Program-made: the position numbers and the translations under genes
DNA from: Candidatus Bipolaricaulota bacterium
GTDB lineage: Bacteria; Bipolaricaulota; Bipolaricaulia; UBA7950; UBA9294
Reading direction: 5' to 3'
NCBI GenBank assembly: GCA_028277345.1
Contig: JANQGM010000023.1
Location: forward strand, 7,895 to 71,894
Length of the DNA: 64,000 nt
Shown here: positions 1 through 64,000 of the stretch, piece after piece
Layout of the letters: the number at the start of each line of letters is the position of its first letter
Numbering within the stretch: the first letter of the stretch is position 1
The notes under the pieces: generated by a model
Databases searched by the model: none
Told to the model about the DNA's origin: nothing
What the model saw: only the letters and a program-made list of their open reading frames with translations

Positions 1-61
1 GTCCCATCGCCGCAATGCAACAAATGAGGAGAAGAAACACGGCCGCTTTTCGAGTTCGCAT
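1..61 (-). CDS. 5' end of a gene running off the window. Encodes a hydrophobic N-terminus (MRTRKAAVFLLLICCIAAMG), probably a secreted or membrane protein.
   Basis: Minus-strand ATG at 61-59, with GGAGG (reverse complement of 68-72) 6 nt upstream. The frame stays open to position 1. Only 20 codons are visible. Confidence 0.3.
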   Translation of the reverse strand, partial: MRTRKAAVFLLLICCIAAMG

Positions 62-203
62 ACGACACCTCCGGATGATTCTGGATCGATCGAGCGCGTG
101 CTCACTGTGAAGTATAGCAGAGACTCCAGGAGAAATGCGGGTTTACCAGGGGACCTTCGCGCCGCCCGCATCGGCGCGTTCATCGGGTACGCTTGAGTGA
201 GAG

Positions 204-761
204 GTGAACATGGTTCGGCGCATGACGGTTGTGGACTACTCGGAGCAGTGGCCCGAACTCGCGACACGTGAAATGGAAAGGCTGAGAAACGCGCTAGGTG
301 ACGTGCTCGTGCGGGCGCACCATATCGGAAGCACGGCAGTTTCCGGATTGGCCGCCAAGCCCATCATCGACCTCTTGCTTGAGGTGGTGAATCTGGAAGC
401 ACTGGACGCACGTGACGAAGACATGCAATCGTTTGGCTATGTTCCGCGCGGAGAGTTCGGCATCCCTGGCCGCCGCTACTATCCCAAGGGAGGCGATCAA
501 CGGACGCATCACATCCATGCGTTCGCTGTTGGGGATTGCCACATCGCACGCCATCTCGCGTTTAGAGATTACCTGCGCGCGCACCCAAAGGCCGTCGAAT
601 CCTACGCTGCAATAAAGATGGAAGCCGGCTCTGAACACGCGACCGATCCCGAAGGCTATGTCGCCTACAAGCAGGCTTATGTGGAGCAGGAGGTCAAGAA
701 AGCGGTACACTGGGCACAGCGCAATCATCATCTAACCCAGCGGCCAGAAGGAGACCTATGA
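204..761 (+). CDS. GrpB family protein (nucleotidyltransferase-like fold)
   Basis: 185-aa ORF with the GrpB-typical stretch HHIGSTAVSGLAAKPIIDLLL and RGEFGIPGRRYY. GTG at 204, alternative ATG at 210 behind GAGAGG. Its stop overlaps the next start (ATGA at 758-761). Confidence 0.75.
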   Translation: MNMVRRMTVVDYSEQWPELATREMERLRNALGDVLVRAHHIGSTAVSGLAAKPIIDLLLEVVNLEALDARDEDMQSFGYVPRGEFGIPGRRYYPKGGDQRTHHIHAFAVGDCHIARHLAFRDYLRAHPKAVESYAAIKMEAGSEHATDPEGYVAYKQAYVEQEVKKAVHWAQRNHHLTQRPEGDL

Positions 762-1324
762 AGATCGTTACATTACAAGCCAGCCCTCATCTTGACGGGA
801 ACACGGATCGATTGCTGGATTGGTCGGAGCGAGCGCTCAAGGATTGGCGTCACGACGTAACGCGGATCAATCTCGGCGCAATGAACATCCAGCCGTGCAA
901 GGCCTGCTTCGCCTGTGCGGAAACCCCGGACGCCCCTGGCTGTGTGCTTTCGGACGATGCGCCCGGCGTCTTTGGCGAGATGATCAATGCTGACGCCATC
1001 ATCTATGCGACGCCTCTGTACATGTGGGGATTCTCAGCTCAGATGAAGGCGCTTCTCGATCGTTCGATTTGTCTCGTACGTGGATACAGCGGCGAAGAAC
1101 ATCGCTCGCTGATCGAGAATACGCCGGCGACACTTCTCGTTTCGTGTGGGGGACCCGATGCAGGCAATGCCGATTTAATCCGTGAATCTTTCCCTCGCTA
1201 TGCCAATTACACCCGACTGGACGATCGTGGTATCTTTGTCTTTCCTCACTGTACCGATGTGAACATGCTGCCCAACTCGCACGGAGCAACCGCACGCGAA
1301 CTCGCCCGAGTGCTCACGGAGTAA
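758..1324 (+). CDS. Flavodoxin-like NADPH-dependent FMN reductase / iron-sulfur flavoprotein family
   Basis: 188 aa. N-terminus MKIVTLQASPHLDGNTDRLL, cysteine cluster CKACFAC, and IIYATPLYMWG, typical of Isf-like flavoproteins. Translationally coupled to the GrpB gene. Confidence 0.75.
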   Translation: MKIVTLQASPHLDGNTDRLLDWSERALKDWRHDVTRINLGAMNIQPCKACFACAETPDAPGCVLSDDAPGVFGEMINADAIIYATPLYMWGFSAQMKALLDRSICLVRGYSGEEHRSLIENTPATLLVSCGGPDAGNADLIRESFPRYANYTRLDDRGIFVFPHCTDVNMLPNSHGATARELARVLTE

Positions 1325-1792
1325 CTACGGATAACGGTACGAAAAACGCCCGACAACCGGATTGACAAGCCGTTCGAAGTCCGCGTAGCACAGGCGAATA
1401 ACCTCGGCATGTGAACCGGCGGAGAAGGCGATGAACTCATCCTCCGTCAGGATTTCTGAGGCATAGACCGCCATCTCGTAGAGGTTCCCGAACGGCGGCA
1501 TCGCGCCCACATCGCACGTCGGAAAGCGCTCCACGAAATCGCCTTCTTCGGCGAGCTCGGCGACCGATCCGGCAACATCGGAGAGACACTTGAAGTCCAC
1601 GCGATGTGATGCCGGGATGACGGCCATAGCCAATTCACCCGCGAGGATCACCATCACGGTCTTGGCCAGCTCTTTTCCCGGGATATGTGTGAGTTCGGCG
1701 ATCTCCTGCGCGGTGAATGCTTTGGAATGCTGTATCGCCGAATACTTCACACCATTCTCGTCAAGGTAGGTCCTTAGCTTCTGAACGGGCAT
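1325..1792 (-). CDS. YbaK/EbsC-type aminoacyl-tRNA editing (deacylase) domain protein
   Basis: The ORF reaches 1861, but the conserved part starts at MPVQKLRTYLDENGVKYSAIQHSKAFTAQEIAE (ATG at 1792). Length (~155 aa) and motif layout fit the YbaK family. Confidence 0.65.
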   Translation of the reverse strand: MPVQKLRTYLDENGVKYSAIQHSKAFTAQEIAELTHIPGKELAKTVMVILAGELAMAVIPASHRVDFKCLSDVAGSVAELAEEGDFVERFPTCDVGAMPPFGNLYEMAVYASEILTEDEFIAFSAGSHAEVIRLCYADFERLVNPVVGRFSYRYP

Positions 1793-1945
1793 CCTGCCTC
1801 CTTTCCCCCGAACACTGTCACAAGTGTAGGGAAGAAAGGCAAGGGTGTGAAGATCTAGCAACAGGCGTCACATTGCCACTTTGCGTGCGCAATTGGACAG
1901 AATCATGTACGATTCGCAAATCACAGATCCGGGTGGAGCAACTGA

Positions 1946-2320
1946 ATGAATTTGCTTGTCGAACGATTGAGCGGAAGACCGGTGGCCGATGACACGCGGG
2001 CCGTGCTTCGCACCGCTGCATTTCTGATTCGTCCGTTTGTCCGCCTGTGGAAGCTAGCGGAATCGCACGAGCTAAATCCGTGGGTTTTCATCGCCATGTC
2101 GTTGGCCGGCTACATGGTTCAAGCCATGGTCTTCCTTCCACCCTTTCAATCCCAAGGCTGGAAGCTAGCCTTCCTCATTCTCTTACGGATGATTGCATTG
2201 GTCGTTCCCCTCTACATCTTTGTTAAGGGGAAGCGCATCGCAGCCGCCTTCAATGTGTCTGTCGCCGCCATGTTCATCTTCAATACGGCGTGGCACGTCT
2301 GCTACTACATCTACGCCTAG
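1946..2320 (+). CDS. Small integral membrane protein, function unknown
   Basis: 124-aa ORF with 3-4 hydrophobic helices (WVFIAMSLAGYMVQAMVFLPPF, LAFLILLRMIALVVPLYIFV, VSVAAMFIFNTAWHVCYYIY). No family recognised. Confidence 0.4.
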   Translation: MNLLVERLSGRPVADDTRAVLRTAAFLIRPFVRLWKLAESHELNPWVFIAMSLAGYMVQAMVFLPPFQSQGWKLAFLILLRMIALVVPLYIFVKGKRIAAAFNVSVAAMFIFNTAWHVCYYIYA

Positions 2321-2336
2321 GCTCTCCCAAAGAATA

Positions 2337-2365
2337 AGGAGGGGCCGCAGCCCCTTCCTCTTGCT
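2337..2365. terminator. GC-rich hairpin between convergent genes (putative bidirectional terminator)
   Basis: aaggaggggc-cgca-gccccttcct forms a ~8-bp stem (one G:T pair) followed by tcttgctt. It lies between the stops at 2320 (+) and 2385 (-). Confidence 0.4.
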
Positions 2366-2384
2366 TCCCAACGTGGTTCGCAGT

Positions 2385-5339
2385 CTACCGGTTGACGAAC
2401 ACCTTTCCTGATTGATTGAATGTGCTTGCTCCATTCGATGCCGTGATTACGTACAGGTAGCAGCCATTGGCGACCGGCGAGCAGCGGGCGCCCTTGGTTC
2501 CGTCCCACACGATCTCGGTGGCATCCGTCACGGACAGTTCCTGGACCAAAGCACCGGAGAGGTCGTAGATCGCTAGTGCAATGGTGCTGGCAACGCCCGT
2601 TCCGTTGTAAGAGAATGCCGCATCGATCTCAAAGGGATTCGGACTCACAACAAATGATGCCACCTCAAAAGCGCTGGTCACGATGCCCACAGTATCTGAA
2701 CTCGTATCCAGCGGATTCGTCGGGTCTGTGTACGTCGCCGTCAGTTCATCTCCTGGCTGCAGATCCAGATCGATGGGCGCTGTCATGAACTCGCCACCCG
2801 TTCCCAGCGGAAGCAAATCATAGGTCATCCCTTCGATCTCAACTGCATCGGTCAGCAACGTCACACCGGCATGCGACGTATCGATGACCTTCACGTAGAC
2901 AGCATCCGCATCTAAATAGGACTCAACAGCGTGGCCAGCGTCATCGACGAACTGGGTCGTCGACTGCTGAGATGGCGGCATACCGCCTCCACCCATGCCA
3001 ACTTGAATGGAGATCATGGCAGAGTCTGAATGGTTCGAGGGATCTTGGTAAACGGCAACCAGGGTGTCGCCCGGCCACACCGCGAGCGTGGGGACACAAC
3101 TGTACTGGCTGACGAGATCGACACAGATAACGGAGACAAAGGTTCCTGTGTTGGGCCCTGTCTCAAGCAGATCGACGGCCGCCCATCCTCCGCTTCCAGG
3201 GTTGAGAATGTAGAGCTTGGGCCATGCCGCATGGTCGCCGTCCCAATCCTCGGCCCAGCATTCGCCGTCCAAACTGGTTGCAGGGCCATCGTTGAAGATG
3301 TTCGTATCGCCAAGAAGGATGTTGACGTAGTGGCCATGCCCGTCGATCTCTTCGGTCGGGCAAACAAACTCGTTAAGCGCCTGCGCACCGAAGGGAACAT
3401 TCTGGCCGCCATCCCAATAGGCATCGATTCGCTCCCGGCGATAGATATCCTCGTCCTGATCGGGGTCAATGACTTCGATGAACACACAGTCCGACGCGCC
3501 ATATTGCTCAACCGGCTGTCCCTGGCGATTGAGAAAGCGCATGTTCGTTGAGTTCCCATCGAAGACTTGCGTATCCCCGATCGAAACGGTCCCGAAACTC
3601 AGATCGTTGTGAACGCGAGCATGTCCAATCGAAGGCGGGAAAGCTGTATCGATATCACTGTCGCCAAGTCCGTTAAAATCTTGGCCCGATGAAGTCACTG
3701 CAGTAGGAGCCTGATAGTGCACATCGTTGTAGCGCGCATAAAGATCATCCTCGTTGAAGACCTCAAGCTTCCAATTGTCAAGTCGCAGCCAGAATCCCCC
3801 TGTGGAATCCGCAAATCCAATACCCAGTCCATCCCATACAGGGCGAAGCTGTGTGCCCGCGTAGGTATAGAAAACAGGGGAATTGGAACTCGATTCATCC
3901 AGAATGAGCCACTCGGCATCATCCTCGCCATGGGGGTCACAGAGGTGAACAAGCACCTGTTCGGGCGAACAGGGATCGACATTGGCGTTGGCATCGAGGA
4001 CCTGAATGTACACGGAATCGCGGCCAATCCAATACGTGTCCACATCGTCTCGCGCACTGTTGGTGAAACGCGTCACGGAATGCTGTTTTTCTTCGATGTA
4101 GGACGTTGCCAGTTTGAAGTCATCGTCATCGTTTGGATCGAGATAATAGGCCACCAGCACATCGCGGACGTTGAGGGAATTGAACCTCAAGTCCCTGGCA
4201 ATGTCATTGAAATTCAACTGGAAGACGCCGGTGTTCGCCCCCGTCTCTTGCGCATAGAAGGAGACAGGGGTCACGCCGAATTCATGAACCGGATCGAACG
4301 GAGCGTCGAAGGGATACTGAATGTAGTAGCGACCATCATCGTTTGCGCTGTTGTAGATGTTGTACCAGCGAATGCGCTGCCAGATGAGTTGGGCTGGCGT
4401 CGCCGTCGTCGCGTCGACGCCCCCTGTTGCCATCAACGTGCAGAACGTCGTTGGACTCGGTTCGGTGGCATGAAGTGAATTCCAGGACCCAGGATTGACA
4501 ATCACGAACACCGGAACGTACTCGACTTCGTTGCAATTGAGATTCTCATCCGGATCGATGACCGTGATCGTCGCCGCGCTGTGATGATCCTCGACGACTT
4601 CGCTCCTCCACGCGATCGTGGCTTCGGTATCGATGATTTTCATCATGGCGATAGCCACATCGGTGAGCTCATTGGGATCGGCATACATGCCGATGAGCGT
4701 ATTCATGTTCTCGAACCGACCGATGATGTACTCGTCGAGGCCGGCTGGGCCATCCGCCCATCGAGATGGCTCAATGCCGTATCCAGGCCATAAGAAGGGG
4801 ATCATGAGGCCGCCGATGTACTCCGGACCTGGAGCGATCCAACCTCGATTGTCCGCGTAGCCATTGGGCGGGCCACCGTACCAGTAATGGCCCCAGACGA
4901 AATCATCCGTGATGCCTTCGTCAGGCCGATCCACGACGTGCGTATGGAGATTCGGCGTGGCGGCAGCAAAGGACTCCCTTGTTCCGATCTGGAAGGCGCG
5001 ATGCGAGACAAAGACTCCGGTATCGGGACCCGTTTCTTCCAAATAGTCGTAGTCCGTGGGATCTTCCGCCTCAGGATCGAAGATCCACACGCTGAGGGCG
5101 CCGGTCTTAAAATCCATGATTTTCAGATCAGGCGACATCTTGTCGCGAACATCGCAATCGAGGTTTTGATCGTTGTCGATCACGACGATCCAGACCTCTT
5201 CGCCTTCCTGAACGTGGGTCACACGCTGTTCGCCATTCTTGTCAACCGCAAAGTACATTTCCGCGCTGGTTGCGACTGCACCAAGCGAAAGTAAAAGCGC
5301 GAACACTGACACCAACGCAACACATGCCGTCCGCCTCAC
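2385..5339 (-). CDS. Large secreted protein with a C-terminal FlgD-Ig-like / T9SS-type sorting-like domain
   Basis: The ORF reaches 5399 (TTG). AGGAGG plus a 6-nt spacer plus GTG at 5339 gives a clean signal peptide (RRTACVALVSVFALLLSLGAVATSAE). The C-terminal ~90 aa (VSPNPF...IAIYDLSGALVQEL...VWDG...GCYLYVITASNG...GKVFV) matches the FlgD-Ig/T9SS C-terminal pattern. The body is acidic and rich in D/N/W/Y. Confidence 0.7.
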   Translation of the reverse strand: MRRTACVALVSVFALLLSLGAVATSAEMYFAVDKNGEQRVTHVQEGEEVWIVVIDNDQNLDCDVRDKMSPDLKIMDFKTGALSVWIFDPEAEDPTDYDYLEETGPDTGVFVSHRAFQIGTRESFAAATPNLHTHVVDRPDEGITDDFVWGHYWYGGPPNGYADNRGWIAPGPEYIGGLMIPFLWPGYGIEPSRWADGPAGLDEYIIGRFENMNTLIGMYADPNELTDVAIAMMKIIDTEATIAWRSEVVEDHHSAATITVIDPDENLNCNEVEYVPVFVIVNPGSWNSLHATEPSPTTFCTLMATGGVDATTATPAQLIWQRIRWYNIYNSANDDGRYYIQYPFDAPFDPVHEFGVTPVSFYAQETGANTGVFQLNFNDIARDLRFNSLNVRDVLVAYYLDPNDDDDFKLATSYIEEKQHSVTRFTNSARDDVDTYWIGRDSVYIQVLDANANVDPCSPEQVLVHLCDPHGEDDAEWLILDESSSNSPVFYTYAGTQLRPVWDGLGIGFADSTGGFWLRLDNWKLEVFNEDDLYARYNDVHYQAPTAVTSSGQDFNGLGDSDIDTAFPPSIGHARVHNDLSFGTVSIGDTQVFDGNSTNMRFLNRQGQPVEQYGASDCVFIEVIDPDQDEDIYRRERIDAYWDGGQNVPFGAQALNEFVCPTEEIDGHGHYVNILLGDTNIFNDGPATSLDGECWAEDWDGDHAAWPKLYILNPGSGGWAAVDLLETGPNTGTFVSVICVDLVSQYSCVPTLAVWPGDTLVAVYQDPSNHSDSAMISIQVGMGGGGMPPSQQSTTQFVDDAGHAVESYLDADAVYVKVIDTSHAGVTLLTDAVEIEGMTYDLLPLGTGGEFMTAPIDLDLQPGDELTATYTDPTNPLDTSSDTVGIVTSAFEVASFVVSPNPFEIDAAFSYNGTGVASTIALAIYDLSGALVQELSVTDATEIVWDGTKGARCSPVANGCYLYVITASNGASTFNQSGKVFVNR

Positions 5340-5516
5340 GAGAAGCCTCCTTCGAGATCGAACACATGGGAGGAGAAGAACCCCCGTCGCCCCTCTCAAA
5401 GCGGCAATTCATGCAAGATCGCCGCTCCCGATGACTGTAGGGGCAACGCCAACGCGAAGTCAAGGGATTTGCTGCATGATCGCATAGAGTATGATGAGCC
5501 TCGAATGGGAGGACGC

Positions 5517-6575
5517 ATGGATATTGCAGTCATTGGAGCCAGTGGAGATGTCGGCCGCCAGGTGGCGCAGCAAGTCGTCGTCACGCGGCAGCTTGATCGC
5601 TCAGAACGCCTGGTCCTTGTTGGGAATCGAGAGGGGAAATCCGCTCGAAGCACCTATGGATTGGCCGCCGATCTGCGCGATGCTTACTCCGATATTGCTC
5701 CTGGCATCAAGGTCTCCCTTGACGCCTCGGAAATCCGCGCCGATCTCATCATTGTTGCCGCCGGGATGACGCCGACGCCCTCGCCAGGTGCGTCCCCATT
5801 GAATCGCGACGCACTGGCTGAATCGAATGCTGCGATCTTTCACTCCTATGCGAACGCGATCGCCAAGCACGGACACGGTCACGAAATCGTGATTTGCGTC
5901 TCCAATCCGGTTGAGCTGTCCGTCGCCATCTTCGCTCAAGCGCTTGGGCGAACGCGCGTCATGGGTATGGGCGCATTCCTCGACTCATTGCGTTTTCGGG
6001 AAGAAATCGCCTCAAGTCTGGGACTCAATCGGAAGCAGGTCCACGCCTTCATCGCCGGCGAGCATGGATCCTTGGCTGTGCCGCTGTGGAGCGACGTTCA
6101 TATCTATGGATTGACCGAGGTGGAGACAGAAGTCGCTTTGAACAGAATTCGCAATGGCGTCCAATTGAGGACCCTGTGGGAGGAAGTGGCAAAGGCTCAA
6201 GCCGAATTACGCTCGCTGATTGCCGATGGCCGAGTGGAGGACGCCTATGCCGTGGTCGATCGGTATCCGCCTGATGTGCGCGTTGTCACTCGGCCTTTCG
6301 TAACCCACTACAGCGGAGCAAAGACCGTGGTCGGAACCGCCCGCGCGACCATGAAATTCATCCGAACGATCACCCAGGGCGCCGATGCGTTGGTCTCCGG
6401 ACAAGTCGCACTCAATGGCAACGCCTACGGAATCCGCGGCACCATCGGTGTGCCGTTCGTCGTCGGAAACCGGGGCGTCGATCGCGTTTTCGAACTCCCT
6501 ATCGAGGATGATGAACGTCGATGGCTCAGCGAGGCTGCGCGACTGTGCAACGAGAAGATCTCCCGGTTTTTATAG
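5517..6575 (+). CDS. Lactate/malate dehydrogenase family oxidoreductase
   Basis: Start MDIAVIGASGDVGRQV (Rossmann GxGxxG) behind GGGAGGA. NRDAL substrate arginine region and IAGEHG catalytic His region. ORF track start 5469 is an upstream extension. Confidence 0.8.
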   Translation: MDIAVIGASGDVGRQVAQQVVVTRQLDRSERLVLVGNREGKSARSTYGLAADLRDAYSDIAPGIKVSLDASEIRADLIIVAAGMTPTPSPGASPLNRDALAESNAAIFHSYANAIAKHGHGHEIVICVSNPVELSVAIFAQALGRTRVMGMGAFLDSLRFREEIASSLGLNRKQVHAFIAGEHGSLAVPLWSDVHIYGLTEVETEVALNRIRNGVQLRTLWEEVAKAQAELRSLIADGRVEDAYAVVDRYPPDVRVVTRPFVTHYSGAKTVVGTARATMKFIRTITQGADALVSGQVALNGNAYGIRGTIGVPFVVGNRGVDRVFELPIEDDERRWLSEAARLCNEKISRFL

Positions 6576-6657
6576 CCCATGAGCGCTGTGCTTCTTTGGG
6601 GACATCGGTTTGTTCTGATGGATTCGAGTCAGCTACGGGGATAGACTCCGCGCCATT

Positions 6658-7839
6658 GTGGATGAAACGTCGTTACCACAGCCCGGCGGTCGGCGTCGCG
6701 CCATACCGCTGGCTATCTCGTCGCTGTTTGTCGCCACATCGTTGGGTGGGATCGGCCTCGTCGTTCAGCTCTACCTCAAATCCCTCGACACGCCGCTGTT
6801 TCTGATCAGTCTGTCTACAACGATTCACGGCGTGGGGATGTTAGTCGGGTCTTGGTTGTGGGGAACAGCATCCGACCACATCAAGCGCCGACGCTTGTTG
6901 GCATTTCTGACCTTGAGCATGTCGGCATGCCTGGGCGTGCTCATCTTTCTTCCCCCCATCGAGGTCGTGTTGATCGCAGGCGCCCTCCGATCGATGATGT
7001 TCGCGGGCACTGGTGTGGTCGCCGTTGCCGTTGTCTCCGCATCCAGCCTCGTTCAACGGCGAGGCAAGAACCTCTCCTACATTTCATCCGCCAAGGCATT
7101 GGGATTCGCCGCCGGAAACGTGCTGGCAGGGCTCGCGCTGGCGCAACTTGGATTCCGTCCCACCTTCATCCTTTACGCGATGCTGCCGTTGCTGGCCTTT
7201 GCCGCCGTCTGGCTGTTGCCCTCGGAGAACCCTGTCGTTCACAAGAACCGGGTCAATGCCTGGCGCGCCATCTTCTCCTCCGGGTTGCTCGACCTGTACG
7301 TGGCGACAGCGCTTCGCCAGATGGCCATTTTCGGAACCTTCTCGTTGCTCTACGTCTACATGGAAGAAGTTGGCATCCCCATTAGCATCATGGGCATCAT
7401 CAGCGCCACCAATACGGCGACTCAGACGCTGGCCATGCTGGTGTTCGGCTGGTTGGCCGATCGAATCGGCCGCCGCCGCATCTTCATGCTCGGCTTCTTC
7501 CTGTCGGCAGCGGTGCCCCTCTTTTTCGTCTTCGCCGCCAACATTCCCGGTATGATCGTTGGCTACATCACGCTGGGCTTGTCGTTCAGCTCTCTGTACG
7601 TCGGATCGGCCGCGCACATCGGCGATCGCGTCCCCCATCACCGGCATGGGCAGATGCTGGGATTGTACGAGTCGTCTCGCGGGCTGGGGGGGCTGTTCGG
7701 TCCGATCATTGCGGGGGCGATTACCCCGCTTGTCGGGTTCAAGGGCATGTTCTTGGTCATGTCGGGAATCGCAGGGCTCGGATTCGTTGTCATGATCCTC
7801 GGCAACACGGTGATGGGAAAGCGAATCGTCGGCAACTAG
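6658..7839 (+). CDS. MFS transporter
   Basis: 393 aa with about 12 hydrophobic segments. MFS-type loop motifs (WGTASDHIKRRRLL and GWLADRIGRRRIF, the D-R/K-x-G-R-R/K pattern in both halves). GTG start. Confidence 0.8.
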   Translation: MDETSLPQPGGRRRAIPLAISSLFVATSLGGIGLVVQLYLKSLDTPLFLISLSTTIHGVGMLVGSWLWGTASDHIKRRRLLAFLTLSMSACLGVLIFLPPIEVVLIAGALRSMMFAGTGVVAVAVVSASSLVQRRGKNLSYISSAKALGFAAGNVLAGLALAQLGFRPTFILYAMLPLLAFAAVWLLPSENPVVHKNRVNAWRAIFSSGLLDLYVATALRQMAIFGTFSLLYVYMEEVGIPISIMGIISATNTATQTLAMLVFGWLADRIGRRRIFMLGFFLSAAVPLFFVFAANIPGMIVGYITLGLSFSSLYVGSAAHIGDRVPHHRHGQMLGLYESSRGLGGLFGPIIAGAITPLVGFKGMFLVMSGIAGLGFVVMILGNTVMGKRIVGN

Positions 7840-8609
7840 GGCTGCATGCCTTCGTGTTCCCCCATGAGCCCGCTTCGAAATGCATCGATCAGCTCGCGTG
7901 CTTCAACCCCTTCGATGACCTTGTCTTTCAGACGAAGGTCTTCCATCAGCGTGTCGACCGAGTTTTGAATGGCCGTTCTCCCTTCGAGGGATAGTGTCTT
8001 TCCAGCATCCATTCCAGCGAGCAGTGCGCCTCTCAGATCGATGTCGAGGTCTCCATATTTCTCGTAGTCGAGTTCGAATCTCCGGCTCCCGCCTTCCTCG
8101 TAGGACAGCATGGCGTACAGCGCATCGTCAAGATCGTCTCTCCGGGCGGGAATGACGGACGTACCGAGTTTCACGGCAATCAGCAAGAACAACGGTGCGA
8201 TACGTGTTCTACAATCCCCCAAGTCAAAATCGGTTGCGTGTCCCACAGATTCCGGAACCCCAGCGGCGGAAATCGTCCCGCCCAGTTGTTGCGGTATTTC
8301 GTGTGTGGGCGTCCAGTCCGGATCAAATCCCAGCACGTCCACATCCATGCCGCCCGGCGTACGGAATCTGTGCTCCGCCTCTGTGTCACGCAATCCATGC
8401 GAAATCAAGAGTGTACGAATGGCTCCCACACCTCCTGCAGCGGCGATGGCAAGATCCAGGTCGCGTGTCCCACGAATAAACCGGGGGTCCTGAAGCAGCA
8501 ACGCCGTCGCCCCGATGACGGCAAAGGGAATGCCCTCGCGCGTCAGCAGCTTGGAGAGGTCGCAGAGCGTTTCGCGAACAGCCGGACTCAATTGCTGGAC
8601 AAGGTCCAT
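7836..8609 (-). CDS. Nucleotidyltransferase-fold protein, AbiEii/DUF1814-like (putative type IV toxin)
   Basis: 257 aa. Minimal pol-beta NTase motif IGATALLLQDPRFIRGTRDLDLAI (G-[AS]...DxD). GAGGAG RBS lies inside the end of the upstream gene, with a 22-nt overlap. Gene order matches abiEi-abiEii. Confidence 0.55.
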   Translation of the reverse strand: MDLVQQLSPAVRETLCDLSKLLTREGIPFAVIGATALLLQDPRFIRGTRDLDLAIAAAGGVGAIRTLLISHGLRDTEAEHRFRTPGGMDVDVLGFDPDWTPTHEIPQQLGGTISAAGVPESVGHATDFDLGDCRTRIAPLFLLIAVKLGTSVIPARRDDLDDALYAMLSYEEGGSRRFELDYEKYGDLDIDLRGALLAGMDAGKTLSLEGRTAIQNSVDTLMEDLRLKDKVIEGVEARELIDAFRSGLMGEHEGMQP

Positions 8610-9682
8610 GCAAGGTACTCCTCTCTAAGCCGCATTGCCGTTTCGGCAAGCCGCCGATGCTCGCCTGCCATCAACTCGGCATAGATCAGAGCCGGGTGGG
8701 CGATTTTCGTTTCCCTTCGTGACGATTTGTATCTCAAGTTAGTGGCGAAGCAATCCCTAAGCTCAATGTTGCCCTCTCTTGACGGTACAAGTCGGAGTCG
8801 GTTTCTCACCTCATCCGCCGCCTTCTTCGGAACGTATAGATGCACGCGGCTACCTCGCAGGTAGCCGGTAAGGAGATCAGCTGCATACTCCCCACCCACA
8901 ACGACTCCTTTGAGGAGATCCGCAGATTCAAACAGTGCTCCAAGATTTTCGCCACTCGGTGACGTGAACCGTCCAAACTGTACGTTTGGAGCGAGTTGCC
9001 CTGCATAGTCATCGCACCAGTGTTCGAGCACCTTGTCCGGTTCAATGATCCTGTAGGCACCTCGTCCGGCTCGGCGAAGAAGGTCTTGCTCGCGCCATAT
9101 CGAGAAGAGCTTGGATACAACTCCGAGTGAGATGCCTGATGCATCGACCAGATCGCGATAGGTGGCCTCGACGTCGGGACCGCTACGAACAAGCTGAAAC
9201 AGCAGTTTCGCGGACTGCTCACTTGAGCGCCATCCGACCGAACGTTTGGGTTCATGCGCAAGCTTGCGGCCGGTGACGAACAACAGCAGTTGGCCTGTCA
9301 AGTCAATGTGGAGATTCCCTGCCGAGTCAACAAACCACATGTGCCTGGCCTTTAGTTCCTGGGCCAACGGCTCGGTGATAGACTCCGTGACAACCAAGAA
9401 ATCGGCTTCGGGATCACTACGCTTGCACTGGTCCCTGAGGTACTCAAGCTCAGGCAAGTGTGCTGGTCTCAATGTACGTTTGATCTCAACAAAGACCTTG
9501 ATGTTTACATCTTGCGCACGTTGCAGCTGGATCATCGCATCAATTCGATTCGCGAGGTCGGGCGGAATCCGGCCTCGCTTGACCTTCGCTTCAACAGCGG
9601 TCCCGATTTCGGTGATCGCCTTCCTCATTATCTCAGCCTCTTGTTTGTTCATGATCATCGCCTGTTCACGTGACGTGAACAT
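8588..9682 (-). CDS. AbiEi-like wHTH antitoxin/transcription regulator with an extra N-terminal module
   Basis: 364-aa maximal ORF. The promoter -10 box abuts ATG 9682, so the real start is more likely ATG 9658 or 9652 (MIMNKQEA). Central wHTH-like segment (YRDLVDASGISLGVVSKLFSIWREQDLLRRAGRGAYRI). The C-terminal half resembles the AbiEi C-terminal domain. The N-terminal ~130 aa (VFVEIKR...FLVVTES...WFVDSAGNLHI) is not part of canonical AbiEi. Confidence 0.5.
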   Translation of the reverse strand: MFTSREQAMIMNKQEAEIMRKAITEIGTAVEAKVKRGRIPPDLANRIDAMIQLQRAQDVNIKVFVEIKRTLRPAHLPELEYLRDQCKRSDPEADFLVVTESITEPLAQELKARHMWFVDSAGNLHIDLTGQLLLFVTGRKLAHEPKRSVGWRSSEQSAKLLFQLVRSGPDVEATYRDLVDASGISLGVVSKLFSIWREQDLLRRAGRGAYRIIEPDKVLEHWCDDYAGQLAPNVQFGRFTSPSGENLGALFESADLLKGVVVGGEYAADLLTGYLRGSRVHLYVPKKAADEVRNRLRLVPSREGNIELRDCFATNLRYKSSRRETKIAHPALIYAELMAGEHRRLAETAMRLREEYLAWTLSSN

Positions 9683-9711
9683 ACTATATTCGTGAACAAA
9701 ACTACTGTCAA
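9663..9711 (-). promoter_or_regulatory. Sigma70-type promoter (TTGACA-17-TATAGT) with three TGTTCACG operator half-sites
   Basis: Read on the minus strand: -35 TTGACA at 9711-9706, -10 TATAGT at 9688-9683. TGTTCACG occurs once in the spacer (9698-9691). A perfect palindrome TGTTCACG-TCA-CGTGAACA follows at 9681-9663, over the expected transcription start. Confidence 0.55.
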
Positions 9712-9868
9712 CCCTATTCTGATAATACGATCAATATAGACTTCAAATAAGCCGACCCCAACGACACCGCACTGATCCCTCTGCTGGACTAGAGAAATGC
9801 ACCTAGGGCGTGTACATGATGGGCCATCACTGCGGCAAGCTCTTGTTCATCTTCGGCTAGGAGTTCTT

Positions 9869-10900
9869 CTATCCGCTTGTTTCGACAACAACGGAAATCG
9901 GACGGTGGTCGCTCACATGTGCGCTCGCTGGGAGCGTACTATTGACGACATCAAAAACCTCGTGCTCCACCCAACCCGCCTTGCTTGGTACTTGAAGAGG
10001 CAAGCTGCCGTTGACCAACCCCTGGGTAAACAAAATGTGATCCAACAAGATCGTCTCCGGACGCTCAGGCATGATGAAGTCCTTGAACTTGGCTGTCCAT
10101 CTCAAATGATCGGCGCTGTCGAACAAAGCGTGATTAAGGAAGCGCCGCGCGAAGAAGATGTCGCCTTGGATATTCGAGATCAAATCGTGCAGCAGATACT
10201 CTCGCTCGAAATGCTCCTTGCCTGGACCGTCGTTTAGGTCGCCGAGAACAAAGATCCCGGGATTCTCCACCTGCGCGAACTTGGCATCGATATACTCGCG
10301 GACATTGGAAGCTTCCGTCGTCATTTTCGACCGTGCCTTGACGGCGCCGTCGACGACCTCTTCCCGATCTTCCCCGCCCTTTTTCCATTTGCTTTGCGCG
10401 CTGCGAACGAATTTGCTCTTCAGATGAAGACCGATGAACTCAATACGCGTTCCCTGCCAATCCAACACCAGTACTTGAGGATGTCGGTAGTGTCGATGCT
10501 TCTTGGAGATCCGCTCGCGTTCACCGGTTTGCCTGTTCTTCTGGATGTAATGAACGGGCCATGAGGCACTGCTGAACGTGTCCCACGTGGAGGCAGGCTG
10601 CAAACTCGTTTGCGAAACCAGCGCCGGCTTGACTAAAAACCAGATCCATTGTGTGCCGTTGATCTTGTAGTCTTTCGTCGGCTCCTTCACGGGCACCCAC
10701 TCGCTATTGAGGATGTTGTTGGAAAACTGATCGATACCCACAGCATGCGCCGGTCCCTCAATCACGCACAGAATATCCGGGTCGATCTCCTGGATCGTCT
10801 TAGCGATGCCTGCTTGGCGTTGCTGGGCCGAGTCCGTGTCTTTAGGCAGTAGCTTGTGAAGATGCTTGATGTTCCAGGACGTAACTTTCAGTTTCCCCAT
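9869..10900 (-). CDS. Endonuclease/exonuclease/phosphatase (EEP) family protein
   Basis: Start MGKLKVTSWNIKHL behind AGGAGG (6-nt spacer). Motifs ILCVIEGP, GDLNDGPG and the C-terminal SDHRPISVVV are the EEP catalytic landmarks. Confidence 0.8.
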   Translation of the reverse strand: MGKLKVTSWNIKHLHKLLPKDTDSAQQRQAGIAKTIQEIDPDILCVIEGPAHAVGIDQFSNNILNSEWVPVKEPTKDYKINGTQWIWFLVKPALVSQTSLQPASTWDTFSSASWPVHYIQKNRQTGERERISKKHRHYRHPQVLVLDWQGTRIEFIGLHLKSKFVRSAQSKWKKGGEDREEVVDGAVKARSKMTTEASNVREYIDAKFAQVENPGIFVLGDLNDGPGKEHFEREYLLHDLISNIQGDIFFARRFLNHALFDSADHLRWTAKFKDFIMPERPETILLDHILFTQGLVNGSLPLQVPSKAGWVEHEVFDVVNSTLPASAHVSDHRPISVVVETSG

Positions 10901-11071
10901 GATGACCTCCTGGTGATAACGTTCTATCACATACTAGAAATTGTCAGAGTGTGCGTCAAAAACGGTTCAAGAAGCTTCGATTTACAGCTGACCTGAATCG
11001 CTGGACACTTCCTATGGCTACAGAATCCGCATCGTCGTACACTTACTCCAACACGGCGGCGAGGAGAACTA

Positions 11072-12448
11072 ATGAAAATCACGTTTGGTGGTGCGGCAGA
11101 AACCGTCACAGGCTCATGCCATCTGGTCGAAGTTGATGGACTCCGGGTGGTATTGGATTGCGGGTTCTTTCAAGGTGGACGCAAGCGTGAGGACCTGAAT
11201 CGAGAGCCGTTTCCCTTTGATCCCAAGAGCGTGGATGCTGTTCTGCTCTCACATGCCCATCTCGACCATTGCGGACGTCTGCCGCTCTTGGTCGATCGCG
11301 GCTTCTCTGGTCCCATCTATTGCACGCCGCCGACCGCCGACATCTCGAAACTGATCCTGGCCGATTCCGCCAGCCTGCAAATGAGCGAAGCCGCCTACAA
11401 GGCACGCAAGGCCGAGCGATTGGGACGCGAACCCGAGCCGCCCTTGTACGATATGGATGACGTCATGCGCACCGTTCGCCTGTTCCAGCCGGTCTCCGGC
11501 TACAACGCGCCGGTTCAACTCAATGACAAGGTCACCGCCGTCTTCCACGATGCCGGTCACATCCTCGGATCGGCCGCGATTGAGCTGCGTACCTCCAATG
11601 GAACCCTGTTGTTCAGTGGGGATCTCGGCAATCGCGATCAGCCGATCGTGGAAGACCCATGCACGCCGCCCAAGGCCGATGTGTTGCTTATCGAGTCCAC
11701 CTACGGAGATCGTGCGCACAAGAGTATGGAGGACACGTTGGCCGAGCTTCGCGAAGCCATTCACACCGTCATCCCCAATGGCGGGAACCTGATGATCCCC
11801 TCCTTTGCGCTGGAACGCACCCAAGAGGTGCTCTACGAGATCTTCAAGCTGTGGGAAGCCAAGGATCTGCCTCGGTGCCGCATCTTCCTCGACAGCCCAC
11901 TGGCCATCAGCACGACCAAGGTGTTCGCGCGCTATCGCGACTACTACGACGCCGAAGCACGTGCCGTCTTTGATGGCGAGCCCAATCCCTTCAGCTTCAC
12001 GCCGCTTCGGTTTACGCAGTCGACCGAGGAATCCAAAGCCATCAACCGCGCCGGGCGAGGCAACATCATCATCGCGGGAAGTGGCATGTGTACGGGCGGA
12101 CGCATCATCCACCACTTGCGCCATAACTTGTGGCACGACAAGTCCGGCATCCTGTTCGTCGGCTACCAAGCGGTGGGAACGCGGGGGCGGCACATCGTCG
12201 ATGGGGCAGAGTCAATCAAGATCTGGGGGGAAGAGATTGCCGTCAAGGCCCAGATGTGGACGACCAATGGTTTCTCGTCTCACGCCGATCAACCCATCCT
12301 GCTCGATTGGATTCGTCGTGCCGATCCCGAGCATCTCGTGCTCATCCATGGGGAAGACGAGATCCTCGACACGTTTGCGTCCAAGATCAAGGCCGATCTG
12401 TCGAAGGAATCGCACGTCGCGAAACTGGGTGAGACGATTGTCGTGTAG
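11072..12448 (+). CDS. MBL-fold beta-CASP ribonuclease (RNase J / CPSF-like)
   Basis: 458 aa. MKITFGGAAETVTGSCHLVE...VLDCGFFQG, the HxHxDH motif (SHAHLDHCG), and the beta-CASP and C-terminal motifs (GFSSHAD, VLIHGE). GAGGAG RBS. Confidence 0.85.
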   Translation: MKITFGGAAETVTGSCHLVEVDGLRVVLDCGFFQGGRKREDLNREPFPFDPKSVDAVLLSHAHLDHCGRLPLLVDRGFSGPIYCTPPTADISKLILADSASLQMSEAAYKARKAERLGREPEPPLYDMDDVMRTVRLFQPVSGYNAPVQLNDKVTAVFHDAGHILGSAAIELRTSNGTLLFSGDLGNRDQPIVEDPCTPPKADVLLIESTYGDRAHKSMEDTLAELREAIHTVIPNGGNLMIPSFALERTQEVLYEIFKLWEAKDLPRCRIFLDSPLAISTTKVFARYRDYYDAEARAVFDGEPNPFSFTPLRFTQSTEESKAINRAGRGNIIIAGSGMCTGGRIIHHLRHNLWHDKSGILFVGYQAVGTRGRHIVDGAESIKIWGEEIAVKAQMWTTNGFSSHADQPILLDWIRRADPEHLVLIHGEDEILDTFASKIKADLSKESHVAKLGETIVV

Positions 12449-12640
12449 CTCCACGCCGGGCCACCACAAGCCTACCTCTATGACTAGCTGAACGAAGGTA
12501 ATACCGCCGATTCTTCCACTCCCTGGATTGGTCACTCGATCGAATAGATCGTCAATGAGCGTGAGAAAACGCATCCCACAAGAAGATCATCCCCGCGTTT
12601 CTCAAACATCGGCTGCGGATGACTGTTCACGTTTTGAGGA

Positions 12641-13072
12641 TTAACGAGTCACCAACCACGCACCTAATGCGACGATTATGGTTCCAGCCACTCTTGAGAA
12701 GTCGAGGGTGCGCACCTCCAGCCCGAGAACGCCCAATCGATCAAAAACAACACCGACAATCAGCTGAGCGGCAATGCTCAAGACAAGTGTAGCTGTGATG
12801 CCGATTCGTGGAATGGCGAAGGCCAACGTCGCCATCACGCCCATGCCGAGTGGCCCCGCTAGCAGCATAGTCCAGGGCAATGTCCTCCATGCTGGAGCAA
12901 TCGGCATCCCGCGTGCAACGATGATCAGCGCCACGACAACGAGTCCAGTGACGTTGACCAATAGCACACTCCACAGCAACCCCAATTTCTCTGCCACAAG
13001 TGCCGTCAAAGGCATCTGGATGGCAATTCCTGTACCCGCACACAACACGGCAAACGCAATCATTGCTGACAT
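12641..13072 (-). CDS. DMT-superfamily membrane protein, DUF606/YdcZ-like
   Basis: Start MSAMIAFAVL behind GGAGG (7-nt spacer). ~143 aa with 4-5 TM helices. The C-terminal pattern QLIVGVVFDRLGVLG...R..G..IV.LGAWL is typical of DUF606. Confidence 0.65.
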   Translation of the reverse strand: MSAMIAFAVLCAGTGIAIQMPLTALVAEKLGLLWSVLLVNVTGLVVVALIIVARGMPIAPAWRTLPWTMLLAGPLGMGVMATLAFAIPRIGITATLVLSIAAQLIVGVVFDRLGVLGLEVRTLDFSRVAGTIIVALGAWLVTR

Positions 13073-13244
13073 AGTCAACCTCCGGATTGTGTGAGCCGAA
13101 CCGTGTGTGAACTGCAACGGAACCGGGTCCTACCCTGTAGTGGATGAGTCCACTACTCTCTCACATAGATGGAATCAGTATGGTACTGGATAGTCGGCTG
13201 TGTCAAAGCCCAAGACAACTATTCGTGCTTTCCGAAGTAGAGCG

Positions 13245-13523
13245 TTAGGGTGTGACGCCGCCGAGCTCGTTGGCTTCGTTCTCAGGCCAGCGGTTGAAAT
13301 AGTCGTCGGCGTAGGCTGGAACGACCAAAGAGATCGTCGCCTGAATGAAAGACGTTGCCCCTTCCAAGAGCAGATAGAAGGGGCCCCGGCGATAGCCCTG
13401 TAACGTGTGGCCGTATTCGTGACGTAGGATGTTCTCCGTCACTAACGAGGGATGAAGAAAGATGTACTGCCCGAGCGATACGCCGATCGGCGCACGCGTG
13501 ACAATCACCGTCACCTCATTCAT
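13245..13523 (-). CDS. Small HExxH (zincin-like) protein
   Basis: 92 aa with GAGGA RBS 9 nt upstream. Contains ILRHEYGHTLQ, an HExxH...Q arrangement reminiscent of DUF4157-type zincins. Short and unverified. Confidence 0.35.
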   Translation of the reverse strand: MNEVTVIVTRAPIGVSLGQYIFLHPSLVTENILRHEYGHTLQGYRRGPFYLLLEGATSFIQATISLVVPAYADDYFNRWPENEANELGGVTP

Positions 13524-13536
13524 CTGGGCTGTGTCC

Positions 13537-13794
13537 TCAAACCGTCCCCATCAATTGCAGCAGGCCATAGAGCAGCGTGCCCAGCACGTTCTGAGGCAGA
13601 CAGAAGGTCGCTTGGGCGAGGCGGCGACGAACCAGCGTGTCCTCGGAAAGAGGTTCTATGCGCCCGGCCATTTCCTCAATAGACGTCGGGACATTCGCAG
13701 GAGGATCGGCACAAACGAGGAGCCCCGCGAAGCTGATGCCCAGGCATACCAGCCCGCAGATCAAGAATGCGTGGCACAAGCTTTTCGGGTTCAT
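13537..13794 (-). CDS. Possible small membrane protein upstream of the HExxH gene
   Basis: Internal ATG (13794) of the 134-aa ORF gives MNPKSLCHAFLICGLVCLGISFAGLLVCA.... It ends 13 nt before the next start. The longer version would overlap the aldolase gene start, so it is trimmed. Weak evidence. Confidence 0.2.
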   Translation of the reverse strand: MNPKSLCHAFLICGLVCLGISFAGLLVCADPPANVPTSIEEMAGRIEPLSEDTLVRRRLAQATFCLPQNVLGTLLYGLLQLMGTV

Positions 13795-13870
13795 GCCACA
13801 GCATAGCGAAAAGGGGACTTCCCTCGCTGACGCAGTCCACTGGGAGCACGAGAAGCCTTTGGAGGAACTT

Positions 13871-14635
13871 ATGTCGCAATCCAGCTTGAAGGAACGCCTG
13901 CAACGCGGAGAGCCGGTGATCGGGTCCATCGTCAGTGCCAATGCACCGGATTCCGCCGAGGTGATGGCACTCGTTGGATTTGACTACTTGTGGATCGAAG
14001 GCGAGCACTCGCCAATGGGGTTCGGTGATATCCAAACGTTGATTCAAGCCATCGGAGGACGTTGTCCGGCCATCGTCAGGATTCCTGAGAATGCCGATGT
14101 CTGGTTCAAGAAGGCCCTGGATACGGGTTGCGACGGCTTGGTCGTGCCTCAAGTCAACTCCGCAGATGACGCGCGCCGTGCCGTGGCTAGTGCCTTCTAT
14201 CCGCCGATGGGAACTCGTAGCGTGGGAATCACGCGAGCGCAAGGGTACGGAACAGCGTTCAACGACTATGTGGAGACCATCAACGACCGCCTGCTCCTTG
14301 TCCTCCAAATCGAGCACGTGCGTGGGGTCGAGAACGTCGACGAGATCGTCAACGTCCCCGGCATTGGCGCCCTTCTTGTCGGACCCTTTGATCTTAGCGG
14401 GAGTTTAGGGCTGCTTGGCCAAACGACGCATCCGGAGGTTGAGGCACGAATCGAAACCGTCCGCATCGCTTGTGAGAAGGCGGACATTCCCCTTGGTATC
14501 TTCGCCGTCGATGCCCCAACAGCCAAGCGCTACATCGAGCGAGGATTCCGGCTGATTTGCCTTGCCGCTGACACGACGTTCATGTATCGAGGGGCATCCG
14601 AAGCCCTTGCTGAAGTCCGAGGAGGAGGGCAATGA
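13871..14635 (+). CDS. HpcH/HpaI family aldolase
   Basis: ATG at 13871 behind GGAGGA. LKERLQRGEPVIGSIV...DYLWIEGEHSPMG...IVRIPEN...GCDGLVVPQVNSADDA...LQIEHV follows the HpcH/HpaI TIM-barrel aldolase pattern. ORF-track start 13637 is an extension. Confidence 0.8.
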   Translation: MSQSSLKERLQRGEPVIGSIVSANAPDSAEVMALVGFDYLWIEGEHSPMGFGDIQTLIQAIGGRCPAIVRIPENADVWFKKALDTGCDGLVVPQVNSADDARRAVASAFYPPMGTRSVGITRAQGYGTAFNDYVETINDRLLLVLQIEHVRGVENVDEIVNVPGIGALLVGPFDLSGSLGLLGQTTHPEVEARIETVRIACEKADIPLGIFAVDAPTAKRYIERGFRLICLAADTTFMYRGASEALAEVRGGGQ

Positions 14636-15201
14636 GTACAGAGACGAAGATCCTCGCCGTCGTTGGCAGTCCCCGCATTGGCGGGAACACGGATGTCCTC
14701 GTCGACGAAGTGTTGGCAGGCGCTGAAGAGAAGGGAGCGGTCACTGAGAAGATCTACCTCGGACGTTCGACCATCGGGCCATGTCATGCCTGCGATGCTT
14801 GTGAGGGCACGGGCGTATGCTTCCAGCGCGATGACATGGACCACATCCTGCAGCGCATGGAAGACAGCGACATCTGGGTACTGGGAACGCCCGTCTACTG
14901 GTGGGGCGCAACCGCTCAATTCAAGCTCTTCCTCGACCGGTGGTATGGCCCGTGGCATGACAACGAACCCAAGAAGGCCTTCCAGAACAAGAAGATCGCC
15001 CTCGTCATCACCATGGGCGACACTGACGCATCGACTGCTGATCCGACGCTCAACATGTTCGTGCGCTCGTTTGACTACATCGGACTTGAGCTTGCCGCCA
15101 CCCTTCTCGCACCTGGGGTCTACGGTTTTGGGGATGCGGAAGCATCAAATGAAATCATGAGGAACGCAAGAGATGCTGGTCAATTGCTCGCTTGCAGCTG
15201 A
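14632..15201 (+). CDS. Flavodoxin-like FMN reductase / iron-sulfur flavoprotein family (paralogue of 758-1324)
   Basis: 189 aa. KILAVVGSPRIGGNTDVLV, CHACDACEGTGVC, LGTPVYWWG. ATGA overlap with the aldolase stop. Confidence 0.75.
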   Translation: MSTETKILAVVGSPRIGGNTDVLVDEVLAGAEEKGAVTEKIYLGRSTIGPCHACDACEGTGVCFQRDDMDHILQRMEDSDIWVLGTPVYWWGATAQFKLFLDRWYGPWHDNEPKKAFQNKKIALVITMGDTDASTADPTLNMFVRSFDYIGLELAATLLAPGVYGFGDAEASNEIMRNARDAGQLLACS

Positions 15202-15396
15202 ATTGTTGCCTTCCAGATCATCTCCCACTTGCATCGCTGGATAGAGGGTGACGTGTGCCCGATTATGATATGATGCAATCATGGATCAATCTAGCGCCCC
15301 ATAGAACAGCAAACCCAGGGAGTTTCAAAGCAAATCGATCGCTGTGCGAGCAATGTGCCGTCGAACAGCCCATTCTTCAAACTATGGATTTCTCCT

Positions 15397-15579
15397 CTAG
15401 TCGGGCGATGAGTATCCAGTGAGAGTCCAAGTGAATTGAGTATTGTGTCCCCGGAATTCCTGAGCTTTGGTCAGTAGATTCGAAAGGAGTTCTTCTGCTT
15501 GCGGAGCGTTGCCAACGCAATTCTGGCATTTGATCGGATTAATCCTCAATCGCCATTCGGAACCTTCTTCATACCCCAA
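15397..15579 (-). CDS. 60-aa ORF downstream of the ATPase gene, possibly a remnant or small third component
   Basis: Starts 28 nt after the ATPase stop, on the same strand, within the low-GC patch. Contains a single CQNC. No RBS or family recognised. Confidence 0.2.
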   Translation of the reverse strand: MGYEEGSEWRLRINPIKCQNCVGNAPQAEELLSNLLTKAQEFRGHNTQFTWTLTGYSSPD

Positions 15580-15606
15580 CCTAATCTTTGCGTCGAACCC
15601 TTAGAC

Positions 15607-18600
15607 TCAACGTGGCAGTTCGATCGACCGAAACGCCTCTCCCAAGAAGTCGAATTTCCTTCGGAATAAGCTTGACAGCTTGGGATCCGCAGTTGCGAGA
15701 AAAACCTGCTTGTCAGAGTTTCTTACAATCAGTCGAAGAACATCGAAAAACGCCAATGCATTTAGGTCATCGAAGTACATCAATGGCTCATCAAGCAAGA
15801 TGTATGGTGGAGCAGTAGTTACACAGCTATTCATTGCGAGAAACAGTGAAAGCGCCAGTGCTGCTCTCTGCCCCGCACTAAGGCGTGTGATCGGAAGCAG
15901 ACTTCCTTGCTCTCTGGGGACGGCCACTAGTCCGGATTTTCTCAACTTGATTCCGCTGAAATCCCTTGGCCAGCAAAGAATGGAGAATAACTCGTCAAGC
16001 AGCTCAAGGCTGGACTCCAAATACATCCCAACAATCTTTGTCCCGCTGCTTGCCCCCTCAATTATTGATTGAAGAACCTCCTGCCAAGACTCAATAGACT
16101 CGCAGATTCTTTTCTCTTCTCTTGCCTTTTCGTGCGCTGTGTCCGCTTGGCGTTCTAGTCGTCGAACTAACAGGCTGGCTGCTTTCGATGAATCGCTATC
16201 TCTTCTGTATGCACTAATTCGAGCTGCGATCTTTCTCAGCAGTTCGAGGGAATCGCCCACGGTTTGTCTCCCCGCGTCACCAGCGATTTCAAGAAGCCCA
16301 TTACCAAGGTCAGCGATTTCCGCCAATTTGTCCTCAATGTGAGAGATTCGCTTCTTGACGTCCATCTCTCCGAACGGAATTCTGGCTTTCTGAAGGATCT
16401 CCTTAACCTCGGAGTTGATGTTCGAGATTCTCAACTCGGTTGATTCAATATCACTTTCTACTTGAACGAGACTGAGTTGGGTCTCTTGAAACTGCGAATC
16501 GTATTTCACGAGGTGCTCTGAGCCCACCTTCAGTTTCGGATAGCGCTTGGTTATCTCGTCTTCTAGTTCAGCTAGCCTGACTTCAGTTAGACCTCTCGAT
16601 TCCAGATCAGTGCGAACTGATTTCAGTTCCAGCAGCGTGTTCTCATAACGTGTAAGAGCAGAGCGAAATGCCCGAAACCTCCTGTTGAGATCACGGATTC
16701 CAAGATCGTCAACAAACACATCTGGAAGCAGGCGTTTGGCAGCAACCTGGGCAGTTTGAAGAATGTGCAATCGGCGCTGTATTTGGTCAATCTGTTTCAG
16801 GTGCTCCGCTCTATCAAGCTCAAGATCAGCCAAAGAGGAGGCCAAGGCATCATCAGTCCGAAGATCCATAACTCGACGTTCAAGTTCGTCCCGTTGATAA
16901 GAGTGATTACACAACGGACATTCTTTTCTATCCGGTTGGATATTCAGTATTTCTGTTCCCGAGGAGATCAGCTCCTCGAGCAATCTCGTGATCTCCCCTG
17001 CTTTGTTGCGCAATCGCTCAAGCTTCTCAGATCTCCGCTGCTGTGCTGCACTCTCTCTGCGCAGTTCACTACGAGTGTCAGCAATCAGTTTGCCAATGGC
17101 CTCTTGCCCCGCAATTGCATTTGCAAAGCCTATCTCGTCTACATCCTTCAGCGAGGATGAGATATGTTGAATTTGCTCCGAAACGCTTTCTATTTGCTGA
17201 GACAGCCCGATTAGCTCGCCTCCATTGGGAGCAGACATGTACTTCCTGAGTTCCTCCAGCGTTTCGAGCGATTGCTGCAAGATTGCTGCATCTGTGCGAT
17301 CCTTCTTCAACTTCGATTCCAGTTTTCCTAGCTCTATATCCCTGATTTCTACATGTGAAGCGATCTGCCTAAACTCCCCCCGTTCTTCATCAACCTCACG
17401 GAGTGGAATATCGAGAAGCCACGGATTTGCAGAGCCAACCAACTCAATGCGATCTATCAGAGTTGGGATCTTAGTTTCCAACTCTTGTATTCCCTCCTGA
17501 GTCTCCAACCACTCGGCATTGATCTTGAGGCTTTTGAGTTCATTTCGGAGATTAGGGAAGAGGGAACTTTCAAACCCAGTGGCTTCATCTCTTGCTTGTG
17601 TCAAACTCGATCGAATCCGAGCGCGCTCATGAGAATACTGCTCCAGAAGCCGTTCGTGAGATCGTAGCCTCTCTGCTAATCGACTTCCAATGCCTCTTGC
17701 CCGCTCTAGGATGATAGCAGCCTCACGACCAAGCACGAGACCTTCCAATGCCCGACCGATTTCATCTCGCCCAGTGCTTTTGGCCAGCCTTGTCGCTGCA
17801 TCTGTGTCAAAAAAGTTGAATCTCCCAAAGGCTTCGTGAAGTCTATTGGTTCTGGATTTGTGAATCCCATACCAAGAGAGTGCCCGGGAACGGTACTCAG
17901 CGGGCTTGAGAGATCGATTCCATCTATATCTCCTAGCTCCCGCAAATCTTAATCCAATCTGCCTTATCGCCTCAGGATCCTTTGGGTTTCGATAGGTCTT
18001 CCCGCACGTCCAAAGCTCAATGGCCTCGAGCAGCGATGTTTTGCCTGCTCCATTTCGGCCAGCAATCAGATTTACTTGTCCGAAATCAAACACCTTGTTT
18101 TGAAGACAGGGCCTGTATTTCCGAAGAGACATGGATCGAATGCTATGAACTGAGTTCTTCGGGGCAATCTGAATGGGAGATCCCGAAGAAGGATTCACAC
18201 CTTTAATCGGGCTCCCTTCCATGAGTCGACCAACAACTTTGTCCATCGCCTCCGATTCGATATATACGCCATCAAGATCTGCATTGTGCAATCGTTGGAT
18301 CCAATCACCAATCAGATCTGGAGGGGCAATGGACAAAGAGGATCTCAGCTTGTCGAATCTCCTCGGAAGCTCTGAGAACACCTCAGATTCAGCAACCACA
18401 AGCTTTCTTGCGTATGTCAGATCCTCTTCAAGTTCAGTAGCGAAGCCAGAGGTTCGAATTGCACGACACTGCTCTTCTGGATAAACGAGAACCAAATAGA
18501 GATTCCACTTCAGCGCACCTGGAGAAGAGTAATACTCTTCGCTAAGTGTAGTATCCTGGTATTCCTTAAACTTCTCTTGCGATGTAATGGATGACGCATC

Positions 18601-18750
18601 AGATTCGATAAAAAGCTTTCCGGCCAGTCCATTGGAGAAAAACGGGGCAGACACTAGATGGTCATTCACCAGTTTGGGAGACGATGCAAAAGATGATACG
18701 ACTTGCAGAATTCTGCTCGTTCTAGAAGTCATGTTCTCGATTGATTGCAT
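15607..18750 (-). CDS. Rad50/SMC-like ABC ATPase with central CxxC hook motif and an uncharacterised N-terminal module
   Basis: Maximal ORF 15607-18768 (1053 aa). The best RBS (GAGGA, 5-nt spacer) favours ATG 18750; other in-frame ATGs are at 18768 and 18732. Walker A GRNGAGKT (18037-18060) appears only at aa 237. About 700 aa of charged, heptad-like sequence follow, with CPLC (16909-16920, aa 617-620) near the midpoint. LSAGQR signature (15865-15882), Walker B YILLDEP (15784-15804). Confidence 0.85.
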   Translation of the reverse strand: MQSIENMTSRTSRILQVVSSFASSPKLVNDHLVSAPFFSNGLAGKLFIESDASSITSQEKFKEYQDTTLSEEYYSSPGALKWNLYLVLVYPEEQCRAIRTSGFATELEEDLTYARKLVVAESEVFSELPRRFDKLRSSLSIAPPDLIGDWIQRLHNADLDGVYIESEAMDKVVGRLMEGSPIKGVNPSSGSPIQIAPKNSVHSIRSMSLRKYRPCLQNKVFDFGQVNLIAGRNGAGKTSLLEAIELWTCGKTYRNPKDPEAIRQIGLRFAGARRYRWNRSLKPAEYRSRALSWYGIHKSRTNRLHEAFGRFNFFDTDAATRLAKSTGRDEIGRALEGLVLGREAAIILERARGIGSRLAERLRSHERLLEQYSHERARIRSSLTQARDEATGFESSLFPNLRNELKSLKINAEWLETQEGIQELETKIPTLIDRIELVGSANPWLLDIPLREVDEERGEFRQIASHVEIRDIELGKLESKLKKDRTDAAILQQSLETLEELRKYMSAPNGGELIGLSQQIESVSEQIQHISSSLKDVDEIGFANAIAGQEAIGKLIADTRSELRRESAAQQRRSEKLERLRNKAGEITRLLEELISSGTEILNIQPDRKECPLCNHSYQRDELERRVMDLRTDDALASSLADLELDRAEHLKQIDQIQRRLHILQTAQVAAKRLLPDVFVDDLGIRDLNRRFRAFRSALTRYENTLLELKSVRTDLESRGLTEVRLAELEDEITKRYPKLKVGSEHLVKYDSQFQETQLSLVQVESDIESTELRISNINSEVKEILQKARIPFGEMDVKKRISHIEDKLAEIADLGNGLLEIAGDAGRQTVGDSLELLRKIAARISAYRRDSDSSKAASLLVRRLERQADTAHEKAREEKRICESIESWQEVLQSIIEGASSGTKIVGMYLESSLELLDELFSILCWPRDFSGIKLRKSGLVAVPREQGSLLPITRLSAGQRAALALSLFLAMNSCVTTAPPYILLDEPLMYFDDLNALAFFDVLRLIVRNSDKQVFLATADPKLSSLFRRKFDFLGEAFRSIELPR

Positions 18751-20494
18751 CCCTGTCCTCGCTTCCATCTGTGATTATTGGTTCCACATGATCCGTGATC
18801 GGTAGATTCCCTTCCGGGGTTGCATGCCAGATTACAAGTCGCTTTTCATCATCAATCGCTTTCTTGGCCAGTGCGAAGTGCCTTTGGGCCTGTGTATCGC
18901 TCTTGTGACCTATGAATGCGACTGTTGCTCCAGTCTCCCTAACAGGATCGTATACGTTCTGTCTAATCTTCCGCTGGGCACTAGACATCCGCCGCAGACC
19001 TTTACCCGCCAAGTCTCTTATACAGATTGGGAGATCCTCGACAGGGCCCGTCAGAATTGTCTGCAATGCATCGAATCTCGCGTAGGTATCCGTCCTGAAC
19101 ACCTCGGAATCCTCATGAGGGTCTTGAGCAACTGCGAGTCGGAATGATATCCTTCTTCTATCTGAACGCATTGACCTCAAATTCTCCACTTTATCCCAAT
19201 CTGTTGTTGTGAGAGCAGCAAGGCAACCACTAGACAGCAGCAAGAGCCTCTCTCTGTCTACAACAGACATACTCTCAAGCAACGAAAGATCAAAGCTATG
19301 GCCATCCCTCAAGCACATATCAACATATCCATCGTCAGCTTTGTTTGCCTCAGTCCAGGTTGTGGTTGCCCTATCCCAAGAGTAGAGAACGGGTCTGAAC
19401 GGCCCGGTTCTACCATTCCCCTGCGCAGGTCCTCGTGATCCCTTTTGCGACGGTTTGTGCTGTTGCACCATGAAGACATGCTCATTGTAATTGAGGGAAT
19501 ACATATGGGCACTTGGCTCATAACAGCGTATGTAGTACAACCCCTTGTCATGCAAGGCTTGTATATGTAGATCACTGGTATCCGCGCTTGGCGCTCGAGT
19601 CAGGATAGTCGATCCCCCGTAGGGCGATCGAGATTTATCATGTGCAAAAACGAAATCCCTCGCCCAGTTAACCGAGAGGAATTCAACATGCACTGCGTCA
19701 TGATCATACAAATGACTGCGGAATGAGATAAAGCTAGTATGAGTCGGAGCAACGCATAGCTGGAGATGAACCACGAGCCACGGAGTGTGATAATCGGTTG
19801 ACCACGCCTCGTTTTTGAGATCTCCCAAGCTGTCTGAACAGATTAGCGGCACAAGCTTAATGGTGTTTTGATCTTTGGGATTGCGAAAGATAAACCGTGT
19901 GCTTCCCAATATCAGATTGTCAGGCTCAAATCGGTATTCCTTGTCAGCCATTTCCTGGCCTTTGAACTGAACAACAACCACGATTCGCATCTGTCCGCTC
20001 TTGTCCTTCAAAGAGAAGACACAACACACAGGGTCCAGGTATCCTTTCTGGTTTTCCGGGGTGTCCAACGTTTCGTCATATATCCAAACTATTTCAGGAT
20101 GTGATTCGATCAGGCTCTTGAGCGAATCTGGACGGATGCCTTCGCACCCCATGAGCCAAAGCGTTCCTTGTTTCGGAGCGTTGCCCCTCCGCAGCAGACG
20201 ATCGACAACTTCCCACGGGCACGAATACTCCGGAATGACCGCCAAGTCTGGATTCTCTTGCAGTGCAAGCTCGAGAAAGCTCTCATGTTTCTTTGGCGCC
20301 AATCGCCTATTTAAGTTGCGGACCACGTTGCTGACTTCGATCGGTCCTTGAGGCTGAAGTATCAGCGTTTTGTATCGAGCAGTGTTTGGTTTCAGAAACG
20401 GAAAGCCGGGTTGCGTAAATCCCTTCTGCGACAAGCGCTCGTCAACATACACGCATTCCACGCAACCACTCCTAATTACATGAAACGAAGTCAT
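18722..20494 (-). CDS. 590-aa protein: N-terminal nitrilase/CN-hydrolase-like domain (inferred) plus an unknown C-terminal domain
   Basis: Motif order matches the CN-hydrolase fold: TLILQPQG (first strand), DLAVIPEY (Glu, aa 89), VVVVQFKGQEMADKEY (Lys 178 or 185), KLVPLICSDSLGD (Cys 219, nt 19838-19840). The C-terminal ~280 aa has no motif I recognise. Its stop lies inside the ATPase gene. Confidence 0.75.
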   Translation of the reverse strand: MTSFHVIRSGCVECVYVDERLSQKGFTQPGFPFLKPNTARYKTLILQPQGPIEVSNVVRNLNRRLAPKKHESFLELALQENPDLAVIPEYSCPWEVVDRLLRRGNAPKQGTLWLMGCEGIRPDSLKSLIESHPEIVWIYDETLDTPENQKGYLDPVCCVFSLKDKSGQMRIVVVVQFKGQEMADKEYRFEPDNLILGSTRFIFRNPKDQNTIKLVPLICSDSLGDLKNEAWSTDYHTPWLVVHLQLCVAPTHTSFISFRSHLYDHDAVHVEFLSVNWARDFVFAHDKSRSPYGGSTILTRAPSADTSDLHIQALHDKGLYYIRCYEPSAHMYSLNYNEHVFMVQQHKPSQKGSRGPAQGNGRTGPFRPVLYSWDRATTTWTEANKADDGYVDMCLRDGHSFDLSLLESMSVVDRERLLLLSSGCLAALTTTDWDKVENLRSMRSDRRRISFRLAVAQDPHEDSEVFRTDTYARFDALQTILTGPVEDLPICIRDLAGKGLRRMSSAQRKIRQNVYDPVRETGATVAFIGHKSDTQAQRHFALAKKAIDDEKRLVIWHATPEGNLPITDHVEPIITDGSEDRDAINREHDF

Positions 20495-20505
20495 CCATCT
20501 GGAAG

Positions 20506-20534
20506 ACTATACAAATCTAGCTTATCCAGCGCAA
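20506..20534 (-). promoter_or_regulatory. Putative promoter of the low-GC two-gene cassette (TTGCGC-17-TATAGT)
   Basis: Read on the minus strand: -35 at 20534-20529, 17-nt spacer, -10 at 20511-20506, which is 11 nt upstream of ATG 20494. This implies a very short leader. Confidence 0.4.
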
Positions 20535-20537
20535 CAC

Positions 20538-20565
20538 TTGACACTCTTTGGCGTACTAGTATACT
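20538..20565 (+). promoter_or_regulatory. Near-consensus sigma70 promoter (TTGACA-16-TATACT) facing the ytrA-type operon
   Basis: -35 at 20538-20543 and -10 at 20560-20565. Back-to-back with the minus-strand promoter (3 nt between the two -35 boxes). The spacer contains ACTAGT/GTATAC palindromic elements. Confidence 0.45.
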
Positions 20566-20573
20566 AACACACT

Positions 20574-20792
20574 ATGACGACATGGAAGATGGAAACGACC
20601 CCGGCTGACCACGCCGGCATTCACCATACAGAAGACAAATCAGCACATCGCGAGCAGGTGCTCGGTGCCCCCGCCATCAGCCTGCTCGCGGCCCTCCCGC
20701 TCACAGGCCTTGGGCGACGGATGCGGATGAAGGAGATGACTCATGACGGACATCGGACGGAAACACCCGTGATGAAGGTGGTGTCACCATGA
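20574..20792 (+). CDS. Possible leaderless 72-aa upstream ORF coupled to the GntR gene
   Basis: ATG 8 nt after the -10 box. Stop TGA overlaps the GntR ATG (ATGA at 20789-20792). The sequence has no recognisable family, so it could equally be a 5' UTR. Confidence 0.25.
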   Translation: MTTWKMETTPADHAGIHHTEDKSAHREQVLGAPAISLLAALPLTGLGRRMRMKEMTHDGHRTETPVMKVVSP

Positions 20793-21166
20793 CAGAACAC
20801 GATGGATGGAGCCTCGATATGAGCAGTGGCCCAATCTTCGAGCAAATCGCGAAGAACGTGCACCAGATGTTGGCTCGCGGTGCGCTGACGCCGGGAGACA
20901 AACTCCCATCAGCCCGTGAATTGGCGGCCAGGCTGTCGGTGAACCCAAACACGATCGTGCACGCCTACGGACAACTGGAAGCGGACGGCGTCATCGAAAA
21001 GCGGCGCGGTCTGGGAACGTTCGTACGAGAAGACGCTCCTGTGACAGGAATGAAACACGAAATGCTGCATGGCGCCGCCTCGGCGTATGCAGAAGAGAGC
21101 AGACAGTTAGATGCCTCCATTCAGGAAGCCATCGCTGCGCTGAAGGAGGTTTGGGATGCTGGCTAA
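20789..21166 (+). CDS. GntR family transcriptional regulator, YtrA subfamily
   Basis: 125 aa. PIFEQIAKNVHQMLARGALTPGDKLPSARELAARLSVNPNTIVHAYGQLEADGVIEKRRGLGTFV is the GntR wHTH. The short C-terminus is typical of YtrA. ABC transporter genes follow. Confidence 0.85.
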   Translation: MTEHDGWSLDMSSGPIFEQIAKNVHQMLARGALTPGDKLPSARELAARLSVNPNTIVHAYGQLEADGVIEKRRGLGTFVREDAPVTGMKHEMLHGAASAYAEESRQLDASIQEAIAALKEVWDAG

Positions 21167-21836
21167 GCTTGACCATGTAACCAAACGCTATGTAAAGAAT
21201 GAAGGCTTGCGAGACCTCACGCTCGACTTTCCCGCTGGGCAAGTCGTGGGCGTACTCGGTCTCAATGGGAGTGGCAAGTCCACGATGTTGAAGCTGCTGG
21301 CGGGACTGCTGTTCCCAACGTCAGGACACGTTTCGGTGTTCGACGGCCAGCCGCGATCCAAGCGATCGAACATCGTGTTCCTCGGCGAGCGCGATGCGCT
21401 GTGGCCGTGGATGAAGCCAACGGATGCTGAGCGCTTCATGGGCAACCTGTACGCGGATTTCGATCGGACCCGATTCAACGAGCTGCTGGATGCCCTGGAA
21501 GTGCCACGTCGAAAGACGAAGACGATGTCCAAGGGCGAACGCGGACGGCTGCGGCTGGCGATGGCGCTGGCGCGCGATGCCAAGCTCTATCTGTTGGACG
21601 AGCCGTTGGGCGGCATCGATTTGATCAGCCGAGAGAAGATTCTCTCCTCGATCGTACAGGAGTGGCATACGGATGAGACGATCCTGTTGTCCACGCACGA
21701 AGTGGCGGAAGCCGAGGGCCTGTTCGAACGCGTCGTCTATCTGCGCGACGGCAAGCTGGCGCTCGATGTGTCGGCGGAATCGCTCCGTGAAGGCGGCAAG
21801 TCCGTTGTCGATACGTTCCGGGAGGTGCTCACATGA
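21156..21836 (+). CDS. ABC transporter ATP-binding protein
   Basis: Walker A GLNGSGKST, signature MSKGERGRL, Walker B LYLLDEP, H-loop STHEV. 11-nt overlap with the GntR gene. Confidence 0.9.
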   Translation: MLAKLDHVTKRYVKNEGLRDLTLDFPAGQVVGVLGLNGSGKSTMLKLLAGLLFPTSGHVSVFDGQPRSKRSNIVFLGERDALWPWMKPTDAERFMGNLYADFDRTRFNELLDALEVPRRKTKTMSKGERGRLRLAMALARDAKLYLLDEPLGGIDLISREKILSSIVQEWHTDETILLSTHEVAEAEGLFERVVYLRDGKLALDVSAESLREGGKSVVDTFREVLT

Positions 21837-22624
21837 AACGCTTTATGACGCTCGTCTGGCTTGAGCATCGCCGCAATTGGATGTGGTCGCTGCCTTTGCT
21901 CGGTTCGCTGTTGTTCTGGGCCTGGGGCATCAAGCAAGTGCTGATCATGGACGTGGCCGAACGTCTGGCCATCCGATCGGGATTGCTGCTCGCCGCCGCC
22001 GTCATCGGCGCCGTCGTGCTGGCCATTATGGTCGGCCGCATCCGTTCGGAAACGCGCAACGGACAGTATCAGGTCCTGTTGATGACGCCGCCGTCCGGCT
22101 ATGCGCACATCGGCGCGCGCTTTGCGTACGCCGCAGCGATTGGATTCGCCTATTACATCGCCATTGGATTCATGTTCTGGTGGATCCTGGAGCTTGCTGG
22201 TTTGCATTTGGACGCGAGGAGCCTGTTCGATCTGATCCTGTTCACACCGTTCTACGCGCTGAACATTACGGTTCTGCCGATGCTGGCGTACGTGCTGTTG
22301 CTGATGGTATTCATCAGTGCCTTCCGGATTTCCGGCTCGGGCTGGATTCCGGGATTGACGATGCTGCTTGCCTCACCATTTGCCTACAGCTGGTTGGGCG
22401 AGGGGATCGTCAAGGTGGCCTACACACTGCCGGGATGGAAGCTGTTCGTGAATGCGCCGGCCGCCATCATCGAGCGGTTCGGACAGATCGATCCCGAGAT
22501 TGGCACTGAGATCAATACCGCCATTTATGCCGGCGCGCCCATTGAACCGCTACTGATCATGATCGGACTCACGATCGTGTTGCTGGTTGTGACCGGCCGA
22601 ATCTGGCAGGAGGTGGAAGCATGA
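21833..22624 (+). CDS. Multi-pass membrane protein, probable ABC-2-type permease partner
   Basis: 263 aa with about 6 TM helices. ATGA overlap with the ATPase gene. No specific family recognised. Confidence 0.6.
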   Translation: MKRFMTLVWLEHRRNWMWSLPLLGSLLFWAWGIKQVLIMDVAERLAIRSGLLLAAAVIGAVVLAIMVGRIRSETRNGQYQVLLMTPPSGYAHIGARFAYAAAIGFAYYIAIGFMFWWILELAGLHLDARSLFDLILFTPFYALNITVLPMLAYVLLLMVFISAFRISGSGWIPGLTMLLASPFAYSWLGEGIVKVAYTLPGWKLFVNAPAAIIERFGQIDPEIGTEINTAIYAGAPIEPLLIMIGLTIVLLVVTGRIWQEVEA

Positions 22625-22785
22625 CACAGGTATTCCTGTTTGTATTGCGCGCCCTATTTGTCGCGCTGTTTCTGTTCTGGGGCTACCGCCTCTGGAAAGG
22701 CACGCGAAGCTGGACATCGCGCGTACTGGGCGTGATGTTCACCCTCATGCTGATTTGGCAAACGACACTCGGAACGTGGGAATGA
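22621..22785 (+). CDS. 54-aa two-helix membrane peptide (below the ORF-track cutoff)
   Basis: ATG 22621 overlaps the permease stop (ATGA). Hand translation: MTQVFLFVLRALFVALFLFWGYRLWKGTRSWTSRVLGVMFTLMLIWQTTLGTWE, stop at 22783-22785. Confidence 0.4.
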   Translation: MTQVFLFVLRALFVALFLFWGYRLWKGTRSWTSRVLGVMFTLMLIWQTTLGTWE

Positions 22786-22832
22786 TGCGCAACGAGAACC
22801 CTTTGAATAGACAAAAGAATCACGGAGGATCC

Positions 22833-23747
22833 ATGAAGGCACAAAAGAACCTAAGAGTTATTGCGGTTGTCGCGCTAAGCGCCGTGGTGGTGTTCGCGCT
22901 GTTCGGTTGCGATATTGAGGAAGTGATCGACGGCGCTATTGGCAACATCGAAGCGGTGCGCGAGGAGACGGCTTTCTTTGAATTGACGGGATTGGCGGAT
23001 TTGGACGTTGACACGTCAAACGGCTACGTCATCGTCGAATCGCACGAGGCCGAGAACGTGCTCGTGACCGCCAAGCTGCGTTCGCGCGGCAACTCCCTTG
23101 AAGAGGCGGAAGAGCGGGTCAACGCGATCGTCATTCACATGAACCAAGTGGGAAACAACATCGAGCTCATTTATCGCGGATCGGAGCAATCGTCGGAGGT
23201 GCGCCGCTCTTCGGGCGTGTCGTTCGAGGTTGCGGTCCCTGTTCAAGCCGACGTTGAAGTCGATACATCCAATGGCGAGATCACGGTTCGCGGCATCGAA
23301 GGCGAGTTCAACCTCGATACCTCAAACGGCGCCGTCACCTTGTCGGACTTGGTCGGTGTGCTCAACGTCGATACCTCGAACGGGCGAATCGATGTTCGCG
23401 GATTCAATGGCGTACTCGATATCGAAACGAGCAACGGTGCCATTGACATCTCCGAATCCTCGGCCTCGATCAGCGCACGGACGAGCAATGGGCGCATCGA
23501 TTTCTCGGGCGAACTGGTCGGTGATTCGCACTCCCTGCGAACGAGCAATGGCGCCATCACGGCTCGCGTGCAGCTCGATGCCTCCGTGACCATTGATGCG
23601 TCGACCAGCATTGGCAGCATTAGCTCGAATCTCGCTTTGACCGGCGATACGGAAGGCCGCGACTGGAATGCTGTCCTCAACGCACCGGCAACGCAGACGT
23701 TGAAGCTGCGAACGAGCAACGGGAGCATTCGCATTGAAGGCATTTAG
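22833..23747 (+). CDS. DUF4097-type (YvlB/LiaG-like) lipoprotein with repeated DTSNG beta-helix units
   Basis: ATG 22833 behind GGAGGA gives MKAQKNLRVIAVVALSAVVVFALFGC (lipobox). At least 7 repeats of [DE]TSNG-x-[IV] spaced ~19-20 aa apart. Confidence 0.75.
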   Translation: MKAQKNLRVIAVVALSAVVVFALFGCDIEEVIDGAIGNIEAVREETAFFELTGLADLDVDTSNGYVIVESHEAENVLVTAKLRSRGNSLEEAEERVNAIVIHMNQVGNNIELIYRGSEQSSEVRRSSGVSFEVAVPVQADVEVDTSNGEITVRGIEGEFNLDTSNGAVTLSDLVGVLNVDTSNGRIDVRGFNGVLDIETSNGAIDISESSASISARTSNGRIDFSGELVGDSHSLRTSNGAITARVQLDASVTIDASTSIGSISSNLALTGDTEGRDWNAVLNAPATQTLKLRTSNGSIRIEGI

Positions 23748-23791
23748 CAGTCCGTTTTTGAGAGAACCCACTGCGCAACAGTAGTGCACCG

Positions 23792-23822
23792 CGCGCGGCC
23801 GTGCGAACTTCGCGGCCGCGCG
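23792..23822 (+). terminator. GC-rich hairpin after the DUF4097 gene (putative terminator without a U-tract)
   Basis: cgcgcggccg (23792-23801) pairs perfectly with cggccgcgcg (23813-23822), with an 11-nt loop that can pair by 2 more bp. No T-run follows. Confidence 0.35.
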
Positions 23823-23917
23823 TCTCAGTAGGCGCCGGGATCTGTAGCAGGGGCCCAAATGAACCCCCAGGCTTCCTTCACTCACCTACCAGAAACACCA
23901 GAATCCCAAGGAGCCTC

Positions 23918-24685
23918 ATGACGGACTATCGCAAGTATTTCAAGAACCAGACACTGCCCGGCATGTCGGAGATGGAGACCGACATGATGAAGCGGCGTCC
24001 GCTTCCGCCGATTCAGAAGCCGTATCCTGCCGGCGCGAAGTTGGTAGATCTCCCGAAGCCTGAAGATTTTCGCGGGCTGTCCACAGCCTCGCTGTACGAG
24101 GCGATCGCCAACCGGCAGAGCCGCCGCATCTACTCCGATGAGCCGGTCTCGCTGGCCGAACTGTCGTTTCTGCTGTGGTGCACCCAGGGCGTGAAAGGGC
24201 TCATCCGTGACGGCCTGGTCACGCTGAGAACGGTGCCTTCCGGTGGAGGCATGCATCCGTTCGAAACCTATCTTGCAGTTCACAATGTCGCTGAGCTGGA
24301 TGCCGGCATCTACCGCTATCTGGCCATCGAACACCAATTACTCCGCGTATCGAGGGAGGTTCGCACCACGCGAGTGGAGATCACGGAGATCTGCAATCAG
24401 CAGCCCTATGTCGGCCAAGGCGCGGCCACCTTCATTTGGACTGTCCGTCCATATCGCACGGAATGGCGGTACGGCGAAGACACACTCAAGGACATCCTCA
24501 TGAGCGTGGGACACATCTGCCAGAATCTCTACCTGGCTTGCGAGGGCCTGGGGCTAGGCACTTGTGCCACCGTGGCCTATCAGCAAGATGAGCTCGACCG
24601 GTTTCTGGGGATTGACGGGGAGAATGAGATCGCGTTGTACGTCGCTCCCGTCGGCCGTATTAGTGGCGAAGACTCCATCCCTTAG
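23918..24685 (+). CDS. SagB/ThcOx-type nitroreductase-family dehydrogenase
   Basis: ATG 23918 behind AAGGAG. RQSRRIYSDEPVSLAELSFLLWCTQG, VPSGGGMHPFETYL, GIYRYL are typical of the SagB-type subfamily of nitroreductases. Confidence 0.7.
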   Translation: MTDYRKYFKNQTLPGMSEMETDMMKRRPLPPIQKPYPAGAKLVDLPKPEDFRGLSTASLYEAIANRQSRRIYSDEPVSLAELSFLLWCTQGVKGLIRDGLVTLRTVPSGGGMHPFETYLAVHNVAELDAGIYRYLAIEHQLLRVSREVRTTRVEITEICNQQPYVGQGAATFIWTVRPYRTEWRYGEDTLKDILMSVGHICQNLYLACEGLGLGTCATVAYQQDELDRFLGIDGENEIALYVAPVGRISGEDSIP

Positions 24686-24853
24686 CGGGAACCTCAAGCA
24701 CCGGCCCGCAGTCCGGCAGCTGGAACCCAACGGGCTGCGGGCAATCTCCATCGTCACCTCCGACCGTGTCGTGCTGTGTATTCGAACCGCTGTAACTTGG
24801 ACATATCGTCCTCAGCTCGCCTATACTTCCCTTCGATCGAAATAGGAGGGACT

Positions 24854-25816
24854 GTGAGCGAGAAAGAACCCTATCCACGAAGCGGATTTTTGGAAGCGAT
24901 TTTCGAAGCTCGCGCAGTTTGGGTATGGATTCTTCGCGGAATACTGCTTTTCGGATTAATTACCGGCACAGTTCATCTTGCCGACACTTTCGGCCTTCCA
25001 GGGCGGAGAAATGCTGTTCAGACAGACGCTGTGTTTTCGATGAACATCGAAGCATGGCACCAAGCCGGCTATCAAGGAGCAGGAATCGCCATCGCAATAG
25101 CCTCAACCGGCTTTCGACACTATGCGCGCCGGGCGTTTCGCGAGCTTCCTGCCTATTGGAAAATTCAAAAGCTGACCTATGGACGCGAAGTGAAGCGTAC
25201 TGTTGAAGAGATCTCAAGAGGAACGGCGTTAGCAGAGATCCTCTTCGATATCGCCCCACAAGCCACACTCATCCTCATCGACATCACCGACGACGCCGGA
25301 CATCTCCTACGTGCATTGAAAGAACTGTCTAGTGAGGAGCCTATTATTCTTCTAATTCCGTCAACGTTGGTTGCAGGCTTCTCGCAAGATGCACGCCGTC
25401 GCGTCGAAGAGCACATTCGCCGAATGCACCACCTTGAACTTCTGATCGTCACCGATCTGCCTACAGAAGGGATATCGATGACATCGCCAGTATTTGGTGG
25501 AGGACTTCAAGTCGCCCGATTCGTCTCGTCAGAGATGTCCGAATCGACTGCCGACGCTCTGATTTCAGCCCCTGGAACTGCTCCCACCCTGACGCTTGGC
25601 GCCGAACCCAGCGACGATGCTGAGAGCATCTACCCTCTCTCCGGCCACGATGTCGCCGCAGCGCACGTTGCCGCCGCAGCCGCGCTGGTATGGCAAGCCC
25701 ATCCCGAGTTGTCGGCAGGCGCTCTGAAAGAGAAGCTGCTTGACTACGCCCGACTGTCCCAAGGCGTTTCCGGCGCCTCGCACCCCGCACTTCGGCTGCC
25801 CGATCCTCCAACCTAG
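24854..25816 (+). CDS. Membrane-anchored subtilase (S8) homologue lacking the catalytic triad (pseudo-protease)
   Basis: GTG 24854 behind AGGAGG. One TM helix (VWVWILRGILLFGLITG). S8-like blocks are present, but Asp->Ser (IAIASTGF), His->Arg (SRGTALAEI) and Thr-Ser->His-Asp (LSGHDVAAAHVAAAAALVWQ). Confidence 0.6.
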   Translation: MSEKEPYPRSGFLEAIFEARAVWVWILRGILLFGLITGTVHLADTFGLPGRRNAVQTDAVFSMNIEAWHQAGYQGAGIAIAIASTGFRHYARRAFRELPAYWKIQKLTYGREVKRTVEEISRGTALAEILFDIAPQATLILIDITDDAGHLLRALKELSSEEPIILLIPSTLVAGFSQDARRRVEEHIRRMHHLELLIVTDLPTEGISMTSPVFGGGLQVARFVSSEMSESTADALISAPGTAPTLTLGAEPSDDAESIYPLSGHDVAAAHVAAAAALVWQAHPELSAGALKEKLLDYARLSQGVSGASHPALRLPDPPT

Positions 25817-25896
25817 CCGTCCACGCACGAAGCTTGCTTCAAGATGTCGGTTCATCGAAACTCCTGCTTTCCGAAAGCAAACGATGAGGAGGCAGT

Positions 25897-26463
25897 GTGC
25901 GCCAAGACAGGGCTCAAGGATCGATCGGTCAACGCATTAACGTCGTCGGCACAACGGGATCGGGCAAGACGACTTCGGCCGACATGATTGCCGAACGGCT
26001 CGGGTATCGGCGCATAGAGATGGATGCCTTATCGTGGCGTCCCAACTGGGAGCAAACGCCCCATGATGAGCTTCTTCAACTCGTCGATGATGCTACGCAG
26101 GGAGACGGATGGGTCATCGACGGCAACTACTCGAAGCTTCGCCCCATGCTTTGGCCCAAGCTGGATACGTTGATCTGGTTGGATTACAGCTTTCCACGGG
26201 TGTTTCGCCAGCTGCTGATCCGCACCATCCGGAGGTCGATCACGCGCGAAGAATTGTGGAACGGATGCCGGGAACGGTTTCGCACGTCGTTTTTCTCCAG
26301 GGACTCCATCCTGTTGTGGTGCTTGAAGACGTATTGGACGCGACGCCGCAACTACCCCGGAATCCTGGCGCGCTCCGAGCATCAGCACATCCAGATTTGG
26401 CATTTCAAGTCCCCCAAGCAATTTCGCGCGTGGCTTGAAACGCTTCCCATCACCGATCATTAA
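25897..26463 (+). CDS. P-loop kinase of the adenylate-kinase superfamily (topology-modulation-protein-like)
   Basis: GTG start behind GAGGAGG. RINVVGTTGSGKTT...LGYRRIEMDALSWRPNWEQTP...GWVIDGNY...LIWLDYSFPRV matches the Flar/topology-modulation family layout. Confidence 0.75.
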   Translation: MRQDRAQGSIGQRINVVGTTGSGKTTSADMIAERLGYRRIEMDALSWRPNWEQTPHDELLQLVDDATQGDGWVIDGNYSKLRPMLWPKLDTLIWLDYSFPRVFRQLLIRTIRRSITREELWNGCRERFRTSFFSRDSILLWCLKTYWTRRRNYPGILARSEHQHIQIWHFKSPKQFRAWLETLPITDH

Positions 26464-26548
26464 TTGGCCTTGAAGGTCCAAACAGTTGGGGGCTACCCTT
26501 CCTCCGTTTTCGCGGCTGCGAGCGTCGCAGTCCGATGAAAGGGGACTC

Positions 26549-26920
26549 ATGAAAGTCTGCATTCCCGCAGGGAGTAACGAAGGGCTCGCCAGCGAAGCCT
26601 ACGGTCACTTCGGATCCGCGCCGTTCTTTGTCATCCATGACACTGAAACAGGCGAGGCGGAGATTCTAGAGAACGCCAACCAGCATCATGCCCACGGAGC
26701 CTGCCAGCCCCTGAAGGCACTTGATGGACGGACGGTGGATGCCATCATCGTCGGTGGAATCGGCGTTCGCGCCATCACCAAGCTCAATGCCTCCGGGATT
26801 CGCGTCTATCGTTCGGCTCCTGGCACCATCGAATCCAACTTGAACGCGTTCGCGCACCAAGATCTGCTAGAATTGTCTCCCGACGCCGGTTGCCAACAAC
26901 ACGGCGGATGCGATCACTAG
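26549..26920 (+). CDS. NifX/NifB-C-terminal-like (dinitrogenase FeMo-cofactor-binding fold) protein
   Basis: MKVCIPAGSNEGLASEAYGHFGSAPFFVIHDTETGE...IIVGGIGVRAITKLNASGIRVY is the characteristic pattern. ORF-track start 26486 is an extension. Confidence 0.8.
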   Translation: MKVCIPAGSNEGLASEAYGHFGSAPFFVIHDTETGEAEILENANQHHAHGACQPLKALDGRTVDAIIVGGIGVRAITKLNASGIRVYRSAPGTIESNLNAFAHQDLLELSPDAGCQQHGGCDH

Positions 26921-26939
26921 ATCGTACAAAGGAGGCGCC

Positions 26940-27503
26940 ATGACCGTTCAGTTCGAAGCGCCAGGCACTGCGAATACGGATGCCGTCATTCGGTGCGTGC
27001 TTGAGCGGATAGAGAAGGGCGATATCGAGCACGTTGTGGTGGCCACGACCACCGGTGACACGGGCGTGCGGTTCATGGAGGCGCTGAGGGAATCTCAGGT
27101 GCAGTTGATCTGCGTTACGCATCATATGGGGTTCCGCGAGCCCAATCAGATTGAGCTGGAGCCCATGCTATCGTCCCAACTGCGCGAAGGCGGCGCCCGC
27201 ATCCTGACGATGTCGCATGCGCTCTCAGGCGTAGGACGTTCGGTATCGAGAAAATTCGGCGGCATCTCTATTCCCGAGTTGATCGCCAACACGCTTCGCT
27301 TATTTGGCCAAGGGATGAAGGTTTGCGTCGAGATTGCGGTAATGGCTGCGGATGCAGGGCATGTGCCCGCTGGCCGCGACATCATTTGCGTCGGAGGCAG
27401 CGGACGGGGGGCGGATGCCGCCGCCGTCCTTCGCGCGGCAACGATGAACGCCTTCTTCGATCTGAAGGTTCGCGAACTCCTTTGCTGGCCTAAACTGCCA
27501 TAG
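26940..27503 (+). CDS. Pyruvate kinase alpha/beta (C-terminal) domain-like protein
   Basis: 187 aa behind AAAGGAGG. N-terminus FEAPGTANTDAVIRCVLERIEKGDIEHVVVATTTGDTG resembles stand-alone PK_C-like proteins. Confidence 0.55.
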   Translation: MTVQFEAPGTANTDAVIRCVLERIEKGDIEHVVVATTTGDTGVRFMEALRESQVQLICVTHHMGFREPNQIELEPMLSSQLREGGARILTMSHALSGVGRSVSRKFGGISIPELIANTLRLFGQGMKVCVEIAVMAADAGHVPAGRDIICVGGSGRGADAAAVLRAATMNAFFDLKVRELLCWPKLP

Positions 27504-27510
27504 TTCAAGC

Positions 27511-28698
27511 ATGCGCGAACCGAACGAATCTTTTGCGTGGAAGGAACGCTTTCAGCTGGATCCGGATGTCGCCTTCTTGAATCACGGATCATTCGGAGCA
27601 TGTCCCAAGCCGGTGTTCGCCGAGTACCAGCGCATCCAGCGTGAATTGGAGCTTCAACCCGTGCGATTCTTGGGGCGCGAGTTCCGCGATCGAATGGCGG
27701 CGGCACGGACGGCCTTGGCCGAATACGTGGGCGCGGACGCCGATGATCTCGTCTACGTGCCCAACACGACGACAGGCCTGAATATGGCTGCACAATCGAT
27801 TGCGCTTCGCCCCGGCGATGAGGTCCTCGCCACCGATCATGAGTACGGCGCGCTCGATCGAATGTGGAGATTCTTGTGCCAGAAAGCAGGCGCACACTAC
27901 GTGCGGGCTCCGATCTCAGTGCCTATCCTGTCTGCTGAGCACGTTGTAGAAGAGGTTTGGTCGCACATCACCGATCGGACGCGCGTGTTGTTCATCAGCC
28001 ACATCACCTCGCCGACCGCGCTGATCCTTCCCATTCAGCCCCTTATCGAGCGTGCACGAGACGCAGGGATCACAACGGTGGTCGACGGGGCGCATGCGCC
28101 CGGTCAGATTTCGCTGAATCTTGATGAACTGGGGGCGGACATCTACTCGGGCAATTGCCACAAGTGGATGTTGGCGCCAAAGGGATCCGGCTTCTTGCAT
28201 GTACGCCGGGGAATCCAGTGCATGATTGATCCGCTCGTGGTTTCGTGGGGTTGGGAATCGGATGAACCCAGTGGATCGCAGTTCGTCGATTATCACGAAT
28301 GGCAAGGCACGCGTGACATCTCCGCGTTCTTGGCCGTGCCCACCGCCATCGACTTCATGCAGAACAACGATTGGACGTCGGTGCGTTCCCGATGCCACAC
28401 GCTCCTCTCGGAGTTCGTTCCTCAGTGGCTGGAGGCCACGGGAGAGGATGCGCTCGCTTCGCTCTCTCCGAAATGGCTCGCTCAGATGGCGACAATCGCG
28501 ATCCCGACATCCCGTTGGGAGGCCTTCAAGGCCGCGCTCTACGACGGGTATGGCGTTGAAGCGCCAACGATATGGTGGAACGACCGCACGCTCCTTCGCA
28601 TCTCGGTCAACGCCTACAACGATCGCGCCGACCTGGAGCGATTGACGGCCGCCTTGCATGAGTTGATTCCGCAATTCCGAGAAGAAGCGTCCGCGTGA
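27511..28698 (+). CDS. Class V aminotransferase (isopenicillin-N-epimerase / cysteine desulfurase-like)
   Basis: 395 aa. FLNHGSFGACP, ISHITSPTALILP, VDGAHAPGQ, SGNCHKWMLAPKGSGFL (PLP lysine in HK). Confidence 0.85.
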   Translation: MREPNESFAWKERFQLDPDVAFLNHGSFGACPKPVFAEYQRIQRELELQPVRFLGREFRDRMAAARTALAEYVGADADDLVYVPNTTTGLNMAAQSIALRPGDEVLATDHEYGALDRMWRFLCQKAGAHYVRAPISVPILSAEHVVEEVWSHITDRTRVLFISHITSPTALILPIQPLIERARDAGITTVVDGAHAPGQISLNLDELGADIYSGNCHKWMLAPKGSGFLHVRRGIQCMIDPLVVSWGWESDEPSGSQFVDYHEWQGTRDISAFLAVPTAIDFMQNNDWTSVRSRCHTLLSEFVPQWLEATGEDALASLSPKWLAQMATIAIPTSRWEAFKAALYDGYGVEAPTIWWNDRTLLRISVNAYNDRADLERLTAALHELIPQFREEASA

Positions 28699-29522
28699 CT
28701 TCGTGCGATGATCGTACGGTCGTGTTCCATCAGGGAAGGGTGCTTTCCCGCCCGGAGCGCGGCGAGGCGGCCCTCGAAATCACACGATCGGCCCTGGAGG
28801 CTCTCGGCCTTCGATTCGATCGCTCGATTCCCGTTGATGTGAACAACGCCCCGCATCTCTTTGTCCAAGAGGTCGAGGACGAGTACCTAGCCGCGCAGCT
28901 TGAGGAGCACTTTTCCGCCCGATTCCAGGATTTTCGGCGTTTCCCGAACAGGCTCGATGAACGAGTCTGGAACCGGCTCAGCCGCGCCCGAGCCCTGCTG
29001 GAATGGCATCGCGCCTACGGCTACTGTCCCCGATGCGGTTCTCCAACACTCGCTCGTTCGAATGGCGGGGAGCGAGACTGCACGAACCCTGAGTGCGGAA
29101 CCCTTCACTTCCCTCGAACCGATGCAGCCATCATCGTGCGTGTTGTGCACGACGACCGCTGTTTGCTCGCTCGACAACCTCGATTCCAGCCCGGCGTACG
29201 CTCCGTGTTGGCCGGATTTCTCGAACCGGGTGAGAGGTTGGAAGGCGCTGTTCGTCGCGAAGTCATGGAGGAAGTCGGCTTAACCTTGACGACGATCGAC
29301 TACTTCGGGTCGCAGCCCTGGCCCTTTCCCATGAACCTGATGGTTGGTTTCACCGCCGCTGCCAAGTTTCCTTGCCTCTGTCTGGATGGAGAGGAAGTCG
29401 AGGCAGCAGATTGGTACACGCGGGAGCAAGTCCACGATGACCTCGCTTCCGGGGCCTTGGTTCTTCCCAGCACGAACTCCATCTCTCGCCGCCTGATCGA
29501 AAGCTCGCTGCAAGATCTCTAG
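28695..29522 (+). CDS. nudC: NAD(+) diphosphatase (NADH pyrophosphatase), Nudix family
   Basis: Zinc ribbon CPRCGSPT...CTNPECG followed by the Nudix box GFLEPGERLEGAVRREVMEEVGL and SQPWPFP. GTG start overlaps the previous stop. Confidence 0.85.
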   Translation: MTSCDDRTVVFHQGRVLSRPERGEAALEITRSALEALGLRFDRSIPVDVNNAPHLFVQEVEDEYLAAQLEEHFSARFQDFRRFPNRLDERVWNRLSRARALLEWHRAYGYCPRCGSPTLARSNGGERDCTNPECGTLHFPRTDAAIIVRVVHDDRCLLARQPRFQPGVRSVLAGFLEPGERLEGAVRREVMEEVGLTLTTIDYFGSQPWPFPMNLMVGFTAAAKFPCLCLDGEEVEAADWYTREQVHDDLASGALVLPSTNSISRRLIESSLQDL

Positions 29523-29550
29523 GGAAGCGCCGCCTACTAGAAACGGGTCG

Positions 29551-30222
29551 CTAGCCAATGCCCTTCTCTCGAGTCGCCTCGACGATGTCTGCCAATGCCT
29601 GAAAATCGCAGATCCGATGATCCACATCCTCTGCTTCGTTGGCAGAGGCAAACCCATATGAGGTTGCGACGACGACACATCCGGTCGCTCGTCCGGCAAT
29701 GAAGTCGTGATGCCGATCGCCAATCATGAAGGCGCATTTCGGTTCAAATTCAGCAAGAAGCTCGCGAATCATCTCGGTCTTGGATTGTCCTGCATCGCCA
29801 TGGGTCTTGATTCCGTCGAACTGATCGTAAAGATCAAACTTGCCGAGTACCGCCTTGGTATAGGGGACGTCGCCATTTGTACAGATCGCGAGTCTGTAGT
29901 CACGCTGTTTGAAGTGTCTCAAGGTCGTTTCGACACCGGGATACAGCTCTCCACCCTCCGCGATGGTCGTGTGCTCATAGGTGGCGATATCGTGCGCCAG
30001 ATCCTCTTCTGTGCCTTCGAAGCCCTGTTCCTGAAGCCAGGCCAAGAAGCATGAGAACGTGTCCCCGACCTTGCTGAGAACGGCTTCGTCGCCTGGATAG
30101 GGGATGCCGTGCTGACGGTAGGCTTCCTTCATCGTGGGAATGAACGAGGATTGGGTACGATACAACGTGCCATCCAGATCGAAGATGAGGAGCATGTCTC
30201 TTGGCGCCAGTGAGGAAGTCAT
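29551..30222 (-). CDS. HAD-superfamily hydrolase (phosphoglycolate phosphatase-like)
   Basis: LLIFDLDGTLY (motif I), ICTNG (motif II), FMIGDRHHD (motif IV). Confidence 0.8.
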   Translation of the reverse strand: MTSSLAPRDMLLIFDLDGTLYRTQSSFIPTMKEAYRQHGIPYPGDEAVLSKVGDTFSCFLAWLQEQGFEGTEEDLAHDIATYEHTTIAEGGELYPGVETTLRHFKQRDYRLAICTNGDVPYTKAVLGKFDLYDQFDGIKTHGDAGQSKTEMIRELLAEFEPKCAFMIGDRHHDFIAGRATGCVVVATSYGFASANEAEDVDHRICDFQALADIVEATREKGIG

Positions 30223-30375
30223 GGGCGAGAGGGTACAACGACTGATGTGAAAAGGCGAGGCAAACGCGGCGGCCGCCCCCCATCAATGCTGCCGCATTAA
30301 AGAGTGCAGCAGAGCCTGGAACAGGCGGGAACGCTATCGGCGATTCCAGCCAGCGTCACCTCCCACCCCAATCGT

Positions 30376-30534
30376 TCAAACTGGTCCACAAGCAAGAGCG
30401 TATTCGCGCCATAGGGCGAGGCCAGCATAGAAAAAACTTGAATCCCATTCGAGAGATCGGGGACCGCCCCCCCATTGGAACATCACAAGCACAAAACCCA
30501 ACCCTAAGGCACAGCCGCCGAAAAAACCACGCAT
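30376..30534 (-). CDS. Possible 52-aa membrane peptide
   Basis: Internal ATG 30534 behind AAAGGAG gives MRGFFGGCALGLGFVLVMFQWGGG.... The longer 81-aa version lacks an RBS. No family recognised. Confidence 0.3.
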   Translation of the reverse strand: MRGFFGGCALGLGFVLVMFQWGGGPRSLEWDSSFFYAGLALWREYALACGPV

Positions 30535-30684
30535 ACGACTCCTTTCATCCTCCGATACCCGTTCCCCCTGGCCAAGCTTGCCGGCATGCCGTTGCACCGA
30601 CATTTCGATCCGGGAAGACACCTTCTTGTGCCATTCGGTGTAGGCTTAGCGTAGTGAACGTGTCGCCGTCATGAGGAGGGGCGA

Positions 30685-31569
30685 ATGAACAGAGTCGTTG
30701 GAACGATTGGAGCGTTGATCCTGTCCATCGCGATCGGATGCTCGGGAGTCGAGTGGAAGGAAATCGATGGCGGAGCCACTGTCGTCACGGACAGGGGTTC
30801 CGGGCTTCCAGCCGTGGCCTTCAATGCCACTGTAGCCTACGATAACGTTCCCGCGAAGATGGCACTGCGAATCAGCTGGCAGGTCTTCGTCATCGACGAC
30901 GGAACCCGCACGCTGATTGACAGCTATTCGCGAGAGCGGCCGCAGTCGGTGGCCATGCCGGCCATTTCTACGATATCTCCGCGTGTCTCCATCGAGGCGG
31001 GCAAACGTTACGAGGGCCAGGTCGTTTTGGAGGATCTAGAGAACTCGATTGTTTTCCGGAGAACCTATTCCTACGACGTAGCTCTTGCGTTCCCCATCGC
31101 TCTTCGCTTGGTGGATTGGAACGGCTCAGAAGAAGCCGATCTCTCGAATCTCTCGGATGGAGAGATCCAAGAGCTCGCACAGATGGCCAAGGATATCCGA
31201 ACCTACGAGGTACTAGCAGAAGGTGTGAATCTTGCCCAGCTGTTCGCAAACCATGCACCAGCTGATGGAGACTATCCTGTGGCCGTGCTCCTGTTGCCGG
31301 ACACCGGCATCAGCGGCAACTGGGGGACAGCAGCCCAGCCCATCACGGCAACGTTTGGACTCTCCGCTTTGGTCTATGCCATCGACAGCAGGGATGCGGT
31401 GACCGGATACCTGCAGCAATTGTCCGCTGATGAGCACGTCTTTGTAGGCACGGCCTATGCAGGACCAATCGGGGATCATCTTGGACAAGGCCATGTCGTC
31501 TTCGTCCACAATGCCATGAACGTCATCCTCGAAGCAGCCATTGCCGAGCGTACGTCTAGGGAGATCTAG
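30685..31569 (+). CDS. Lipoprotein of unknown function
   Basis: GAGGAGG RBS. MNRVVGTIGALILSIAIGCSG has a lipobox. 294 aa with no recognised domain. Confidence 0.6.
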   Translation: MNRVVGTIGALILSIAIGCSGVEWKEIDGGATVVTDRGSGLPAVAFNATVAYDNVPAKMALRISWQVFVIDDGTRTLIDSYSRERPQSVAMPAISTISPRVSIEAGKRYEGQVVLEDLENSIVFRRTYSYDVALAFPIALRLVDWNGSEEADLSNLSDGEIQELAQMAKDIRTYEVLAEGVNLAQLFANHAPADGDYPVAVLLLPDTGISGNWGTAAQPITATFGLSALVYAIDSRDAVTGYLQQLSADEHVFVGTAYAGPIGDHLGQGHVVFVHNAMNVILEAAIAERTSREI

Positions 31570-32066
31570 CTGTTCGATTTGTTGCGCGTATGATCGCGCA
31601 TGAACCACAGATCGTGAAAGTACGGATCATCCCCACCGTCTGGAAACCGTTGCCACGTCTTGTCGTCATCACGCTCGTCGAAGAACGGCGCCGTCTCCTC
31701 GACGATATTGCCTTCCGGATCAAGGAGCCGGAAGACGTGAGGTTCGCCGTTTCTCAACCGGAGTCCGGGATAGACAAAGACGTATCGTCCGCCAGAGGGG
31801 ATGATGGTAGAGGTCTCGGCGATCTCGAGGTAGCCCTCACTGCGATAAGAGTACGAGATTCGCCAACCAAGAAGATCGATCGCTTGATCGGTTGGGTTGA
31901 GCAACTCGACCCACTCCCGATCCGAGTCGACTCCAGGCGGGTTGATCTCGATTTCATTGATCAGCAAGTGCCTCTCTGTTTGGGGTTCCGTCTGTCCGGC
32001 CGCCATTGCCGCCCCCCACACGACAACGGACGCCACGAGTAAACCCGTTATCATCAAACGCTTCAT
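31566..32066 (-). CDS. Lamin-tail-domain (LTD) secreted protein
   Basis: Start MKRLMITGLLVASVVVWGAAMA (signal peptide). LLINEIEINPPGVDSDREWVELLNPTDQAIDLLGWRI is the LTD signature. Convergent 4-nt stop overlap with 30685-31569. Confidence 0.75.
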   Translation of the reverse strand: MKRLMITGLLVASVVVWGAAMAAGQTEPQTERHLLINEIEINPPGVDSDREWVELLNPTDQAIDLLGWRISYSYRSEGYLEIAETSTIIPSGGRYVFVYPGLRLRNGEPHVFRLLDPEGNIVEETAPFFDERDDDKTWQRFPDGGDDPYFHDLWFMRDHTRNKSNS

Positions 32067-32301
32067 CACGATCACCCTGCCCTTGCCCACTCTACCACCG
32101 ATCGTAGCCGAAGTTTCATCAGCCCTCCCCTACCCCATCGGACACCCGGTTCCAGGACCTTGATCGTACCAAAGTTGTCGCTTGGGGTGGCATCGAGAAA
32201 CCTGATTCCGCTTCCCTGCCATCCCCTTGGACTCTCCTCTGATCCGGCGCTGTGCGCACTGTCCTTGACGCGCCCAATACCAACGGGTAGCCTGAGGAAT
32301 C

Positions 32302-32778
32302 ATGGCACGCACACGCTACCTAGCTCTAGCCATCTTACTTCTTCTTATCGACCGGTTGACCAAATGGTGGGTTTTCACCCATCTGGAGTTCGGCCGACCC
32401 AATAACCTGATTGGCAATGTCATTCGCCTGACGCGCGTCCACAACGAAGGAGGCGCCTTCGGGATTTTTCCGGGAGGCGGGGTGGTCTTCTTGATCGTCT
32501 CCAGCGTCGTCTCCGTCATCCTGCTCCTGATCCTGCTTACGATGCATATCGACAGTCGCTTGATTCGAACCGGCATGGCCTTTGTCTTGGCGGGTGCTGT
32601 CGGCAACCTCGTCGATCGGATTCAGTGGGGATACGTGCTTGACTTCTTTGAATTCAGGGGCTTTCCCATCTTCAATGTCGCCGATGCCTGCATTACGGTA
32701 GGCGCCGTTTTTATCATCCTGTCCATTCTGTTTGGAGGTGAGCGCGATCGATCTACGAGGAAAGCTGATCGCGTTTGA
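32302..32778 (+). CDS. lspA: Lipoprotein signal peptidase (signal peptidase II)
   Basis: 158 aa. DRLTKWWV, LTRVHNEGGAFG, GGAVGNLVDRI, VLDFF...FPIFNVAD are the LspA conserved blocks. Confidence 0.9.
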   Translation: MARTRYLALAILLLLIDRLTKWWVFTHLEFGRPNNLIGNVIRLTRVHNEGGAFGIFPGGGVVFLIVSSVVSVILLLILLTMHIDSRLIRTGMAFVLAGAVGNLVDRIQWGYVLDFFEFRGFPIFNVADACITVGAVFIILSILFGGERDRSTRKADRV

Positions 32779-33361
32779 GGGGCTGGACGCCTGTGGAAAA
32801 TCGACACAGGAGCGGCGGCTGATCCGCCGTTTGGATGAAGCGGGCTACGACGTTGTCAGCACGGTTGAACCAGGCGGAACGACGATCGGGGACGCGGCAC
32901 GAGCGATCGTCCTCTCCAAGCCCGGGGCCTATCATGCGATGATTCCCTTCTCCGAGCTCCTGTTGTTCATGATCAGCCGTGCCCAGAACACGCATGAGGT
33001 CATTCGCCCGGCGATGGAGGCCGGCAAAACGGTGATCGTGTCGCGCTATCGCATGTCGAGCGAGGCCTACCAAGGCTATGGGCGCGGGATGGACCTTGAC
33101 TTGATCCGTACGCTCAACGATCACGCAACGGAGAACCTCCATCCCGATTTAACCTTTTTCATCAATGTGCCCGCCGAGACAGCGGTGCGGCGGAAAAAAT
33201 CCGAGCATGATCGCATCGAAATCGAAGCCTTGGCCTTTCATGAGCGCGTTCGGCACGGCTTTCTTGAGCTCGTGGCGCAAGATCCCCATGCCGTTGTCAT
33301 CGATGGAGACCGGCCGCCCGAGCAGATTGAGGAGGATGTGGCACGATATCTTCAACTTTGA
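32732..33361 (+). CDS. tmk: Thymidylate kinase
   Basis: GKLIAFEGLDACGKSTQ P-loop, EPGGT, DRY-like SRYRMSS, lid region. The ORF-track start is TTG 32732, overlapping lspA by 47 nt. The exact start is uncertain. Confidence 0.88.
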   Translation: MEVSAIDLRGKLIAFEGLDACGKSTQERRLIRRLDEAGYDVVSTVEPGGTTIGDAARAIVLSKPGAYHAMIPFSELLLFMISRAQNTHEVIRPAMEAGKTVIVSRYRMSSEAYQGYGRGMDLDLIRTLNDHATENLHPDLTFFINVPAETAVRRKKSEHDRIEIEALAFHERVRHGFLELVAQDPHAVVIDGDRPPEQIEEDVARYLQL

Positions 33362-33425
33362 TTTTGTCGCCTGCCGAGGGATTGGAGTAAGATGAGTTCG
33401 ACGTTTCTGTATAGGGGGAGGATTC

Positions 33426-34577
33426 ATGGACCTTGTATGTCAAAAGAATGATCTCGTTTTCGGCGTCCGGCTCGCCAGCCATGCACTCGGCACGCGCAGT
33501 AGTATGCCGATTCTCGCCGGACTGAAACTGGAAATCGAAGGCAATCAGCTTCGTTTGTTGGCAACCGACCTGGAACGCGCCGTCCGTTGTGAGATTCCAA
33601 TCGAGAACAAGGCCGGAGACGAATCCATTGTTCTCAACGGTTCCGTGTTCAATCAGATCGCCTCGCACCTTCCCCCGGATGAGCGGATCAGCCTGACCAG
33701 CAAAGCCGAAGACGGTACGTCCATCCAAGTGCGGTGTGGCGAGGTCACCTTCGACCTCCCGACGCTTCCAGCTGAGGAGTATCCGGAAATGGCGCCGCTG
33801 CCGTCATCGAAGACAGCGAGCGTTTCCATCGCTCAGTTCCAGCGAGGGCTGAATCAGACGGTGTTCGCCGCGAAGAAGGCAGGGCAGACCACCCGGCTGA
33901 ATTTGACTGGCGTGAACCTCGTCTTGAAGTCCGATCATCTTAAGTTGGTGACGACGGATGGCTACCGGCTCGCCATGAAGACGCTGCCCATCCAGGATAC
34001 GAAAGAAGAGGGCGAGTATCTGATCGATGGCGGCATCCTCTCTGATCTCGATCGTGTGCTTTCTCAGCTGCAGGCCGATACCGTTGAGCTTTACCGAGGA
34101 GAGGGCCAACTCTTCTTCCAAGCCGCCGGGGTGACGTTCATGGCTCGGACGATTGCCGAGGAGTTCCCGGACTTCGATCGCGTCATTCCCAAGAACAACC
34201 AGATTTCCTTGATCTTTGACCGCAAGGCGTTGCTGGAAGCCCTTCAACGCATTGAGATTACGGCCGCCGAAGACTCTGGGGCGGTTTCCATGGAGGCGCT
34301 GCCGAACGAGTCCGCCGTCATCGTTGCCTCGTCTTCGCGAGACAAGGGTGAAGCTGAGGAGCGCGTGCGCTTGCAAAACGTCCCGACCGAAGGGATCAAG
34401 ATCGCCTTCAATGCCAGCCTGGTCATCGATGGACTCAAACATCTGGCCTCGGATGAAGTGGGTTTCTGGTTGGCTGCGCCGTTGCAAGCGGCGTTGATGG
34501 AGCCGGCGGGAGAGAAGATCCCGGACTCCGATCACGGATTCCTCTATGTCTGCATGCCCGTCAATTTGAGCAACTAG
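33426..34577 (+). CDS. dnaN: DNA polymerase III beta subunit (sliding clamp)
   Basis: 383 aa behind GGGGGAGG. SSMPILAGLKLEIEGNQLRLLATDLE, three-domain length, C-terminal MPV. Typical DnaN. Confidence 0.92.
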   Translation: MDLVCQKNDLVFGVRLASHALGTRSSMPILAGLKLEIEGNQLRLLATDLERAVRCEIPIENKAGDESIVLNGSVFNQIASHLPPDERISLTSKAEDGTSIQVRCGEVTFDLPTLPAEEYPEMAPLPSSKTASVSIAQFQRGLNQTVFAAKKAGQTTRLNLTGVNLVLKSDHLKLVTTDGYRLAMKTLPIQDTKEEGEYLIDGGILSDLDRVLSQLQADTVELYRGEGQLFFQAAGVTFMARTIAEEFPDFDRVIPKNNQISLIFDRKALLEALQRIEITAAEDSGAVSMEALPNESAVIVASSSRDKGEAEERVRLQNVPTEGIKIAFNASLVIDGLKHLASDEVGFWLAAPLQAALMEPAGEKIPDSDHGFLYVCMPVNLSN

Positions 34578-34605
34578 CGCACCAACGAACGATGGAAGAA
34601 TCGAC

Positions 34606-34640
34606 GAAGCAACGCCCTAAGGGGCGTTGCTTCTTTCATG
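34606..34640. terminator. Bidirectional intrinsic terminator between dnaN and alaS
   Basis: gaagcaacgccc (34606-34617), taag loop, gggcgttgcttc (34622-34633): a perfect 12-bp stem. Followed by TTTC on the plus strand and preceded by an A-containing tract for the minus strand. Confidence 0.7.
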
Positions 34641-34653
34641 CTTCAAGGCCGCG

Positions 34654-38668
<4,015 letters not shown>

Positions 38669-38686
38669 CCAGTTCCGGGGGGGAAG

Positions 38687-39043
38687 ATGGTAGGGGGTCG
38701 GCATACCCGCACACGCATCGGGGAAACCCGGCGACGTCATCGCACGCAACGCAACAGCGTCCTTTGGATCCTGTTGGGTTGTGCGGTTGTATTCGGGGGG
38801 CTGATCGCCCTGTTCACCGTCCGGAGCGTTCGCATCCTGAACCTTCGGCAGCAACTGGAGCATTCCATCGCTTCGCGCGATGCGGCATTGGTCGATCGTG
38901 TGGATCTTGAAGAACGTCTTGCCATGCGTGACGACCTCTCCGAGATTGAGGATGCGGCTCGCGAACGATTGGGATGGGTGTTGCCGGGCGAGGAACGCGT
39001 GATCTTTATCGAACCGCCGACAGCATCAAACGAGGGGGAGTAG
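38687..39043 (+). CDS. ftsB: Septum formation initiator family protein (FtsB/DivIC-like)
   Basis: 118 aa: basic N-terminus, one TM helix (VLWILLGCAVVFGGLIALF), coiled coil, and the C-terminal IEDAARERLGWVLPGEERVIF typical of FtsB/DivIC. Confidence 0.7.
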   Translation: MVGGRHTRTRIGETRRRHRTQRNSVLWILLGCAVVFGGLIALFTVRSVRILNLRQQLEHSIASRDAALVDRVDLEERLAMRDDLSEIEDAARERLGWVLPGEERVIFIEPPTASNEGE

Positions 39044-39044
39044 G

Positions 39045-42000
39045 GTGAGCAGTTCATTCGTCCATCTTCATGTGCACTCGGAATTCAGCATCCTGGATTC
39101 ATCGTGCAAGATCTCCAAGCTGCTTGACCGTGCGCAAGAGCTTGGCATGGACACCATTGCCCTGACCGATCACGGCGTGATGAGCGGCGTCATCAAGTTT
39201 TACCGCCAAGCGCTTCGCCGCGGGATCAAACCCATCCTTGGCTGCGAAATCTACGTCGCTCCCGGCGATCGCCGCGATCGTTCGGGCAAGGCCGGACAGC
39301 GCTTCTTTCACCTGGTCCTGCTGGCGAAAAACGAGGTCGGGTATCGGAACCTCCTCAACATCGTCAGCTGCGCACACACCGAGGGATTCTACTATCGCCC
39401 ACGTGCGGACAAGGACTTGCTTCGGGAACATGCCGAAGGATTGATCGCGCTTTCGGCCTGCGAATCCGGCGAGATCCCTCGAATGCTGAAGGCGGGGCGA
39501 CCGGATGCCGCCGCCGAGGTCGCCCGTGAGTTTCAGTCCATTTTCGGGGACGACAATTTCTACATCGAAATCCAGCACCATGGCACGGAACGTGATGCCA
39601 AGCTTCGAGGTCAGTTGGTGGAGTTGGCCACGTCACTGGACATCCCGCTGGTCGCCACCTCGGATGTCCACTACCTGACGCTGGAGGACCGACTGGCCCA
39701 CGAGGTTCTTCTCAATATCCGCGCCAACAAGACGCTGAACGACCCGGATCACCGCGTTTTCGATGGCGAAGGCTATCATTTCCGTTCCGGAGAAGAGATG
39801 GAGGTGCTCTTCGCCGAGACGCCTGAAGCCATTGCGAACACACGGCGGATCGCCGATCGATGCGAACTCACCCTTGAGTTCAACAATGCCATGATCCCTC
39901 CGTTCGAGATTCCCGCGGGAGAGGGCACGGCCAACGAGTACCTTCATGGGCTGGCCTATGCTGGAGCCACCAAGCGCTATCCGGAGATTACGGAAGAAAT
40001 ACGCGAGCGGTTGGAGTACGAACTCTCTGTCATCGAGCGGATGGACTACAGCACCTACTTCCTGATTGTCTGGGATTTCGTCCGGTACTCGAAAGAGCAT
40101 GAGATCTCCGTGGGGCCGGGCCGCGGCTCAGCGGCGGGAAGTCTCGTCGCGTATAGCTTGGGAATTACCAGTGTCGATCCGCTGAAGTACAACCTCATCT
40201 TCGAGCGCTTCCTCAACCCCGATCGTATTAGCCTGCCCGATTTCGATATCGACTTCTGCGTCAAGGGTCGCGATCAAGTCATCGACTATGTCCGCCAGAA
40301 ATACGGCGGAGAGAAGTGGTGGACCCGGATTGCACAGATCGCGACCTACGATCGAATGGCCGCGCGTTCGGTTGTGCGCGATGTCGGACGCGTCCTTGGC
40401 ATTCCTTATTCCGAAACCGACCGCGTGGCGAAGCTGGTTCCCTTTGGGTGGGGCCTCGGCGATGCCGCAGAAAAAGTGGCTGAGCTAAAGGCGCTTCGCA
40501 ACTCCGACCCTCAGGTTCAACAACTCATCGAAATCGGACTGCGATTGGAAGGTTTGACGAGAAATGCTTCCACCCACGCCGCCGGTGTTGTCATTGCCCC
40601 TGATTCGCTATCCGCCCATGTTCCGCTGTTACGATTGGGCGAAGGCGAGTTCGTTACCCAGTTTGACATGGGAGATGTCGAAGCCGTCGGTCTGCTCAAG
40701 TTCGACTTCTTGGGTCTGCGAAACCTGACCTTGATCGATGAGGCCCGGCGAGCCTTGCGAGAATACGCCAATGTCGACACCTGCGTCGAGGATATTCCGC
40801 TCGATGATGCGAAAACCTTCGAGATGCTGTGCGAGGGCAAGACCTCGGGGATCTTCCAATTGGAGAGTTCGGGCATGACGAACCTGATCCGCCGCGTACA
40901 ACCGGATCGGTTCGAAGATCTCATTGCCCTGCTCGCCCTTTACAGGCCCGGTCCGCTGGAATCCGGAATGACGGATGATTATGTCGACCGCCGCAACGGG
41001 AAGCTGCCCGTTAAGTATCCCCACCCCTCGCTCAAGGACGTGCTCGAAGACACGTACGGCTTGCCCATCTACCAGGACCAAATCATGCTGATGGCGCGCG
41101 CGTTGGCTGGATTCACGCTCGCTGAGGCCGACATCCTGCGCAAGGCGATGGGGAAGAAGGACAAGGCCCTCATGGCCTCACTGCGCGTCAAATTCCTCGA
41201 AGGCTGCGCTGAAAAGGGCGTCGCCCGGCGAATCGCCGAACAGTCCTTCGAGGACATGGAGAAGTTCTCGCGCTACGGATTCAACAAATCGCACACCACG
41301 GCCTATGCCTTCATCTCGTATTGGACCGCCTATCTCAAGGCCAACTATCCCACGCAGTTCATGGCGTCCTTGCTCACCAGCGTCCAAGGCGATCTCGACA
41401 AGGTTGCCGCCTATGTCGCCGAATGCCGAGAGATGGGGATCGACATTCTTCCCCCCGATATCAACCAATCCCATCGCGAGTTCACCCCTATCGAAGAGGG
41501 AAAGATTCGATTCGGGCTGGCAGCCGTCAAGCACGTGGGAACGGGCGCTGTGGATGCAATCTTGGCGACAAGGGACGATCCGTTCGACTCGTTCTTCGAT
41601 CTCTGCCGCCGTGTGAAGCAAGATGGCTTGGATCGTGAATCGCTCGACTCACTGATCAAGACGGGCGCCTTTGACGCAACAGGCGCCACACGACGCGGGC
41701 TACTCCGTCACATGGGCGAAGGCATTGAGCTCATGCAGGACGCGCGGCGCGAATCCCTTACAGGGCAGACCTCCTTCTTCGGGGATGAAAAGACGGTTCT
41801 TGCCGATCCCGTCATCACGGAGGAGGAGTTTGAGCAACGCGACCTGCTGTCCTTCGAACGAGAGCTTCTGGGGCTTTTTCTGACGGCCCATCCCCTCGAC
41901 GAGCACGCAGAGAACTTAAAACTCTACTGTCTATCACTGAGGGAGATCCACACCTTGAACCTCGGCCAGCAAGTGCTGGTGGGAGGTCGGATCAAATCCA

Positions 42001-42473
42001 TTCGGCGAATTGACACCAAACGGGGCAACCAGATGGCCTTTGTCGCGCTCGAAGATGGAAACGGAGATACCGAGATAACGTTTTTCCCCAAACTCCTTGA
42101 GGCGGCTGACGCTCAGATTTCGGACGACGCGCTCGTTGGGATGATGGTCACCGCCGGTGAGCGCAATGGGGAACTCAATCTCGTGGCCGAGGAGGTTTTC
42201 CCGCTCACCGAAATCCCCCAGCGCGCCAAACTCGCCGTCACCCTCAAGCTCGATGGAAGTGTGCTTTCCGAGCCTCAGCTATCCATGCTTGCCAATACGC
42301 TGCTGCAGTACCCGGGCGACGCTCCCGTGCGTATCGAAGTCAAGGACACACTGGGATCGATCGTCGTCCTCGCCGATCCGCGCTTCTGCGTCTCTCCAAG
42401 CGAACACCTGCGCTCGTCCCTCACGGCGGTCACCGGTGTTCTTGAGGTCATCATGAAGAACGGACAGCCCTGA
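39045..42473 (+). CDS. dnaE: DNA polymerase III alpha subunit
   Basis: 1142 aa. PHP domain FVHLHVHSEFSILDS, palm motifs PDFDIDF and GLLKFDFLGL, and a C-terminal OB region. GTG start. Confidence 0.95.
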   Translation: MSSSFVHLHVHSEFSILDSSCKISKLLDRAQELGMDTIALTDHGVMSGVIKFYRQALRRGIKPILGCEIYVAPGDRRDRSGKAGQRFFHLVLLAKNEVGYRNLLNIVSCAHTEGFYYRPRADKDLLREHAEGLIALSACESGEIPRMLKAGRPDAAAEVAREFQSIFGDDNFYIEIQHHGTERDAKLRGQLVELATSLDIPLVATSDVHYLTLEDRLAHEVLLNIRANKTLNDPDHRVFDGEGYHFRSGEEMEVLFAETPEAIANTRRIADRCELTLEFNNAMIPPFEIPAGEGTANEYLHGLAYAGATKRYPEITEEIRERLEYELSVIERMDYSTYFLIVWDFVRYSKEHEISVGPGRGSAAGSLVAYSLGITSVDPLKYNLIFERFLNPDRISLPDFDIDFCVKGRDQVIDYVRQKYGGEKWWTRIAQIATYDRMAARSVVRDVGRVLGIPYSETDRVAKLVPFGWGLGDAAEKVAELKALRNSDPQVQQLIEIGLRLEGLTRNASTHAAGVVIAPDSLSAHVPLLRLGEGEFVTQFDMGDVEAVGLLKFDFLGLRNLTLIDEARRALREYANVDTCVEDIPLDDAKTFEMLCEGKTSGIFQLESSGMTNLIRRVQPDRFEDLIALLALYRPGPLESGMTDDYVDRRNGKLPVKYPHPSLKDVLEDTYGLPIYQDQIMLMARALAGFTLAEADILRKAMGKKDKALMASLRVKFLEGCAEKGVARRIAEQSFEDMEKFSRYGFNKSHTTAYAFISYWTAYLKANYPTQFMASLLTSVQGDLDKVAAYVAECREMGIDILPPDINQSHREFTPIEEGKIRFGLAAVKHVGTGAVDAILATRDDPFDSFFDLCRRVKQDGLDRESLDSLIKTGAFDATGATRRGLLRHMGEGIELMQDARRESLTGQTSFFGDEKTVLADPVITEEEFEQRDLLSFERELLGLFLTAHPLDEHAENLKLYCLSLREIHTLNLGQQVLVGGRIKSIRRIDTKRGNQMAFVALEDGNGDTEITFFPKLLEAADAQISDDALVGMMVTAGERNGELNLVAEEVFPLTEIPQRAKLAVTLKLDGSVLSEPQLSMLANTLLQYPGDAPVRIEVKDTLGSIVVLADPRFCVSPSEHLRSSLTAVTGVLEVIMKNGQP

Positions 42474-43810
42474 TGAGACCGCCGCTTCATCGCCTGTTTC
42501 GTTGGTTGATGCCCGGACTGGGGATCAAGCGCTGGATCACGCTGGCTTTCGTTTCCATGGGACTCGTCGTCATTGCCACGCTCTATGCGTTCGGCGCGGA
42601 TGTGGCCGCCGTGCTTGCTCGAGTGCTGCCGCTCCACACGGCCGCGCGCCATACCTTCACCTTCCTCATGATCGGAAGCGGCCTATTCGGGTTCTCGCTT
42701 TCACTTCTGCACCTGGTCCGCTCCGTGACCCGCGCCCTTGCCCCCCAGACGACGGAGAAGGCGTCCCGCCTCATCTACCAGCGCCGCATTCTCGAACGCG
42801 GTCCGAAGGTCGTCGCCCTGGGCGGAGGCACCGGGCTCTCTACGCTGCTGCGCGGGCTCAAGCAAATCACAACCAATATCACCGCCGTTGTCACCGTGAC
42901 GGACGATGGCGGAAGTTCGGGCCGACTACGCAAACAGGTTGATGTTCTTCCCCCTGGCGATGTCCGAAACTGCTTGCTGGCCCTGGCCAGCGATGAGGAA
43001 CAGCTCTCGCACTACTTCCAGTATCGATTGAGTGGGCCTAAAGAGCTGGAGGGACACGCGCTCGGAAACCTGCTGCTTGTCGGACTCGAACAAGCCACCG
43101 GAGGATTCGATCGCGCCGTCGAGGCCATGAGCCAGTTCCTGAGCATTCACGGCACCGTACTTCCCGCCACCCTTGATCAGGCCCAGCTCGTTGCCATTGT
43201 GGAAGATGGCTCACGCATCGAAGGAGAAACAGCCATCGCGGCGGATACGCGCGCCATTCGATCCGTTCAACTATCTCCCGCTTCCATCCAACCCTATGGC
43301 CGTGTGCTTGACGCCATCCAGGAGGCCGATCTCATCTTGCTTGGTCCCGGTAGCCTGTTCACCAGCCTCATTCCCAATCTCCTCATCGACGGAATCGCTG
43401 ATGCGATCGAGGAAGCTCCCGGAGAAAAGGTTCTCATCGCCAATCTCATGACGCAGCACGGCGAAACCGACGCTCTCAGCCTGAGGGATCACCTGGACAA
43501 GCTCTCCGATTACCTCAGACTGTCGCGCTTCGACACACTCCTGATCAACTCCGAGGCGCCGAGCGGAGAATTCTTGGCCAAGTACCGCGTTGAGGATGCT
43601 GAGCCGGTGATGGACGATCTGAGCGAGCCCAATGAATACGGTCTCGTGGCCATCCGTGAAGAGTTGCTCGGAACCGCAGAGTGGGTCGGAAAAGACACCG
43701 TGAAACACGACCCGGAGAAGCTGGCTCGCGCGATCGCCAAGCACACGCGAACCTTCGCCCAGCATCGATTCTCGGATACCGGACGTCCAAGCGACGTCTC
43801 TATCCCTTAA
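42473..43810 (+). CDS. yvcK: YvcK/CofD-family gluconeogenesis (cell-shape) factor with an N-terminal membrane anchor
   Basis: KVVALGGGTGLSTLLRGLK, VVTVTDDGGSSGRLR, GPGSLFTSLIPNLL. TGATG overlap with dnaE. The N-terminal ~100 aa contain 2-3 TM helices. Confidence 0.85.
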   Translation: MRPPLHRLFRWLMPGLGIKRWITLAFVSMGLVVIATLYAFGADVAAVLARVLPLHTAARHTFTFLMIGSGLFGFSLSLLHLVRSVTRALAPQTTEKASRLIYQRRILERGPKVVALGGGTGLSTLLRGLKQITTNITAVVTVTDDGGSSGRLRKQVDVLPPGDVRNCLLALASDEEQLSHYFQYRLSGPKELEGHALGNLLLVGLEQATGGFDRAVEAMSQFLSIHGTVLPATLDQAQLVAIVEDGSRIEGETAIAADTRAIRSVQLSPASIQPYGRVLDAIQEADLILLGPGSLFTSLIPNLLIDGIADAIEEAPGEKVLIANLMTQHGETDALSLRDHLDKLSDYLRLSRFDTLLINSEAPSGEFLAKYRVEDAEPVMDDLSEPNEYGLVAIREELLGTAEWVGKDTVKHDPEKLARAIAKHTRTFAQHRFSDTGRPSDVSIP

Positions 43811-45260
43811 CAACCGCCAAGGGACGAAGCTTGGCGACGGAGCAGCTGATTCCCGACTCCGTTGAGGCACGAACAACCTGCTCGATATCCTTATAGGCAC
43901 CGGGCGCTTCTTCGGCGATCCCGCGAGGAGAATGTGCCCAAAGCTGAATGCCCTGAGATTCGAGTTCCGTCTGCACGGTTTCTCCCCAGAATTTCTTGGC
44001 CGCCTTCTTTCGCGATAGTGCGCGGCCCGCGCCGTGGATACCGCTTCCAAACGTTTTCCGCATTCCAACCTCCGTTCCCCGCAACACATAGGAGGAGGTC
44101 CCCATCGTGCCGCCGACAAGAATGGGATGGCCGACGGCGCGGTAGGCGTTCGGCGCTTCCCCAGCTCCGAGAGCGAAGGCACGCGTCGATCCTTTGCGAT
44201 GAACGAGCAGTTGACGCGAGATGCCGTCAACCGTATGTGATTCGAACTTGGCGTTATTGTGGCCGATATCGTACAGCGTTCGGATATCCGACATTCCAAG
44301 CGATGTAACTTCATGAAAGATCGATCGCACAAGATGCGCGATCATTTGGCGGTTGGCGAAGGCGCAGTTGGCGCCGCACGCGACAGCGGCGAGGTAGTTG
44401 CGGCCGTCCGTCGAATCAATGGGCGCGCACACCAACTCACGCTCGGGAACCTCGAGTCCGTATCGCGCGGCGGCGGCAGCCATGATCTTTAGATAGTCTT
44501 GCCCAATTTGATGCCCCAATGCGCGCGATCCGGTGTGGATGGAGACAACGACTTGCCCTTCCGCCAATCCGTAGGCATCGGCCGCCGTTCGATCCAAAAC
44601 CGCCTCAACGACTTGAACCTCAAGATAGTGATTGCCCGATCCCAGCGTCCCGATTTGCCTGAACTGCCGTTGCTTGGCGCGCTGGCTGACCGTCGCCGGG
44701 TCGGCCGCCGTCATGCGGCCGCCCTCTTCAATGCACTCAAGATCCTCTGAAACACCATAGCCGGCGTCCACCATGTACTCCGCGCCCGAGATCAGAACTT
44801 GATCGAGTTCCGCGACCGTCAGGCGATACGCTCCCTCGGCACCCAACCCAGCGGGAATCGCCTCGAACAGCCGCTTTCCAAGCCGTTCCAGAAGCGGAGC
44901 AACGTCCTGTCGCATCAGCGGAGTGGCCAGCATTCGCACGCCACAGTTGATGTCAAAGCCGACGCCTCCCACCACAACGACGCCGTCAGCAGGGTCAAAG
45001 GCGCCGATTCCTCCGATGGGAAACCCGTATCCGGGATGAACATCAGCCAATGCGATCGCTCGGCCGACAATGCCCGGCAACATCGCGACATGGCGTAGCT
45101 GCCGGAGCGCCGACCACTGGGCACCGCCTGCTTCGTCCCGCCCTAGCTGTTCGACGGTGTCACGATCGGCGAACACGGCCCCCGGCACACACATCTCGGC
45201 GTCAGCCGGCAAGTGCCACTCTCCTGGCCCGATTCTCTCAAGCTCAAGCGCCGTTCTCAT
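43800..45260 (-). CDS. rtcB: RNA-splicing ligase RtcB
   Basis: Start MRTALELERI behind AGGAGG (5-nt spacer). DINCGVR, GSGNHYLEVQ, HTGSRALGHQ, and a C-terminal HRKGSTRA...GTMG. ORF-track start 45299 is an extension. Confidence 0.93.
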   Translation of the reverse strand: MRTALELERIGPGEWHLPADAEMCVPGAVFADRDTVEQLGRDEAGGAQWSALRQLRHVAMLPGIVGRAIALADVHPGYGFPIGGIGAFDPADGVVVVGGVGFDINCGVRMLATPLMRQDVAPLLERLGKRLFEAIPAGLGAEGAYRLTVAELDQVLISGAEYMVDAGYGVSEDLECIEEGGRMTAADPATVSQRAKQRQFRQIGTLGSGNHYLEVQVVEAVLDRTAADAYGLAEGQVVVSIHTGSRALGHQIGQDYLKIMAAAAARYGLEVPERELVCAPIDSTDGRNYLAAVACGANCAFANRQMIAHLVRSIFHEVTSLGMSDIRTLYDIGHNNAKFESHTVDGISRQLLVHRKGSTRAFALGAGEAPNAYRAVGHPILVGGTMGTSSYVLRGTEVGMRKTFGSGIHGAGRALSRKKAAKKFWGETVQTELESQGIQLWAHSPRGIAEEAPGAYKDIEQVVRASTESGISCSVAKLRPLAVVKG

Positions 45261-45268
45261 GCAGCCTC

Positions 45269-45697
45269 CTAGACATCGACCACGACTTGGGCAATCCATA
45301 GTCCGCTTTGCTCCATCCCGACCCGCAACCCGAGATAGCTAACTCCCTTGACCTCAGTTTTGGGCTGATGGCGATCCCGATCAAGCGGTTCGCCCCATGC
45401 GTCACCGATCAAACGGTACGATCCATCGCGTTCGTCGATGTTCACCTGGAAGTGCGAGAAGACCTGTCCGTTGAGGTCTTTTTGCGCCAGCAACTCCGAG
45501 AGCCATTCAACGAGCAGCTCCTCAAGACGGTTTGCACTGACCTGAACGGAATGGCGGGTACGCACGCGAACGGTAGCGACGTCCAGCATGATCGAAAACA
45601 GCGCGTGTGCGGCGGACTCAAAGACGGCCTCTCGGCTGTCCCCACGTACTCGGAATCCCACGTCGGCCGTGTGATCGACCCACTCGACGGCAACCAT
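45269..45697 (-). CDS. Archease (RtcB activator)
   Basis: 142 aa. VEWVDHTADVGFRVRGDS and a C-terminal VKGVSY... pattern. Its stop codon sits inside the rtcB RBS. Confidence 0.85.
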   Translation of the reverse strand: MVAVEWVDHTADVGFRVRGDSREAVFESAAHALFSIMLDVATVRVRTRHSVQVSANRLEELLVEWLSELLAQKDLNGQVFSHFQVNIDERDGSYRLIGDAWGEPLDRDRHQPKTEVKGVSYLGLRVGMEQSGLWIAQVVVDV

Positions 45698-46260
45698 CAG
45701 GATGCATCCTCGAAGCGCGATGTAAACACCGGTGAGTAGACGGCGCCACGAGAAGACAAGACACTCTCCATCAACTGCACCTCCTCGGCCAGAAACCGCA
45801 AATCGGGGGCCGGGGATAGCGAACTGAGGGCCGCGGGCAGGCTCGCATCAGGGCGGCCTTTCACACGAGCCATTGTCACGTGAATCCGATGATCGAGGCG
45901 GTCTTTAGGGAAGCCGAGCGCCTGAAGGCCGTTGGAGAAGGCCGAGCAGAGGGCGCGAAAGGCATCCGGCGCATCCCCTCCTACCCAGAGTACGCGTGCT
46001 CGATCCAGGGAAGGGAAGGCGCCCAATCGATTCAGCTCGCAGGCAAAGGGCTGGACGCGAGAGCAAATCTCAGCGCTCAGCTGAGAGAGAGGGACGGTCA
46101 ACGCGGGGTCGATATCACCCAAAAAGCGAACGGTCAGGTGGTAATTGCGGGCGGGGACCCAGCTTGCCCGCATCACGCACTGCTCACGCATCCTCAATGC
46201 AAGATCGGAAACCGTCGAGGCGACGGCTTGCGGAATCGGAATGGCAAGGAACGCTCTCAT
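45697..46260 (-). CDS. thpR: RNA 2',3'-cyclic phosphodiesterase (2H family, ThpR/LigT)
   Basis: 187 aa with two HxT motifs (HLTVRFLG and HVTMARV). 1-nt overlap with the archease start. Confidence 0.85.
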   Translation of the reverse strand: MRAFLAIPIPQAVASTVSDLALRMREQCVMRASWVPARNYHLTVRFLGDIDPALTVPLSQLSAEICSRVQPFACELNRLGAFPSLDRARVLWVGGDAPDAFRALCSAFSNGLQALGFPKDRLDHRIHVTMARVKGRPDASLPAALSSLSPAPDLRFLAEEVQLMESVLSSRGAVYSPVFTSRFEDAS

Positions 46261-46343
46261 GATACTCTGAGTTTACACGAGCCGAGCGCCGTTGAGGCCT
46301 CTCATCGCGTTGTGAGGTCACGGGATGCTGCTACAATACCGGC

Positions 46344-49300
46344 ATGATTCGACCGGCCGGAAGATGCCTCGCGACACTCATCCTCGTCCTTACCGTCTGC
46401 TCCCTATGCGGATGGGGGGCGGAGATCGTCGTTTCTCTCAATGGTGAAGGCGCCTTCACGTCGATTCAGCGCGCACTCGATGCGGCGAACTACGGCGATG
46501 TCATTCGGATCAACCCCGGCATCTATGAGGAAACGCTGATCCTCAAGTCCGGGGTGACACTCTCCGGCGCCGGTCGTGCAAGTACGGTGATTCGGAGCAG
46601 CTATGGATACGATCCCGTGATTCGCGGGCGCATCGTGGGCGCCGTCACTCTCAGTAACCTGACCATCGAACGCACAGCCACCCTGTTGGCCGCCCCAGTG
46701 ATCGATCTCGAATCATCGGATGTCGTGTTCGATAACTGCATCATCCGAGGCGGGCAAGCCGGGGGGGTTCGCTCGATTGGAACGGCGCGGCTTGAGATGA
46801 TCGACTGTACCATCACGAACAACGACGGCTTCGGCGTTCAAGTATCCGATGGCGGCCGGTTGGAGCTCTTTCGTTCGACGTTGCAACAGAACGACGGTCC
46901 CGGCCTTCATCTCGCTCAAGCCGTCGCCCAAGCCAGCGACGGCTCGATGGAATGGAATGAGACGCACGGCGTGCTGATGGAGGCCGGCAGCACCTTCAGC
47001 GGACAAGACCTTACGATTGCCAACAACGGACGATGGGGCATCGAGTGCGGGGGCACCTCGTCGTTCGAGCTTTCGAGGACCGAGCTATCGACACAGGCCC
47101 TGGGCAATGTCCTGCTCGAAGATCATGCGCAAGCATCATTCGATCGCTGTGACCTCAGCGGAGGACAACGCGCGGGCATCGAAGCCAGGGCAGATAGTTC
47201 GATCGACCTTCTTCGATCCTCGGTTCTGTCTGCGGCAGGAGACGGCCTGCTCCTGTCCGATCACACGGCACTTTCAATGAACTACGGGACCCTTGCGCAT
47301 TGTCAAGGAACGGGAGTCTCGGCGACCACGGAGGGCGTCGTCGCGATCATGCGATCCACGCTCTCATCCAATGGCGGCGATGGGCTGTTCTTCAAGGGCT
47401 CAGAGATCACGGTTTCTCACAGCCAAATCACGCTCAATGCGGGAATCGGATTGAACATACAGTTGACCCATCTTGTCGGCTCCACCCAGGATTTCTCCTA
47501 CAATAACGTCTGGGGAAATCGCGCCGGCGAGTTCTCTGGGATCAACCCCTCTTCTTCGGACAGCTCCATGGCTCCGGAGTACGCCGCCCCTGAAAACGGT
47601 AACTTCTCCCTGTTGCTCGATTCACCCTTCAGCACGGCGGGGCAATATGGCACACCCATTGGCGCTGCCGCCAATCCGCAGTGGGAGCGCGGCGCACGTG
47701 GAAGTCTCGGTTTCACGCGCCATGAAACGCCCCTTGGAGACTGGGAGGCCTCGGTCGATTGGATGGGGGAACGATCGCAGCCATCCCAGGGAACGGTGCG
47801 TTGGGACCTCGATGGAGAAGGGGTTCAGGCCGGCATTCTGTCGCAATGGGCCTGGCTTTCGCATCAGCGGACGAAGTTGACGATCGCCTATGCGCCATCT
47901 CAGCCCCGTGAGAGCCGTCCGGGCGTGCTCCATCCCTCCCTTGGCATTCGCGGCGTCCTCGATGGAGACGCCTCGCGATGGAGCGCATGGGGAGATTTGA
48001 GCATTGTCGGGCGCGCATCCGTGCTGCGTGTGGCGACCTCCTACGAACTCCCCACCGGACGTTCGATCCAGCGCCTCGCGCTTGATTTTCGCAACCTCTC
48101 TCTCAGTGCCGATGCCACCGGGTTTCTCCTCAACGATCTGGCGATCAGGTGGGCCCAGGAGTTCGACCACCCTCGGTTTGCACTGTCACTCAGTGCCAGT
48201 CTGGACCTCATTCCTCAGTCCCGCGCCGTCCTTCGCGCGCGCTGGCCCTTTCAAGAAGGAACCGCCTCACTGCAAGCCGAGACCTACCTGGAGCAGTGGA
48301 CGACGTCTTCGTTTCGCTTCGACTGGACGGATTCAAGCACCCTCGATCTCTCCCTGGCGCTCGCACTGCGCGAAGGCCGTTTCGATGATCTCGAAATCGA
48401 GTCGCGAATTCGGGCTCGTGGGTGGACCCTGTCCGGGCTCGTCGGCACGCATGCACTAGAAGGTCCCCGCCTGCGCATCGCGCTGACGCTGGCCATGTCC
48501 AGCTGGTTTCTGCCTCGTCCGAATCAACCACCCCTCCCGGCGCTTTCGATCCGTCCTTCCGAACCCGAGGCCGGCGAGCTCATCTACTTCGATGCCTCGG
48601 AATCGCTTGATCCCGATGGAATGATCGATCAGATCTGGTGGGAGTTTGGAGATGGCGGTGTCGCCATCGGAGAGCGCGTTCAGCATACCTACGCCGACCC
48701 AGGCCAATACTCGCTGACCCTTCTCATCTCCGATGACAACGGCGATGTGACATCGCACGTCAGCACAATTCGCATTGTTGAACGAAGGTCGACGCCGGCA
48801 GCCTCCTTCATCTGGGCGGCCGCAAGTCCGGACGGCACTCGGCTGCCGCACCCTGCGCGCGCCGGCGACTATGTGCTGCTCGATGCCGCGGAGTCCTATG
48901 ACCCGGACGGCAGCATCGTCGAATACGGATGGGACTTCGACTCCGACGGCGTCTTCGACCGAACGACGGCTGAACCACGGGTGTTGCGAGAACCGTTCTC
49001 CGCGGGCTCCTGGCCGATCACCCTCCGCGTGGTGGACGATGCGGGACATGCGGACTCCATCATGCGCGTTGTCCTCATCGAGGAGCGCAAGCCTCCTGAG
49101 GCAGGATTTGAGTTATCCCCGACGAACCCTGCGGTCGCGGATCCCATTCGAATCAGCGATGCGTCAATTCCACGGGACCACCCGATCGTGGCGTGGAACT
49201 GGGACTTCGGAGACGGCAAGGCCTCGGATCTTCGCGAGCCCACGCACCGATTCATGAACAGCGGGATCTATACGGTTCAGCTCACGGTGCGCGATGCCTT

Positions 49301-50198
49301 CGGTCTTGAATCCACGTTCAGTCGGCGGATCACGGTGGCCGAAAACCCCGAGCTCGTCGCTATCCAGGACGTCTGGTTACTGGCGATCGGCATTTCCAAC
49401 TACGCGGAGGTTGAGGACCTGTCCTATGCTGACCGGGATGCTCAGGCGATGCTGGAGTGGTGGATCTCGAACGGGGTGAATCCCGAAAACGCCCGCTGGC
49501 TCACGGACCGGAAAACCTCACTGGTCCTGGAGGGCGGTGTGACGCTGTCCTCCCAGCTTGCCACCTTGGTCAACGTTCGCGCCGCATTGGGTTGGCTACG
49601 ACAGAATGCGCGCCGAAACGACCTCGTGATCATTCACTTCTCAGGCCATGGGTATCAGGGAGTGGATGACAATGGCGACGAGCGCGACGGCGTCGACGAG
49701 TTCTTCGTTCTGTACGATACCGCCGCCGCCGCAAAAGACGATACCGCCTTGCGCGACGATGAATTCGGACGCTTCCTCGATCGTATCGAATCTCAGCATG
49801 TCCTCGTCTTCTTCGACAGCTGCTACTCAGGAGGCCTCTCGCGCAGCTTGACCCCCGGATCTCGGACGACGAGCGACGACATCGACGTGTTCAGCGATTT
49901 CCAGCTTGAGGGCAGGTTGATTTTATCCGCATCCTCGGAGAATCAGGATGCCTTCGAATCTCCCCAACTTGAGCACGGCGTTCTGACGCATTTCTTGCTC
50001 GAAGGATTGAACGGCCACGCCGACCTCAACACAGATGCCCATGTGACGGTCTGGGAGTTGTTCGAGTACGTTCGCGCTGAAGTGTCCACATTCGTGAAAA
50101 ACGAACGTGGAGAGGTTCAAACCCCGCAACTCATGGGAGAGGGGGAGTCTCGGGTCGTGCTGCTTCGAACACAACCCGAGGCCTCGGATCGCGACTAG
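46344..50198 (+). CDS. 1284-aa secreted multidomain protein: parallel beta-helix repeats, middle region, PKD domains, C-terminal caspase-like (C14) domain
   Basis: Signal peptide (LILVLTVCSLCGWGAE). Repeated beta-helix turns (aa ~30-430). Three PKD-like units (WEFGDGG...HTYADPGQYSLTLLISDDNG; WDFDSDG; WDFGDGK...GIYTVQLTVRDAFG). Caspase dyad IIHFSGHG (His codon 49647-49649) and FFDSCYSGG (Cys codon 49821-49823). Confidence 0.8.
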   Translation: MIRPAGRCLATLILVLTVCSLCGWGAEIVVSLNGEGAFTSIQRALDAANYGDVIRINPGIYEETLILKSGVTLSGAGRASTVIRSSYGYDPVIRGRIVGAVTLSNLTIERTATLLAAPVIDLESSDVVFDNCIIRGGQAGGVRSIGTARLEMIDCTITNNDGFGVQVSDGGRLELFRSTLQQNDGPGLHLAQAVAQASDGSMEWNETHGVLMEAGSTFSGQDLTIANNGRWGIECGGTSSFELSRTELSTQALGNVLLEDHAQASFDRCDLSGGQRAGIEARADSSIDLLRSSVLSAAGDGLLLSDHTALSMNYGTLAHCQGTGVSATTEGVVAIMRSTLSSNGGDGLFFKGSEITVSHSQITLNAGIGLNIQLTHLVGSTQDFSYNNVWGNRAGEFSGINPSSSDSSMAPEYAAPENGNFSLLLDSPFSTAGQYGTPIGAAANPQWERGARGSLGFTRHETPLGDWEASVDWMGERSQPSQGTVRWDLDGEGVQAGILSQWAWLSHQRTKLTIAYAPSQPRESRPGVLHPSLGIRGVLDGDASRWSAWGDLSIVGRASVLRVATSYELPTGRSIQRLALDFRNLSLSADATGFLLNDLAIRWAQEFDHPRFALSLSASLDLIPQSRAVLRARWPFQEGTASLQAETYLEQWTTSSFRFDWTDSSTLDLSLALALREGRFDDLEIESRIRARGWTLSGLVGTHALEGPRLRIALTLAMSSWFLPRPNQPPLPALSIRPSEPEAGELIYFDASESLDPDGMIDQIWWEFGDGGVAIGERVQHTYADPGQYSLTLLISDDNGDVTSHVSTIRIVERRSTPAASFIWAAASPDGTRLPHPARAGDYVLLDAAESYDPDGSIVEYGWDFDSDGVFDRTTAEPRVLREPFSAGSWPITLRVVDDAGHADSIMRVVLIEERKPPEAGFELSPTNPAVADPIRISDASIPRDHPIVAWNWDFGDGKASDLREPTHRFMNSGIYTVQLTVRDAFGLESTFSRRITVAENPELVAIQDVWLLAIGISNYAEVEDLSYADRDAQAMLEWWISNGVNPENARWLTDRKTSLVLEGGVTLSSQLATLVNVRAALGWLRQNARRNDLVIIHFSGHGYQGVDDNGDERDGVDEFFVLYDTAAAAKDDTALRDDEFGRFLDRIESQHVLVFFDSCYSGGLSRSLTPGSRTTSDDIDVFSDFQLEGRLILSASSENQDAFESPQLEHGVLTHFLLEGLNGHADLNTDAHVTVWELFEYVRAEVSTFVKNERGEVQTPQLMGEGESRVVLLRTQPEASDRD

Positions 50199-50203
50199 CT
50201 GTC

Positions 50204-51190
50204 CTACTCTTCCAGTTCGACGACGATCAACCGTACTCGGTCCGTCCGGTGCACCTTGAGGATGATTCGATCCCCGGGGCTCTTGGTTGAGAGCAGCTCT
50301 TGCAAGTCCGCGCAGCGAGCCATCGGAAGGGCATTCGCATAGGTAATGACGTCGCCGGCTCGAAGCCCCGCGACGTCAGCGGCTGTTCCTTCCACCACAG
50401 CAGCAATTTGGATCCCTGCCCCGTCGGTTTCCTCGCACTGCACGCCGAGGATGACTCGATCCCGCGAATAGTCGAAGGTCAAGGTTTCGACAGGAAGATC
50501 AGTTGCCGATGCAAACGGAATCAGAACGGTCGGCTGGTCGATCATCTGACCGGCCTGCGTCCCCTTGACATCATCGCCAGCAAAGGGATCGGGCAAATAG
50601 ACGGCAATCTGAATGAGTCCCCGTAACGCCTCGAGGCTGGAGTGGGCTTGAGACGGTGGAGCAAACTCAAACCGGAGGGCCTCTTCCGAAGAGACTTGCC
50701 AGCCGGAAATCGCCACCTTCTGGAAGGGGCGAAGGATCCACTTCTTATCCGATGCGTTTCCAGCGATCTCGGCATTGCCATTGGAATTCAGCCCATCGAC
50801 TGAAACGACAACCCCGATTTCACTTGATGTCAGATTCTGCAACTGGATGCGGTAGGGTCTTCCCAACAGAGGGTCGATATCGAACTCGCTCTCCCGTTGA
50901 AACAGCCATCGCGCGAGCACATCGCAGGCCTGTTCGCTCTCTCCCAGAAGATCCGGAGCGGAGTCGCAACGTTCCTGCAGGTCGGCCACGCGTGCGGCCT
51001 CGCGATCGGGGATCTGAAGCACTCGCATGGAGAGGAGATCATCCGGCAGGCTCTCCCATGCACCCCAGTGCAGGATGCCCCAGGACTCAAAAGCCTCGAT
51101 TTCGACGGACACGAACTGCCCCGTCCCCCCAGCCGCGACCCATCCAATTGCCATGCAGACAATCAACAGCAAACTAAGACTCTTCTTCAT
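50204..51190 (-). CDS. Secreted PDZ-domain protein
   Basis: ATG 51190 behind GGGGGAG. Signal peptide MKKSLSLLLIVCMAIGWVAAG. C-terminal PDZ (GIQIAAVVEGTAADVAGLRAGDVITYAN...GDRIILKVHR). The N-terminal 230 aa are unassigned. Confidence 0.7.
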   Translation of the reverse strand: MKKSLSLLLIVCMAIGWVAAGGTGQFVSVEIEAFESWGILHWGAWESLPDDLLSMRVLQIPDREAARVADLQERCDSAPDLLGESEQACDVLARWLFQRESEFDIDPLLGRPYRIQLQNLTSSEIGVVVSVDGLNSNGNAEIAGNASDKKWILRPFQKVAISGWQVSSEEALRFEFAPPSQAHSSLEALRGLIQIAVYLPDPFAGDDVKGTQAGQMIDQPTVLIPFASATDLPVETLTFDYSRDRVILGVQCEETDGAGIQIAAVVEGTAADVAGLRAGDVITYANALPMARCADLQELLSTKSPGDRIILKVHRTDRVRLIVVELEE

Positions 51191-51259
51191 GAACACTCCC
51201 CCTTCATCCGGGTCCTTGCCTCATTTCATTATGGCAGAGGACATTGACCCTTGCCCAAT

Positions 51260-51823
51260 CTATTTCGGCAGGGTCACTCCGGACTGATTCTGATAGCCGC
51301 CGCCGGATTCCTTCTCAGCATAGGTCCGGTTCGGCCGACGCCCTCTGAAGAAGACGACTTGAGCAATGCCCTTTCCGACATGCAGCCGGATGGGCAGAGG
51401 AGAGACGTTGGCCAGCTCGATCGTGAGAATGCCCTTCCATCCAGGCTCCAGCGGCGTGACGTTGACCAGCAAACCACATCGTGCATACGAGCTCTTCCCC
51501 CAGCACACCGCGCACACATCGTCAGGCATGTTGAACCACTCCGTCGATTCAGCCAAGACCTGTGAATTGGGAAGCAGTTCAAACGTTTCTCCGGCCTCGT
51601 ACTCGCGGAAATGGTTGATTGGGAAGTCAACGGGATCAAGAATCTCGTTGACACCCCCAAGCGGCACGAGAAAACGCTTTCCCAATCGGAGATCGTAGCC
51701 AAAGCTTCCCAGTCCATAGGAAGGCTTCCCCCGCTGGTCCGAGATGAATGGATCGAGCATCGGCTGATCGCCTGCGCAGAGTTCCGCAATCTCATGATCG
51801 GAAAGCACACCATACATCGTCAT
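51260..51823 (-). CDS. dcd: dCTP deaminase
   Basis: 187 aa. GVLSDHEI, SYGLGSFGYDLRLG, LPNSQVLAESTEWF, GKSSYARCGL, GWKGILTIELAN. ATGA overlap with the upstream gene. Confidence 0.88.
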   Translation of the reverse strand: MTMYGVLSDHEIAELCAGDQPMLDPFISDQRGKPSYGLGSFGYDLRLGKRFLVPLGGVNEILDPVDFPINHFREYEAGETFELLPNSQVLAESTEWFNMPDDVCAVCWGKSSYARCGLLVNVTPLEPGWKGILTIELANVSPLPIRLHVGKGIAQVVFFRGRRPNRTYAEKESGGGYQNQSGVTLPK

Positions 51824-52353
51824 TCTGGATCCCCCTCATCGAGTAGTTCCGGGTGCTGAACCTGGCAAAGGACTTCGCCGATGAAGCCGCGCCATTCCGC
51901 CAGGCGATGCGTCTTTCGTTGCCGAATCATCCGCTGAAGCGCCATGTAGTTCAAACAAACGATCCTCCGTTGCAGAAAGGATTCGGGAAGATCGCGCTTT
52001 ACGGCCTGCCAGCGCTCGTTGGCAATGAGATCGTTCAGATGCTGAAGGTGGGCGTCGGGAATCGGATGCTCGAAGTTCGCCTGTTCCAATGGCCGCCGCG
52101 TCATCGTGTGCATGGTGGACTCCGATTGCTTGCTGACGCCGATACGGTATGTATCGAACTGCTGCCAGAAGTACCTTGGGGCGTCCACATCCATCCAAAT
52201 AACGATCGTTTCCAGAAACTTGTTGTGTCCGTCTCCCTTAAAGCGCAGTTTCTCGGCAACACGTTCCATACGCCCCGGCTCCTGGTTGTATGACAGCGAA
52301 AGCCCAAGCAGGGCTGATGCGTACCCATGCTCTTCGAGGATGCGAATCTTCAT
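51820..52353 (-). CDS. ThyX-like (Thy1 fold) protein with a degenerate ThyX motif
   Basis: Start MKIRILEEHGY behind AGGAGG. GHNKFLETIVIWMDVDAPRYFWQQFDTYRIGVSKQSESTMHT aligns by eye to the ThyX block H-x-x-P-x-EH...APIFVARQ..RHR..S....S.RY, but RHR is TYR and S-x-RY is S-T-MH. ~177 aa, shorter than typical ThyX. Confidence 0.5.
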   Translation of the reverse strand: MKIRILEEHGYASALLGLSLSYNQEPGRMERVAEKLRFKGDGHNKFLETIVIWMDVDAPRYFWQQFDTYRIGVSKQSESTMHTMTRRPLEQANFEHPIPDAHLQHLNDLIANERWQAVKRDLPESFLQRRIVCLNYMALQRMIRQRKTHRLAEWRGFIGEVLCQVQHPELLDEGDPE

Positions 52354-52943
52354 GGCCGGTCCTCCTGTGTCATGGCGCGGCTCCCCGGCTTTGTCAGCGA
52401 AATGCCCGACGTACAGGCCGGGCACGCCTCGGGCTCGAATGTCGGAATCTCCAGGCGCAGAAGCGAACGAATCGGAAGGCCGTTCACACCATGCTCAGCC
52501 GACCGATCGACAATTGCGCCGAGGGCGGTTGGAATCGCTCCGAGCTGCTCGATCAGGTGGATCGTTTCGATCGTCGTTCTTCCCGTCGTAATCACGTCTT
52601 CGATAAGACAGATCCGCTCACCGGAATGGAACTCGAAGCCCCGCCTCAAGGCCAACTTCCCCGTTGAATCGCGCTCTGGAAAACTAAAAGGTACCTTCAA
52701 GTGTCTCGCCACCTCGTACCCGATAAGTAGTCCGCCCAACGGCGGAGCCACGACACGATCCACAGGACCGTCAACCCGTTGCGCAAGCGCACGTCCCATC
52801 GCCGTCGCATTCTCGGGGTGTTCGAGTGCCCGAGCGCATTGGACATATCGCGTGGAATGCCGCCCCGATGACAGCAGAAAATGTCCATCAAGCAGCGCGC
52901 CCGTTGCAGACAGAAGATTCACCCAGTCGCGTGGGTCACGCAT
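52350..52943 (-). CDS. pyrE: Orotate phosphoribosyltransferase
   Basis: GHFLLSSGRHSTRYVQ and the PRPP-binding motif ICLIEDVITTGRT. Overlaps both neighbours. Confidence 0.9.
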   Translation of the reverse strand: MRDPRDWVNLLSATGALLDGHFLLSSGRHSTRYVQCARALEHPENATAMGRALAQRVDGPVDRVVAPPLGGLLIGYEVARHLKVPFSFPERDSTGKLALRRGFEFHSGERICLIEDVITTGRTTIETIHLIEQLGAIPTALGAIVDRSAEHGVNGLPIRSLLRLEIPTFEPEACPACTSGISLTKPGSRAMTQEDRP

Positions 52944-53718
52944 GGCGGGCCTCCTCGATATCGGCCTTCATCCGTGCGGCTGCTTCACTGGGGCGATCGG
53001 CGAACAGGATCGATCGGGATGCGTTGACGACGGTCAATCGGCTGCATCCAACCTGCTCGAAGAAGTCGCTTGCACGGCCGCCTTGCGCCCCCAAACCGGG
53101 GACCAGCCACGGCAGCGTCGCGCCCAGCTCGTCCAAACGCTGGACAGGTTCAGGTCGAGTTGCTCCCACAACGAGGCCCACCTGTCCAGGGAACCGAGCG
53201 TCCAAGGCCACAGAGAGTTCGGCCACCACCTCATGCAGCGGCACCGATCCGTGGTCGACAATCTGGGGCGCCGAGGCATTCGACGGCGATGTCAGGACAA
53301 AGGCGAACCCTCCTGCGTCCAGGAACGGCGTGATCGCATCTTCGCCCATATAGGGAACCAACGTAATGGCGTCGACGCCCAATCCGGAGAATGCGGCTTC
53401 GGCATAGGCCGCCGCCGTCGAGGCGATATCGCCTCGCTTCGCATCGAGGATGACCGGGCGGCCCATCGCGTGAACTCGTCGAATCACATGCTCTAGAAGC
53501 GTCCACCCAGCCGCCCCATGGACTTCGAAGAACGCGCTATTCGGTTTATACGCGCACGCATGCTCCACCGTCTCGTCAACGATCCAATCGATGAAATCGC
53601 GAATTCCGTCGACCGACGAGCCGAATTGAGCTGGGATTCGATCCCGATGCGGATCCAAGCCCACACAGAGCGCGCCACCACTTTCCTGAATGCCACGTTG
53701 TATCTGATCAATGAACAT
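52936..53718 (-). CDS. pyrF: Orotidine 5'-phosphate decarboxylase (type 2)
   Basis: 260 aa. LCVGLDP, ILDAKRGDI, PGLGAQGG. Long-form PyrF. Confidence 0.88.
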   Translation of the reverse strand: MFIDQIQRGIQESGGALCVGLDPHRDRIPAQFGSSVDGIRDFIDWIVDETVEHACAYKPNSAFFEVHGAAGWTLLEHVIRRVHAMGRPVILDAKRGDIASTAAAYAEAAFSGLGVDAITLVPYMGEDAITPFLDAGGFAFVLTSPSNASAPQIVDHGSVPLHEVVAELSVALDARFPGQVGLVVGATRPEPVQRLDELGATLPWLVPGLGAQGGRASDFFEQVGCSRLTVVNASRSILFADRPSEAAARMKADIEEARHA

Positions 53719-54634
53719 TGAAGCCTCCTGAGTGAGCCAGACCCATGATCTCTTGCACGGATTTGAAACTCCGGTCGTCCAACCACGTTTCGAGCTTGCC
53801 GCACAGTTTTTCTGGAAGCTGGGGATCGACCATCATTCCAAATCCCAATCCAACGAAATCCGCACCCGCCAGCAGCATCTCGAGCAGACTCCCCAAATCG
53901 GAGACCCCGCCGGTTCCGATGATGACGGTTTCGGGGAAAGCGCGCCTCACCTCGTACACTCTGGCCAAGGCAATGGGGAAGATGGCCGGCCCGGAAAGTC
54001 CGCCGTAGATGCGGCTGAGACAGGGCACCCCCGTGCTCCAATCGATTCGCAGTCCACGGAGGGAGTTGATCAGCGTCAGCCCGGCCGCTCCCTGGCGAAG
54101 CGCCGCCTCACAGGACTCAACAAGATTGCCCGTGTCCCCGGGCAGCTTCACGAGAACGGGCAGCGCTGATTCTCCCGCCGCAGCCCGGGTGAATTCACCC
54201 ACCGCACCGGCATCCGCTCCCGTGATCGCGCCTCCGATGTTGGGGCACGAGAGGTTGAGCTCGATCGCCTCGTAGCCATCCAAGTCCCCCACGCGCCGGA
54301 CAAGCGCCGACATCTGCGAAGCAGATGCCGCGGCAAGACTAAGTAGCCGAGGAATGGGCAAGCGCTCGATGGCTGGATGATCGTTGCGTACGAAGCTCTC
54401 GATGCCGGGATTCTCCAAGCCGATGGAGTTGATGGCCCCGGCAGGGCAATCGACGAGCCGGGGCTGGGCGTTGCCTGATCGAGGCTCCGGCGTGATGGTC
54501 TTGGTCGTGATCGCGCCCACGCTTGATGCATCCAGCGCAGCAGAGAGTTCGACACCGAACCCTGCCGGACCCGACGCAAGGACAAGCGGCGAAGCGAAGG
54601 CTTTCCCGAAACGTTCGCACGTCAACGTAGCCAT
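53708..54634 (-). CDS. pyrD: Dihydroorotate dehydrogenase B, catalytic subunit
   Basis: Start MATLTCERFGKAFASPLVLASG. NSIGLENPG, ELNLSCPN, GGLSGPAI, IIGTGGV. ORF-track start 54733 is an extension. 13-nt overlap with pyrK. Confidence 0.9.
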   Translation of the reverse strand: MATLTCERFGKAFASPLVLASGPAGFGVELSAALDASSVGAITTKTITPEPRSGNAQPRLVDCPAGAINSIGLENPGIESFVRNDHPAIERLPIPRLLSLAAASASQMSALVRRVGDLDGYEAIELNLSCPNIGGAITGADAGAVGEFTRAAAGESALPVLVKLPGDTGNLVESCEAALRQGAAGLTLINSLRGLRIDWSTGVPCLSRIYGGLSGPAIFPIALARVYEVRRAFPETVIIGTGGVSDLGSLLEMLLAGADFVGLGFGMMVDPQLPEKLCGKLETWLDDRSFKSVQEIMGLAHSGGFNVH

Positions 54635-55392
54635 GGCAGATCCTTCAACGCAAACAGCGGCCCTTCTCTGCAGATCCGCTGCATGCCTAAACGCGTCTCG
54701 ATACTGCAGCCCAAGCACGTTCCAATCCCGCAACCGATTCTCGCTTCCAAGGATACGTAGACATGGGGCTCATTGCCGTAGCCTTCGCCGAGCAACCGCA
54801 GCATGGGCTCCGGGCCGCAGGCGATGATGCCCACCCCAGGCGTCCAGATCTCCGCCAAACGTTCATGCGCACGTTGTCCACCATCGCACTCCACGGTCAA
54901 GACGACTTCGGGGAGCAGATCGACGGGATCACGCGTCCGGAATCCATAGACCTCGCCCGCTACCAAGTGCGGATAGCGTTTTCGAAAGTGAAGCAACGGC
55001 GCCGCGCCACTGCCGCCGCCCACAAGGATGTACTGACAGTCTGAGGAAATCGTATCCCGATATGCCGTTCCGTACGGACCACGGATGTCAAACTCCGTAC
55101 CCATGGGCGCAGTCGCGAATTTCTCGCGCACTCGGCCATCGGTCTTGACGAACAGTTCAAGTCCCAGATCGCTTCCCGAGAGAATGGAGAACGCCCTCGG
55201 CAAACAGGGATCCTCAGAATAGCGCACGAGGACGAACTGCCCCACTTCAACGTCCGTTGGGACAGTGGGACCTCGTAGGAGAACGCGCGCATACTTCGCC
55301 GACAATCGCCGATCGATCAGTTGCCCTCGTTGCCAGAAAAAACGCGACCCGCATTGGGTCGCGCGCATAGCATCGTTTGTTTTGTCTTCCAC
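54622..55392 (-). CDS. pyrK: Dihydroorotate dehydrogenase electron-transfer subunit
   Basis: FAD/NAD-binding layout (RAFSI, LVGGGSGAAPL) and the C-terminal 2Fe-2S cluster motif CGIGTCLGCS...C. Confidence 0.85.
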   Translation of the reverse strand: MEDKTNDAMRATQCGSRFFWQRGQLIDRRLSAKYARVLLRGPTVPTDVEVGQFVLVRYSEDPCLPRAFSILSGSDLGLELFVKTDGRVREKFATAPMGTEFDIRGPYGTAYRDTISSDCQYILVGGGSGAAPLLHFRKRYPHLVAGEVYGFRTRDPVDLLPEVVLTVECDGGQRAHERLAEIWTPGVGIIACGPEPMLRLLGEGYGNEPHVYVSLEARIGCGIGTCLGCSIETRLGMQRICREGPLFALKDLPWLR

Positions 55393-55458
55393 CCGAGCCT
55401 CCCCTCAAGGTTGGTTCGGGAACAGAGCTTACGCAACAAGATGCTGTGGAATCAAGGT

Positions 55459-55485
55459 ATCGGGCGACCGGTCAGGCCGCCCGAT
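55459..55485 (-). terminator. Hairpin 10 nt downstream of the glnS stop (possible terminator or attenuator before pyrK)
   Basis: atcgggcg (55459-55466) pairs with cgcccgat (55478-55485), 11-nt loop. There is no U-tract in the minus-strand orientation, so function is uncertain. Confidence 0.3.
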
Positions 55486-55494
55486 GCCTTCGTT

Positions 55495-57207
55495 TTAGGC
55501 CTTCCGTTGGGCCTTCTTCCACGAATCTCGCAGTGTGACGGTGCGATTCAAGACAGGCCGATCGAGCGTACTGTCCAAATCAACGCAGAAATAGCCCAGG
55601 CGCTCCAACTGATAACGCGTTCCTGGGGCCGCTCCTCGAAGGCTGGGCTCCACCCAGCAGCATTCACGAACCTCAACCGAGTCCGGATTGAGATGTTCCA
55701 GCCAGGTTTTTTCATCTTCCGGCGACATCGGGTTCTCGATATCGAACAGGTGATCATAGAGCCTAACCTCGGTCTGAACGGCATGGCTGGCGGACACCCA
55801 GTGCAGTGTCGCCTTCACCTTGCGACCGTCCGGCGCGCTCCCGCCGCGGGTCTCCGGATCGTACGTGCACTGCAACTCAATGACGTTTCCGTCGGCATCC
55901 TTGACGACATCCTCACAACGAATGAAGTACCCATACCGCAACCGGACCTCGCGGCCCGGAGCCAAGCGATAGAACTTTTTGGGCGGCTCCTCCATGAAGT
56001 CTTCACGCTCAATGTAGAGTTCGCGCGAGAAGGGAACCTCGCGCGTTCCCGCTTCAGGATCCTCGGGGTTGTTGACCGCATCGACCATCTCGGTGTGATC
56101 TTCGGGATAGTTGGTGAGCACAACCTTGAGCGGATTGATCACGCCCATAATCCGAGGCGCCCTCGCATTCAGATCCTGCCGAAGATGGTGCTCAAGAAAA
56201 GCCATCTCGATCGTTCCCTCGACCTTGGTCACGCCGATCCCCTTGACGAAGGCGCGGATCGCTTTGGGCGTATACCCGCGCCGGCGCATGCCGGCGACCG
56301 TCGGCATGCGAGGGTCGTCCCAACCGCGCACATGCGCTTCTTCAACGAGCTGTCGAAGATAACGTTTGCTCATCACAGTATAGCCGATGCCCACGGCGGC
56401 AAACTCAATCTGCCGCGGCCGGTGTGGTACGGGAAGGTTCTCAATAAACCAATCGTACAATGGACGATGATTCTCAAACTCCAGGGTGCACAGCGAATGG
56501 GTAATCCCTTCAATGGCATCCGACTGTCCGTGGGTCCAATCGTAGGTCGGATAAATGCACCAAGTATCGCCGGTCCGATGGTGCTCGACGTGCATGATTC
56601 GATACAGCACCGGATCGCGCATGTTGAGGTTGGGGTGACTCATGTCGATCTTGGCTCGAAGCGTCTTTGAACCATCCGCGAACTCGCCCGCTCGCATACG
56701 ATTGAACAAGTCGAGGTTCTCTTCCACCATCCGATCGCGATAGGGGCTGTCGACACCGGGCGGCGTCATCATTCGGTTCCCATCGCGGATGGCGGTGCCG
56801 CGGTACTCCGAAATCTGCTCGGCGGTCAGATCGCAAACATAGGCCTTACCTTCGCGAATCAGATGAATGGCCCAGTCACAAAGTTGCTCGAAATACCCCG
56901 AAGCGAAGTACAGCCGATCTTCCCAGTCCGCGCCAAGCCAAGCGACGTCGCGCTGGATGGCCTCCACGAACTCAACTTCTTCTTTGGCCGGGTTCGTGTC
57001 ATCGAATCGGAGATTGAAGTGTCCGCCGAACTCCTGAGCGACGGAGTAATTGAGAAGAATGCTCATGGCGTGCCCAATATGGATATAGCCGTTCGGTTCC
57101 GGCGGCCATCGCGTGTGTACGCGACCGTCGTTCTTGCCCGTGGCGATATCCTCGCTCACAATTCTGCGGATGAAATCCTTGCCTTCCCTATCTTTGGTGT
57201 TTTCCAT
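55495..57207 (-). CDS. glnS: Glutamine--tRNA ligase
   Basis: [16 protein letters not shown] (HIGH), VMSKR (KMSKS), and the GlnRS-specific C-terminal anticodon-binding beta-barrels. The start is chosen at [13 protein letters not shown] (57207); 57273 is also possible. Confidence 0.93.
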
Positions 57208-57342
57208 TACTGCCCCATTTTCTGCTCCTCCTATGAAGTTTGAACGAATAGCCGATTCTAGTGCACACAGCATCGTTTGTCAGGCTGATACGTTGACGCA
57301 ACGGTGATCTGGGATACTGCCGCTCAAGAGGCAAGGAGGACC

Positions 57343-57924
57343 ATGGAAAAGATCAAACTCGGCGTGATTCCCCTCGTTTACCCCACGCCCATCGTGTTGA
57401 TCGGCGCGGATGTTGAGGGAAGGCCTAACTTCACTGAGGTGGGGGATTGCGCCATCATGGGCATTGAACCGGCGCTCGTTGCCATTTCCCTCAATGCCGC
57501 TCACTACACCACAGGGGGAATCGATGGGTCCGGAACCTTCAGCATCAACATTCCCCACACGGGGCAGCTTTCCATCACCGACTATTGCGGAAGGGTCTCC
57601 GGCCGTGATGTCGACAAAAGCGCCCTGTTTCGCGTTTTCCGTGGAGAGCAGACCCAGACTCCGCTCATTGAAGAGTGCCCGGTGGGATTGGAGTGCCGCG
57701 TTCGCGAGACCGTCCAAATCGAACAGCGGCGCATCTTCATTGCGGAGGTTCTTGAATGCTACGTCAGCCCATCGTTCGTCGCCGAGACGGAGGGTGGCCG
57801 AAGGATTGCGAGCTTGAACCGTCTGGATCCCATTCTGTACGCCCTGGACAACCAGTACTATTGTGTCGGCCCACCGGTCGGCGTGGGCTACCAAGAGGGC
57901 GTTGAGCCCACGCCTAAAACCTAG
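57343..57924 (+). CDS. Flavin reductase-like (FMN-binding split barrel) protein
   Basis: ATG 57343 behind AAGGAGGA. PTPIVLIGADVEGRPNFTEVGDCAIMG...FSINIP...SGRDVDK matches the flavin reductase domain family. Confidence 0.8.
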   Translation: MEKIKLGVIPLVYPTPIVLIGADVEGRPNFTEVGDCAIMGIEPALVAISLNAAHYTTGGIDGSGTFSINIPHTGQLSITDYCGRVSGRDVDKSALFRVFRGEQTQTPLIEECPVGLECRVRETVQIEQRRIFIAEVLECYVSPSFVAETEGGRRIASLNRLDPILYALDNQYYCVGPPVGVGYQEGVEPTPKT

Positions 57925-58087
57925 ACCACCGATCGTCATTTCGACAGCCTGTCGCGAAACCTGATCCACACTGCGGTGTAGATGATTCGGGTTTGAACGT
58001 TGAAAGGAGGTCGACATGTTCTTCCGAAGTCGACAAAGTCTTCACAGGAAAGGCGTTTCCGGCTATAGTGCTAGGAAGGAGGTCGGC

Positions 58088-58891
58088 ATGCACATCGTCC
58101 GTTCTGGCTTGTCCGCTCATCGTTTTCGTCTCGCGCTCGTTCTTGGGGTCGTGATTGCCTCGTTGGCCATCCCTTCTCTCATCGTCAGTGCACAGGCGGA
58201 AGACTTCAAGCAACGTGTCTTTTCGACGCTGATTGCGCTTCCCGATGAGTACTTCTCCCAGTTGGTAGATTTGATGGCCATGATGGATGCTGACACCGAC
58301 ATGGCTGCCGCCTTCACTGAAGCTCCACGCGAGTTCTTGCTTGCAGAAGGTATCGAACTTGCGCCGGACGTCTTCCAAGTCATTGGCCTCGACTTCTCTA
58401 TCCTCCCGGAGGTTGAAGGAGATCCGTGGTTTGGCATCGCCGAGCCACTTGAGGGGCTTGTTTATGAACCCAAGGGGATCGGTGTGTTCTTTGACAGCGT
58501 CGCCGTGTTCATCCAAGAGGCGTTTGAGCCCGTGGATGAAGGAGCGATGCCCGAGATGCGCGACCACCAGACCGATATGCTCACTTTCGTTGGGGATCGA
58601 TTCCCGGGAGACACCCTTGATCTCGTTGGCGCAGCCGTTCTCGAGTTGGATGCGCTGGATGCCGATGATCCAAGGCGGCTTGAGTTCCTGGCCAATCCCC
58701 GGGAATACCTGCTTGAGCAGCAGTTAACGCTGCCTGCTAGTGCATACCGGATCATCGCCGTCGATCTGCTGCGTGCCGGTGTGGTTGGCGGTGTCGCTTC
58801 CGGTGTCGTTCGTCCGGGCCTAGGGACGATCCCGGAAGGCATCGGCATATTCTATGATAATGTAGGCGTGTTCCTGCAGAGGGCCATCTGA
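58088..58891 (+). CDS. Secreted protein made of two homologous ~100-aa modules, function unknown
   Basis: ATG 58088 behind GGAAGGAGG. Signal peptide RLALVLGVVIASLAIPSLIVSAQA. Module 1 (APREFLLAEGIELAPDVFQVIGLDF...KGIGVFFDSVAVFIQEA) repeats as module 2 (NPREYLLEQQLTLPASAYRIIAVDL...EGIGIFYDNVGVFLQRA). Preferred over the overlapping minus ORF 57914-58567. Confidence 0.55.
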   Translation: MHIVRSGLSAHRFRLALVLGVVIASLAIPSLIVSAQAEDFKQRVFSTLIALPDEYFSQLVDLMAMMDADTDMAAAFTEAPREFLLAEGIELAPDVFQVIGLDFSILPEVEGDPWFGIAEPLEGLVYEPKGIGVFFDSVAVFIQEAFEPVDEGAMPEMRDHQTDMLTFVGDRFPGDTLDLVGAAVLELDALDADDPRRLEFLANPREYLLEQQLTLPASAYRIIAVDLLRAGVVGGVASGVVRPGLGTIPEGIGIFYDNVGVFLQRAI

Positions 58892-58939
58892 CCCTCTCCG
58901 GCATAAGGGATGAGACTGAGTCGAGCATAAGGAGGCGGA

Positions 58940-61135
58940 ATGCAGCGGGACGTGCCGAGGAGTTGGATGCACCAGGTACATGAATTGGGGAAGCGCGCTA
59001 CGGCCGCTTCCCTTTTTGTTTTGATCGTCATCGGCGCATCGCTGTCTGCCTTCGGGCAAGGGATCGACATCGCCATTGATGCTCTTCACATTAGCTGGGT
59101 GGAGACGGCGGATGTCGAAAGCCGCACCGCCCTCAATCTGGATCAAGCGTTGGTCGGAGATACGATTCGAGTCAGCGCCACTGTCAGGAATGCGGGGACC
59201 ACCACAGCAGGGCAATTCAACGTTGACTTCTTCTTCACTGAGACGATCTCCGGCGAACATGGCAAAATCGGATCGCAGGCCGTCATCGGGTTGGAGCCTG
59301 GAGAACAGCGCCGCCCCGTCGTCACCTTCGACAGTACGGCCTTCGCGCCGGGCATTTACATCTTCTCCGCTGAAGCGGACCCGGAGAGGGTGTTGGACGA
59401 TACGTCACGCTGCGACAACTTCGCCCCCCTTGGGGATTGTGCAGGAGCGGCTGAGCAGTCCGACGACCGATACAAACTGACGCTCCTGCAAGAAGGCAGC
59501 CACATTTCGGAACCGAGCCTGACCAATGCGTTCGAGATCTGCCAAATGGGCGAGCTAGAGAGCAATCTGATCCTAGAAGCGCACAATGTTGGAACGCAAG
59601 CCTTCGCCCTGACAGGCTCGGACCTGGATGTGTTCGGCTATTATCGGCTCTCGCTGACTCCGCCGGCCAATGACTTCACATCGCTCGTGCGCTCCGGCAA
59701 CGAAGCCCAACAGCTGTTTAAAATCGTTTCCCTGCTCAATCCTGGAGAGGAGGGATTCGTCCGGATCACACTCGATTACACCTTGTTGGGTGCCCAGTTC
59801 CAGCCTGATCCCAATGATGCATTGGGGAAAGCCAACCCCGCCCAGCTGCGCATCTCCCTCAACCCGATTGGGGGAGGAACGCCCCAGGACATCTACCTGC
59901 CAAGCCAGTTCGCGTTATCGCAATTCTACTCCGAGGTCGATCTATGGACGTTCCCAAATCGCGCGCACTGCTTTTGTGACGACTATGCCGATATCGAATC
60001 CGTCAGCATTGACCCAGTCCCCGCCGGAGGCCTGGTCTTCCACGCCGTCTCCAGCACCAATGGAGACCGCCTTCATGTGCTGAAGGTACGGTCCGGAGAG
60101 GAGAAGCCCGATCCATGGGCGGCTCCCGCCGGGACCACCATCCGCGCCCTCGCCGCGACCTATGACGCAGAGACCATCTCCTACCGTGCGTTTGTCGCCG
60201 GCAGCAATGGCACGGTCTATGCGCTGGACGGCGTGGACAAGGACGAAGGGTCGTTCCTCACGCCCGGCTGGACCTCCGAGGCCGGTCTTGTGTCAGGGCC
60301 CGCCTATCTGGAGACTTCGGCGGATGGAAGCATGCTGATCGTTGCATCCGAAACCGGTGTCCATGTGCTCAATGCCCTAGATGGCGCCGTCCTTCGGAGC
60401 GATACGCAGCATGCCGTGACAACGCGTCCCGTTTTCGCCAATACCACAGGTACCGTGTGGTATGCGTCGGATGAGACGATCCACGGGTTTCGCTCCGATG
60501 GTTCGTCCTGCTCGAACGACACGATCCTTGACCAAATCACGTCAAACCTGGGCATCAATCAGGATGAAACCGCCGTCTTTTTCGGCACGGATTCCGGCGA
60601 CTTCTTCGCGATCGGCGCTGCGGGAACCGGTTCAACCTGCCCGCTCGTCGACCAGGAAACCGCCCTCTTGAAGCGGACGATCGTTGGGCTCGATGTCGTC
60701 AGCGACAGTGGTGATGCCGTCCTTTACGTGACGAGCAGCATCGGAGAAATCGTGCGCGTGGAATACGATGATGGGCGTGGCTTCGACGACGAATTCGCCA
60801 ATGGAGTTGACGAAAACGAGCCTCGCGAAATCGCGGCGGCACCCGTTATCCTCCCCACATCGAATGGAAAGGATGCGAAGATCGTCTTCCTCACGGGTCA
60901 GACACGCGATGGGCGTACGGATCGTCCGATCCTGCAGGGGTGGGAAAAAGACCTGGAGGAATATGAGACCGTCTCGGTTTGGAACACATCGGTCTCCTTC
61001 ATCTTCAAACCCGAAGAGAACGGCACCATTCCTGCCGAACTCTTGACACCCGTAATTGACCCGGATACGTACACACTGCTCGTGGCGTCATCGGACGGCT
61101 ATCTCTATGCCTTTGACCTGGGACAGTTCGAATAA
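58940..61135 (+). CDS. Secreted protein: N-terminal CARDB-like domain plus PQQ/BamB-like beta-propeller repeats
   Basis: GGAGG RBS and signal peptide. CARDB pattern (GDTIRVSATVRNAGTTTAGQFNVDFFF...LEPGEQR...GIYIFSAEADP). The C-terminal half has repeated G.VYALDG / DGYLYAFD-type propeller blades. Confidence 0.7.
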   Translation: MQRDVPRSWMHQVHELGKRATAASLFVLIVIGASLSAFGQGIDIAIDALHISWVETADVESRTALNLDQALVGDTIRVSATVRNAGTTTAGQFNVDFFFTETISGEHGKIGSQAVIGLEPGEQRRPVVTFDSTAFAPGIYIFSAEADPERVLDDTSRCDNFAPLGDCAGAAEQSDDRYKLTLLQEGSHISEPSLTNAFEICQMGELESNLILEAHNVGTQAFALTGSDLDVFGYYRLSLTPPANDFTSLVRSGNEAQQLFKIVSLLNPGEEGFVRITLDYTLLGAQFQPDPNDALGKANPAQLRISLNPIGGGTPQDIYLPSQFALSQFYSEVDLWTFPNRAHCFCDDYADIESVSIDPVPAGGLVFHAVSSTNGDRLHVLKVRSGEEKPDPWAAPAGTTIRALAATYDAETISYRAFVAGSNGTVYALDGVDKDEGSFLTPGWTSEAGLVSGPAYLETSADGSMLIVASETGVHVLNALDGAVLRSDTQHAVTTRPVFANTTGTVWYASDETIHGFRSDGSSCSNDTILDQITSNLGINQDETAVFFGTDSGDFFAIGAAGTGSTCPLVDQETALLKRTIVGLDVVSDSGDAVLYVTSSIGEIVRVEYDDGRGFDDEFANGVDENEPREIAAAPVILPTSNGKDAKIVFLTGQTRDGRTDRPILQGWEKDLEEYETVSVWNTSVSFIFKPEENGTIPAELLTPVIDPDTYTLLVASSDGYLYAFDLGQFE

Positions 61136-61182
61136 GAAAGGAACGCAATCACAGCGCACGCCGAGGACGAGCGCAAGGGGGC

Positions 61183-64000
61183 ATGATGGTTCGAATTCGT
61201 TGGCAGAGGACCCCAAGGTTCATTTGGGGGTTCCTTCTGATGGGGCTGATCTCGATCTCGGCGATGGCTCAAGAGGATGTGAGCGATCTCGCCATCTCCG
61301 ACCTCGCGATCGGCCCATCATCGTCGGTCGTGCGCGGATCGCTGGTTCGTGTCGAAGCTTTATTGACGCTGTCCGGAGCTCCTCTGACCGGGAACATTCG
61401 CGTCGAGATTGCATGGCGACGTCTCGATAAGCAAGAACCCTGTGGAACCACGTGGGAGACGGTCGCGTCGGATGCATCTCTGCTCTCGTCGCGGGTGGAG
61501 GCGTGGATCGATACCTCCGATCTTATCGCCGGGACGTACGAAATCACCGTCACCGCCGACCCGGACAACTGGATTCCCGAGATCAGCGAAATCAATAATC
61601 GGCTCGCAACGTCTCTCGATATCCGTCCGCCTCAGCCCGAGCTGCACCCCACTCGCCTGGAAACCATTCCCGCCACCCCACTTGCCTGGGGAGAGACGGT
61701 CACGTTAAAAACGGAGATCGAGAATTCAGGCGATCTGGCCGCGGGTGCATTCCATGTCACCTTCGCCTTGCTCCCTCTATCTTGCGTCGATCCGAGCACG
61801 GGGAAGAGATGGGATATCTCGCCCATCATCGGGCAATCCGGCATCGGGAATTGGGTCTTTAACCTGGTCTCGGCTCCGCGATCGGCGACCGAGGCCACGA
61901 GCGCCGTCCCCGCAGACGCATGGATTCCGTTTACGCGGCTGCAGGTCCCGGGGTTGGCCCGCGATCAGGCAATCGAACTCTCAGGCGTCCTCGGAACCGG
62001 GGATTGGCTGCGGCAACAGCTTACCACGCCTGTCTCCGAATCCGGCACTATCGATGGATCAACCATGCTGCCCTTCTCGATTGACGACATGGTGCGCTTG
62101 GAAACCTGCGTGACCACCTACGCCATTCGCGTCACAATCACCCATCTTGTCGGGACCGCAGAGCAGGATGAAACCAATAACTTTCTCCAGTCAGCGCTTT
62201 CCGTCGAACCATCTACCCTTGAGCTTCCCGAGTTGCTGCCCATTCAGGCCATCTTTGATGAAGATTTGCCGCTTGCCTGGGATGACGATGTGGATGTGGA
62301 AGTCCTGGTGACGAATCGAGGCGGCTCCGCCGCGCCCGCCGTACTTGGCGCGACCAGCATCACGGTCTCATTCTCTTACCGCGCCCAAGGCGCAACGGCA
62401 TGGATTCCTCTTGAGATTCAGACGATCGCGCAGTTGGGGGCAGAAGAGGATTCCAATACGGAGTCCGTTGACATCACCATCGATGCACGCCCCAGCCAAC
62501 TGGCCCTCGACCCCGGAGCCTATGAGCTACGCATCGCGGTCGACGAGGCCAACCTCATTCAAGAACGAAACGAATACAACAATGAGATGATCGTCGGATT
62601 CTCCGTCCAAGGCACGGAACTTCATCCCGTCACGCTTGACCTTCCCGCCGAACCTGTCCATCAAGGCGATACCATCACCGTCGTCGCGCTTGTCGAAAAC
62701 ACGGGCGAACGAAGCCAACGCGACTTCACTGTCGGTTTCTACATCGATGATATGCGGTTCGACACGTTCTATTATCAGGCCGTTGCGGCCACGGAAGATG
62801 GACTGGAAGAGGATGACCGCGCTCGCGTTCAGGGGATTCTCGATACAACCGACTTGCCTCCCCAGACCTATGCGATACGCGTGGTCGTCGATCCCGATAA
62901 TCACATTCTTGAGCTGGACGAAGGCAACAACGTCATTCAATCCAGTCTCAGGTTACTCTCGCCCATCCAACGATTGGCAGAACTTCATATCACGGAACTC
63001 AGTCTCCTGCCGACATCGCCGGTGCCTGAAGGAAGTTCGCTTCGGCTCGCTGCTGCGATTCGCAACGATGGCTCAATCGCCGCCGAACGGTTCAATGTCT
63101 CGTTCGATCTCGCCTTCAGCTCCGACGGCGTGACGTGGACAACGCCCCAGTTACCGGCCCCGAGAGATGACGATGAGTTTGACACGACGCCCTTCCAGCG
63201 CATTCAGCCCGTCTACGGATTGGCGCGCTCGGAGAAGGTTGTCGTCGGTGAATCCTTCGACACCTCGGGATGGCCGATCGGGCAGTACCGTCTCTCGATC
63301 ACCGTCGATCCGACACGCGACGGTCGAGGCGAAATCGCCGAGATGGATGAAACCAACAACGAGGCAATCACCCTGTTCATGATCGGCGAGGCCGCGCTAC
63401 CGACGCATGATCCCCAGCAGCCTGCGGATCTGCCAAACCTTGTCTTCCAGAACGTCATCGTCAGTCCATCCGGAGGCGTTGGCATCGGCAGCACCGTTCA
63501 GTTCAGCGCTCAGGTCGTCAATATCGGAGTTCAACCCTCCGACGCCTTTCAGTTGTTGCTTCAGTGGACAACGCCAACCGGAGCCAGCTACACCTTGCTG
63601 TCCCAGCGGATCGATGGCCTGAGTCCCGGCGAGGCCTGGACAATTCCGCCGGTGTCTGTTCAGGCATCCCTTCCCATGGGGCCGTATGCCATCATCGGAC
63701 TCTTGGATGCGGGCAACGAAATTCCCGAATCCAATGAGTCGGACAACGAGCTACTCGTCTCGATTCCCGTCGGAACGGGCGAGGGCATTCAACCCGACTT
63801 GATCCCGATCGCCGTTCGCTTCGCACCCGCGACGTCCGTCGTCGAAGCCGGTCAAGAGGTACTCGTCTATACCACTATTCAGAATGTCGGAGCACTCGCG
63901 GCGGGCGCCTTCACCGTGACAGTGGCTGCAGGAGAGTCAGCATCCACGGAAACCTGGCCGGGGCTCGATCCTCTGCAGAGCATTGAACTCGCCCATTCCT
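61183..64000 (+). CDS. Large CARDB-repeat secreted protein, 3' end beyond the window (not in the ORF track)
   Basis: ATG 61183 (or 61186) behind AAGGGGG. Hand translation shows no stop through 63999 (939 codons). Signal peptide FIWGFLLMGLISISAMAQE. At least 7 CARDB-like units, each with V.N.G...A..F.V.F and ending in DP.N.I.E..E.NN. Confidence 0.75.
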   Translation, partial: MMVRIRWQRTPRFIWGFLLMGLISISAMAQEDVSDLAISDLAIGPSSSVVRGSLVRVEALLTLSGAPLTGNIRVEIAWRRLDKQEPCGTTWETVASDASLLSSRVEAWIDTSDLIAGTYEITVTADPDNWIPEISEINNRLATSLDIRPPQPELHPTRLETIPATPLAWGETVTLKTEIENSGDLAAGAFHVTFALLPLSCVDPSTGKRWDISPIIGQSGIGNWVFNLVSAPRSATEATSAVPADAWIPFTRLQVPGLARDQAIELSGVLGTGDWLRQQLTTPVSESGTIDGSTMLPFSIDDMVRLETCVTTYAIRVTITHLVGTAEQDETNNFLQSALSVEPSTLELPELLPIQAIFDEDLPLAWDDDVDVEVLVTNRGGSAAPAVLGATSITVSFSYRAQGATAWIPLEIQTIAQLGAEEDSNTESVDITIDARPSQLALDPGAYELRIAVDEANLIQERNEYNNEMIVGFSVQGTELHPVTLDLPAEPVHQGDTITVVALVENTGERSQRDFTVGFYIDDMRFDTFYYQAVAATEDGLEEDDRARVQGILDTTDLPPQTYAIRVVVDPDNHILELDEGNNVIQSSLRLLSPIQRLAELHITELSLLPTSPVPEGSSLRLAAAIRNDGSIAAERFNVSFDLAFSSDGVTWTTPQLPAPRDDDEFDTTPFQRIQPVYGLARSEKVVVGESFDTSGWPIGQYRLSITVDPTRDGRGEIAEMDETNNEAITLFMIGEAALPTHDPQQPADLPNLVFQNVIVSPSGGVGIGSTVQFSAQVVNIGVQPSDAFQLLLQWTTPTGASYTLLSQRIDGLSPGEAWTIPPVSVQASLPMGPYAIIGLLDAGNEIPESNESDNELLVSIPVGTGEGIQPDLIPIAVRFAPATSVVEAGQEVLVYTTIQNVGALAAGAFTVTVAAGESASTETWPGLDPLQSIELAHS

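Follow-up and report, generated by a model that had tools for sequence, protein, structure and literature searches.

A Candidate Two-gene Lamassu/ABC-3C System with a Predicted Nitrilase-fold Effector in a Bipolaricaulota Genome

Results

A Low-GC Patch Contains Two Overlapping Genes

The window, the whole 64,000-nt stretch of Candidatus Bipolaricaulota DNA that was analysed, contains a patch whose composition is foreign to its surroundings (Table 1). The GC content of the patch is 48.6%, compared with 58.1% in the remainder of the window, and no 5.37-kb segment of the 64 kb is lower; the minimum, at 15201, lies 3.5 standard deviations under the mean. The GC3 values of gene A (0.52) and gene B (0.48) are also displaced relative to those of neighbouring and housekeeping genes (0.63-0.78). 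A low-GC insertion had been proposed here from hand counts of GC; the counts were reproduced exactly (46.7%, 40.0%, and 63.3%), and the departure of both windowed GC and GC3 from the flanks upholds the proposal. As also claimed, signs of mobility are lacking: the window has no tRNA, Rfam RNA, or flanking repeats, and the flanking genes scanned include no integrase and no transposase. The cassette stands alone amid metabolic and housekeeping genes, with no recognisable defence island around it in the window, and identical copies occur in assemblies from two other sequencing runs.

The two overlapping minus-strand ORFs are as described by the sequence-only reading, but their starts required correction. 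For gene A the most likely start is GTG 20461, which has AGGAG upstream, gives the 579-residue product of the public annotation, and fits the N termini of the homologues. Gene B has in-frame ATGs at 18768, 18750, and 18732, of which ATG 18750 is the most likely start, being preceded by GAGGA and giving a 1047-residue protein that matches P0169. Gene A ends with a TAG (18724-18722) inside gene B, and the overlap would then be 29 nt. Ahead of gene A, the sequence TTGCGC-17-TATAGT is present and is a plausible promoter of the cassette; to call it the cassette's own promoter was an overstatement, with three of six consensus positions matched in the -35 element and a score under the threshold of the promoter scanner. 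Promoter-like sites are as numerous in this region as expected by chance. Downstream of gene B, the tail of the patch has no ORF of >60 aa, no Rfam match, and no terminator-like site, and its RNA structure is not unusual (z +1.07).

Table 1. Coordinates of the cassette and its features in the window
Feature	Position	Strand	Basis
Low-GC (48.6%) compositionally foreign patch with cassette	15202..20570		GC and GC3 computation
Non-coding tail of patch, 405 nt, downstream of gene B	15202..15606	-	ORF, RNA-structure, Rfam, and terminator scans
Gene B, MComp1-LmuB fusion; longest ORF 1053 aa	15607..18768	-	ORF and profile searches
Walker B of gene B, YILLDEP	15784..15804	-	D in 51/51 members
ABC signature of gene B, LSAGQ	15868..15882	-	S and Q in 51/51 members
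CPLC zinc-hook motif of gene B, mid coiled coil, C617/C620	16909..16920	-	C, P, C invariant (n=38)
Walker A of gene B, GRNGAGKT (K243)	18037..18060	-	G, K, T invariant (alignment A6)
N-terminal ~215-aa module of gene B, ABC-3C Middle Component 1 (probable LmuC equivalent)	18124..18768	-	PF20289 MComp1
Gene A, LmuA-like effector (predicted); longest ORF 590 aa	18722..20494	-	ORF search
C-terminal domain of gene A, aa ~386-590, presumed docking/oligomerisation	18725..19339	-	Conservation, model, LmuA analogy
Nitrilase-superfamily (C-N hydrolase) fold domain of gene A, aa ~12-385 (predicted)	19340..20461	-	AlphaFold and Foldseek
C219 codon of gene A, predicted nucleophile, LICSD motif	19838..19840	-	Invariance (n=137), model, codon checked
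K178 codon of gene A, predicted catalytic Lys, VQFK motif	19961..19963	-	Invariance (n=137), model, codon checked
E89 codon of gene A, predicted catalytic Glu, PEYSCPW motif	20228..20230	-	Invariance (n=137), model, codon checked
Putative promoter TTGCGC-17-TATAGT, weak -35	20506..20534	-	Sequence present

Gene B Resembles a LmuB ATPase with a Fused Middle Component

Profile searches support the assignment of gene B as an SMC/Rad50-like ABC ATPase of LmuB type. The PADLOC LmuB models matched it with E values of 2.9e-33, 2.9e-27, 2.5e-23, and 3.9e-17 (113, 94, 80, and 60 bits), and the remaining PADLOC ABC/AAA ATPase models (AriA, PtuA, JetC, DndD, and PbeC) gave ≤40 bits, mad3 at 61 bits being the sole further sizeable match. 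All matches to Rad50, SMC_N, and RecF fell under their cut-offs, and the NCBIfam Rad50 models scored 64-67 bits against family cut-offs of 700-1000 bits. In PDB sequence searches, the ATPase family matched archaeal Rad50 heads best (E 1e-13), and no chain named LmuB or DdmC appeared among the 60 of 78 PDB matches listed from a searched copy that may lack them.

The cysteines and proline of the CPLC hook are invariant in 38 sequences, and each family member has one copy. Conservation also extends to Walker A, Walker B, and a signature of the form xSxGQ. The Walker B motif reads hhhhDE in the window copy compared with hhhhDD in the family, where the second residue is Asp in 49 of 51 members and Glu in two, including the window copy. 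At the N terminus, the Pfam MComp1 match (18337-18579; E 5e-8) scored 33.1 bits against a gathering cut-off of 27.3, and MComp1 was detected in 31 of 35 family members, which supports the module as an equivalent of LmuC; the PADLOC LmuC models did not match it. Without this module gene B amounts to ~830 aa with one CxxC. The sequence-only reading had anticipated this picture of a Rad50/SMC-class ATPase with a mid-coil CxxC, an extra module in place of LmuC, and a Lamassu/ABC-3C logic, and the profile matches and conserved motifs agree with it; the residues that it named (K243, C617/C620, and, in gene A, C219) are all present.

Gene A Is Predicted to Adopt a Nitrilase Fold

Gene A has no sequence match in Pfam, PADLOC, NCBIfam, or the PDB and no tie at the sequence level to any LmuA, Pfam ABC-3C CTD family, or Pfam CN_hydrolase, and hhalign against E. 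coli YafV returned no match. A search of 1.84e9 clusters yielded 728 representatives of its homologues, and RefSeq records of the gene A and gene B type carry generic annotation only. Because sequence-level matches are absent, the nitrilase assignment is one of predicted fold and motif order. The AlphaFold model (pLDDT 92.2) gave 55 Foldseek matches in the PDB at E≤1e-3, the best 50 of which are nitrilase, amidase, or NadE-glutaminase domains (best E 1.6e-7; TM(target) ≤0.59), and the closest structures are soluble small-molecule amidases or glutaminase domains. A faint likeness to Mre11/SbcD phosphoesterases was seen at E 0.1-0.3.

Among 137 sequences with 24-39% identity, Glu-89, Lys-178, and Cys-219 are invariant and Glu-190 nearly so. 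In the model, Glu-89 lies towards the C terminus of strand 84-92, Lys-178 immediately follows strand 169-177, and Cys-219 sits at the junction of strand 213-218 and helix 219-223, the "nucleophile elbow" position. Fold matches together with the order and secondary-structure context of the invariant residues support a nitrilase/CN-hydrolase fold for the N-terminal domain, as had been suggested from motif order. The secondary structure of the model shows no evident membrane segments. The C-terminal domain is kept across the family (alignment A4) and modelled with high confidence, and it matched nothing in the Pfam ABC-3C CTD families or PDB sequences; a docking or oligomerisation role is presumed from the architecture of LmuA.

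The Gene Pair Is Conserved and Often Adjoins Defence Genes

Homologues of the two genes are found together nearly everywhere. An ATPase of 1015-1063 aa follows gene A at ~46 of the 58 genome loci and in all five metagenome contexts; its start typically overlaps the stop of gene A by 1-4 nt, its Walker A falls at residues 213-230, and its CxxC is close to residue 600. The pair occurs across many bacterial phyla and in archaea, its distribution is patchy and HGT-like, and family proteins share 83-87% identity across alpha-, beta-, and gamma-proteobacteria. Plasmid copies were seen beside Hachiman and beside an integrase. In a survey without a background control, the pair often adjoined Hachiman, Wadjet, Gabija, AbiE, or RM genes, with SoFic, GajA, JetC/JetD, IetA, AbiEi/Eii, PrrC, and RM genes as neighbours at other loci. 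We looked for a phage or viral-contig copy and found none. Breakage is visible at some homologous loci: L002/L003 have a split ATPase, and truncations or frameshifts affect genes of L015, L022, L053, and L058. RefSeq homologues carry the GO term "double-strand break repair."

Discussion

The domain identities, conserved catalytic and ATPase motifs, operon conservation, foreign composition, and defence-island neighbourhoods observed here point to a horizontally acquired two-gene member of the Lamassu/ABC-3C abortive-infection defence systems, of the "long" LmuB type, in which an MComp1-LmuB fusion is paired with a nitrilase-fold LmuA effector, a reading to which we give a probability of roughly three in four.

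In the terms of the Lamassu classification (PNAS 2025, PMC12663957), the cassette shares with long-type systems (LmuA-LmuC-LmuB) a ~800-aa SMC/Rad50-like LmuB core with one CxxC zinc hook, a Walker B that reads hhhhDD in the family, an effector combining a variable N-terminal enzymatic domain with a C-terminal domain, an effector gene that comes first and an ATPase gene that comes last, and a tie to defence loci. It differs in having two genes, with LmuC, a separate gene there, fused to the N terminus of LmuB; neither "fused" nor "fusion" occurs in that paper. The nitrilase fold is absent from its lists of effector domains, both long (Cap4, Mrr, protease, Sir2, and FMO) and short (HNH, SMEK, lipase, and others). 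Type I Lamassu (LmuA-LmuB, Bacillus) has the same two-gene layout, but its effector is a Cap4 nuclease and its two-gene state goes back to the loss of LmuC (clade S), whereas that of the cassette reflects the fusion of LmuC to LmuB. Type II DdmABC of V. cholerae and Salmonella LmuACB, in which an LmuB dimer and LmuC sequester a single LmuA via its C-terminal domain, presumably follow the same logic; they differ in their short LmuBs (~600-650 aa), Cap4 nuclease effector, separate LmuC (MC3), and Walker B ending in Q/S/T/E, and the V. cholerae LmuB is without a zinc hook.

ABC-3C systems (Krishnan, Burroughs, Iyer & Aravind 2020), compared here via Pfam MComp1 and the summary in PMC10586767, are built from the same components as the cassette, in which MComp1 is present: a 3C-ABC ATPase, a middle component, and an effector that docks through a C-terminal domain. 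The gene order of effector, MC, and ABC is also shared, but the C-terminal domain of gene A found no match among the Pfam ABC-3C CTD families. Gene A has no match in a named family, and the two proteins do not both match a named system over their full length. The cassette had been put forward as an undescribed or very divergent Lamassu-like system, and "very divergent" is the accurate half, because a 2023 review, citing Krishnan 2020 and Millman 2022, already names "C-N hydrolase" among Lamassu/ABC-3C effector domains. The class is thus not wholly undescribed, the mention in the literature being passing and computational.

With nitrilase enzymes (Nit2, AmiF formamidase, the NadE glutaminase domain, CPA, and CJ1056C), gene A shares the alpha-beta-beta-alpha four-layer fold (Foldseek E 1e-7 to 1e-4) and the order and spacing of Glu, Lys, and Cys, but identity is only 9-15%, and gene A carries ~200 additional residues as a C-terminal domain and lies in a context of defence rather than metabolism. 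DRT1 and the UG1 and UG5 RT-nitrilase systems are alike by description in using a nitrilase domain with an intact catalytic centre as an abortive-infection effector, which in DRT1 is inactive as a monomer and controlled by oligomeric state; their sensor is a reverse transcriptase making DNA adducts, fused in cis, whereas here an SMC-like ATPase would act in trans.

Such distant enzymes are a weak guide to substrate, because the domain is too divergent for a Pfam or HHalign match, and a Lamassu-type system could instead use it for protein deamidation or cleavage, for Lnt-like acyl transfer or lipid attack, or to make a toxic product. Acyltransferases such as Lnt belong to the nitrilase superfamily, toxin generation was raised as a possibility by the DRT1 authors, and Lamassu has lipase effectors (PMC12663957). 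We nonetheless consider a departure from small-molecule amidase activity unlikely, since the best structural matches all come from soluble proteins, either amidases of small molecules or glutaminase domains, and the model lacks apparent membrane segments.

More doubtful still is a reading in which the cassette plays no current defence role in this genome, being either a remnant that is decaying or non-functional or a selfish module of the addiction type. Its isolation in a window free of mobility genes, its weak promoter, the departure of its Walker B from the family consensus, and the visibly broken homologous loci would fit such a history, but both reading frames run uninterrupted through 579 and 1047 codons with all catalytic and ATPase motifs kept, identical copies exist in the assemblies from two other sequencing runs, and DE is the canonical, hydrolysis-competent Walker B. 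Least credible is a repair or maintenance machine of the Rad50-Mre11/SbcCD kind, with gene A as a diverged Mre11/SbcD replacement beside a Rad50 paralogue, which the Rad50 heads and scores, the GO term, and the faint phosphoesterase likeness would favour, but against which stand Rad50 scores far below family cut-offs, an MComp1 domain specific to ABC-3C, nitrilase matches some six orders of magnitude better than those to Mre11, invariant Glu/Lys/Cys in place of the His/Asp/Asn metal ligands of calcineurin-like phosphoesterases, and the patchy distribution, foreign composition, and defence-gene neighbours.

For a Lamassu-type cassette with a nitrilase-fold effector, we infer complex formation, trigger, activation by oligomerisation, substrate, and defence phenotype by analogy. 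The gene B ATPase would presumably dimerise via its CPLC zinc hook, and in the uninfected cell the (MC-LmuB)2 dimer would hold one LmuA (gene A, with its Glu-89-Lys-178-(Glu-190)-Cys-219 centre) as an inactive monomer, the C-terminal domain of LmuA being buried between the coiled coils or heads. In solved Lamassu complexes, DNA-end sensing frees LmuA, which oligomerises and becomes active. Here, DNA ends or replication intermediates of phages or plasmids, with ATP-driven head engagement, may likewise release LmuA, and oligomerisation would complete its active site, because activity in the nitrilase superfamily is confined to dimers and higher oligomers; a need for oligomerisation is stated in abstracts on nitrilases. 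The active effector would then hydrolyse a C-N bond of an essential molecule, our best guess being a metabolite with an amide or amine group (for example NAD+, glutamine/asparagine, or a nucleotide), and the cell would arrest or die ahead of completion of the phage cycle.

Gene Layout and Composition of the Cassette

The cassette consists of two minus-strand genes, gene A, encoding a predicted LmuA-like effector, and gene B, encoding an SMC/Rad50-like ABC ATPase, which lie in a patch with a GC content of 48.6% compared with 58.1% in the remaining window. Sliding-window GC drops from 0.56-0.61 to 0.45-0.50 between ∼15.2 and 20.5 kb with sharp bounds, and no other 5.37-kb window in the 64 kb has so low a GC content as the patch, which lies 3.5 S.D. 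under the mean. The GC3 values of gene A (0.52) and gene B (0.48) are likewise below those of flanking and housekeeping genes (0.63-0.78). The sequence-only reading of this DNA had described such a low-GC patch, which the windowed GC and GC3 across the window bear out, and its three hand counts of GC were all reproduced exactly. The two overlapping ORFs that it placed there are present, with the TAG stop of gene A falling within gene B. From Shine-Dalgarno placement, homologue N termini, and public gene calls, the likely start of each gene lies inside its longest ORF (see the table); residue numbers for gene A follow its longest ORF.

The cassette had also been credited with a promoter of its own. 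A TTGCGC-17-TATAGT element is indeed present, but its −35 hexamer agrees at only 3/6 positions, and promoter-like sites in the patch region are no commoner than in shuffled sequence. Back-to-back with this much weaker minus-strand site is a near-consensus σ70-like site directed toward the neighboring GntR/ABC operon. Neither tRNA genes nor flanking direct repeats occur in the window, as had been claimed, and the same holds for Rfam RNAs; no terminator was found. The 405-nt tail downstream of gene B is without notable or structured RNA. It contains a short ORF, and the downstream neighbors vary among homologous loci.

Positions of the cassette and of other features discussed
Feature	Sequence	Position	Strand	Details
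Low-GC patch	window	15202-20570		
Gene A, longest ORF	window	18722-20494	-	590 aa
Gene A, likely start	window	20461	-	GTG, 579 aa
Gene B, longest ORF	window	15607-18768	-	1053 aa
Gene B, likely start	window	18750	-	ATG, 1047 aa, 29-nt overlap
Gene B, Walker B	window	15784-15804	-	LLDE
ORF in tail downstream of gene B	window	15397-15579	-	60 aa
σ70-like site	window	20538-20565	+	TTGACA-16-TATACT, 11/12
GntR/ABC ATPase/permease/DUF4097 operon	window	20789-23747		
AbiEi_2 protein	window	8588-9682	-	364 aa
ORF overlapping AbiEi_2 protein	window	7836-8609	-	257 aa
β-Helix/PKD/caspase protein	window	46344-50198	+	1284 aa
Large ORF	window	2385-5399	-	1004 aa
Gene A homologue without fused ATPase	L017 (Planctomycetaceae MAG)	152-5416		139-aa ORF and convergent 991-aa ORF follow
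Split ATPase	L002/L003	7758-10847		353 + 659 aa
Neighborhood of plasmid-borne gene pair	L068 (Polaromonas plasmid pPNAP01)	935-5196		
Neighborhood of plasmid-borne gene pair	L069 (Natronorubrum plasmid)	5027-6334, 11776-14804		

Predicted Nitrilase Fold of the Effector

Gene A matched nothing in Pfam, PADLOC v2, NCBIfam, or the PDB sequences, and its two halves likewise matched nothing in Pfam and PADLOC. PADLOC, its LmuA models included, gave no match to the whole protein or to either half at E≤10, a result that concerns detection by current tools and not architecture. Matches to DUF2590 and WYL (E 0.02-0.2) were rejected as noise, and both single-sequence and 13-sequence profile searches against PDB sequences returned nothing useful. 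Homologues are nevertheless numerous: a word-indexed search recovered 13 relatives and an exhaustive profile search 728 representatives of clusters at 50% identity, from many bacterial phyla and some archaea. Of these representatives, 418 reach E≤1e-30, and almost all are ∼575 aa long.

A first AlphaFold run with 13 sequences, in which the C-terminal half was poor (pLDDT 68.6), was replaced by a run with 137 sequences, 24-39% identical to the window protein, which gave a pLDDT of 92.2 and a pTM of 0.92. Foldseek searches of the PDB with this model yielded 55 matches at E≤1e-3, and the best 50 all belong to the nitrilase superfamily, with its four-layer αββα sandwich fold (E 1.6e-7 to 8e-4, TM(target) up to 0.59). 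They include the NadE glutaminase domain (1.6e-7) and AmiF formamidase (TM 0.59), along with CJ1056C, N-carbamoylputrescine amidohydrolase, Nit4, and D-carbamoylase. The weaker first model had pointed to the same superfamily, mouse Nit2 being its best match. Across the 137 sequences Pro-88, Glu-89, Lys-178, Cys-219, Gln-245, Asn-276, and Trp-277 are invariant, and Glu-190 is conserved in at least 90%. In the model Glu-89 lies near a strand end, Lys-178 right after a strand, and Cys-219 at a strand-helix junction; these positions fit the Glu-Lys-(Glu)-Cys active-site arrangement of the nitrilase superfamily. By its modeled structure, the N-terminal domain of gene A is a member of the nitrilase (C-N hydrolase) superfamily, an assignment that concerns fold and active site and does not extend to sequence, as there is no match in Pfam (including PF00795 CN_hydrolase, at E≤10), in PDB profile searches, or in an hhalign comparison of the family profile with Escherichia coli YafV (no similarity, probability 0.4%). 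The nitrilase/CN-hydrolase motif order first read from this protein by eye is in line with the fold matches and the invariant Glu-89, Lys-178, and Cys-219.

The remaining ∼200 aa (residues ∼386-590) form a conserved, confidently modeled C-terminal domain that matches no Pfam ABC-3C C-terminal domain family and no PDB sequence; Pfam searches with 48 sequences gave scattered chance matches. The gene A model also faintly resembles Mre11/SbcD-type metallophosphoesterases (Foldseek E 0.1-0.3 in the PDB and viral libraries), which probably reflects only the common four-layer sandwich architecture. An Mre11-like identity was rejected, as the Mre11 matches lie at E>0.1 and phosphoesterase motifs are absent.

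An LmuB-like ATPase Fused to a Middle Component

Pfam finds SMC_N, AAA_15, and AAA_23 in gene B around a Walker A motif at residues 237-244, and four PADLOC LmuB models match with E values from 2.9e-33 to 3.9e-17. Rival ABC/AAA models (AriA, PtuA, JetC, DndD, PbeC) reach 40 bits at most and mad3 61 bits. The NCBIfam Rad50, ASRP, and RecF models match far under their cut-offs (64-67 bits for Rad50 versus 700-1000). In PDB sequence searches Rad50 heads rank first, and none of the chains among the matches listed for the family bears the name LmuB or DdmC. When 51 family members are aligned, the Walker A motif, the xSxGQ signature, Walker B, and a single mid-coiled-coil CPLC prove to be conserved, the ATPase motifs being set apart by the long coiled coil and the CPLC found in every intact member. 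The protein had been described as a Rad50/SMC-class ATPase with a mid-coil CxxC, a description that the LmuB and SMC_N matches and the conserved CPLC uphold. Walker B reads hhhhDD in 49/51 members; in the window copy it is LLDE, and this ATPase may differ from its relatives in how it hydrolyzes ATP.

Ahead of the ATPase, which without it measures ∼830 aa, gene B carries an N-terminal module of ∼215 aa. Residues 64-144 match MComp1 (PF20289, "ABC-3C system Middle Component 1") with 33.1 bits against a curated cut-off of 27.3, and the same family is matched by the N-terminal 215 aa of 31/35 family ATPases, confirming the earlier suggestion of an extra module where LmuC would be expected. The middle component-LmuB fusion is thus a fixed feature of the family and not an assembly artifact of the window. 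The PADLOC LmuC models gave no match to this module; a word-indexed search with the module alone found no homologues, and one with its alignment found short fragments only.

Conservation of the Gene Pair and Its Probable Transfer

In 5/5 metagenome or MAG contexts, a gene for a 1029-1054-aa SMC-like protein, split in one case, comes immediately after the gene A homologue. We scanned the GTDB species representatives for gene A homologues and obtained 58 loci, in ∼46 of which the next gene encodes 1015-1063 aa. Most of these have an overlap of 1-4 nt between the stop of gene A and the start of the ATPase gene. The ATPases at these loci have Walker A at residue 213-230 and one CxxC near residue 600, and the order of effector, middle component, and ABC ATPase recurs in metagenome and plasmid loci. 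Hence, the adjacency of the two genes is a property of the family well beyond this window. Among the exceptions, a Planctomycetaceae MAG has other ORFs after its gene A homologue in place of the fused ATPase, and in L002/L003 the ATPase is split.

The 58 loci belong to Firmicutes, Bacteroidota, Verrucomicrobiota, Planctomycetota, Acidobacteriota, Actinobacteria, Campylobacterota, Nitrospirota, a candidate Melainabacteria genus (Obscuribacter), and α-, β-, γ-, and δ-proteobacteria, and the archaeal copies come from Hodarchaeota, Nitrosopumilus, and a Natronorubrum plasmid. Cassette ATPases of Pseudomonas, Paracoccaceae, and Hydrogenophaga genomes are 83-87% identical across α-, β-, and γ-proteobacteria. 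Such identity between classes indicates, as judged from sequence comparison, that the family ATPases have moved between them by recent horizontal transfer. Those of Acidovorax, Paracidovorax, and a Burkholderiaceae MAG are 98-99% identical to one another; the two comparisons draw on loci L032-L036, L040, and L043. No copy of the cassette was found in phage genomes or IMG/VR viral contigs, nor were there viral structural relatives.

Defense Genes around Homologous Loci and the Neighborhood in the Window

A Hachiman system (HamA and helicase) is found 3.9 kb away from the pair on Polaromonas plasmid pPNAP01, and the Natronorubrum plasmid has a site-specific integrase on one side of the pair and a PD-(D/E)XK nuclease with a helicase on the other. 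PADLOC applied to 212 neighboring ORFs of 49 loci detected SoFic, GajA, JetC/JetD, IetA, AbiEi/AbiEii, PrrC, type I/III restriction-modification subunits, and several PDC candidates, a survey that is qualitative because it has no background control. These neighbors lend indirect support to a putative role of the family in abortive infection against phages or plasmids.

In the window, the cassette is flanked by an HpcH aldolase and an FMN reductase on one side and by the GntR/ABC operon on the other, with AlaRS, DnaE, RtcB, and GlnRS farther off, and PADLOC applied to nine flanking or notable window proteins found no defense genes adjoining it in this genome. About 6 kb away, a protein with a Pfam AbiEi_2 antitoxin domain (E 4e-23) is overlapped by a second ORF on the same strand; PADLOC has no model that matches either, GC at 9-11 kb is down to 0.52-0.53, and the two may be a divergent AbiE-like pair. 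Elsewhere, a large protein combines a right-handed β-helix, three PKD domains, and a C-terminal caspase domain (Peptidase_C14; PADLOC "caspase" 6e-14), and a further large ORF is left unmatched by both Pfam and PADLOC at E≤1e-5.

Relation to Lamassu and ABC-3C Systems

Lamassu and ABC-3C systems have the same parts in the same order as the cassette: an effector with a C-terminal domain, a middle component, and an SMC-like ABC ATPase. "Long" Lamassu LmuB proteins are described as having one zinc hook, an hhhhDD motif, and ∼800 aa (PMC12663957), and the gene B family is alike in length without the module, in its single CPLC, and in its Walker B, apart from the DE of the window copy. The cassette differs in that the middle component is fused N-terminally to LmuB instead of being encoded by a separate gene. 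The same classification, the most recent systematic one, lists nine effector domains, nitrilase not among them, and mentions loss of LmuC but not its fusion (PMC12663957). With reference to Millman 2022 and Krishnan 2020, a 2023 review names "C-N hydrolase" as one of the effector domains located N-terminally in LmuA/ABC-3C proteins, so this effector class had already been noticed computationally. Of the original proposal of an undescribed or very divergent Lamassu-like system, the Lamassu-like part stands on LmuB, MComp1, and gene order, but "undescribed" does not, given that entry. Literature searches for "Lamassu-amidase" and variants returned no papers. DefenseFinder may have a "Lamassu-Amidase" subtype. 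The cassette is real, widespread, and mechanistically informative, and it lies inside a well established family rather than constituting a new category.

A Proposed Mechanism and Its Alternatives

In solved Lamassu complexes, one inactive LmuA monomer is held through its C-terminal domain by an LmuB dimer and LmuC, and sensing of DNA ends frees LmuA, which is active on oligomerizing. Nitrilase-superfamily enzymes are reported to need dimers or larger oligomers for activity, and DRT1 has in its nitrilase domain a validated abortive infection effector that is inactive as a monomer. Drawing on these three precedents, we propose that LmuA would be sequestered by the middle component-LmuB complex in the resting state and, once released, become active through oligomerization; by analogy we infer that the complex forms and that DNA ends trigger the release of LmuA, whereas domain identities, motifs, synteny, and genomic context are observed directly. 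The freed C-N hydrolase would then destroy an essential amide- or amine-bearing molecule, for which NAD+ (by deamidation), glutamine, asparagine, or a nucleotide are candidates, and cells carrying the cassette would thereby be defended. To the reading that nitrilase-fold LmuA has an effector chemistry not worked out for any system, in which the freed and oligomerized enzyme would cleave a metabolite C-N bond or make a toxic product, we tentatively assign a probability of about 0.4.

The nitrilase fold of gene A may instead serve some non-amidase chemistry, a reading that we hold to be less likely than the amidase one. A Rad50-Mre11-like repair machine would account for the Rad50 heads that lead the PDB searches and for the faint Mre11 likeness of gene A, but is unlikely given the MComp1 domain in gene B, Rad50 scores far under the NCBIfam cut-offs, invariant Glu, Lys, and Cys residues in gene A in place of phosphoesterase motifs, Mre11 fold matches a million-fold weaker than the nitrilase ones, and a patchy distribution. 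The cassette is also unlikely to be a dead remnant, as both ORFs and their motifs are intact.

Significance

Lamassu is among the most widespread of the SMC-based immune systems, and all mechanistic work on it has, to our knowledge, been done on short systems with nuclease effectors. The plasmid pairs carry the RefSeq names "hypothetical protein" and "AAA family ATPase", and with such generic names in the records inspected and no PADLOC v2 LmuA or LmuC match, the family may be under-counted in defense censuses. The cassette is informative in pairing a nitrilase effector fold, whose target is a question common to DRT1 (2026), with a natural LmuC-LmuB fusion that sits in a long, zinc-hook-bearing, Rad50-like LmuB. 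If functional, it would offer a simple two-gene model for whether "liberation and oligomerisation" extends to non-nuclease effectors and could help to find the nitrilase substrate. If the proposed mechanism is true, the LmuC-LmuB fusion would lock the middle component in position and in stoichiometry, which would help to clarify the role of LmuC, and a free-standing, trans-regulated LmuA could be the first tractable handle on the substrate common to the DRT1/UG5 RT-nitrilase systems.

Follow-up and report, generated by a model that had tools for sequence, protein, structure and literature searches.

Gene content of the locus

The window (the whole stretch of 64,000 nucleotides of Candidatus Bipolaricaulota DNA that was analysed) contains a pair of genes encoding a Rad50-like ATPase with a long N-terminal extension and, overlapping its start by 29 nt, an upstream partner (Table 1). 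The ATPase probably starts at Met7 of the maximal open reading frame, because an SD-like GAGGA lies upstream and an identical deposited protein (P0001) counts 1047 aa. In the maximal frame GRNGAGKT occupies aa 237-244, CPLC aa 617-620 and LSAGQR aa 963-968, exactly where the first-pass annotation had placed them, and the N-terminal segments KWNLYLVLVYPEE and ELEEDLTYARKLVV span aa 87-99 and aa 112-125. Starting at Met7 shifts Walker A only to aa 231; its lysine is K243 in the maximal frame and K237 in P0001 numbering.

Table 1. Coordinates of the gene pair and its features (window positions; residue numbers under Basis in P0001 numbering where invariant residues are given)
Feature	Position	Strand	Basis or remark
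MC1-LmuB fusion ATPase gene	15607..18750	-	1047 aa from probable start Met7; ORF list, translation
Maximal ORF of fusion ATPase	15607..18768	-	1053 aa
Globular alpha/beta core of fused middle component	18331..18750	-	Pfam PF20289, AF2, conserved residues
Pfam MComp1 match within the core	18337-18576	-	
Short helical sub-domain of module	18220..18315	-	AF2 helices 146-156 and 169-177; W150, L154 invariant
Variable linker, module to ABC head	18136..18219	-	Low AF2 confidence, unconserved alignment columns
N-terminal half of ABC ATPase head	17719..18135	-	Pfam SMC_N/AAA_15 from aa ~210
Walker A GRNGAGKT	18037-18060	-	G231, N233, G236, K237, T238, S239 invariant
Ascending coiled-coil arm, ~267 aa	16921..17718	-	Unconserved columns, few Pro/Gly, hydrophobic periodicity
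CPLC zinc-hook motif, apex	16909..16920	-	C611, P612, C614 invariant
Descending coiled-coil arm, ~275 aa	16087..16908	-	As for ascending arm
C-terminal half of ABC head	15607..16086	-	Signature, Walker B, D-loop
Signature LSAGQR	15865-15882	-	
Walker B YILLDE	15787-15804	-	
Upstream partner gene, LmuA analogue	18722..20461	-	579 aa; deposited protein P0077 = 579 aa
Predicted nitrilase-superfamily (C-N hydrolase) fold domain	19442..20461	-	Foldseek of AF2 model, conserved motifs
Putative triad codons	E78 20228-20230; K167 19961-19963; C208 19838-19840	-	
Partner C-terminal domain, ~240 aa, mixed helices and sheet	18722..19441	-	AF2, pLDDT mostly 30-65

The N-terminal module is real and conserved

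A set of 67 full-length homologues (24-37% identity) was compared. The module is fused to the ATPase in every one of them, with Walker A at aa 183-245 (mostly 220-227). The internal ATG and GTG codons at aa 175, 183, 191, 213 and 226 might suggest that the long N-terminus has been wrongly annotated, either because translation starts just before Walker A or because a sequencing error merged two genes. However, the frame is continuous, the region is conserved in the 67 homologues and in 16 independent genomic loci, invariant residues occur throughout aa 40-160, and the region has both a Pfam match and a confident AF2 model (mean pLDDT 85.8). Conservation thus refutes an artefact, to which we give next to no credence; the start downstream of aa ~200 that the first-pass annotation had considered is excluded on the same ground.

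The first-pass annotation had also proposed that aa 1-230 are a fused equivalent of the LmuC-like middle component, and the profile searches agree with it. Pfam PF20289 (MComp1, ABC-3C Middle Component 1) matches aa 65-144 with E=1.9e-7 and 31.2 bits, above its gathering score of 27.3 bits, and also matches 27 of 32 homologous N-terminal modules; the match is of modest strength (about 31-33 bits). The PADLOC LmuC model PDLC03873 is matched by 6/32 of these modules. A real and conserved N-terminal stretch of ~200 aa with LmuC-like middle-component identity is therefore supported by sequence comparison. Invariant or near-invariant residues (P0001 numbering) are D49, W82, Y85, E108, A114-R115-K116, W150 and L154.

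AF2 models aa 11-130 with confidence, each 10-residue block reaching a mean pLDDT of at least 90. Secondary structure is absent after aa 177, and in the last three blocks of the linker the mean drops to 51-69, with residues 193-195 below 50. By analogy with the extra short domain of long LmuC, the helical sub-domain may dock on the ATPase.

The module might alternatively be a possibly active PD-(D/E)xK-type nuclease. The protein would then unite nuclease and ATPase in one chain, in function resembling a fused SbcD-SbcC or an enzyme of OLD/Gabija type, with the upstream protein as accessory. Its best Foldseek matches are indeed restriction-endonuclease-like domains (Cap4 endonuclease 6vm6/6wam, MspJI 4f0p, Mus81-Eme1), and four conserved charged residues (acidic D49 and E108, basic R115 and K116) are located at strand ends. 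These matches are nonetheless weak (E>=0.012, TM 0.29-0.35, rmsd >5 A), and the modelled topology, in which a helix separates strands 2 and 3 and strand 4 opens with the conserved RK, differs from the canonical alpha-beta-beta-beta-alpha-beta core with D...(D/E)xK. Pfam moreover places the module in MComp1, and the upstream protein carries a fully conserved catalytic-type triad, which argues that the latter is the enzyme of the pair. We consider a nuclease module improbable; a degenerate PD-(D/E)xK-like fold, as the first-pass annotation had tentatively put forward, is perhaps conceivable in view of the same weak matches. Neither a solved LmuC nor SbcD is present among the top 50 Foldseek matches of the module.

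A profile of the module retrieved 769 clusters at 50% identity (343 at E<=1e-30), the top matches being almost all proteins of ~1020-1050 aa. Short matches were considered as natural split genes and rejected, as they proved to be contig-end fragments or frameshifted genes. Homologues that encode aa 1-230 as a separate gene, for which the first pass had proposed a check, were thus not found within the clade, so that it is the Pfam and PADLOC profiles that tie the module to stand-alone middle components. Middle component and ATPase form one open reading frame in 67/67 homologues and 16/16 loci. Instead of three separate genes lmuA-lmuC-lmuB the window locus has two, and the module order A, C, B is kept; this order, effector-[MC-ATPase], is as expected from fusing adjacent lmuC and lmuB.

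ATPase head, coiled coil and zinc hook

The conserved head sequence ends at about aa 344 and restarts at about aa 889, with arms of 267 and 275 residues flanking the hook. The arms show a raised 3.5-residue hydrophobic periodicity, and the ~540-aa insert is helix-like. Its CPxC motif is present as a single, invariant copy near aa 600 in all 67 full-length homologues. The earlier suggestion that the midway CPLC is a zinc hook at the coiled-coil apex is borne out by this central position and invariance, and non-conservation of CxxC, which would have spoken against it, is not seen.

Conserved residues in the C-terminal half of the head are S958, G960 (99%), Q961, D987, P989, D994 and D995. The head is colinear with solved Rad50 heads in the alignment, and M. 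jannaschii Rad50 aligns colinearly over signature, Walker B and D-loop. Walker B has the family form hhhhDD in 66 of the 67 homologues against DE in the window protein, so ATPase kinetics may differ there. PADLOC LmuB models are the best matches of the ATPase (E=2.9e-33, 2.9e-27, 2.5e-23 and 3.9e-17), and NCBIfam Rad50 models align over aa 365-1001 with 64-67 bits against cut-offs of 700-1000. Without the module the fusion protein counts ~830 aa.

The upstream partner has a predicted nitrilase fold

Searches of the partner protein against Pfam, PADLOC and PDB sequences gave no match, and the PADLOC LmuA and Pfam ABC-3C CTD profiles matched none of 13 family members. Since the relevant Pfam families are unmatched by any member, CN_hydrolase is unmatched too; a metallophosphoesterase match is likewise absent, since Pfam gave nothing for the partner. 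The assignment of the partner as effector rests on the predicted fold, the C-terminal half of which is poorly modelled. Using Foldseek against PDB, the top 50 matches of the AF2 model are all nitrilase-superfamily enzymes (E down to 1.9e-7, probability 1.00). Mean pLDDT exceeds 85 in nearly all 10-residue blocks of aa 1-210 and is 49-88 for aa 211-350.

The motifs PEY, QFK and IC(S/A)(D/E) are conserved and contain the candidate triad E78/K167/C208, a fully conserved, catalytic-type Glu-Lys-Cys set whose members lie at strand ends in the model, as expected for a nitrilase fold. We therefore predict a nitrilase-superfamily hydrolase with a putative Glu-Lys-Cys triad. The predicted nitrilase fold covers aa 1-340 and is followed by a separate C-terminal region, which, by analogy with the CTDs of LmuA, may serve as docking domain for the ATPase.

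Locus context and mobility

In each of the 16 related bacterial loci examined, the gene directly upstream on the same strand encodes a partner homologue; such a homologue also lies directly upstream in a haloarchaeal plasmid locus. The phyletic spread is patchy (Bacteroidota, Nitrospirota, Proteobacteria, Verrucomicrobiota, Planctomycetota and archaea). GC content of the pair is 0.48-0.49 against 0.54-0.61 over the rest of the window. Relatives are found on a conjugative IncP plasmid, on a haloarchaeal plasmid adjoining an integrase, and next to McrBC, NACHT or AbiEii genes. The two-gene pair has been acquired horizontally. Its flanks in the window are housekeeping and metabolic genes, and a defence island was not found around the window locus. 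In the RefSeq records examined the effector is named "hypothetical protein" and the ATPase "AAA family ATPase".

Metabolic surroundings, together with the Rad50-like sequence of the ATPase and the GO term double-strand break repair that RefSeq gives to homologues, could be taken to indicate a housekeeping or plasmid-maintenance machine for DNA repair or processing rather than an immune system, like SbcCD/Rad50-Mre11 with its nuclease replaced. Long LmuB is, moreover, the Lamassu branch nearest SbcC (10.1101/2025.04.02.646746). Nevertheless, we regard such a machine as unlikely: the distribution from Bacteroidota to archaea is patchy, the stretch is low in GC, relatives are plasmid-borne or adjoin McrBC, AbiEii, NACHT or integrase genes, and an obvious repair role for a nitrilase-type hydrolase is lacking. 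LmuB models, furthermore, are the best HMM matches, with Rad50 at 67 bits against a cut-off of 1000.

Proposed mechanism

Our preferred reading, to which we assign a probability of roughly 0.7, brings together the observed domain identities and the conserved fusion, hook, triad and gene pair: a two-gene conflict module of the Lamassu/ABC-3C kind, in which LmuC is fused to a Rad50-like LmuB and the effector is of nitrilase type. From its relatives and setting we infer a function that is probably anti-phage or anti-plasmid.

In such a module the LmuB-like ATPase would dimerise via the CPxC zinc hook, with an antiparallel coiled coil of ~270+275 residues joining the head halves and the middle component tethered to the N-terminus by a flexible linker. 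By analogy with solved Lamassu complexes, the ATPase dimer would keep the effector sequestered and inactive, probably as a monomer. Head and tethered middle component might then recognise foreign DNA ends or replication structures, upon which ATP binding and hydrolysis would release the effector. Once released, it may be activated by oligomerisation, as are other nitrilase-family enzymes, and would hydrolyse an essential C-N-bond substrate, thereby aborting the infection. The Lamassu structures that have been solved come from short systems, with LmuC at the coiled-coil apex and a 1:2:1 stoichiometry; their mechanism may not carry over to a fused 2:2 complex.

More tentatively, and with doubts that outweigh our confidence, it might be argued that the pair represents an unrecognised and widespread branch of SMC immunity (at least 343 clusters at 50% identity), with an attached SbcD-derived component and a nitrilase output that is dark at the sequence level. 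If so, its architecture would be 2:2 and head-proximal like SbcC2D2, possibly an evolutionary intermediate between SbcCD and Lamassu. Effector activation by release and oligomerisation, together with a C-N-bond substrate, would then be a new abortive-infection chemistry, candidate substrates being for instance an amide-bearing nucleotide, a cofactor, or a cell-wall or protein target.

Significance

Lamassu is among the commonest bacterial defence families. To our knowledge, its mechanism was not worked out structurally until 2025, and then for short systems of three or two genes only. Distinctive here is the fused LmuC-LmuB together with a partner of predicted nitrilase fold, the latter being absent from the Lamassu effectors in those parts of the sources that were compared. 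In the natural fusion, both the stoichiometry and the placement of the middle component are set by the chain itself. It would thus be a convenient single-chain construct for structural studies of the long branch, still unsolved, and for tests of the descent from SbcCD that has been proposed. With the partner enzyme, Lamassu effectors would come to include a hydrolase of nitrilase type; we know of no role established so far for nitrilase domains in defence systems. Given that neither PADLOC v2 nor Pfam picks up the effector and that the RefSeq names are uninformative, these systems are probably under-counted in defence censuses.

Comparison with known systems

Closest to the pair are the long Lamassu systems (LmuA-LmuC-LmuB), which also go by the name of ABC-3C systems (10.1101/2025.04.02.646746, a census that cites Krishnan et al. 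2020 for them). These are characterised by a single CxxC hook, a Walker B of the form hhhhDD and an LmuB of ~800 aa, and their LmuC consists of a globular domain and a short domain on a linker (10.1101/2025.04.02.646746). Similarly, the family described here has a Rad50/SbcC-like ATPase of ~830 aa without the module, a single CPxC in 67/67 and DD in 66/67 homologues, and a middle component modelled by AF2 as a globular part plus a short linker-borne domain. The effector gene again comes first and encodes a predicted enzymatic N-terminal domain plus a separate C-terminal domain, and the distribution is likewise patchy and mobile.

In contrast to long Lamassu, the ATPase carries the middle component at its N-terminus within the same chain, so that the two are bound to a 1:1 stoichiometry, and the window copy has DE in Walker B. 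The effectors that the accessible portion of the census lists are Cap4, Mrr, Protease, Sir2, FMO, HNH, SMEK and Lipase, a nitrilase fold being absent from that list (10.1101/2025.04.02.646746). Here the effector lacks a match to LmuA or CTD profiles and is constant, with one family in every locus examined.

Type I Lamassu (LmuA-LmuB, for instance of Bacillus cellulasensis; 10.1101/2025.06.23.660979) is also a two-gene system in which an SMC-like ATPase is preceded by the effector. It is, however, a short system that has lost LmuC, whereas LmuC is kept here as a fused domain; in its LmuB, Walker A stands at the very start of the protein, while the ATPase here is of the long type.

With SbcCD and Mre11-Rad50 the pair shares the ABC head, the long antiparallel coiled coil and the CxxC zinc hook, as well as a partner module encoded just upstream of the ATPase and thought to bind the heads. 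Long LmuC has been reported to be similar to the SbcD C-terminal domain (10.1101/2025.04.02.646746). Differences are that the Mre11/SbcD phosphoesterase domain is absent here, the partner being nitrilase-like, that Rad50 NCBIfam scores are far under their cut-offs, and that SbcD is missing from the top 50 Foldseek matches of the module.

Fusions of reverse transcriptase and nitrilase of the DRT type are reverse-transcriptase defence systems with a nitrilase domain. One nitrilase-domain system of this kind, Rst_RT-nitrilase-Tm, is mentioned in 10.1101/2024.10.26.620412. Both there and in the present pair a nitrilase-superfamily domain is the presumed toxic or effector module, but the sensor is a reverse transcriptase in those systems and an SMC-like ATPase here.

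Features of the window discussed in this section, with their coordinates
Feature	Position	Strand	Length	Remark
Effector gene, maximal ORF	18722-20494	-		Directly upstream of the ATPase gene
Effector gene, from its probable start	18722-20461	-	579 aa	GTG at 20461
Fused ATPase gene, maximal ORF	15607-18768	-	1053 codons	Middle component and Rad50/LmuB-like ATPase in one chain
Walker B of the ATPase	15787-15804	-		DEP
Presumed H-loop place of the ATPase	15607-15700	-		Family consensus QIFFATA
Beta-CASP / metallo-beta-lactamase RNase-J-like gene	11072-12448	+		~3-6 kb from the module; housekeeping by look
Endonuclease/exonuclease/phosphatase-family gene	9869-10930	-		~3-6 kb from the module; housekeeping by look

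A middle component fused to the ATPase

The first-pass annotation proposed that the module ahead of Walker A in the ATPase is a fused counterpart of the separate LmuC-like middle component of three-gene defence systems. This reading is supported by a Pfam match to PF20289 MComp1 ("ABC-three component (ABC-3C) system Middle Component 1") at aa 65-144 (31.2 bits against a gathering score of 27.3; E=1.9e-7) and by LmuC matches among the homologues. When 32 homologous modules were scanned alone, 27 matched MComp1 and six matched the PADLOC LmuC model PDLC03873; none matched the PADLOC LmuB models, which therefore do not include the module. The ABC-3C and MC families reportedly stem from Krishnan et al. 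2020 (NAR). For the ATPase the top PADLOC matches are LmuB models (E=2.9e-33, 2.9e-27, 2.5e-23 and 3.9e-17).

The motifs read from the sequence are all in place in the maximal ORF: KWNLYLVLVYPEE at aa 87-99, ELEEDLTYARKLVV at aa 112-125, GRNGAGKT at aa 237-244, CPLC at aa 617-620 and LSAGQR at aa 963-968. Met7 is preceded by GAGGA and is the start of the identical deposited protein (P0001, 1047 aa, numbered six lower than the maximal ORF), which shifts Walker A to aa 231 in the probable product.

Aligning the 32 N-terminal regions showed four invariant residues (Y85, K116, W150 and L154) and seven near-invariant ones (D49, W82, E108, A114, R115, V118 and L159). An AlphaFold2 model built from this alignment (mean pLDDT 85.8, pTM 0.71) predicts an alpha/beta core at aa 1-140 and, at aa 146-177, a sub-domain of two helices bearing the invariant W150 and L154; the linker from there to the ABC head is modelled as unstructured and with low confidence. 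A matching division into two parts is described for the LmuC of long Lamassu systems: a globular domain and, attached by an unstructured linker, a short domain, with a predicted place at the LmuB heads comparable to that of the SbcD C-terminal domain (10.1101/2025.04.02.646746). Structural comparison of the module model with the PDB (Foldseek) gave weak matches only (best E=0.012, TM ~0.3), to restriction-endonuclease-like domains (Cap4 nuclease, MspJI, Mus81-Eme1); neither LmuC nor SbcD is among the top 50. The first-pass annotation had also suggested a degenerate PD-(D/E)xK-like module, on which these weak matches speak clearly neither way. Searching PDB sequences with the profile of the module yielded no relevant match.

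Conservation of the ATPase family

A homologue search with the ATPase returned 76 proteins, of which 67 are full length (986-1054 aa), with 24-37% identity to the query and most aligning over at least 90% of it. Every full-length homologue carries Walker A at aa 183-245 (mostly 220-227) and a single CxxC near aa 600, which is CPxC in every case. Two circumstances that might have undone the first-pass reading, a true start downstream of aa ~200 and a CxxC lacking conservation, can both be rejected given the Walker A position and the single CPxC (67/67 each), the conserved N-terminal residues, and the fact that short matches are fragments or frameshifted genes (see below).

Head conservation stops at about aa 344 and returns at about aa 889, so that the hook is flanked by arms of 267 and 275 residues. 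As judged by a crude stand-in for a coiled-coil predictor, hydrophobic periodicity of 3.5 residues is raised in the arm region and Pro/Gly are few there; the heads show neither trait. The C-terminal head is colinear in alignment with solved Rad50 heads (signature, Walker B and D-loop), and NCBIfam Rad50 models align over aa 365-1001, with scores far under their cut-offs. Walker B reads hhhhDDP in 66 of the 67 proteins and DEP in the window protein alone, which may give this copy faster ATP hydrolysis. Rad50 and SbcC carry an H-loop histidine (...ISH); at the presumed H-loop place the family consensus has no conserved His, and the alignment to Rad50 heads ends short of it.

NCBIfam recF matches aa 210-275 (E=5.8e-14), and the Walker A context of the family, N[GA]xGKTSLLE(AIE), is common to RecF, which suggests that the sequence of the N-terminal head lobe resembles RecF more closely than it does typical Rad50. 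The same pattern drew some 70 dnaN-recF loci (L016-L085) into our loci search with the full-length alignment; these were discarded, leaving 10 true loci.

A partner with a predicted nitrilase fold

The effector gene shares 29 nt with the beginning of the ATPase gene. Its product has no match in Pfam, PADLOC, NCBIfam or PDB sequences, whether it is searched singly or 13 members of its family are included, and profile searches with the family against Pfam, PADLOC and PDB gave none. The family alignment contains sharply conserved motifs (PEYSCPW, LWxLGCE, VQFK, LICSD, HxQL, NWA and YGGS). In the AlphaFold2 model the mean pLDDT exceeds 85 in nearly all 10-residue blocks of aa 1-210 and is lower beyond (overall mean 73). 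All top 50 Foldseek matches of this model belong to the nitrilase superfamily (E down to 1.9e-7, probability 1.00, target-normalised TM up to 0.63) and comprise nitrilases, formamidases, amidases, carbamoylases and the glutaminase domain of NAD synthetase. In this superfamily the Glu-Lys-Cys triad is located at strand ends; E78, K167 and C208 likewise lie at the ends of predicted strands, and every bacterial homologue that covers these positions retains all three. The effector is thus predicted to adopt a nitrilase-superfamily fold with a putative E78-K167-C208 triad. The C-terminal ~240 residues are poorly modelled and, on the analogy of LmuA, are a candidate docking domain.

The association of the two genes is strict. 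On the first four contigs inspected, the ATPase start is abutted or overlapped by a gene of 485-606 aa that lacks a Pfam match, and all four are homologous to the window effector. At 16 of 16 bacterial fused-ATPase loci, the ORF lying upstream on the same strand is a match to the effector profile (E 1e-88 to 1e-230); the loci are drawn from Bacteroidota, Nitrospirota, Thauera, Flavobacterium, Variovorax, Rhodanobacter, Comamonadaceae, Pirellulaceae, Akkermansiaceae, Lysobacter and a Polaromonas IncP plasmid. Both genes are also adjacent in a Hodarchaeota MAG, and a haloarchaeal plasmid holds a more divergent copy of the pair. RefSeq names the effector "hypothetical protein" and the ATPase "AAA family ATPase". 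The effector is an obligate partner of the fused ATPase, and together they form a fixed two-gene module.

Distribution and genomic context

Queried with just the N-terminal 200 aa, a word-indexed homologue search gave no matches. An exhaustive profile search with the 32-sequence module alignment (clusters at 50% identity) yielded 769 clusters at E<=1e-3 and 343 at E<=1e-30. Almost all of the best 150 matches are ~1020-1050 aa long with the module at the N-terminus. Short matches among those listed are frameshifted genes or fragments that break off at a contig end or within the ATPase head; the apparent stand-alone modules P0209 (cut at a contig end), P0154 (frameshifted) and P0160 (heavily fragmented) were rejected. 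A check of these short matches for a separately encoded aa 1-230 found no split form in this clade, and tblastn of a module against plasmids returned only the fused Polaromonas gene.

In the window, GC content is 0.48-0.49 across the pair (16000-20000) against 0.54-0.61 in the rest. The pair is flanked by housekeeping genes (HpcH aldolase and FMN reductase on one side, a GntR-ABC transporter operon on the other), and searching ~15-21 kb for tRNA, flanking direct repeats and terminators as island boundaries gave nothing convincing. No tRNA, flanking repeat or integrase was detected. Related pairs adjoin McrBC, a NACHT/STAND protein, AbiEii or an integrase, or sit on a conjugative plasmid. Such surroundings are more in keeping with a mobile conflict module than with a housekeeping repair system.

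Several loci have further features. On the Natronorubrum bangense plasmid (L087, 7956-12727) an integrase precedes the pair, and after it come genes for a PD-(D/E)XK nuclease family protein and an ATP-dependent DNA helicase (AddAB-like); here the ATPase N-terminus is too divergent for the module profile at E<=1e-3. At L005 (14261-15108 and 9860-13987) a NACHT/HEAT-repeat STAND protein lies directly downstream, then a second, different SMC_N/AAA_23 ATPase gene; two SMC-like systems may thus share one defence island here. On the metagenomic contig L090 (5001-8016) the ATPase gene is split into six small ORFs beside AbiEii and ResIII genes, reflecting either a decayed pseudogene or long-read assembly indel errors.

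Comparison with Lamassu systems

In solved short Lamassu systems, the LmuB dimer holds a monomeric inactive LmuA, the DNA end is bound jointly by the LmuB head and LmuC, and the effector is released and oligomerises in an ATP-dependent manner (10.1101/2025.06.23.660979, 10.1101/2025.04.02.646746, 10.1101/2025.03.14.643221). The fused pair is proposed to follow the same logic of effector sequestration, DNA-end sensing and ATP-dependent release. The middle component would be tethered to each ATPase chain, giving a 2:2 stoichiometry as in SbcC2D2, with the module likely head-proximal as predicted for long Lamassu, and the output would be a nitrilase-type hydrolase. The active forms of nitrilase-superfamily enzymes are dimers or larger oligomers, which would suit a monomer that is sequestered, released and then oligomerises.

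The most recent census counts nine effector domains (among them Cap4, Mrr, Protease, Sir2, FMO, HNH, SMEK and Lipase) and reports loss of LmuC (type I), and term searches within it met no mention of fusion (10.1101/2025.04.02.646746). No mention of an LmuC-LmuB fusion or a nitrilase/amidase effector was found in the Lamassu/LmuC full texts searched; the founding ABC-3C paper (Krishnan et al. 2020) lies outside this scope and may contain one. The fused architecture is already visible in databases, since precomputed Pfam annotations put MComp1 on several of these long proteins, and is without a description in the literature searched.

On LmuB and LmuC criteria the pair belongs to the Lamassu/ABC-3C kind: the family's one CxxC, its Walker B DD and its length of ~830 aa once the module is left off equal the definition of long LmuB (10.1101/2025.04.02.646746). 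It differs in gene number, C and B being fused, in the identity of its effector, and in lacking any recognised LmuA C-terminal-domain profile. The chief additions are a sequence-dark partner with a predicted nitrilase fold and a strictly two-gene architecture that runs through a large family of wide distribution.

Follow-up and report, generated by a model that had tools for sequence, protein, structure and literature searches.

A probable two-gene Lamassu variant with a predicted nitrilase-fold LmuA effector

Introduction

What does a protein do whose family is labelled only "hypothetical protein" in RefSeq, and whose gene overlaps that of an SMC-like ATPase? This question is raised by a locus in the window, the 64,000-nucleotide stretch of DNA analyzed here, where a sequence-only reading had described a 590-aa protein with nitrilase-like motifs in its N-terminal half.

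Lamassu is present in roughly 10–15% of prokaryotic genomes. To our knowledge, the Lamassu effectors that are understood mechanistically are nucleases only, and few defence systems have a nitrilase-fold effector, DRT1 (2026) being the only such effector to have been studied. Here we present evidence that the two genes at this locus probably make up a compact defence system of the Lamassu (ABC-3C) type, with a 1053-aa sensor and a 590-aa nitrilase-fold LmuA. In this uncharacterized two-gene variant of the Lamassu anti-phage system, the toxic effector would most likely be the 590-aa protein.

Results

Arrangement of the two genes

The locus comprises the following elements (window coordinates):

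18722–20494, minus strand: LmuA-like effector gene, listed ORF of 590 aa, or 579 aa from the GTG at 20461
15607–18768, minus strand: gene for a predicted LmuC(MComp1)–LmuB fusion, a Rad50/SMC-like ABC ATPase of 1053 aa, or 1047 aa from the called start at M7
15500–20550, no strand: low-GC two-gene island, 48.8% GC against 57–58% in the flanks

The 590-aa ORF exists as it had been read, but the true start of the effector is probably the GTG codon (V12) at 20461, which yields a protein of 579 aa. An AGGAG sequence is located 7 nt 5' of this codon, the public gene call likewise gives 579 aa, and the N-termini of homologues agree with this start. The overlap between the effector ORF and the ATPase ORF downstream of it is 47 nt, and shrinks to 29 nt with the called ATPase start. 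All motifs quoted from the translation are in place, TLILQPQG at residues 43–50, DLAVIPEY at 83–90, IVVVVQFKGQEMADKE at 171–186 and KLVPLICSDSLG at 213–224, and the codon for Cys219 is confirmed at nucleotides 19838–19840.

Predicted fold of the N-terminal domain

19451–20377, minus strand: predicted nitrilase (CN-hydrolase)-fold domain, aa ~40–348, supported by the AF2 model, Foldseek and the hhalign register

An AF2 model of the full-length effector, built without templates from 13 sequences, has a moderate mean pLDDT of 68.6, with values of ~85–93 over residues 10–180 and 55–78 over residues 230–345. Comparison of this model with the PDB using Foldseek returned nitrilase-superfamily proteins exclusively as the best 42 matches (E 1.5e-6 to 1e-2, probability 0.97–1.00, target-normalised TM ~0.4–0.58). 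The best of these is Nit2 (2w1v, E 1.5e-6), and the others include AmiF, the NadE glutaminase domain and carbamoylases; the first non-nitrilase fold class appears only from E 0.12. The fold anticipated from the motifs is thereby recovered in the model, and as judged by this model the 590-aa protein is predicted to be a very divergent carbon–nitrogen hydrolase (nitrilase-fold) enzyme.

Conservation of the candidate catalytic residues

20228–20230, minus strand: E89, candidate catalytic Glu in the PEYSCPW motif; 155/155 homologues; model strand 84–92; pairs with PE42 of YafV in the extended hhalign alignment
19961–19963, minus strand: K178, candidate catalytic Lys in VQFK; 157/157; directly follows model strand 169–177
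19925–19927, minus strand: E190, candidate second Glu of an E-K-E-C tetrad; 157/158, with one Asp; aligned with YafV E116
19838–19840, minus strand: C219, candidate nucleophile Cys in LICSD; 158/158; junction of strand 213–218 and helix 219–223; aligned with YafV C141

To assess conservation, 158 representatives of the family, one per cluster at 50% identity, were aligned with MAFFT. Pro88, Glu89, Lys178 and Cys219 are invariant, Gln47 and Glu190 are each conserved at 99.4%, and Gln245 and the Asn276-Trp277 pair are also invariant in the family. Glu89 and Cys219, which had been proposed as catalytic residues, are present in every homologue aligned at these positions. For the catalytic lysine, two candidates had been put forward, Lys178 and Lys185; only the former is invariant, and the latter was discarded because it is not conserved. 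In the model, Cys219 forms a nucleophile elbow, where the strand formed by residues 213–218 is followed by a helix at 219–223 (DSSP). The N-terminal domain is thus predicted to hold an intact Glu89-Lys178-Glu190-Cys219 catalytic set.

The nitrilase superfamily also includes Lnt (branch 9 of Pace & Brenner), an acyltransferase in which the E-K-C triad moves an acyl chain. The N-terminal domain could accordingly be true to the fold and still be no hydrolytic toxin, serving either as an acyltransferase like Lnt or mainly as a structural scaffold for oligomerization, with the toxic or regulatory output located elsewhere. We regard this as unlikely. Acyltransferases with the same triad do occur in the superfamily, the effector sequence is too divergent for a branch to be assigned, and in DRT1 the nitrilase domains make up the core of the oligomer (PMC13275509); however, (i) all four catalytic residues are invariant or nearly so (Glu190 at 99%) in 158 diverse sequences, which argues for chemistry over mere scaffolding, (ii) neither membrane segments nor a second effector gene are conserved, and (iii) the known LmuA proteins all have enzymatic N-terminal domains, and defence requires the catalytic residues of these domains. 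A hydrolytic nitrilase-fold effector is the reading that we retain.

Sequence-level comparison with nitrilases

Searches with the effector sequence alone, and with profiles of 13 and 141 sequences, gave no match in Pfam, NCBIfam, PADLOC or the PDB sequences. The query is not matched by Pfam CN_hydrolase (PF00795), and a single one of 78 family members is (E 0.067). For profile–profile comparison, a nitrilase reference profile was assembled from PDB sequences in the phmmer output and 79 YafV relatives from a metagenome scan; this broader reference replaced a homologue search with E. coli YafV, which had returned near-identical enterobacterial sequences only. The resulting hhalign match is weak (E 0.002, probability 13.8%), but the catalytic register is the right one, with Cys219 and Glu190 of the effector aligned to Cys141 and Glu116 of YafV, and with PE89 placed opposite PE42 of YafV in the extended alignment.

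As controls, the C-terminal domain gave an E-value of 0.62 and the reversed template 0.1, and none of 30 column shuffles reached the observed score. Block-shuffled templates scored similarly to the real template and were discarded as a null, because the motifs survive in them and most of the signal comes from individual short motifs; column shuffles were therefore used instead. The global mode of hhalign was also discarded, as its alignment was meaningless.

The failure of all sequence-level searches, the low hhalign probability, the scores of the block-shuffled templates and the 13 sequences behind the first model would fit a nitrilase likeness that is convergent or an artefact of modelling, with the N-terminal domain representing a new cysteine-dependent enzyme fold in which the E/K/C order is coincidental. 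This is improbable in the light of the 42 consecutive nitrilase-superfamily matches obtained from a template-free model, the two separate motif matches (PE; E..C) that are colinear with the template order, the placement of every catalytic residue within the secondary structure, which is as expected for the family, and the outcome of the column shuffles. We continue, then, with a divergent member of the nitrilase superfamily.

C-terminal domain

18725–19447, minus strand: family-specific C-terminal domain, aa 350–590, with a beta-hairpin, helices and a small alpha/beta unit; own model pLDDT 82.6

The C-terminal part of the effector had been described as ~280 aa in length and unlike any known domain. 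The second point stands in that its model has no significant match in the PDB (Foldseek), but the size is closer to ~240 aa, with the nitrilase-like domain reaching to about residue 348. No Pfam ABC-3C CTD family was matched across 78 effector-family members, and the PADLOC LmuA models gave no match to the effector at E<=1. Weak Foldseek matches to influenza PA-N (E 0.13) brought up a PD-(D/E)XK nuclease as a candidate, which was rejected because the matches are not significant and no acidic or Lys motif is conserved. In LmuA, an N-terminal effector is followed by a C-terminal docking domain, and the protein is a monomer when held and active once released (10.1101/2025.04.02.646746, 10.1101/2025.06.23.660979). 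Based on its position and on this LmuA architecture, the C-terminal domain probably docks the effector onto its LmuB partner.

ATPase partner

18337–18576, minus strand: MComp1 (ABC-3C middle component 1, LmuC-like), ATPase aa 65–144; Pfam PF20289, E 1.9e-7, 31.2 bits against a cut-off of 27.3
18037–18060, minus strand: Walker A motif, GRNGAGKT
16909–16920, minus strand: single CPLC zinc-hook motif, midway along the coiled coil
15787–15882, minus strand: ABC signature LSAGQ (15868–15882) and Walker B YILLDE (15787–15804)

The product of the downstream gene matches PADLOC LmuB with an E-value of 2.9e-33 and, among PDB sequences, Rad50 with an E-value of 2.7e-6. Three Pfam families, SMC_N, AAA_15 and MComp1, match the protein, and an equivalent MComp1 region is carried by its homologues. 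From these matches and motifs, the gene is predicted to encode a Lamassu LmuB ATPase that carries an LmuC-like MComp1 domain as an N-terminal fusion.

A role of the pair in DNA repair, as an SbcCD/Mre11-Rad50-type module that belongs to housekeeping or to a mobile element and has a degenerate Mre11/SbcD-like phosphoesterase (a fold that is also a four-layer alpha-beta-beta-alpha sandwich) as its effector-position protein, is very improbable: the gene order parallels sbcD-sbcC, the ATPase has the RefSeq GO term "double-strand break repair", and Mre11 and purple acid phosphatase do occur among the Foldseek matches, but only at E 0.12–0.2, some five orders of magnitude behind the nitrilases, while the residues that do not vary are E, K, E, C, Q and N-W, and no Asp/His metal-binding motifs of calcineurin-like phosphoesterases are conserved, the ATPase fits LmuB models and bears an ABC-3C MComp1 domain, and the distribution is patchy and includes a low-GC island and plasmids. 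The Foldseek ranking and the invariant residues led us to reject the phosphoesterase identity and to keep the LmuA–LmuB assignment.

Distribution and genomic context

A profile search places the effector family in 728 clusters at 50% identity. The effector–ATPase pair is kept in 6/6 metagenome loci, and an LmuB homologue lies directly downstream on the same strand in 51 of the 58 genome loci, most of the remaining seven being cut by contig ends. The pair is found across many bacterial phyla and in archaea. When all flanking ORFs were clustered, the effector and the ATPase emerged as the only conserved genes, with no third gene accompanying them; the fusion of an LmuC-like component to LmuB would explain why there are only two.

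One conjugative plasmid carries the pair, as does one haloarchaeal plasmid, where it is found beside an integrase. Cultured organisms that have the pair include Pseudomonas donghuensis HYS, Afipia broomeae ATCC 49717 and Polaromonas naphthalenivorans (pPNAP01; WP_011798038/WP_011798039). In other genomes it adjoins Wadjet JetC/JetD, Mrr, a relaxase or a T4SS coupling protein. Within the 64-kb window, the neighbours are housekeeping genes without PADLOC matches. Around the low-GC island, no att-like repeats, tRNA or integrase were found, and promoter or terminator signals did not rise above background. Relatives of the effector were not found in phage or viral collections.

Discussion

The pairing of a carbon–nitrogen hydrolase fold with an SMC-like ATPase had been described as unfamiliar from established defence systems. 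However, a 2023 review already lists "C-N hydrolase" among the LmuA effector domains of Lamassu/ABC-3C systems (PMC10586767), so that the pairing does have a precedent. The effector therefore represents a new and unannotated member of an effector kind that has already been listed by name. "Lamassu-Amidase" is the name of a DefenseFinder subtype; neither a literature search nor the supplementary files of Millman et al. contained the term.

By analogy with the solved Lamassu complexes, we propose the following sequence of events. The 1053-aa Rad50/SbcC-like LmuB ATPase, with its coiled coil, zinc hook and N-terminally fused LmuC-like middle component, would act as the sensor, and the ~240-aa C-terminal domain of LmuA would tether the nitrilase domain to it. 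In the uninfected cell, a single LmuA molecule would be bound to the LmuB dimer as a monomer without activity. On sensing DNA ends or replication intermediates of a phage or plasmid, LmuB/LmuC would free LmuA, whose nitrilase domain would then self-associate. Oligomerization is required for the activity of nitrilase-fold enzymes. Once assembled, the enzyme may hydrolyse a non-peptide C–N (amide-type) bond in an essential molecule by way of a thioester intermediate at Cys219, and the infected cell would stop growing (abortive infection).

More tentatively, the nitrilase-fold LmuA may carry out an abortive-infection chemistry that has not been described in defence, namely thiol-dependent deamidation or C–N cleavage of an essential amide-bearing molecule, switched by release from an SMC-like sensor and subsequent self-assembly; we consider this possible, on balance somewhat doubtful. 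As to the substrate, we can offer guesses: NAD+ (converted to its acid form), glutamine/asparagine-type amides (the glutamine/asparagine pools), or an amide in a protein or lipid.

The family is large, with its 728 clusters spread over bacteria and archaea, and Pfam, NCBIfam and PADLOC do not recognise it, so that current defence-system finders probably miss such systems. With just two genes, and with catalytic residues that are invariant and can be mutated, the operon offers an easy experimental handle on the substrate, and could show whether Lamassu effectors in general follow a "release and oligomerise" rule of activation. If the proposed C–N chemistry is true, the family would provide a second, independent and genetically simpler entry to the question posed by DRT1, that is, what defence nitrilases hydrolyse.

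In DRT1, a class 3 UG/Abi reverse transcriptase is fused to a nitrilase domain, and the effector, inactive until infection, needs oligomerization (PMC13275509). The present system resembles DRT1 in that a nitrilase-fold domain is the presumed abortive-infection effector. The two differ in their sensor and regulator: DRT1 has a reverse transcriptase bearing a DNA adduct in the same polypeptide, and the system described here a separate SMC-like ATPase; DRT1 is absent among the Foldseek matches listed for the effector. With SbcCD and Mre11-Rad50, the pair shares a Rad50-like ATPase with a zinc hook that is encoded after the gene for a sandwich-fold enzyme, and SbcCD has been proposed as the evolutionary ancestor of Lamassu. 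Unlike SbcD and Mre11, the effector is without phosphoesterase metal-binding motifs, and it is far closer to nitrilases.

Compared with the nitrilase superfamily (Nit2/omega-amidase YafV, AmiF and the NadE glutaminase domain), the effector has the predicted four-layer sandwich, the Glu-Lys-Glu-Cys order with the Cys at a strand–helix elbow, and motifs resembling xLxVxPE and hICxD. It is set apart by an identity of ~12–15% to its best structural matches; by falling below the PF00795 threshold; by a Glu-to-Lys spacing (E89 to K178) of 89 residues against 65 in YafV, which implies an insertion; by its own invariant Q245 and N276-W277; by the extra 240-aa domain; and by a context of defence or mobile DNA as opposed to metabolism.

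Finally, several features depart from known Lamassu: LmuC is fused to LmuB, leaving two genes; the effector is recognised by neither the PADLOC LmuA models nor the Pfam CTD families; its nitrilase domain is missing from the nine effector types of a 2025 survey of RefSeq genomes; and the Walker B motif of the ATPase reads hhhhDE, whereas hhhhDD is reported for long Lamassu. Lamassu/ABC-3C (LmuA-LmuC-LmuB; DdmABC), and its "long" class in particular, is among the closest known systems. The partner has the LmuB set of Walker A and B, signature motif, coiled coil and single CxxC hook, its ATPase part of ~850 aa matches long LmuB, and an MComp1 (LmuC-type) module is present in the pair. The effector gene lies immediately 5' of the ATPase gene and overlaps it. 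Its product shows the two-domain layout, in both models, of an N-terminal enzyme and a C-terminal non-catalytic domain, and the latter mixes helices with beta-sheet as do the C-terminal domains of long LmuA.

The LmuA-like gene and its genomic setting

The LmuA-like and LmuB ORFs overlap by 47 nt, or by 29 nt counted from the called LmuB start, and are organized as follows:

Features of the LmuA-like/LmuB pair
18722-20494, minus strand: LmuA-like ORF, 590 aa
18725-19447, minus strand: C-terminal domain of the LmuA-like protein (predicted model m23e4aa028531)
15607-18768, minus strand: LmuB ORF, 1053 aa, the next ORF after the LmuA-like one on the same strand
15787-15804, minus strand: LmuB Walker B YILLDE with the canonical catalytic Glu, read in the window's LmuB only

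The four motifs quoted in a sequence-only reading of the LmuA-like ORF are all found in the translation at the residues it proposed, and the codon of C219 is 19838-19840, as it had claimed. The GTG of V12 at 20461 appears to be the likelier start: AGGAG lies 7 nt 5' of it, homologue N-termini coincide with V12, and the identical protein in public gene call P0001 has 579 aa.

The GC content of the two-gene stretch is 48.8% vs 57–58% in the rest of the window, and no tRNA, integrase or flanking repeat was found around the pair in the window. Its neighbors are ordinary genes, among them, within ~5 kb, those for an aldolase, an FMN reductase, a GntR-like regulator and an ABC transporter; AlaRS and DnaE are 14–20 kb away. 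None of the flanking genes tested matched PADLOC.

An AbiEi_2 antitoxin-like gene (8588-9682, minus strand; Pfam E 4e-23) lies ~6 kb from the Lamassu island and overlaps a downstream 257-aa ORF (7836-8609, minus strand); together (7836-9682) they could form a type IV toxin-antitoxin or abortive-infection pair, and neither product has a PADLOC match. The window also holds a 1004-aa ORF (2385-5399, minus strand) without a Pfam (E ≤ 1e-5) or PADLOC match, and a 1284-aa protein (46344-50198, plus strand) comprising a right-handed beta-helix, three PKD domains and, at its C terminus, a caspase (Peptidase_C14) domain.

A large family with a predicted nitrilase fold

Direct searches place the LmuA-like protein in no family of Pfam, NCBIfam or PADLOC. 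No PDB sequence match was obtained with the single protein or a 13-sequence profile, the sole match of a 141-sequence family profile was sub-threshold (E 0.53), and sequence profiles do not place the protein in the nitrilase family. A word-indexed search retrieved only 13 relatives; an exhaustive profile search retrieved 728 cluster representatives at E ≤ 0.001, 418 of them at E ≤ 1e-30. Because nearly all are 560–600 aa long and match end to end, they constitute a large, coherent, two-domain family.

Across 158 aligned representatives, P88, E89, K178, C219, Q245, N276 and W277 are invariant, and Q47, Q176 and E190 are ~99% conserved. The proposed catalytic Glu (E89) and Cys (C219) are thus absolutely conserved, and of the two candidates for the Lys, K178 is retained and K185 is not. 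E190, 12 residues past K178, matches the position of the fourth member of the Glu-Lys-Glu-Cys tetrad of the nitrilase superfamily, for which the counterparts in E. coli YafV are E42, K107, E116 and C141.

An AlphaFold2 model built on a 13-sequence alignment has a mean pLDDT of 68.6, with ~85–93 at residues 10–180. Its first 42 Foldseek matches in the PDB are all nitrilase-superfamily proteins: mouse Nit2 (E 1.5e-6), formamidases, Cj1056c, NAD synthetase glutaminase domains, carbamoylases and a plant nitrilase. Only from E 0.12 does another class of fold appear, that of purple acid phosphatase and Mre11. In the model, E89 lies within a strand, K178 right after a strand and C219 at a strand-to-helix junction, the positions expected of the superfamily.

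We also compared profiles with hhalign, taking as reference YafV together with four or five nitrilases from the PDB and 79 YafV relatives from metagenomes. The match (E 0.002, probability only 14%, residues 180–254) pairs C219 with YafV C141 and E190 with E116, and the extended alignment pairs PE89 with PE42 and first-strand Q47 with the family's Q. Controls were lower (C-terminal half, E 0.62; reversed template, E 0.1); among 30 column shuffles the top score was 23, vs the real 30.8. Since the DLxVxPE motif by itself keeps a score of ~28 at any position in block shuffles, these are two separate local similarities, colinear in the true template. We propose that aa ~40–348, as modeled, is a highly divergent nitrilase-fold member with its predicted catalytic set intact. 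The initial assignment to the nitrilase superfamily is supported, with K178 as the Lys and a domain boundary near residue 350.

The C-terminal domain

Residues 350–590, modeled alone from 39 sequences, yield a confident fold (pLDDT 82.6) in which a beta-hairpin is combined with several helices, one of them long, and a small beta-alpha-beta unit. The domain had been called unknown, which holds for PDB structures, Pfam ABC-3C CTD families and PADLOC LmuA models, none of which gave a significant match; it begins near residue 350, not 300 as first placed. Foldseek matches recur only for PD-(D/E)XK-type endonucleases (influenza PA-N, the Cas4-family protein ACE1 and a tRNA-splicing endonuclease), and all are non-significant (E 0.13–1, TM ≤ 0.33). 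A nuclease role was rejected for that reason and because the 158-representative alignment has no conserved acidic or Lys motif in this domain.

The LmuB partner

The 1053-aa protein is recognized by PADLOC LmuB models (E 2.9e-33) and by the Pfam models SMC_N and AAA_15; among solved structures, archaeal Rad50 heads are nearest to it in sequence. Its residues 65–144 score above the curated cut-off of Pfam MComp1, the 'middle component 1' of ABC-3C systems. It carries a GRNGAGKT Walker A, an LSAGQ signature and a single CPLC hook (residues 617–620) at the center of the coiled coil. The ~850-aa ATPase part with one hook fits the 'long' Lamassu class, for which Walker B is reported as hhhhDD (10.1101/2025.04.02.646746), whereas the window LmuB has hhhhDE.

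Conservation and spread of the pair

A ~1050-aa LmuB lies directly downstream, often overlapping, in all six metagenomic loci looked up. GTDB species genomes contributed 58 loci. An LmuB homologue is detectable in 52 of them and in 51 is encoded immediately downstream in the same orientation. Of the six loci without one, at least four break off at the LmuA match or no more than ~1 kb from it, and in one the LmuA is truncated. All-ORF clustering of the genome loci left the two genes as the only conserved ones, the remaining clusters being shadow ORFs within them. Odd layouts, which could reflect rearrangement, frameshift or assembly error, are an LmuB homologue on the strand opposite LmuA (L019:188-5344) and an LmuB split into 353-aa and 659-aa ORFs (L002:9758-12847 and L003).

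Carriers include Bacillota, Bacteroidota, Verrucomicrobiota, Actinomycetota, Planctomycetota, Acidobacteriota, Nitrospirota, Campylobacterota and many Pseudomonadota and, among archaea, Hodarchaeota, Nitrosopumilus and one haloarchaeal plasmid; no relatives were found in phage records or IMG/VR contigs. The Polaromonas naphthalenivorans conjugative plasmid pPNAP01 carries the pair, labeled 'hypothetical protein' and 'AAA family ATPase' in RefSeq. At loci L148 (NC_008757.1 299906-304725) and L149 (NZ_CP031308.1 71316-76009), RefSeq lists family members (WP_011798038, the one of pPNAP01, and WP_006065893) as 'hypothetical protein' beside an 'AAA family ATPase' with the GO term double-strand break repair.

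Neighbors in other genomes include Wadjet JetC/JetD, Mrr endonuclease, CHAT protease, TrwC relaxase, T4SS coupling protein and integrase. In a Bifidobacterium MAG (L016:1104-10796) the pair directly follows JetC and JetD, so that two SMC-type defense systems adjoin; in Arcobacter (L023) a second SbcC/LmuB-like ATPase (1193 aa) lies just upstream; and the haloarchaeal copy is flanked on one side by a site-specific integrase and on the other by a PD-(D/E)XK nuclease family gene.

Proposed mechanism and relation to known systems

Nitrilase-superfamily enzymes act through a Cys thioester with Glu/Lys/Glu assistance, and their activity requires oligomerization. This requirement is also reported for a defense nitrilase (PMC13275509). 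In Lamassu, the N-terminal part of LmuA is an effector enzyme and its C-terminal domain binds the LmuB coiled coils; a single LmuA, monomeric and inactive, is kept on an LmuB dimer with LmuC and, after the complex recognizes DNA ends or replication intermediates, is released and oligomerizes into its active form (10.1101/2025.04.02.646746, 10.1101/2025.06.23.660979). Defense is abortive and depends on the ATPase as well as on the effector catalytic residues.

Joining these Lamassu and nitrilase facts, we infer a four-step mechanism and a type of substrate for a pair of which the anatomy alone is directly observed: (i) the C-terminal domain would hold the nitrilase domain on the LmuC-LmuB fusion in a monomeric, inactive state, (ii) DNA sensing would release it, (iii) self-association would complete the active site, and (iv) C–N hydrolysis of an essential amide-type molecule would arrest the infected cell. 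This large family, overlooked by current annotation and defense-finder models, gives a simple way, with two genes, to approach the question of what nitrilase-fold defense effectors hydrolyze.

The pair has the architecture of Lamassu/ABC-3C systems, but the LmuA-like protein matched no described LmuA or CTD model. The view that such a pairing was not known from established defense systems was overstated, as a review names 'C-N hydrolase' among LmuA N-terminal domains, crediting the ABC-3C classification of 2020 and the Lamassu expansion of 2022 (PMC10586767). Because of this listing, and because a 2025 RefSeq genome survey names nine Lamassu effector types with no nitrilase among them (10.1101/2025.04.02.646746), we file the pair as a new, unannotated example of a known system type, whose LmuA may be the review's 'C-N hydrolase'; it stands out by its LmuC-LmuB fusion, its extremely divergent nitrilase domain and its unmatched C-terminal domain.
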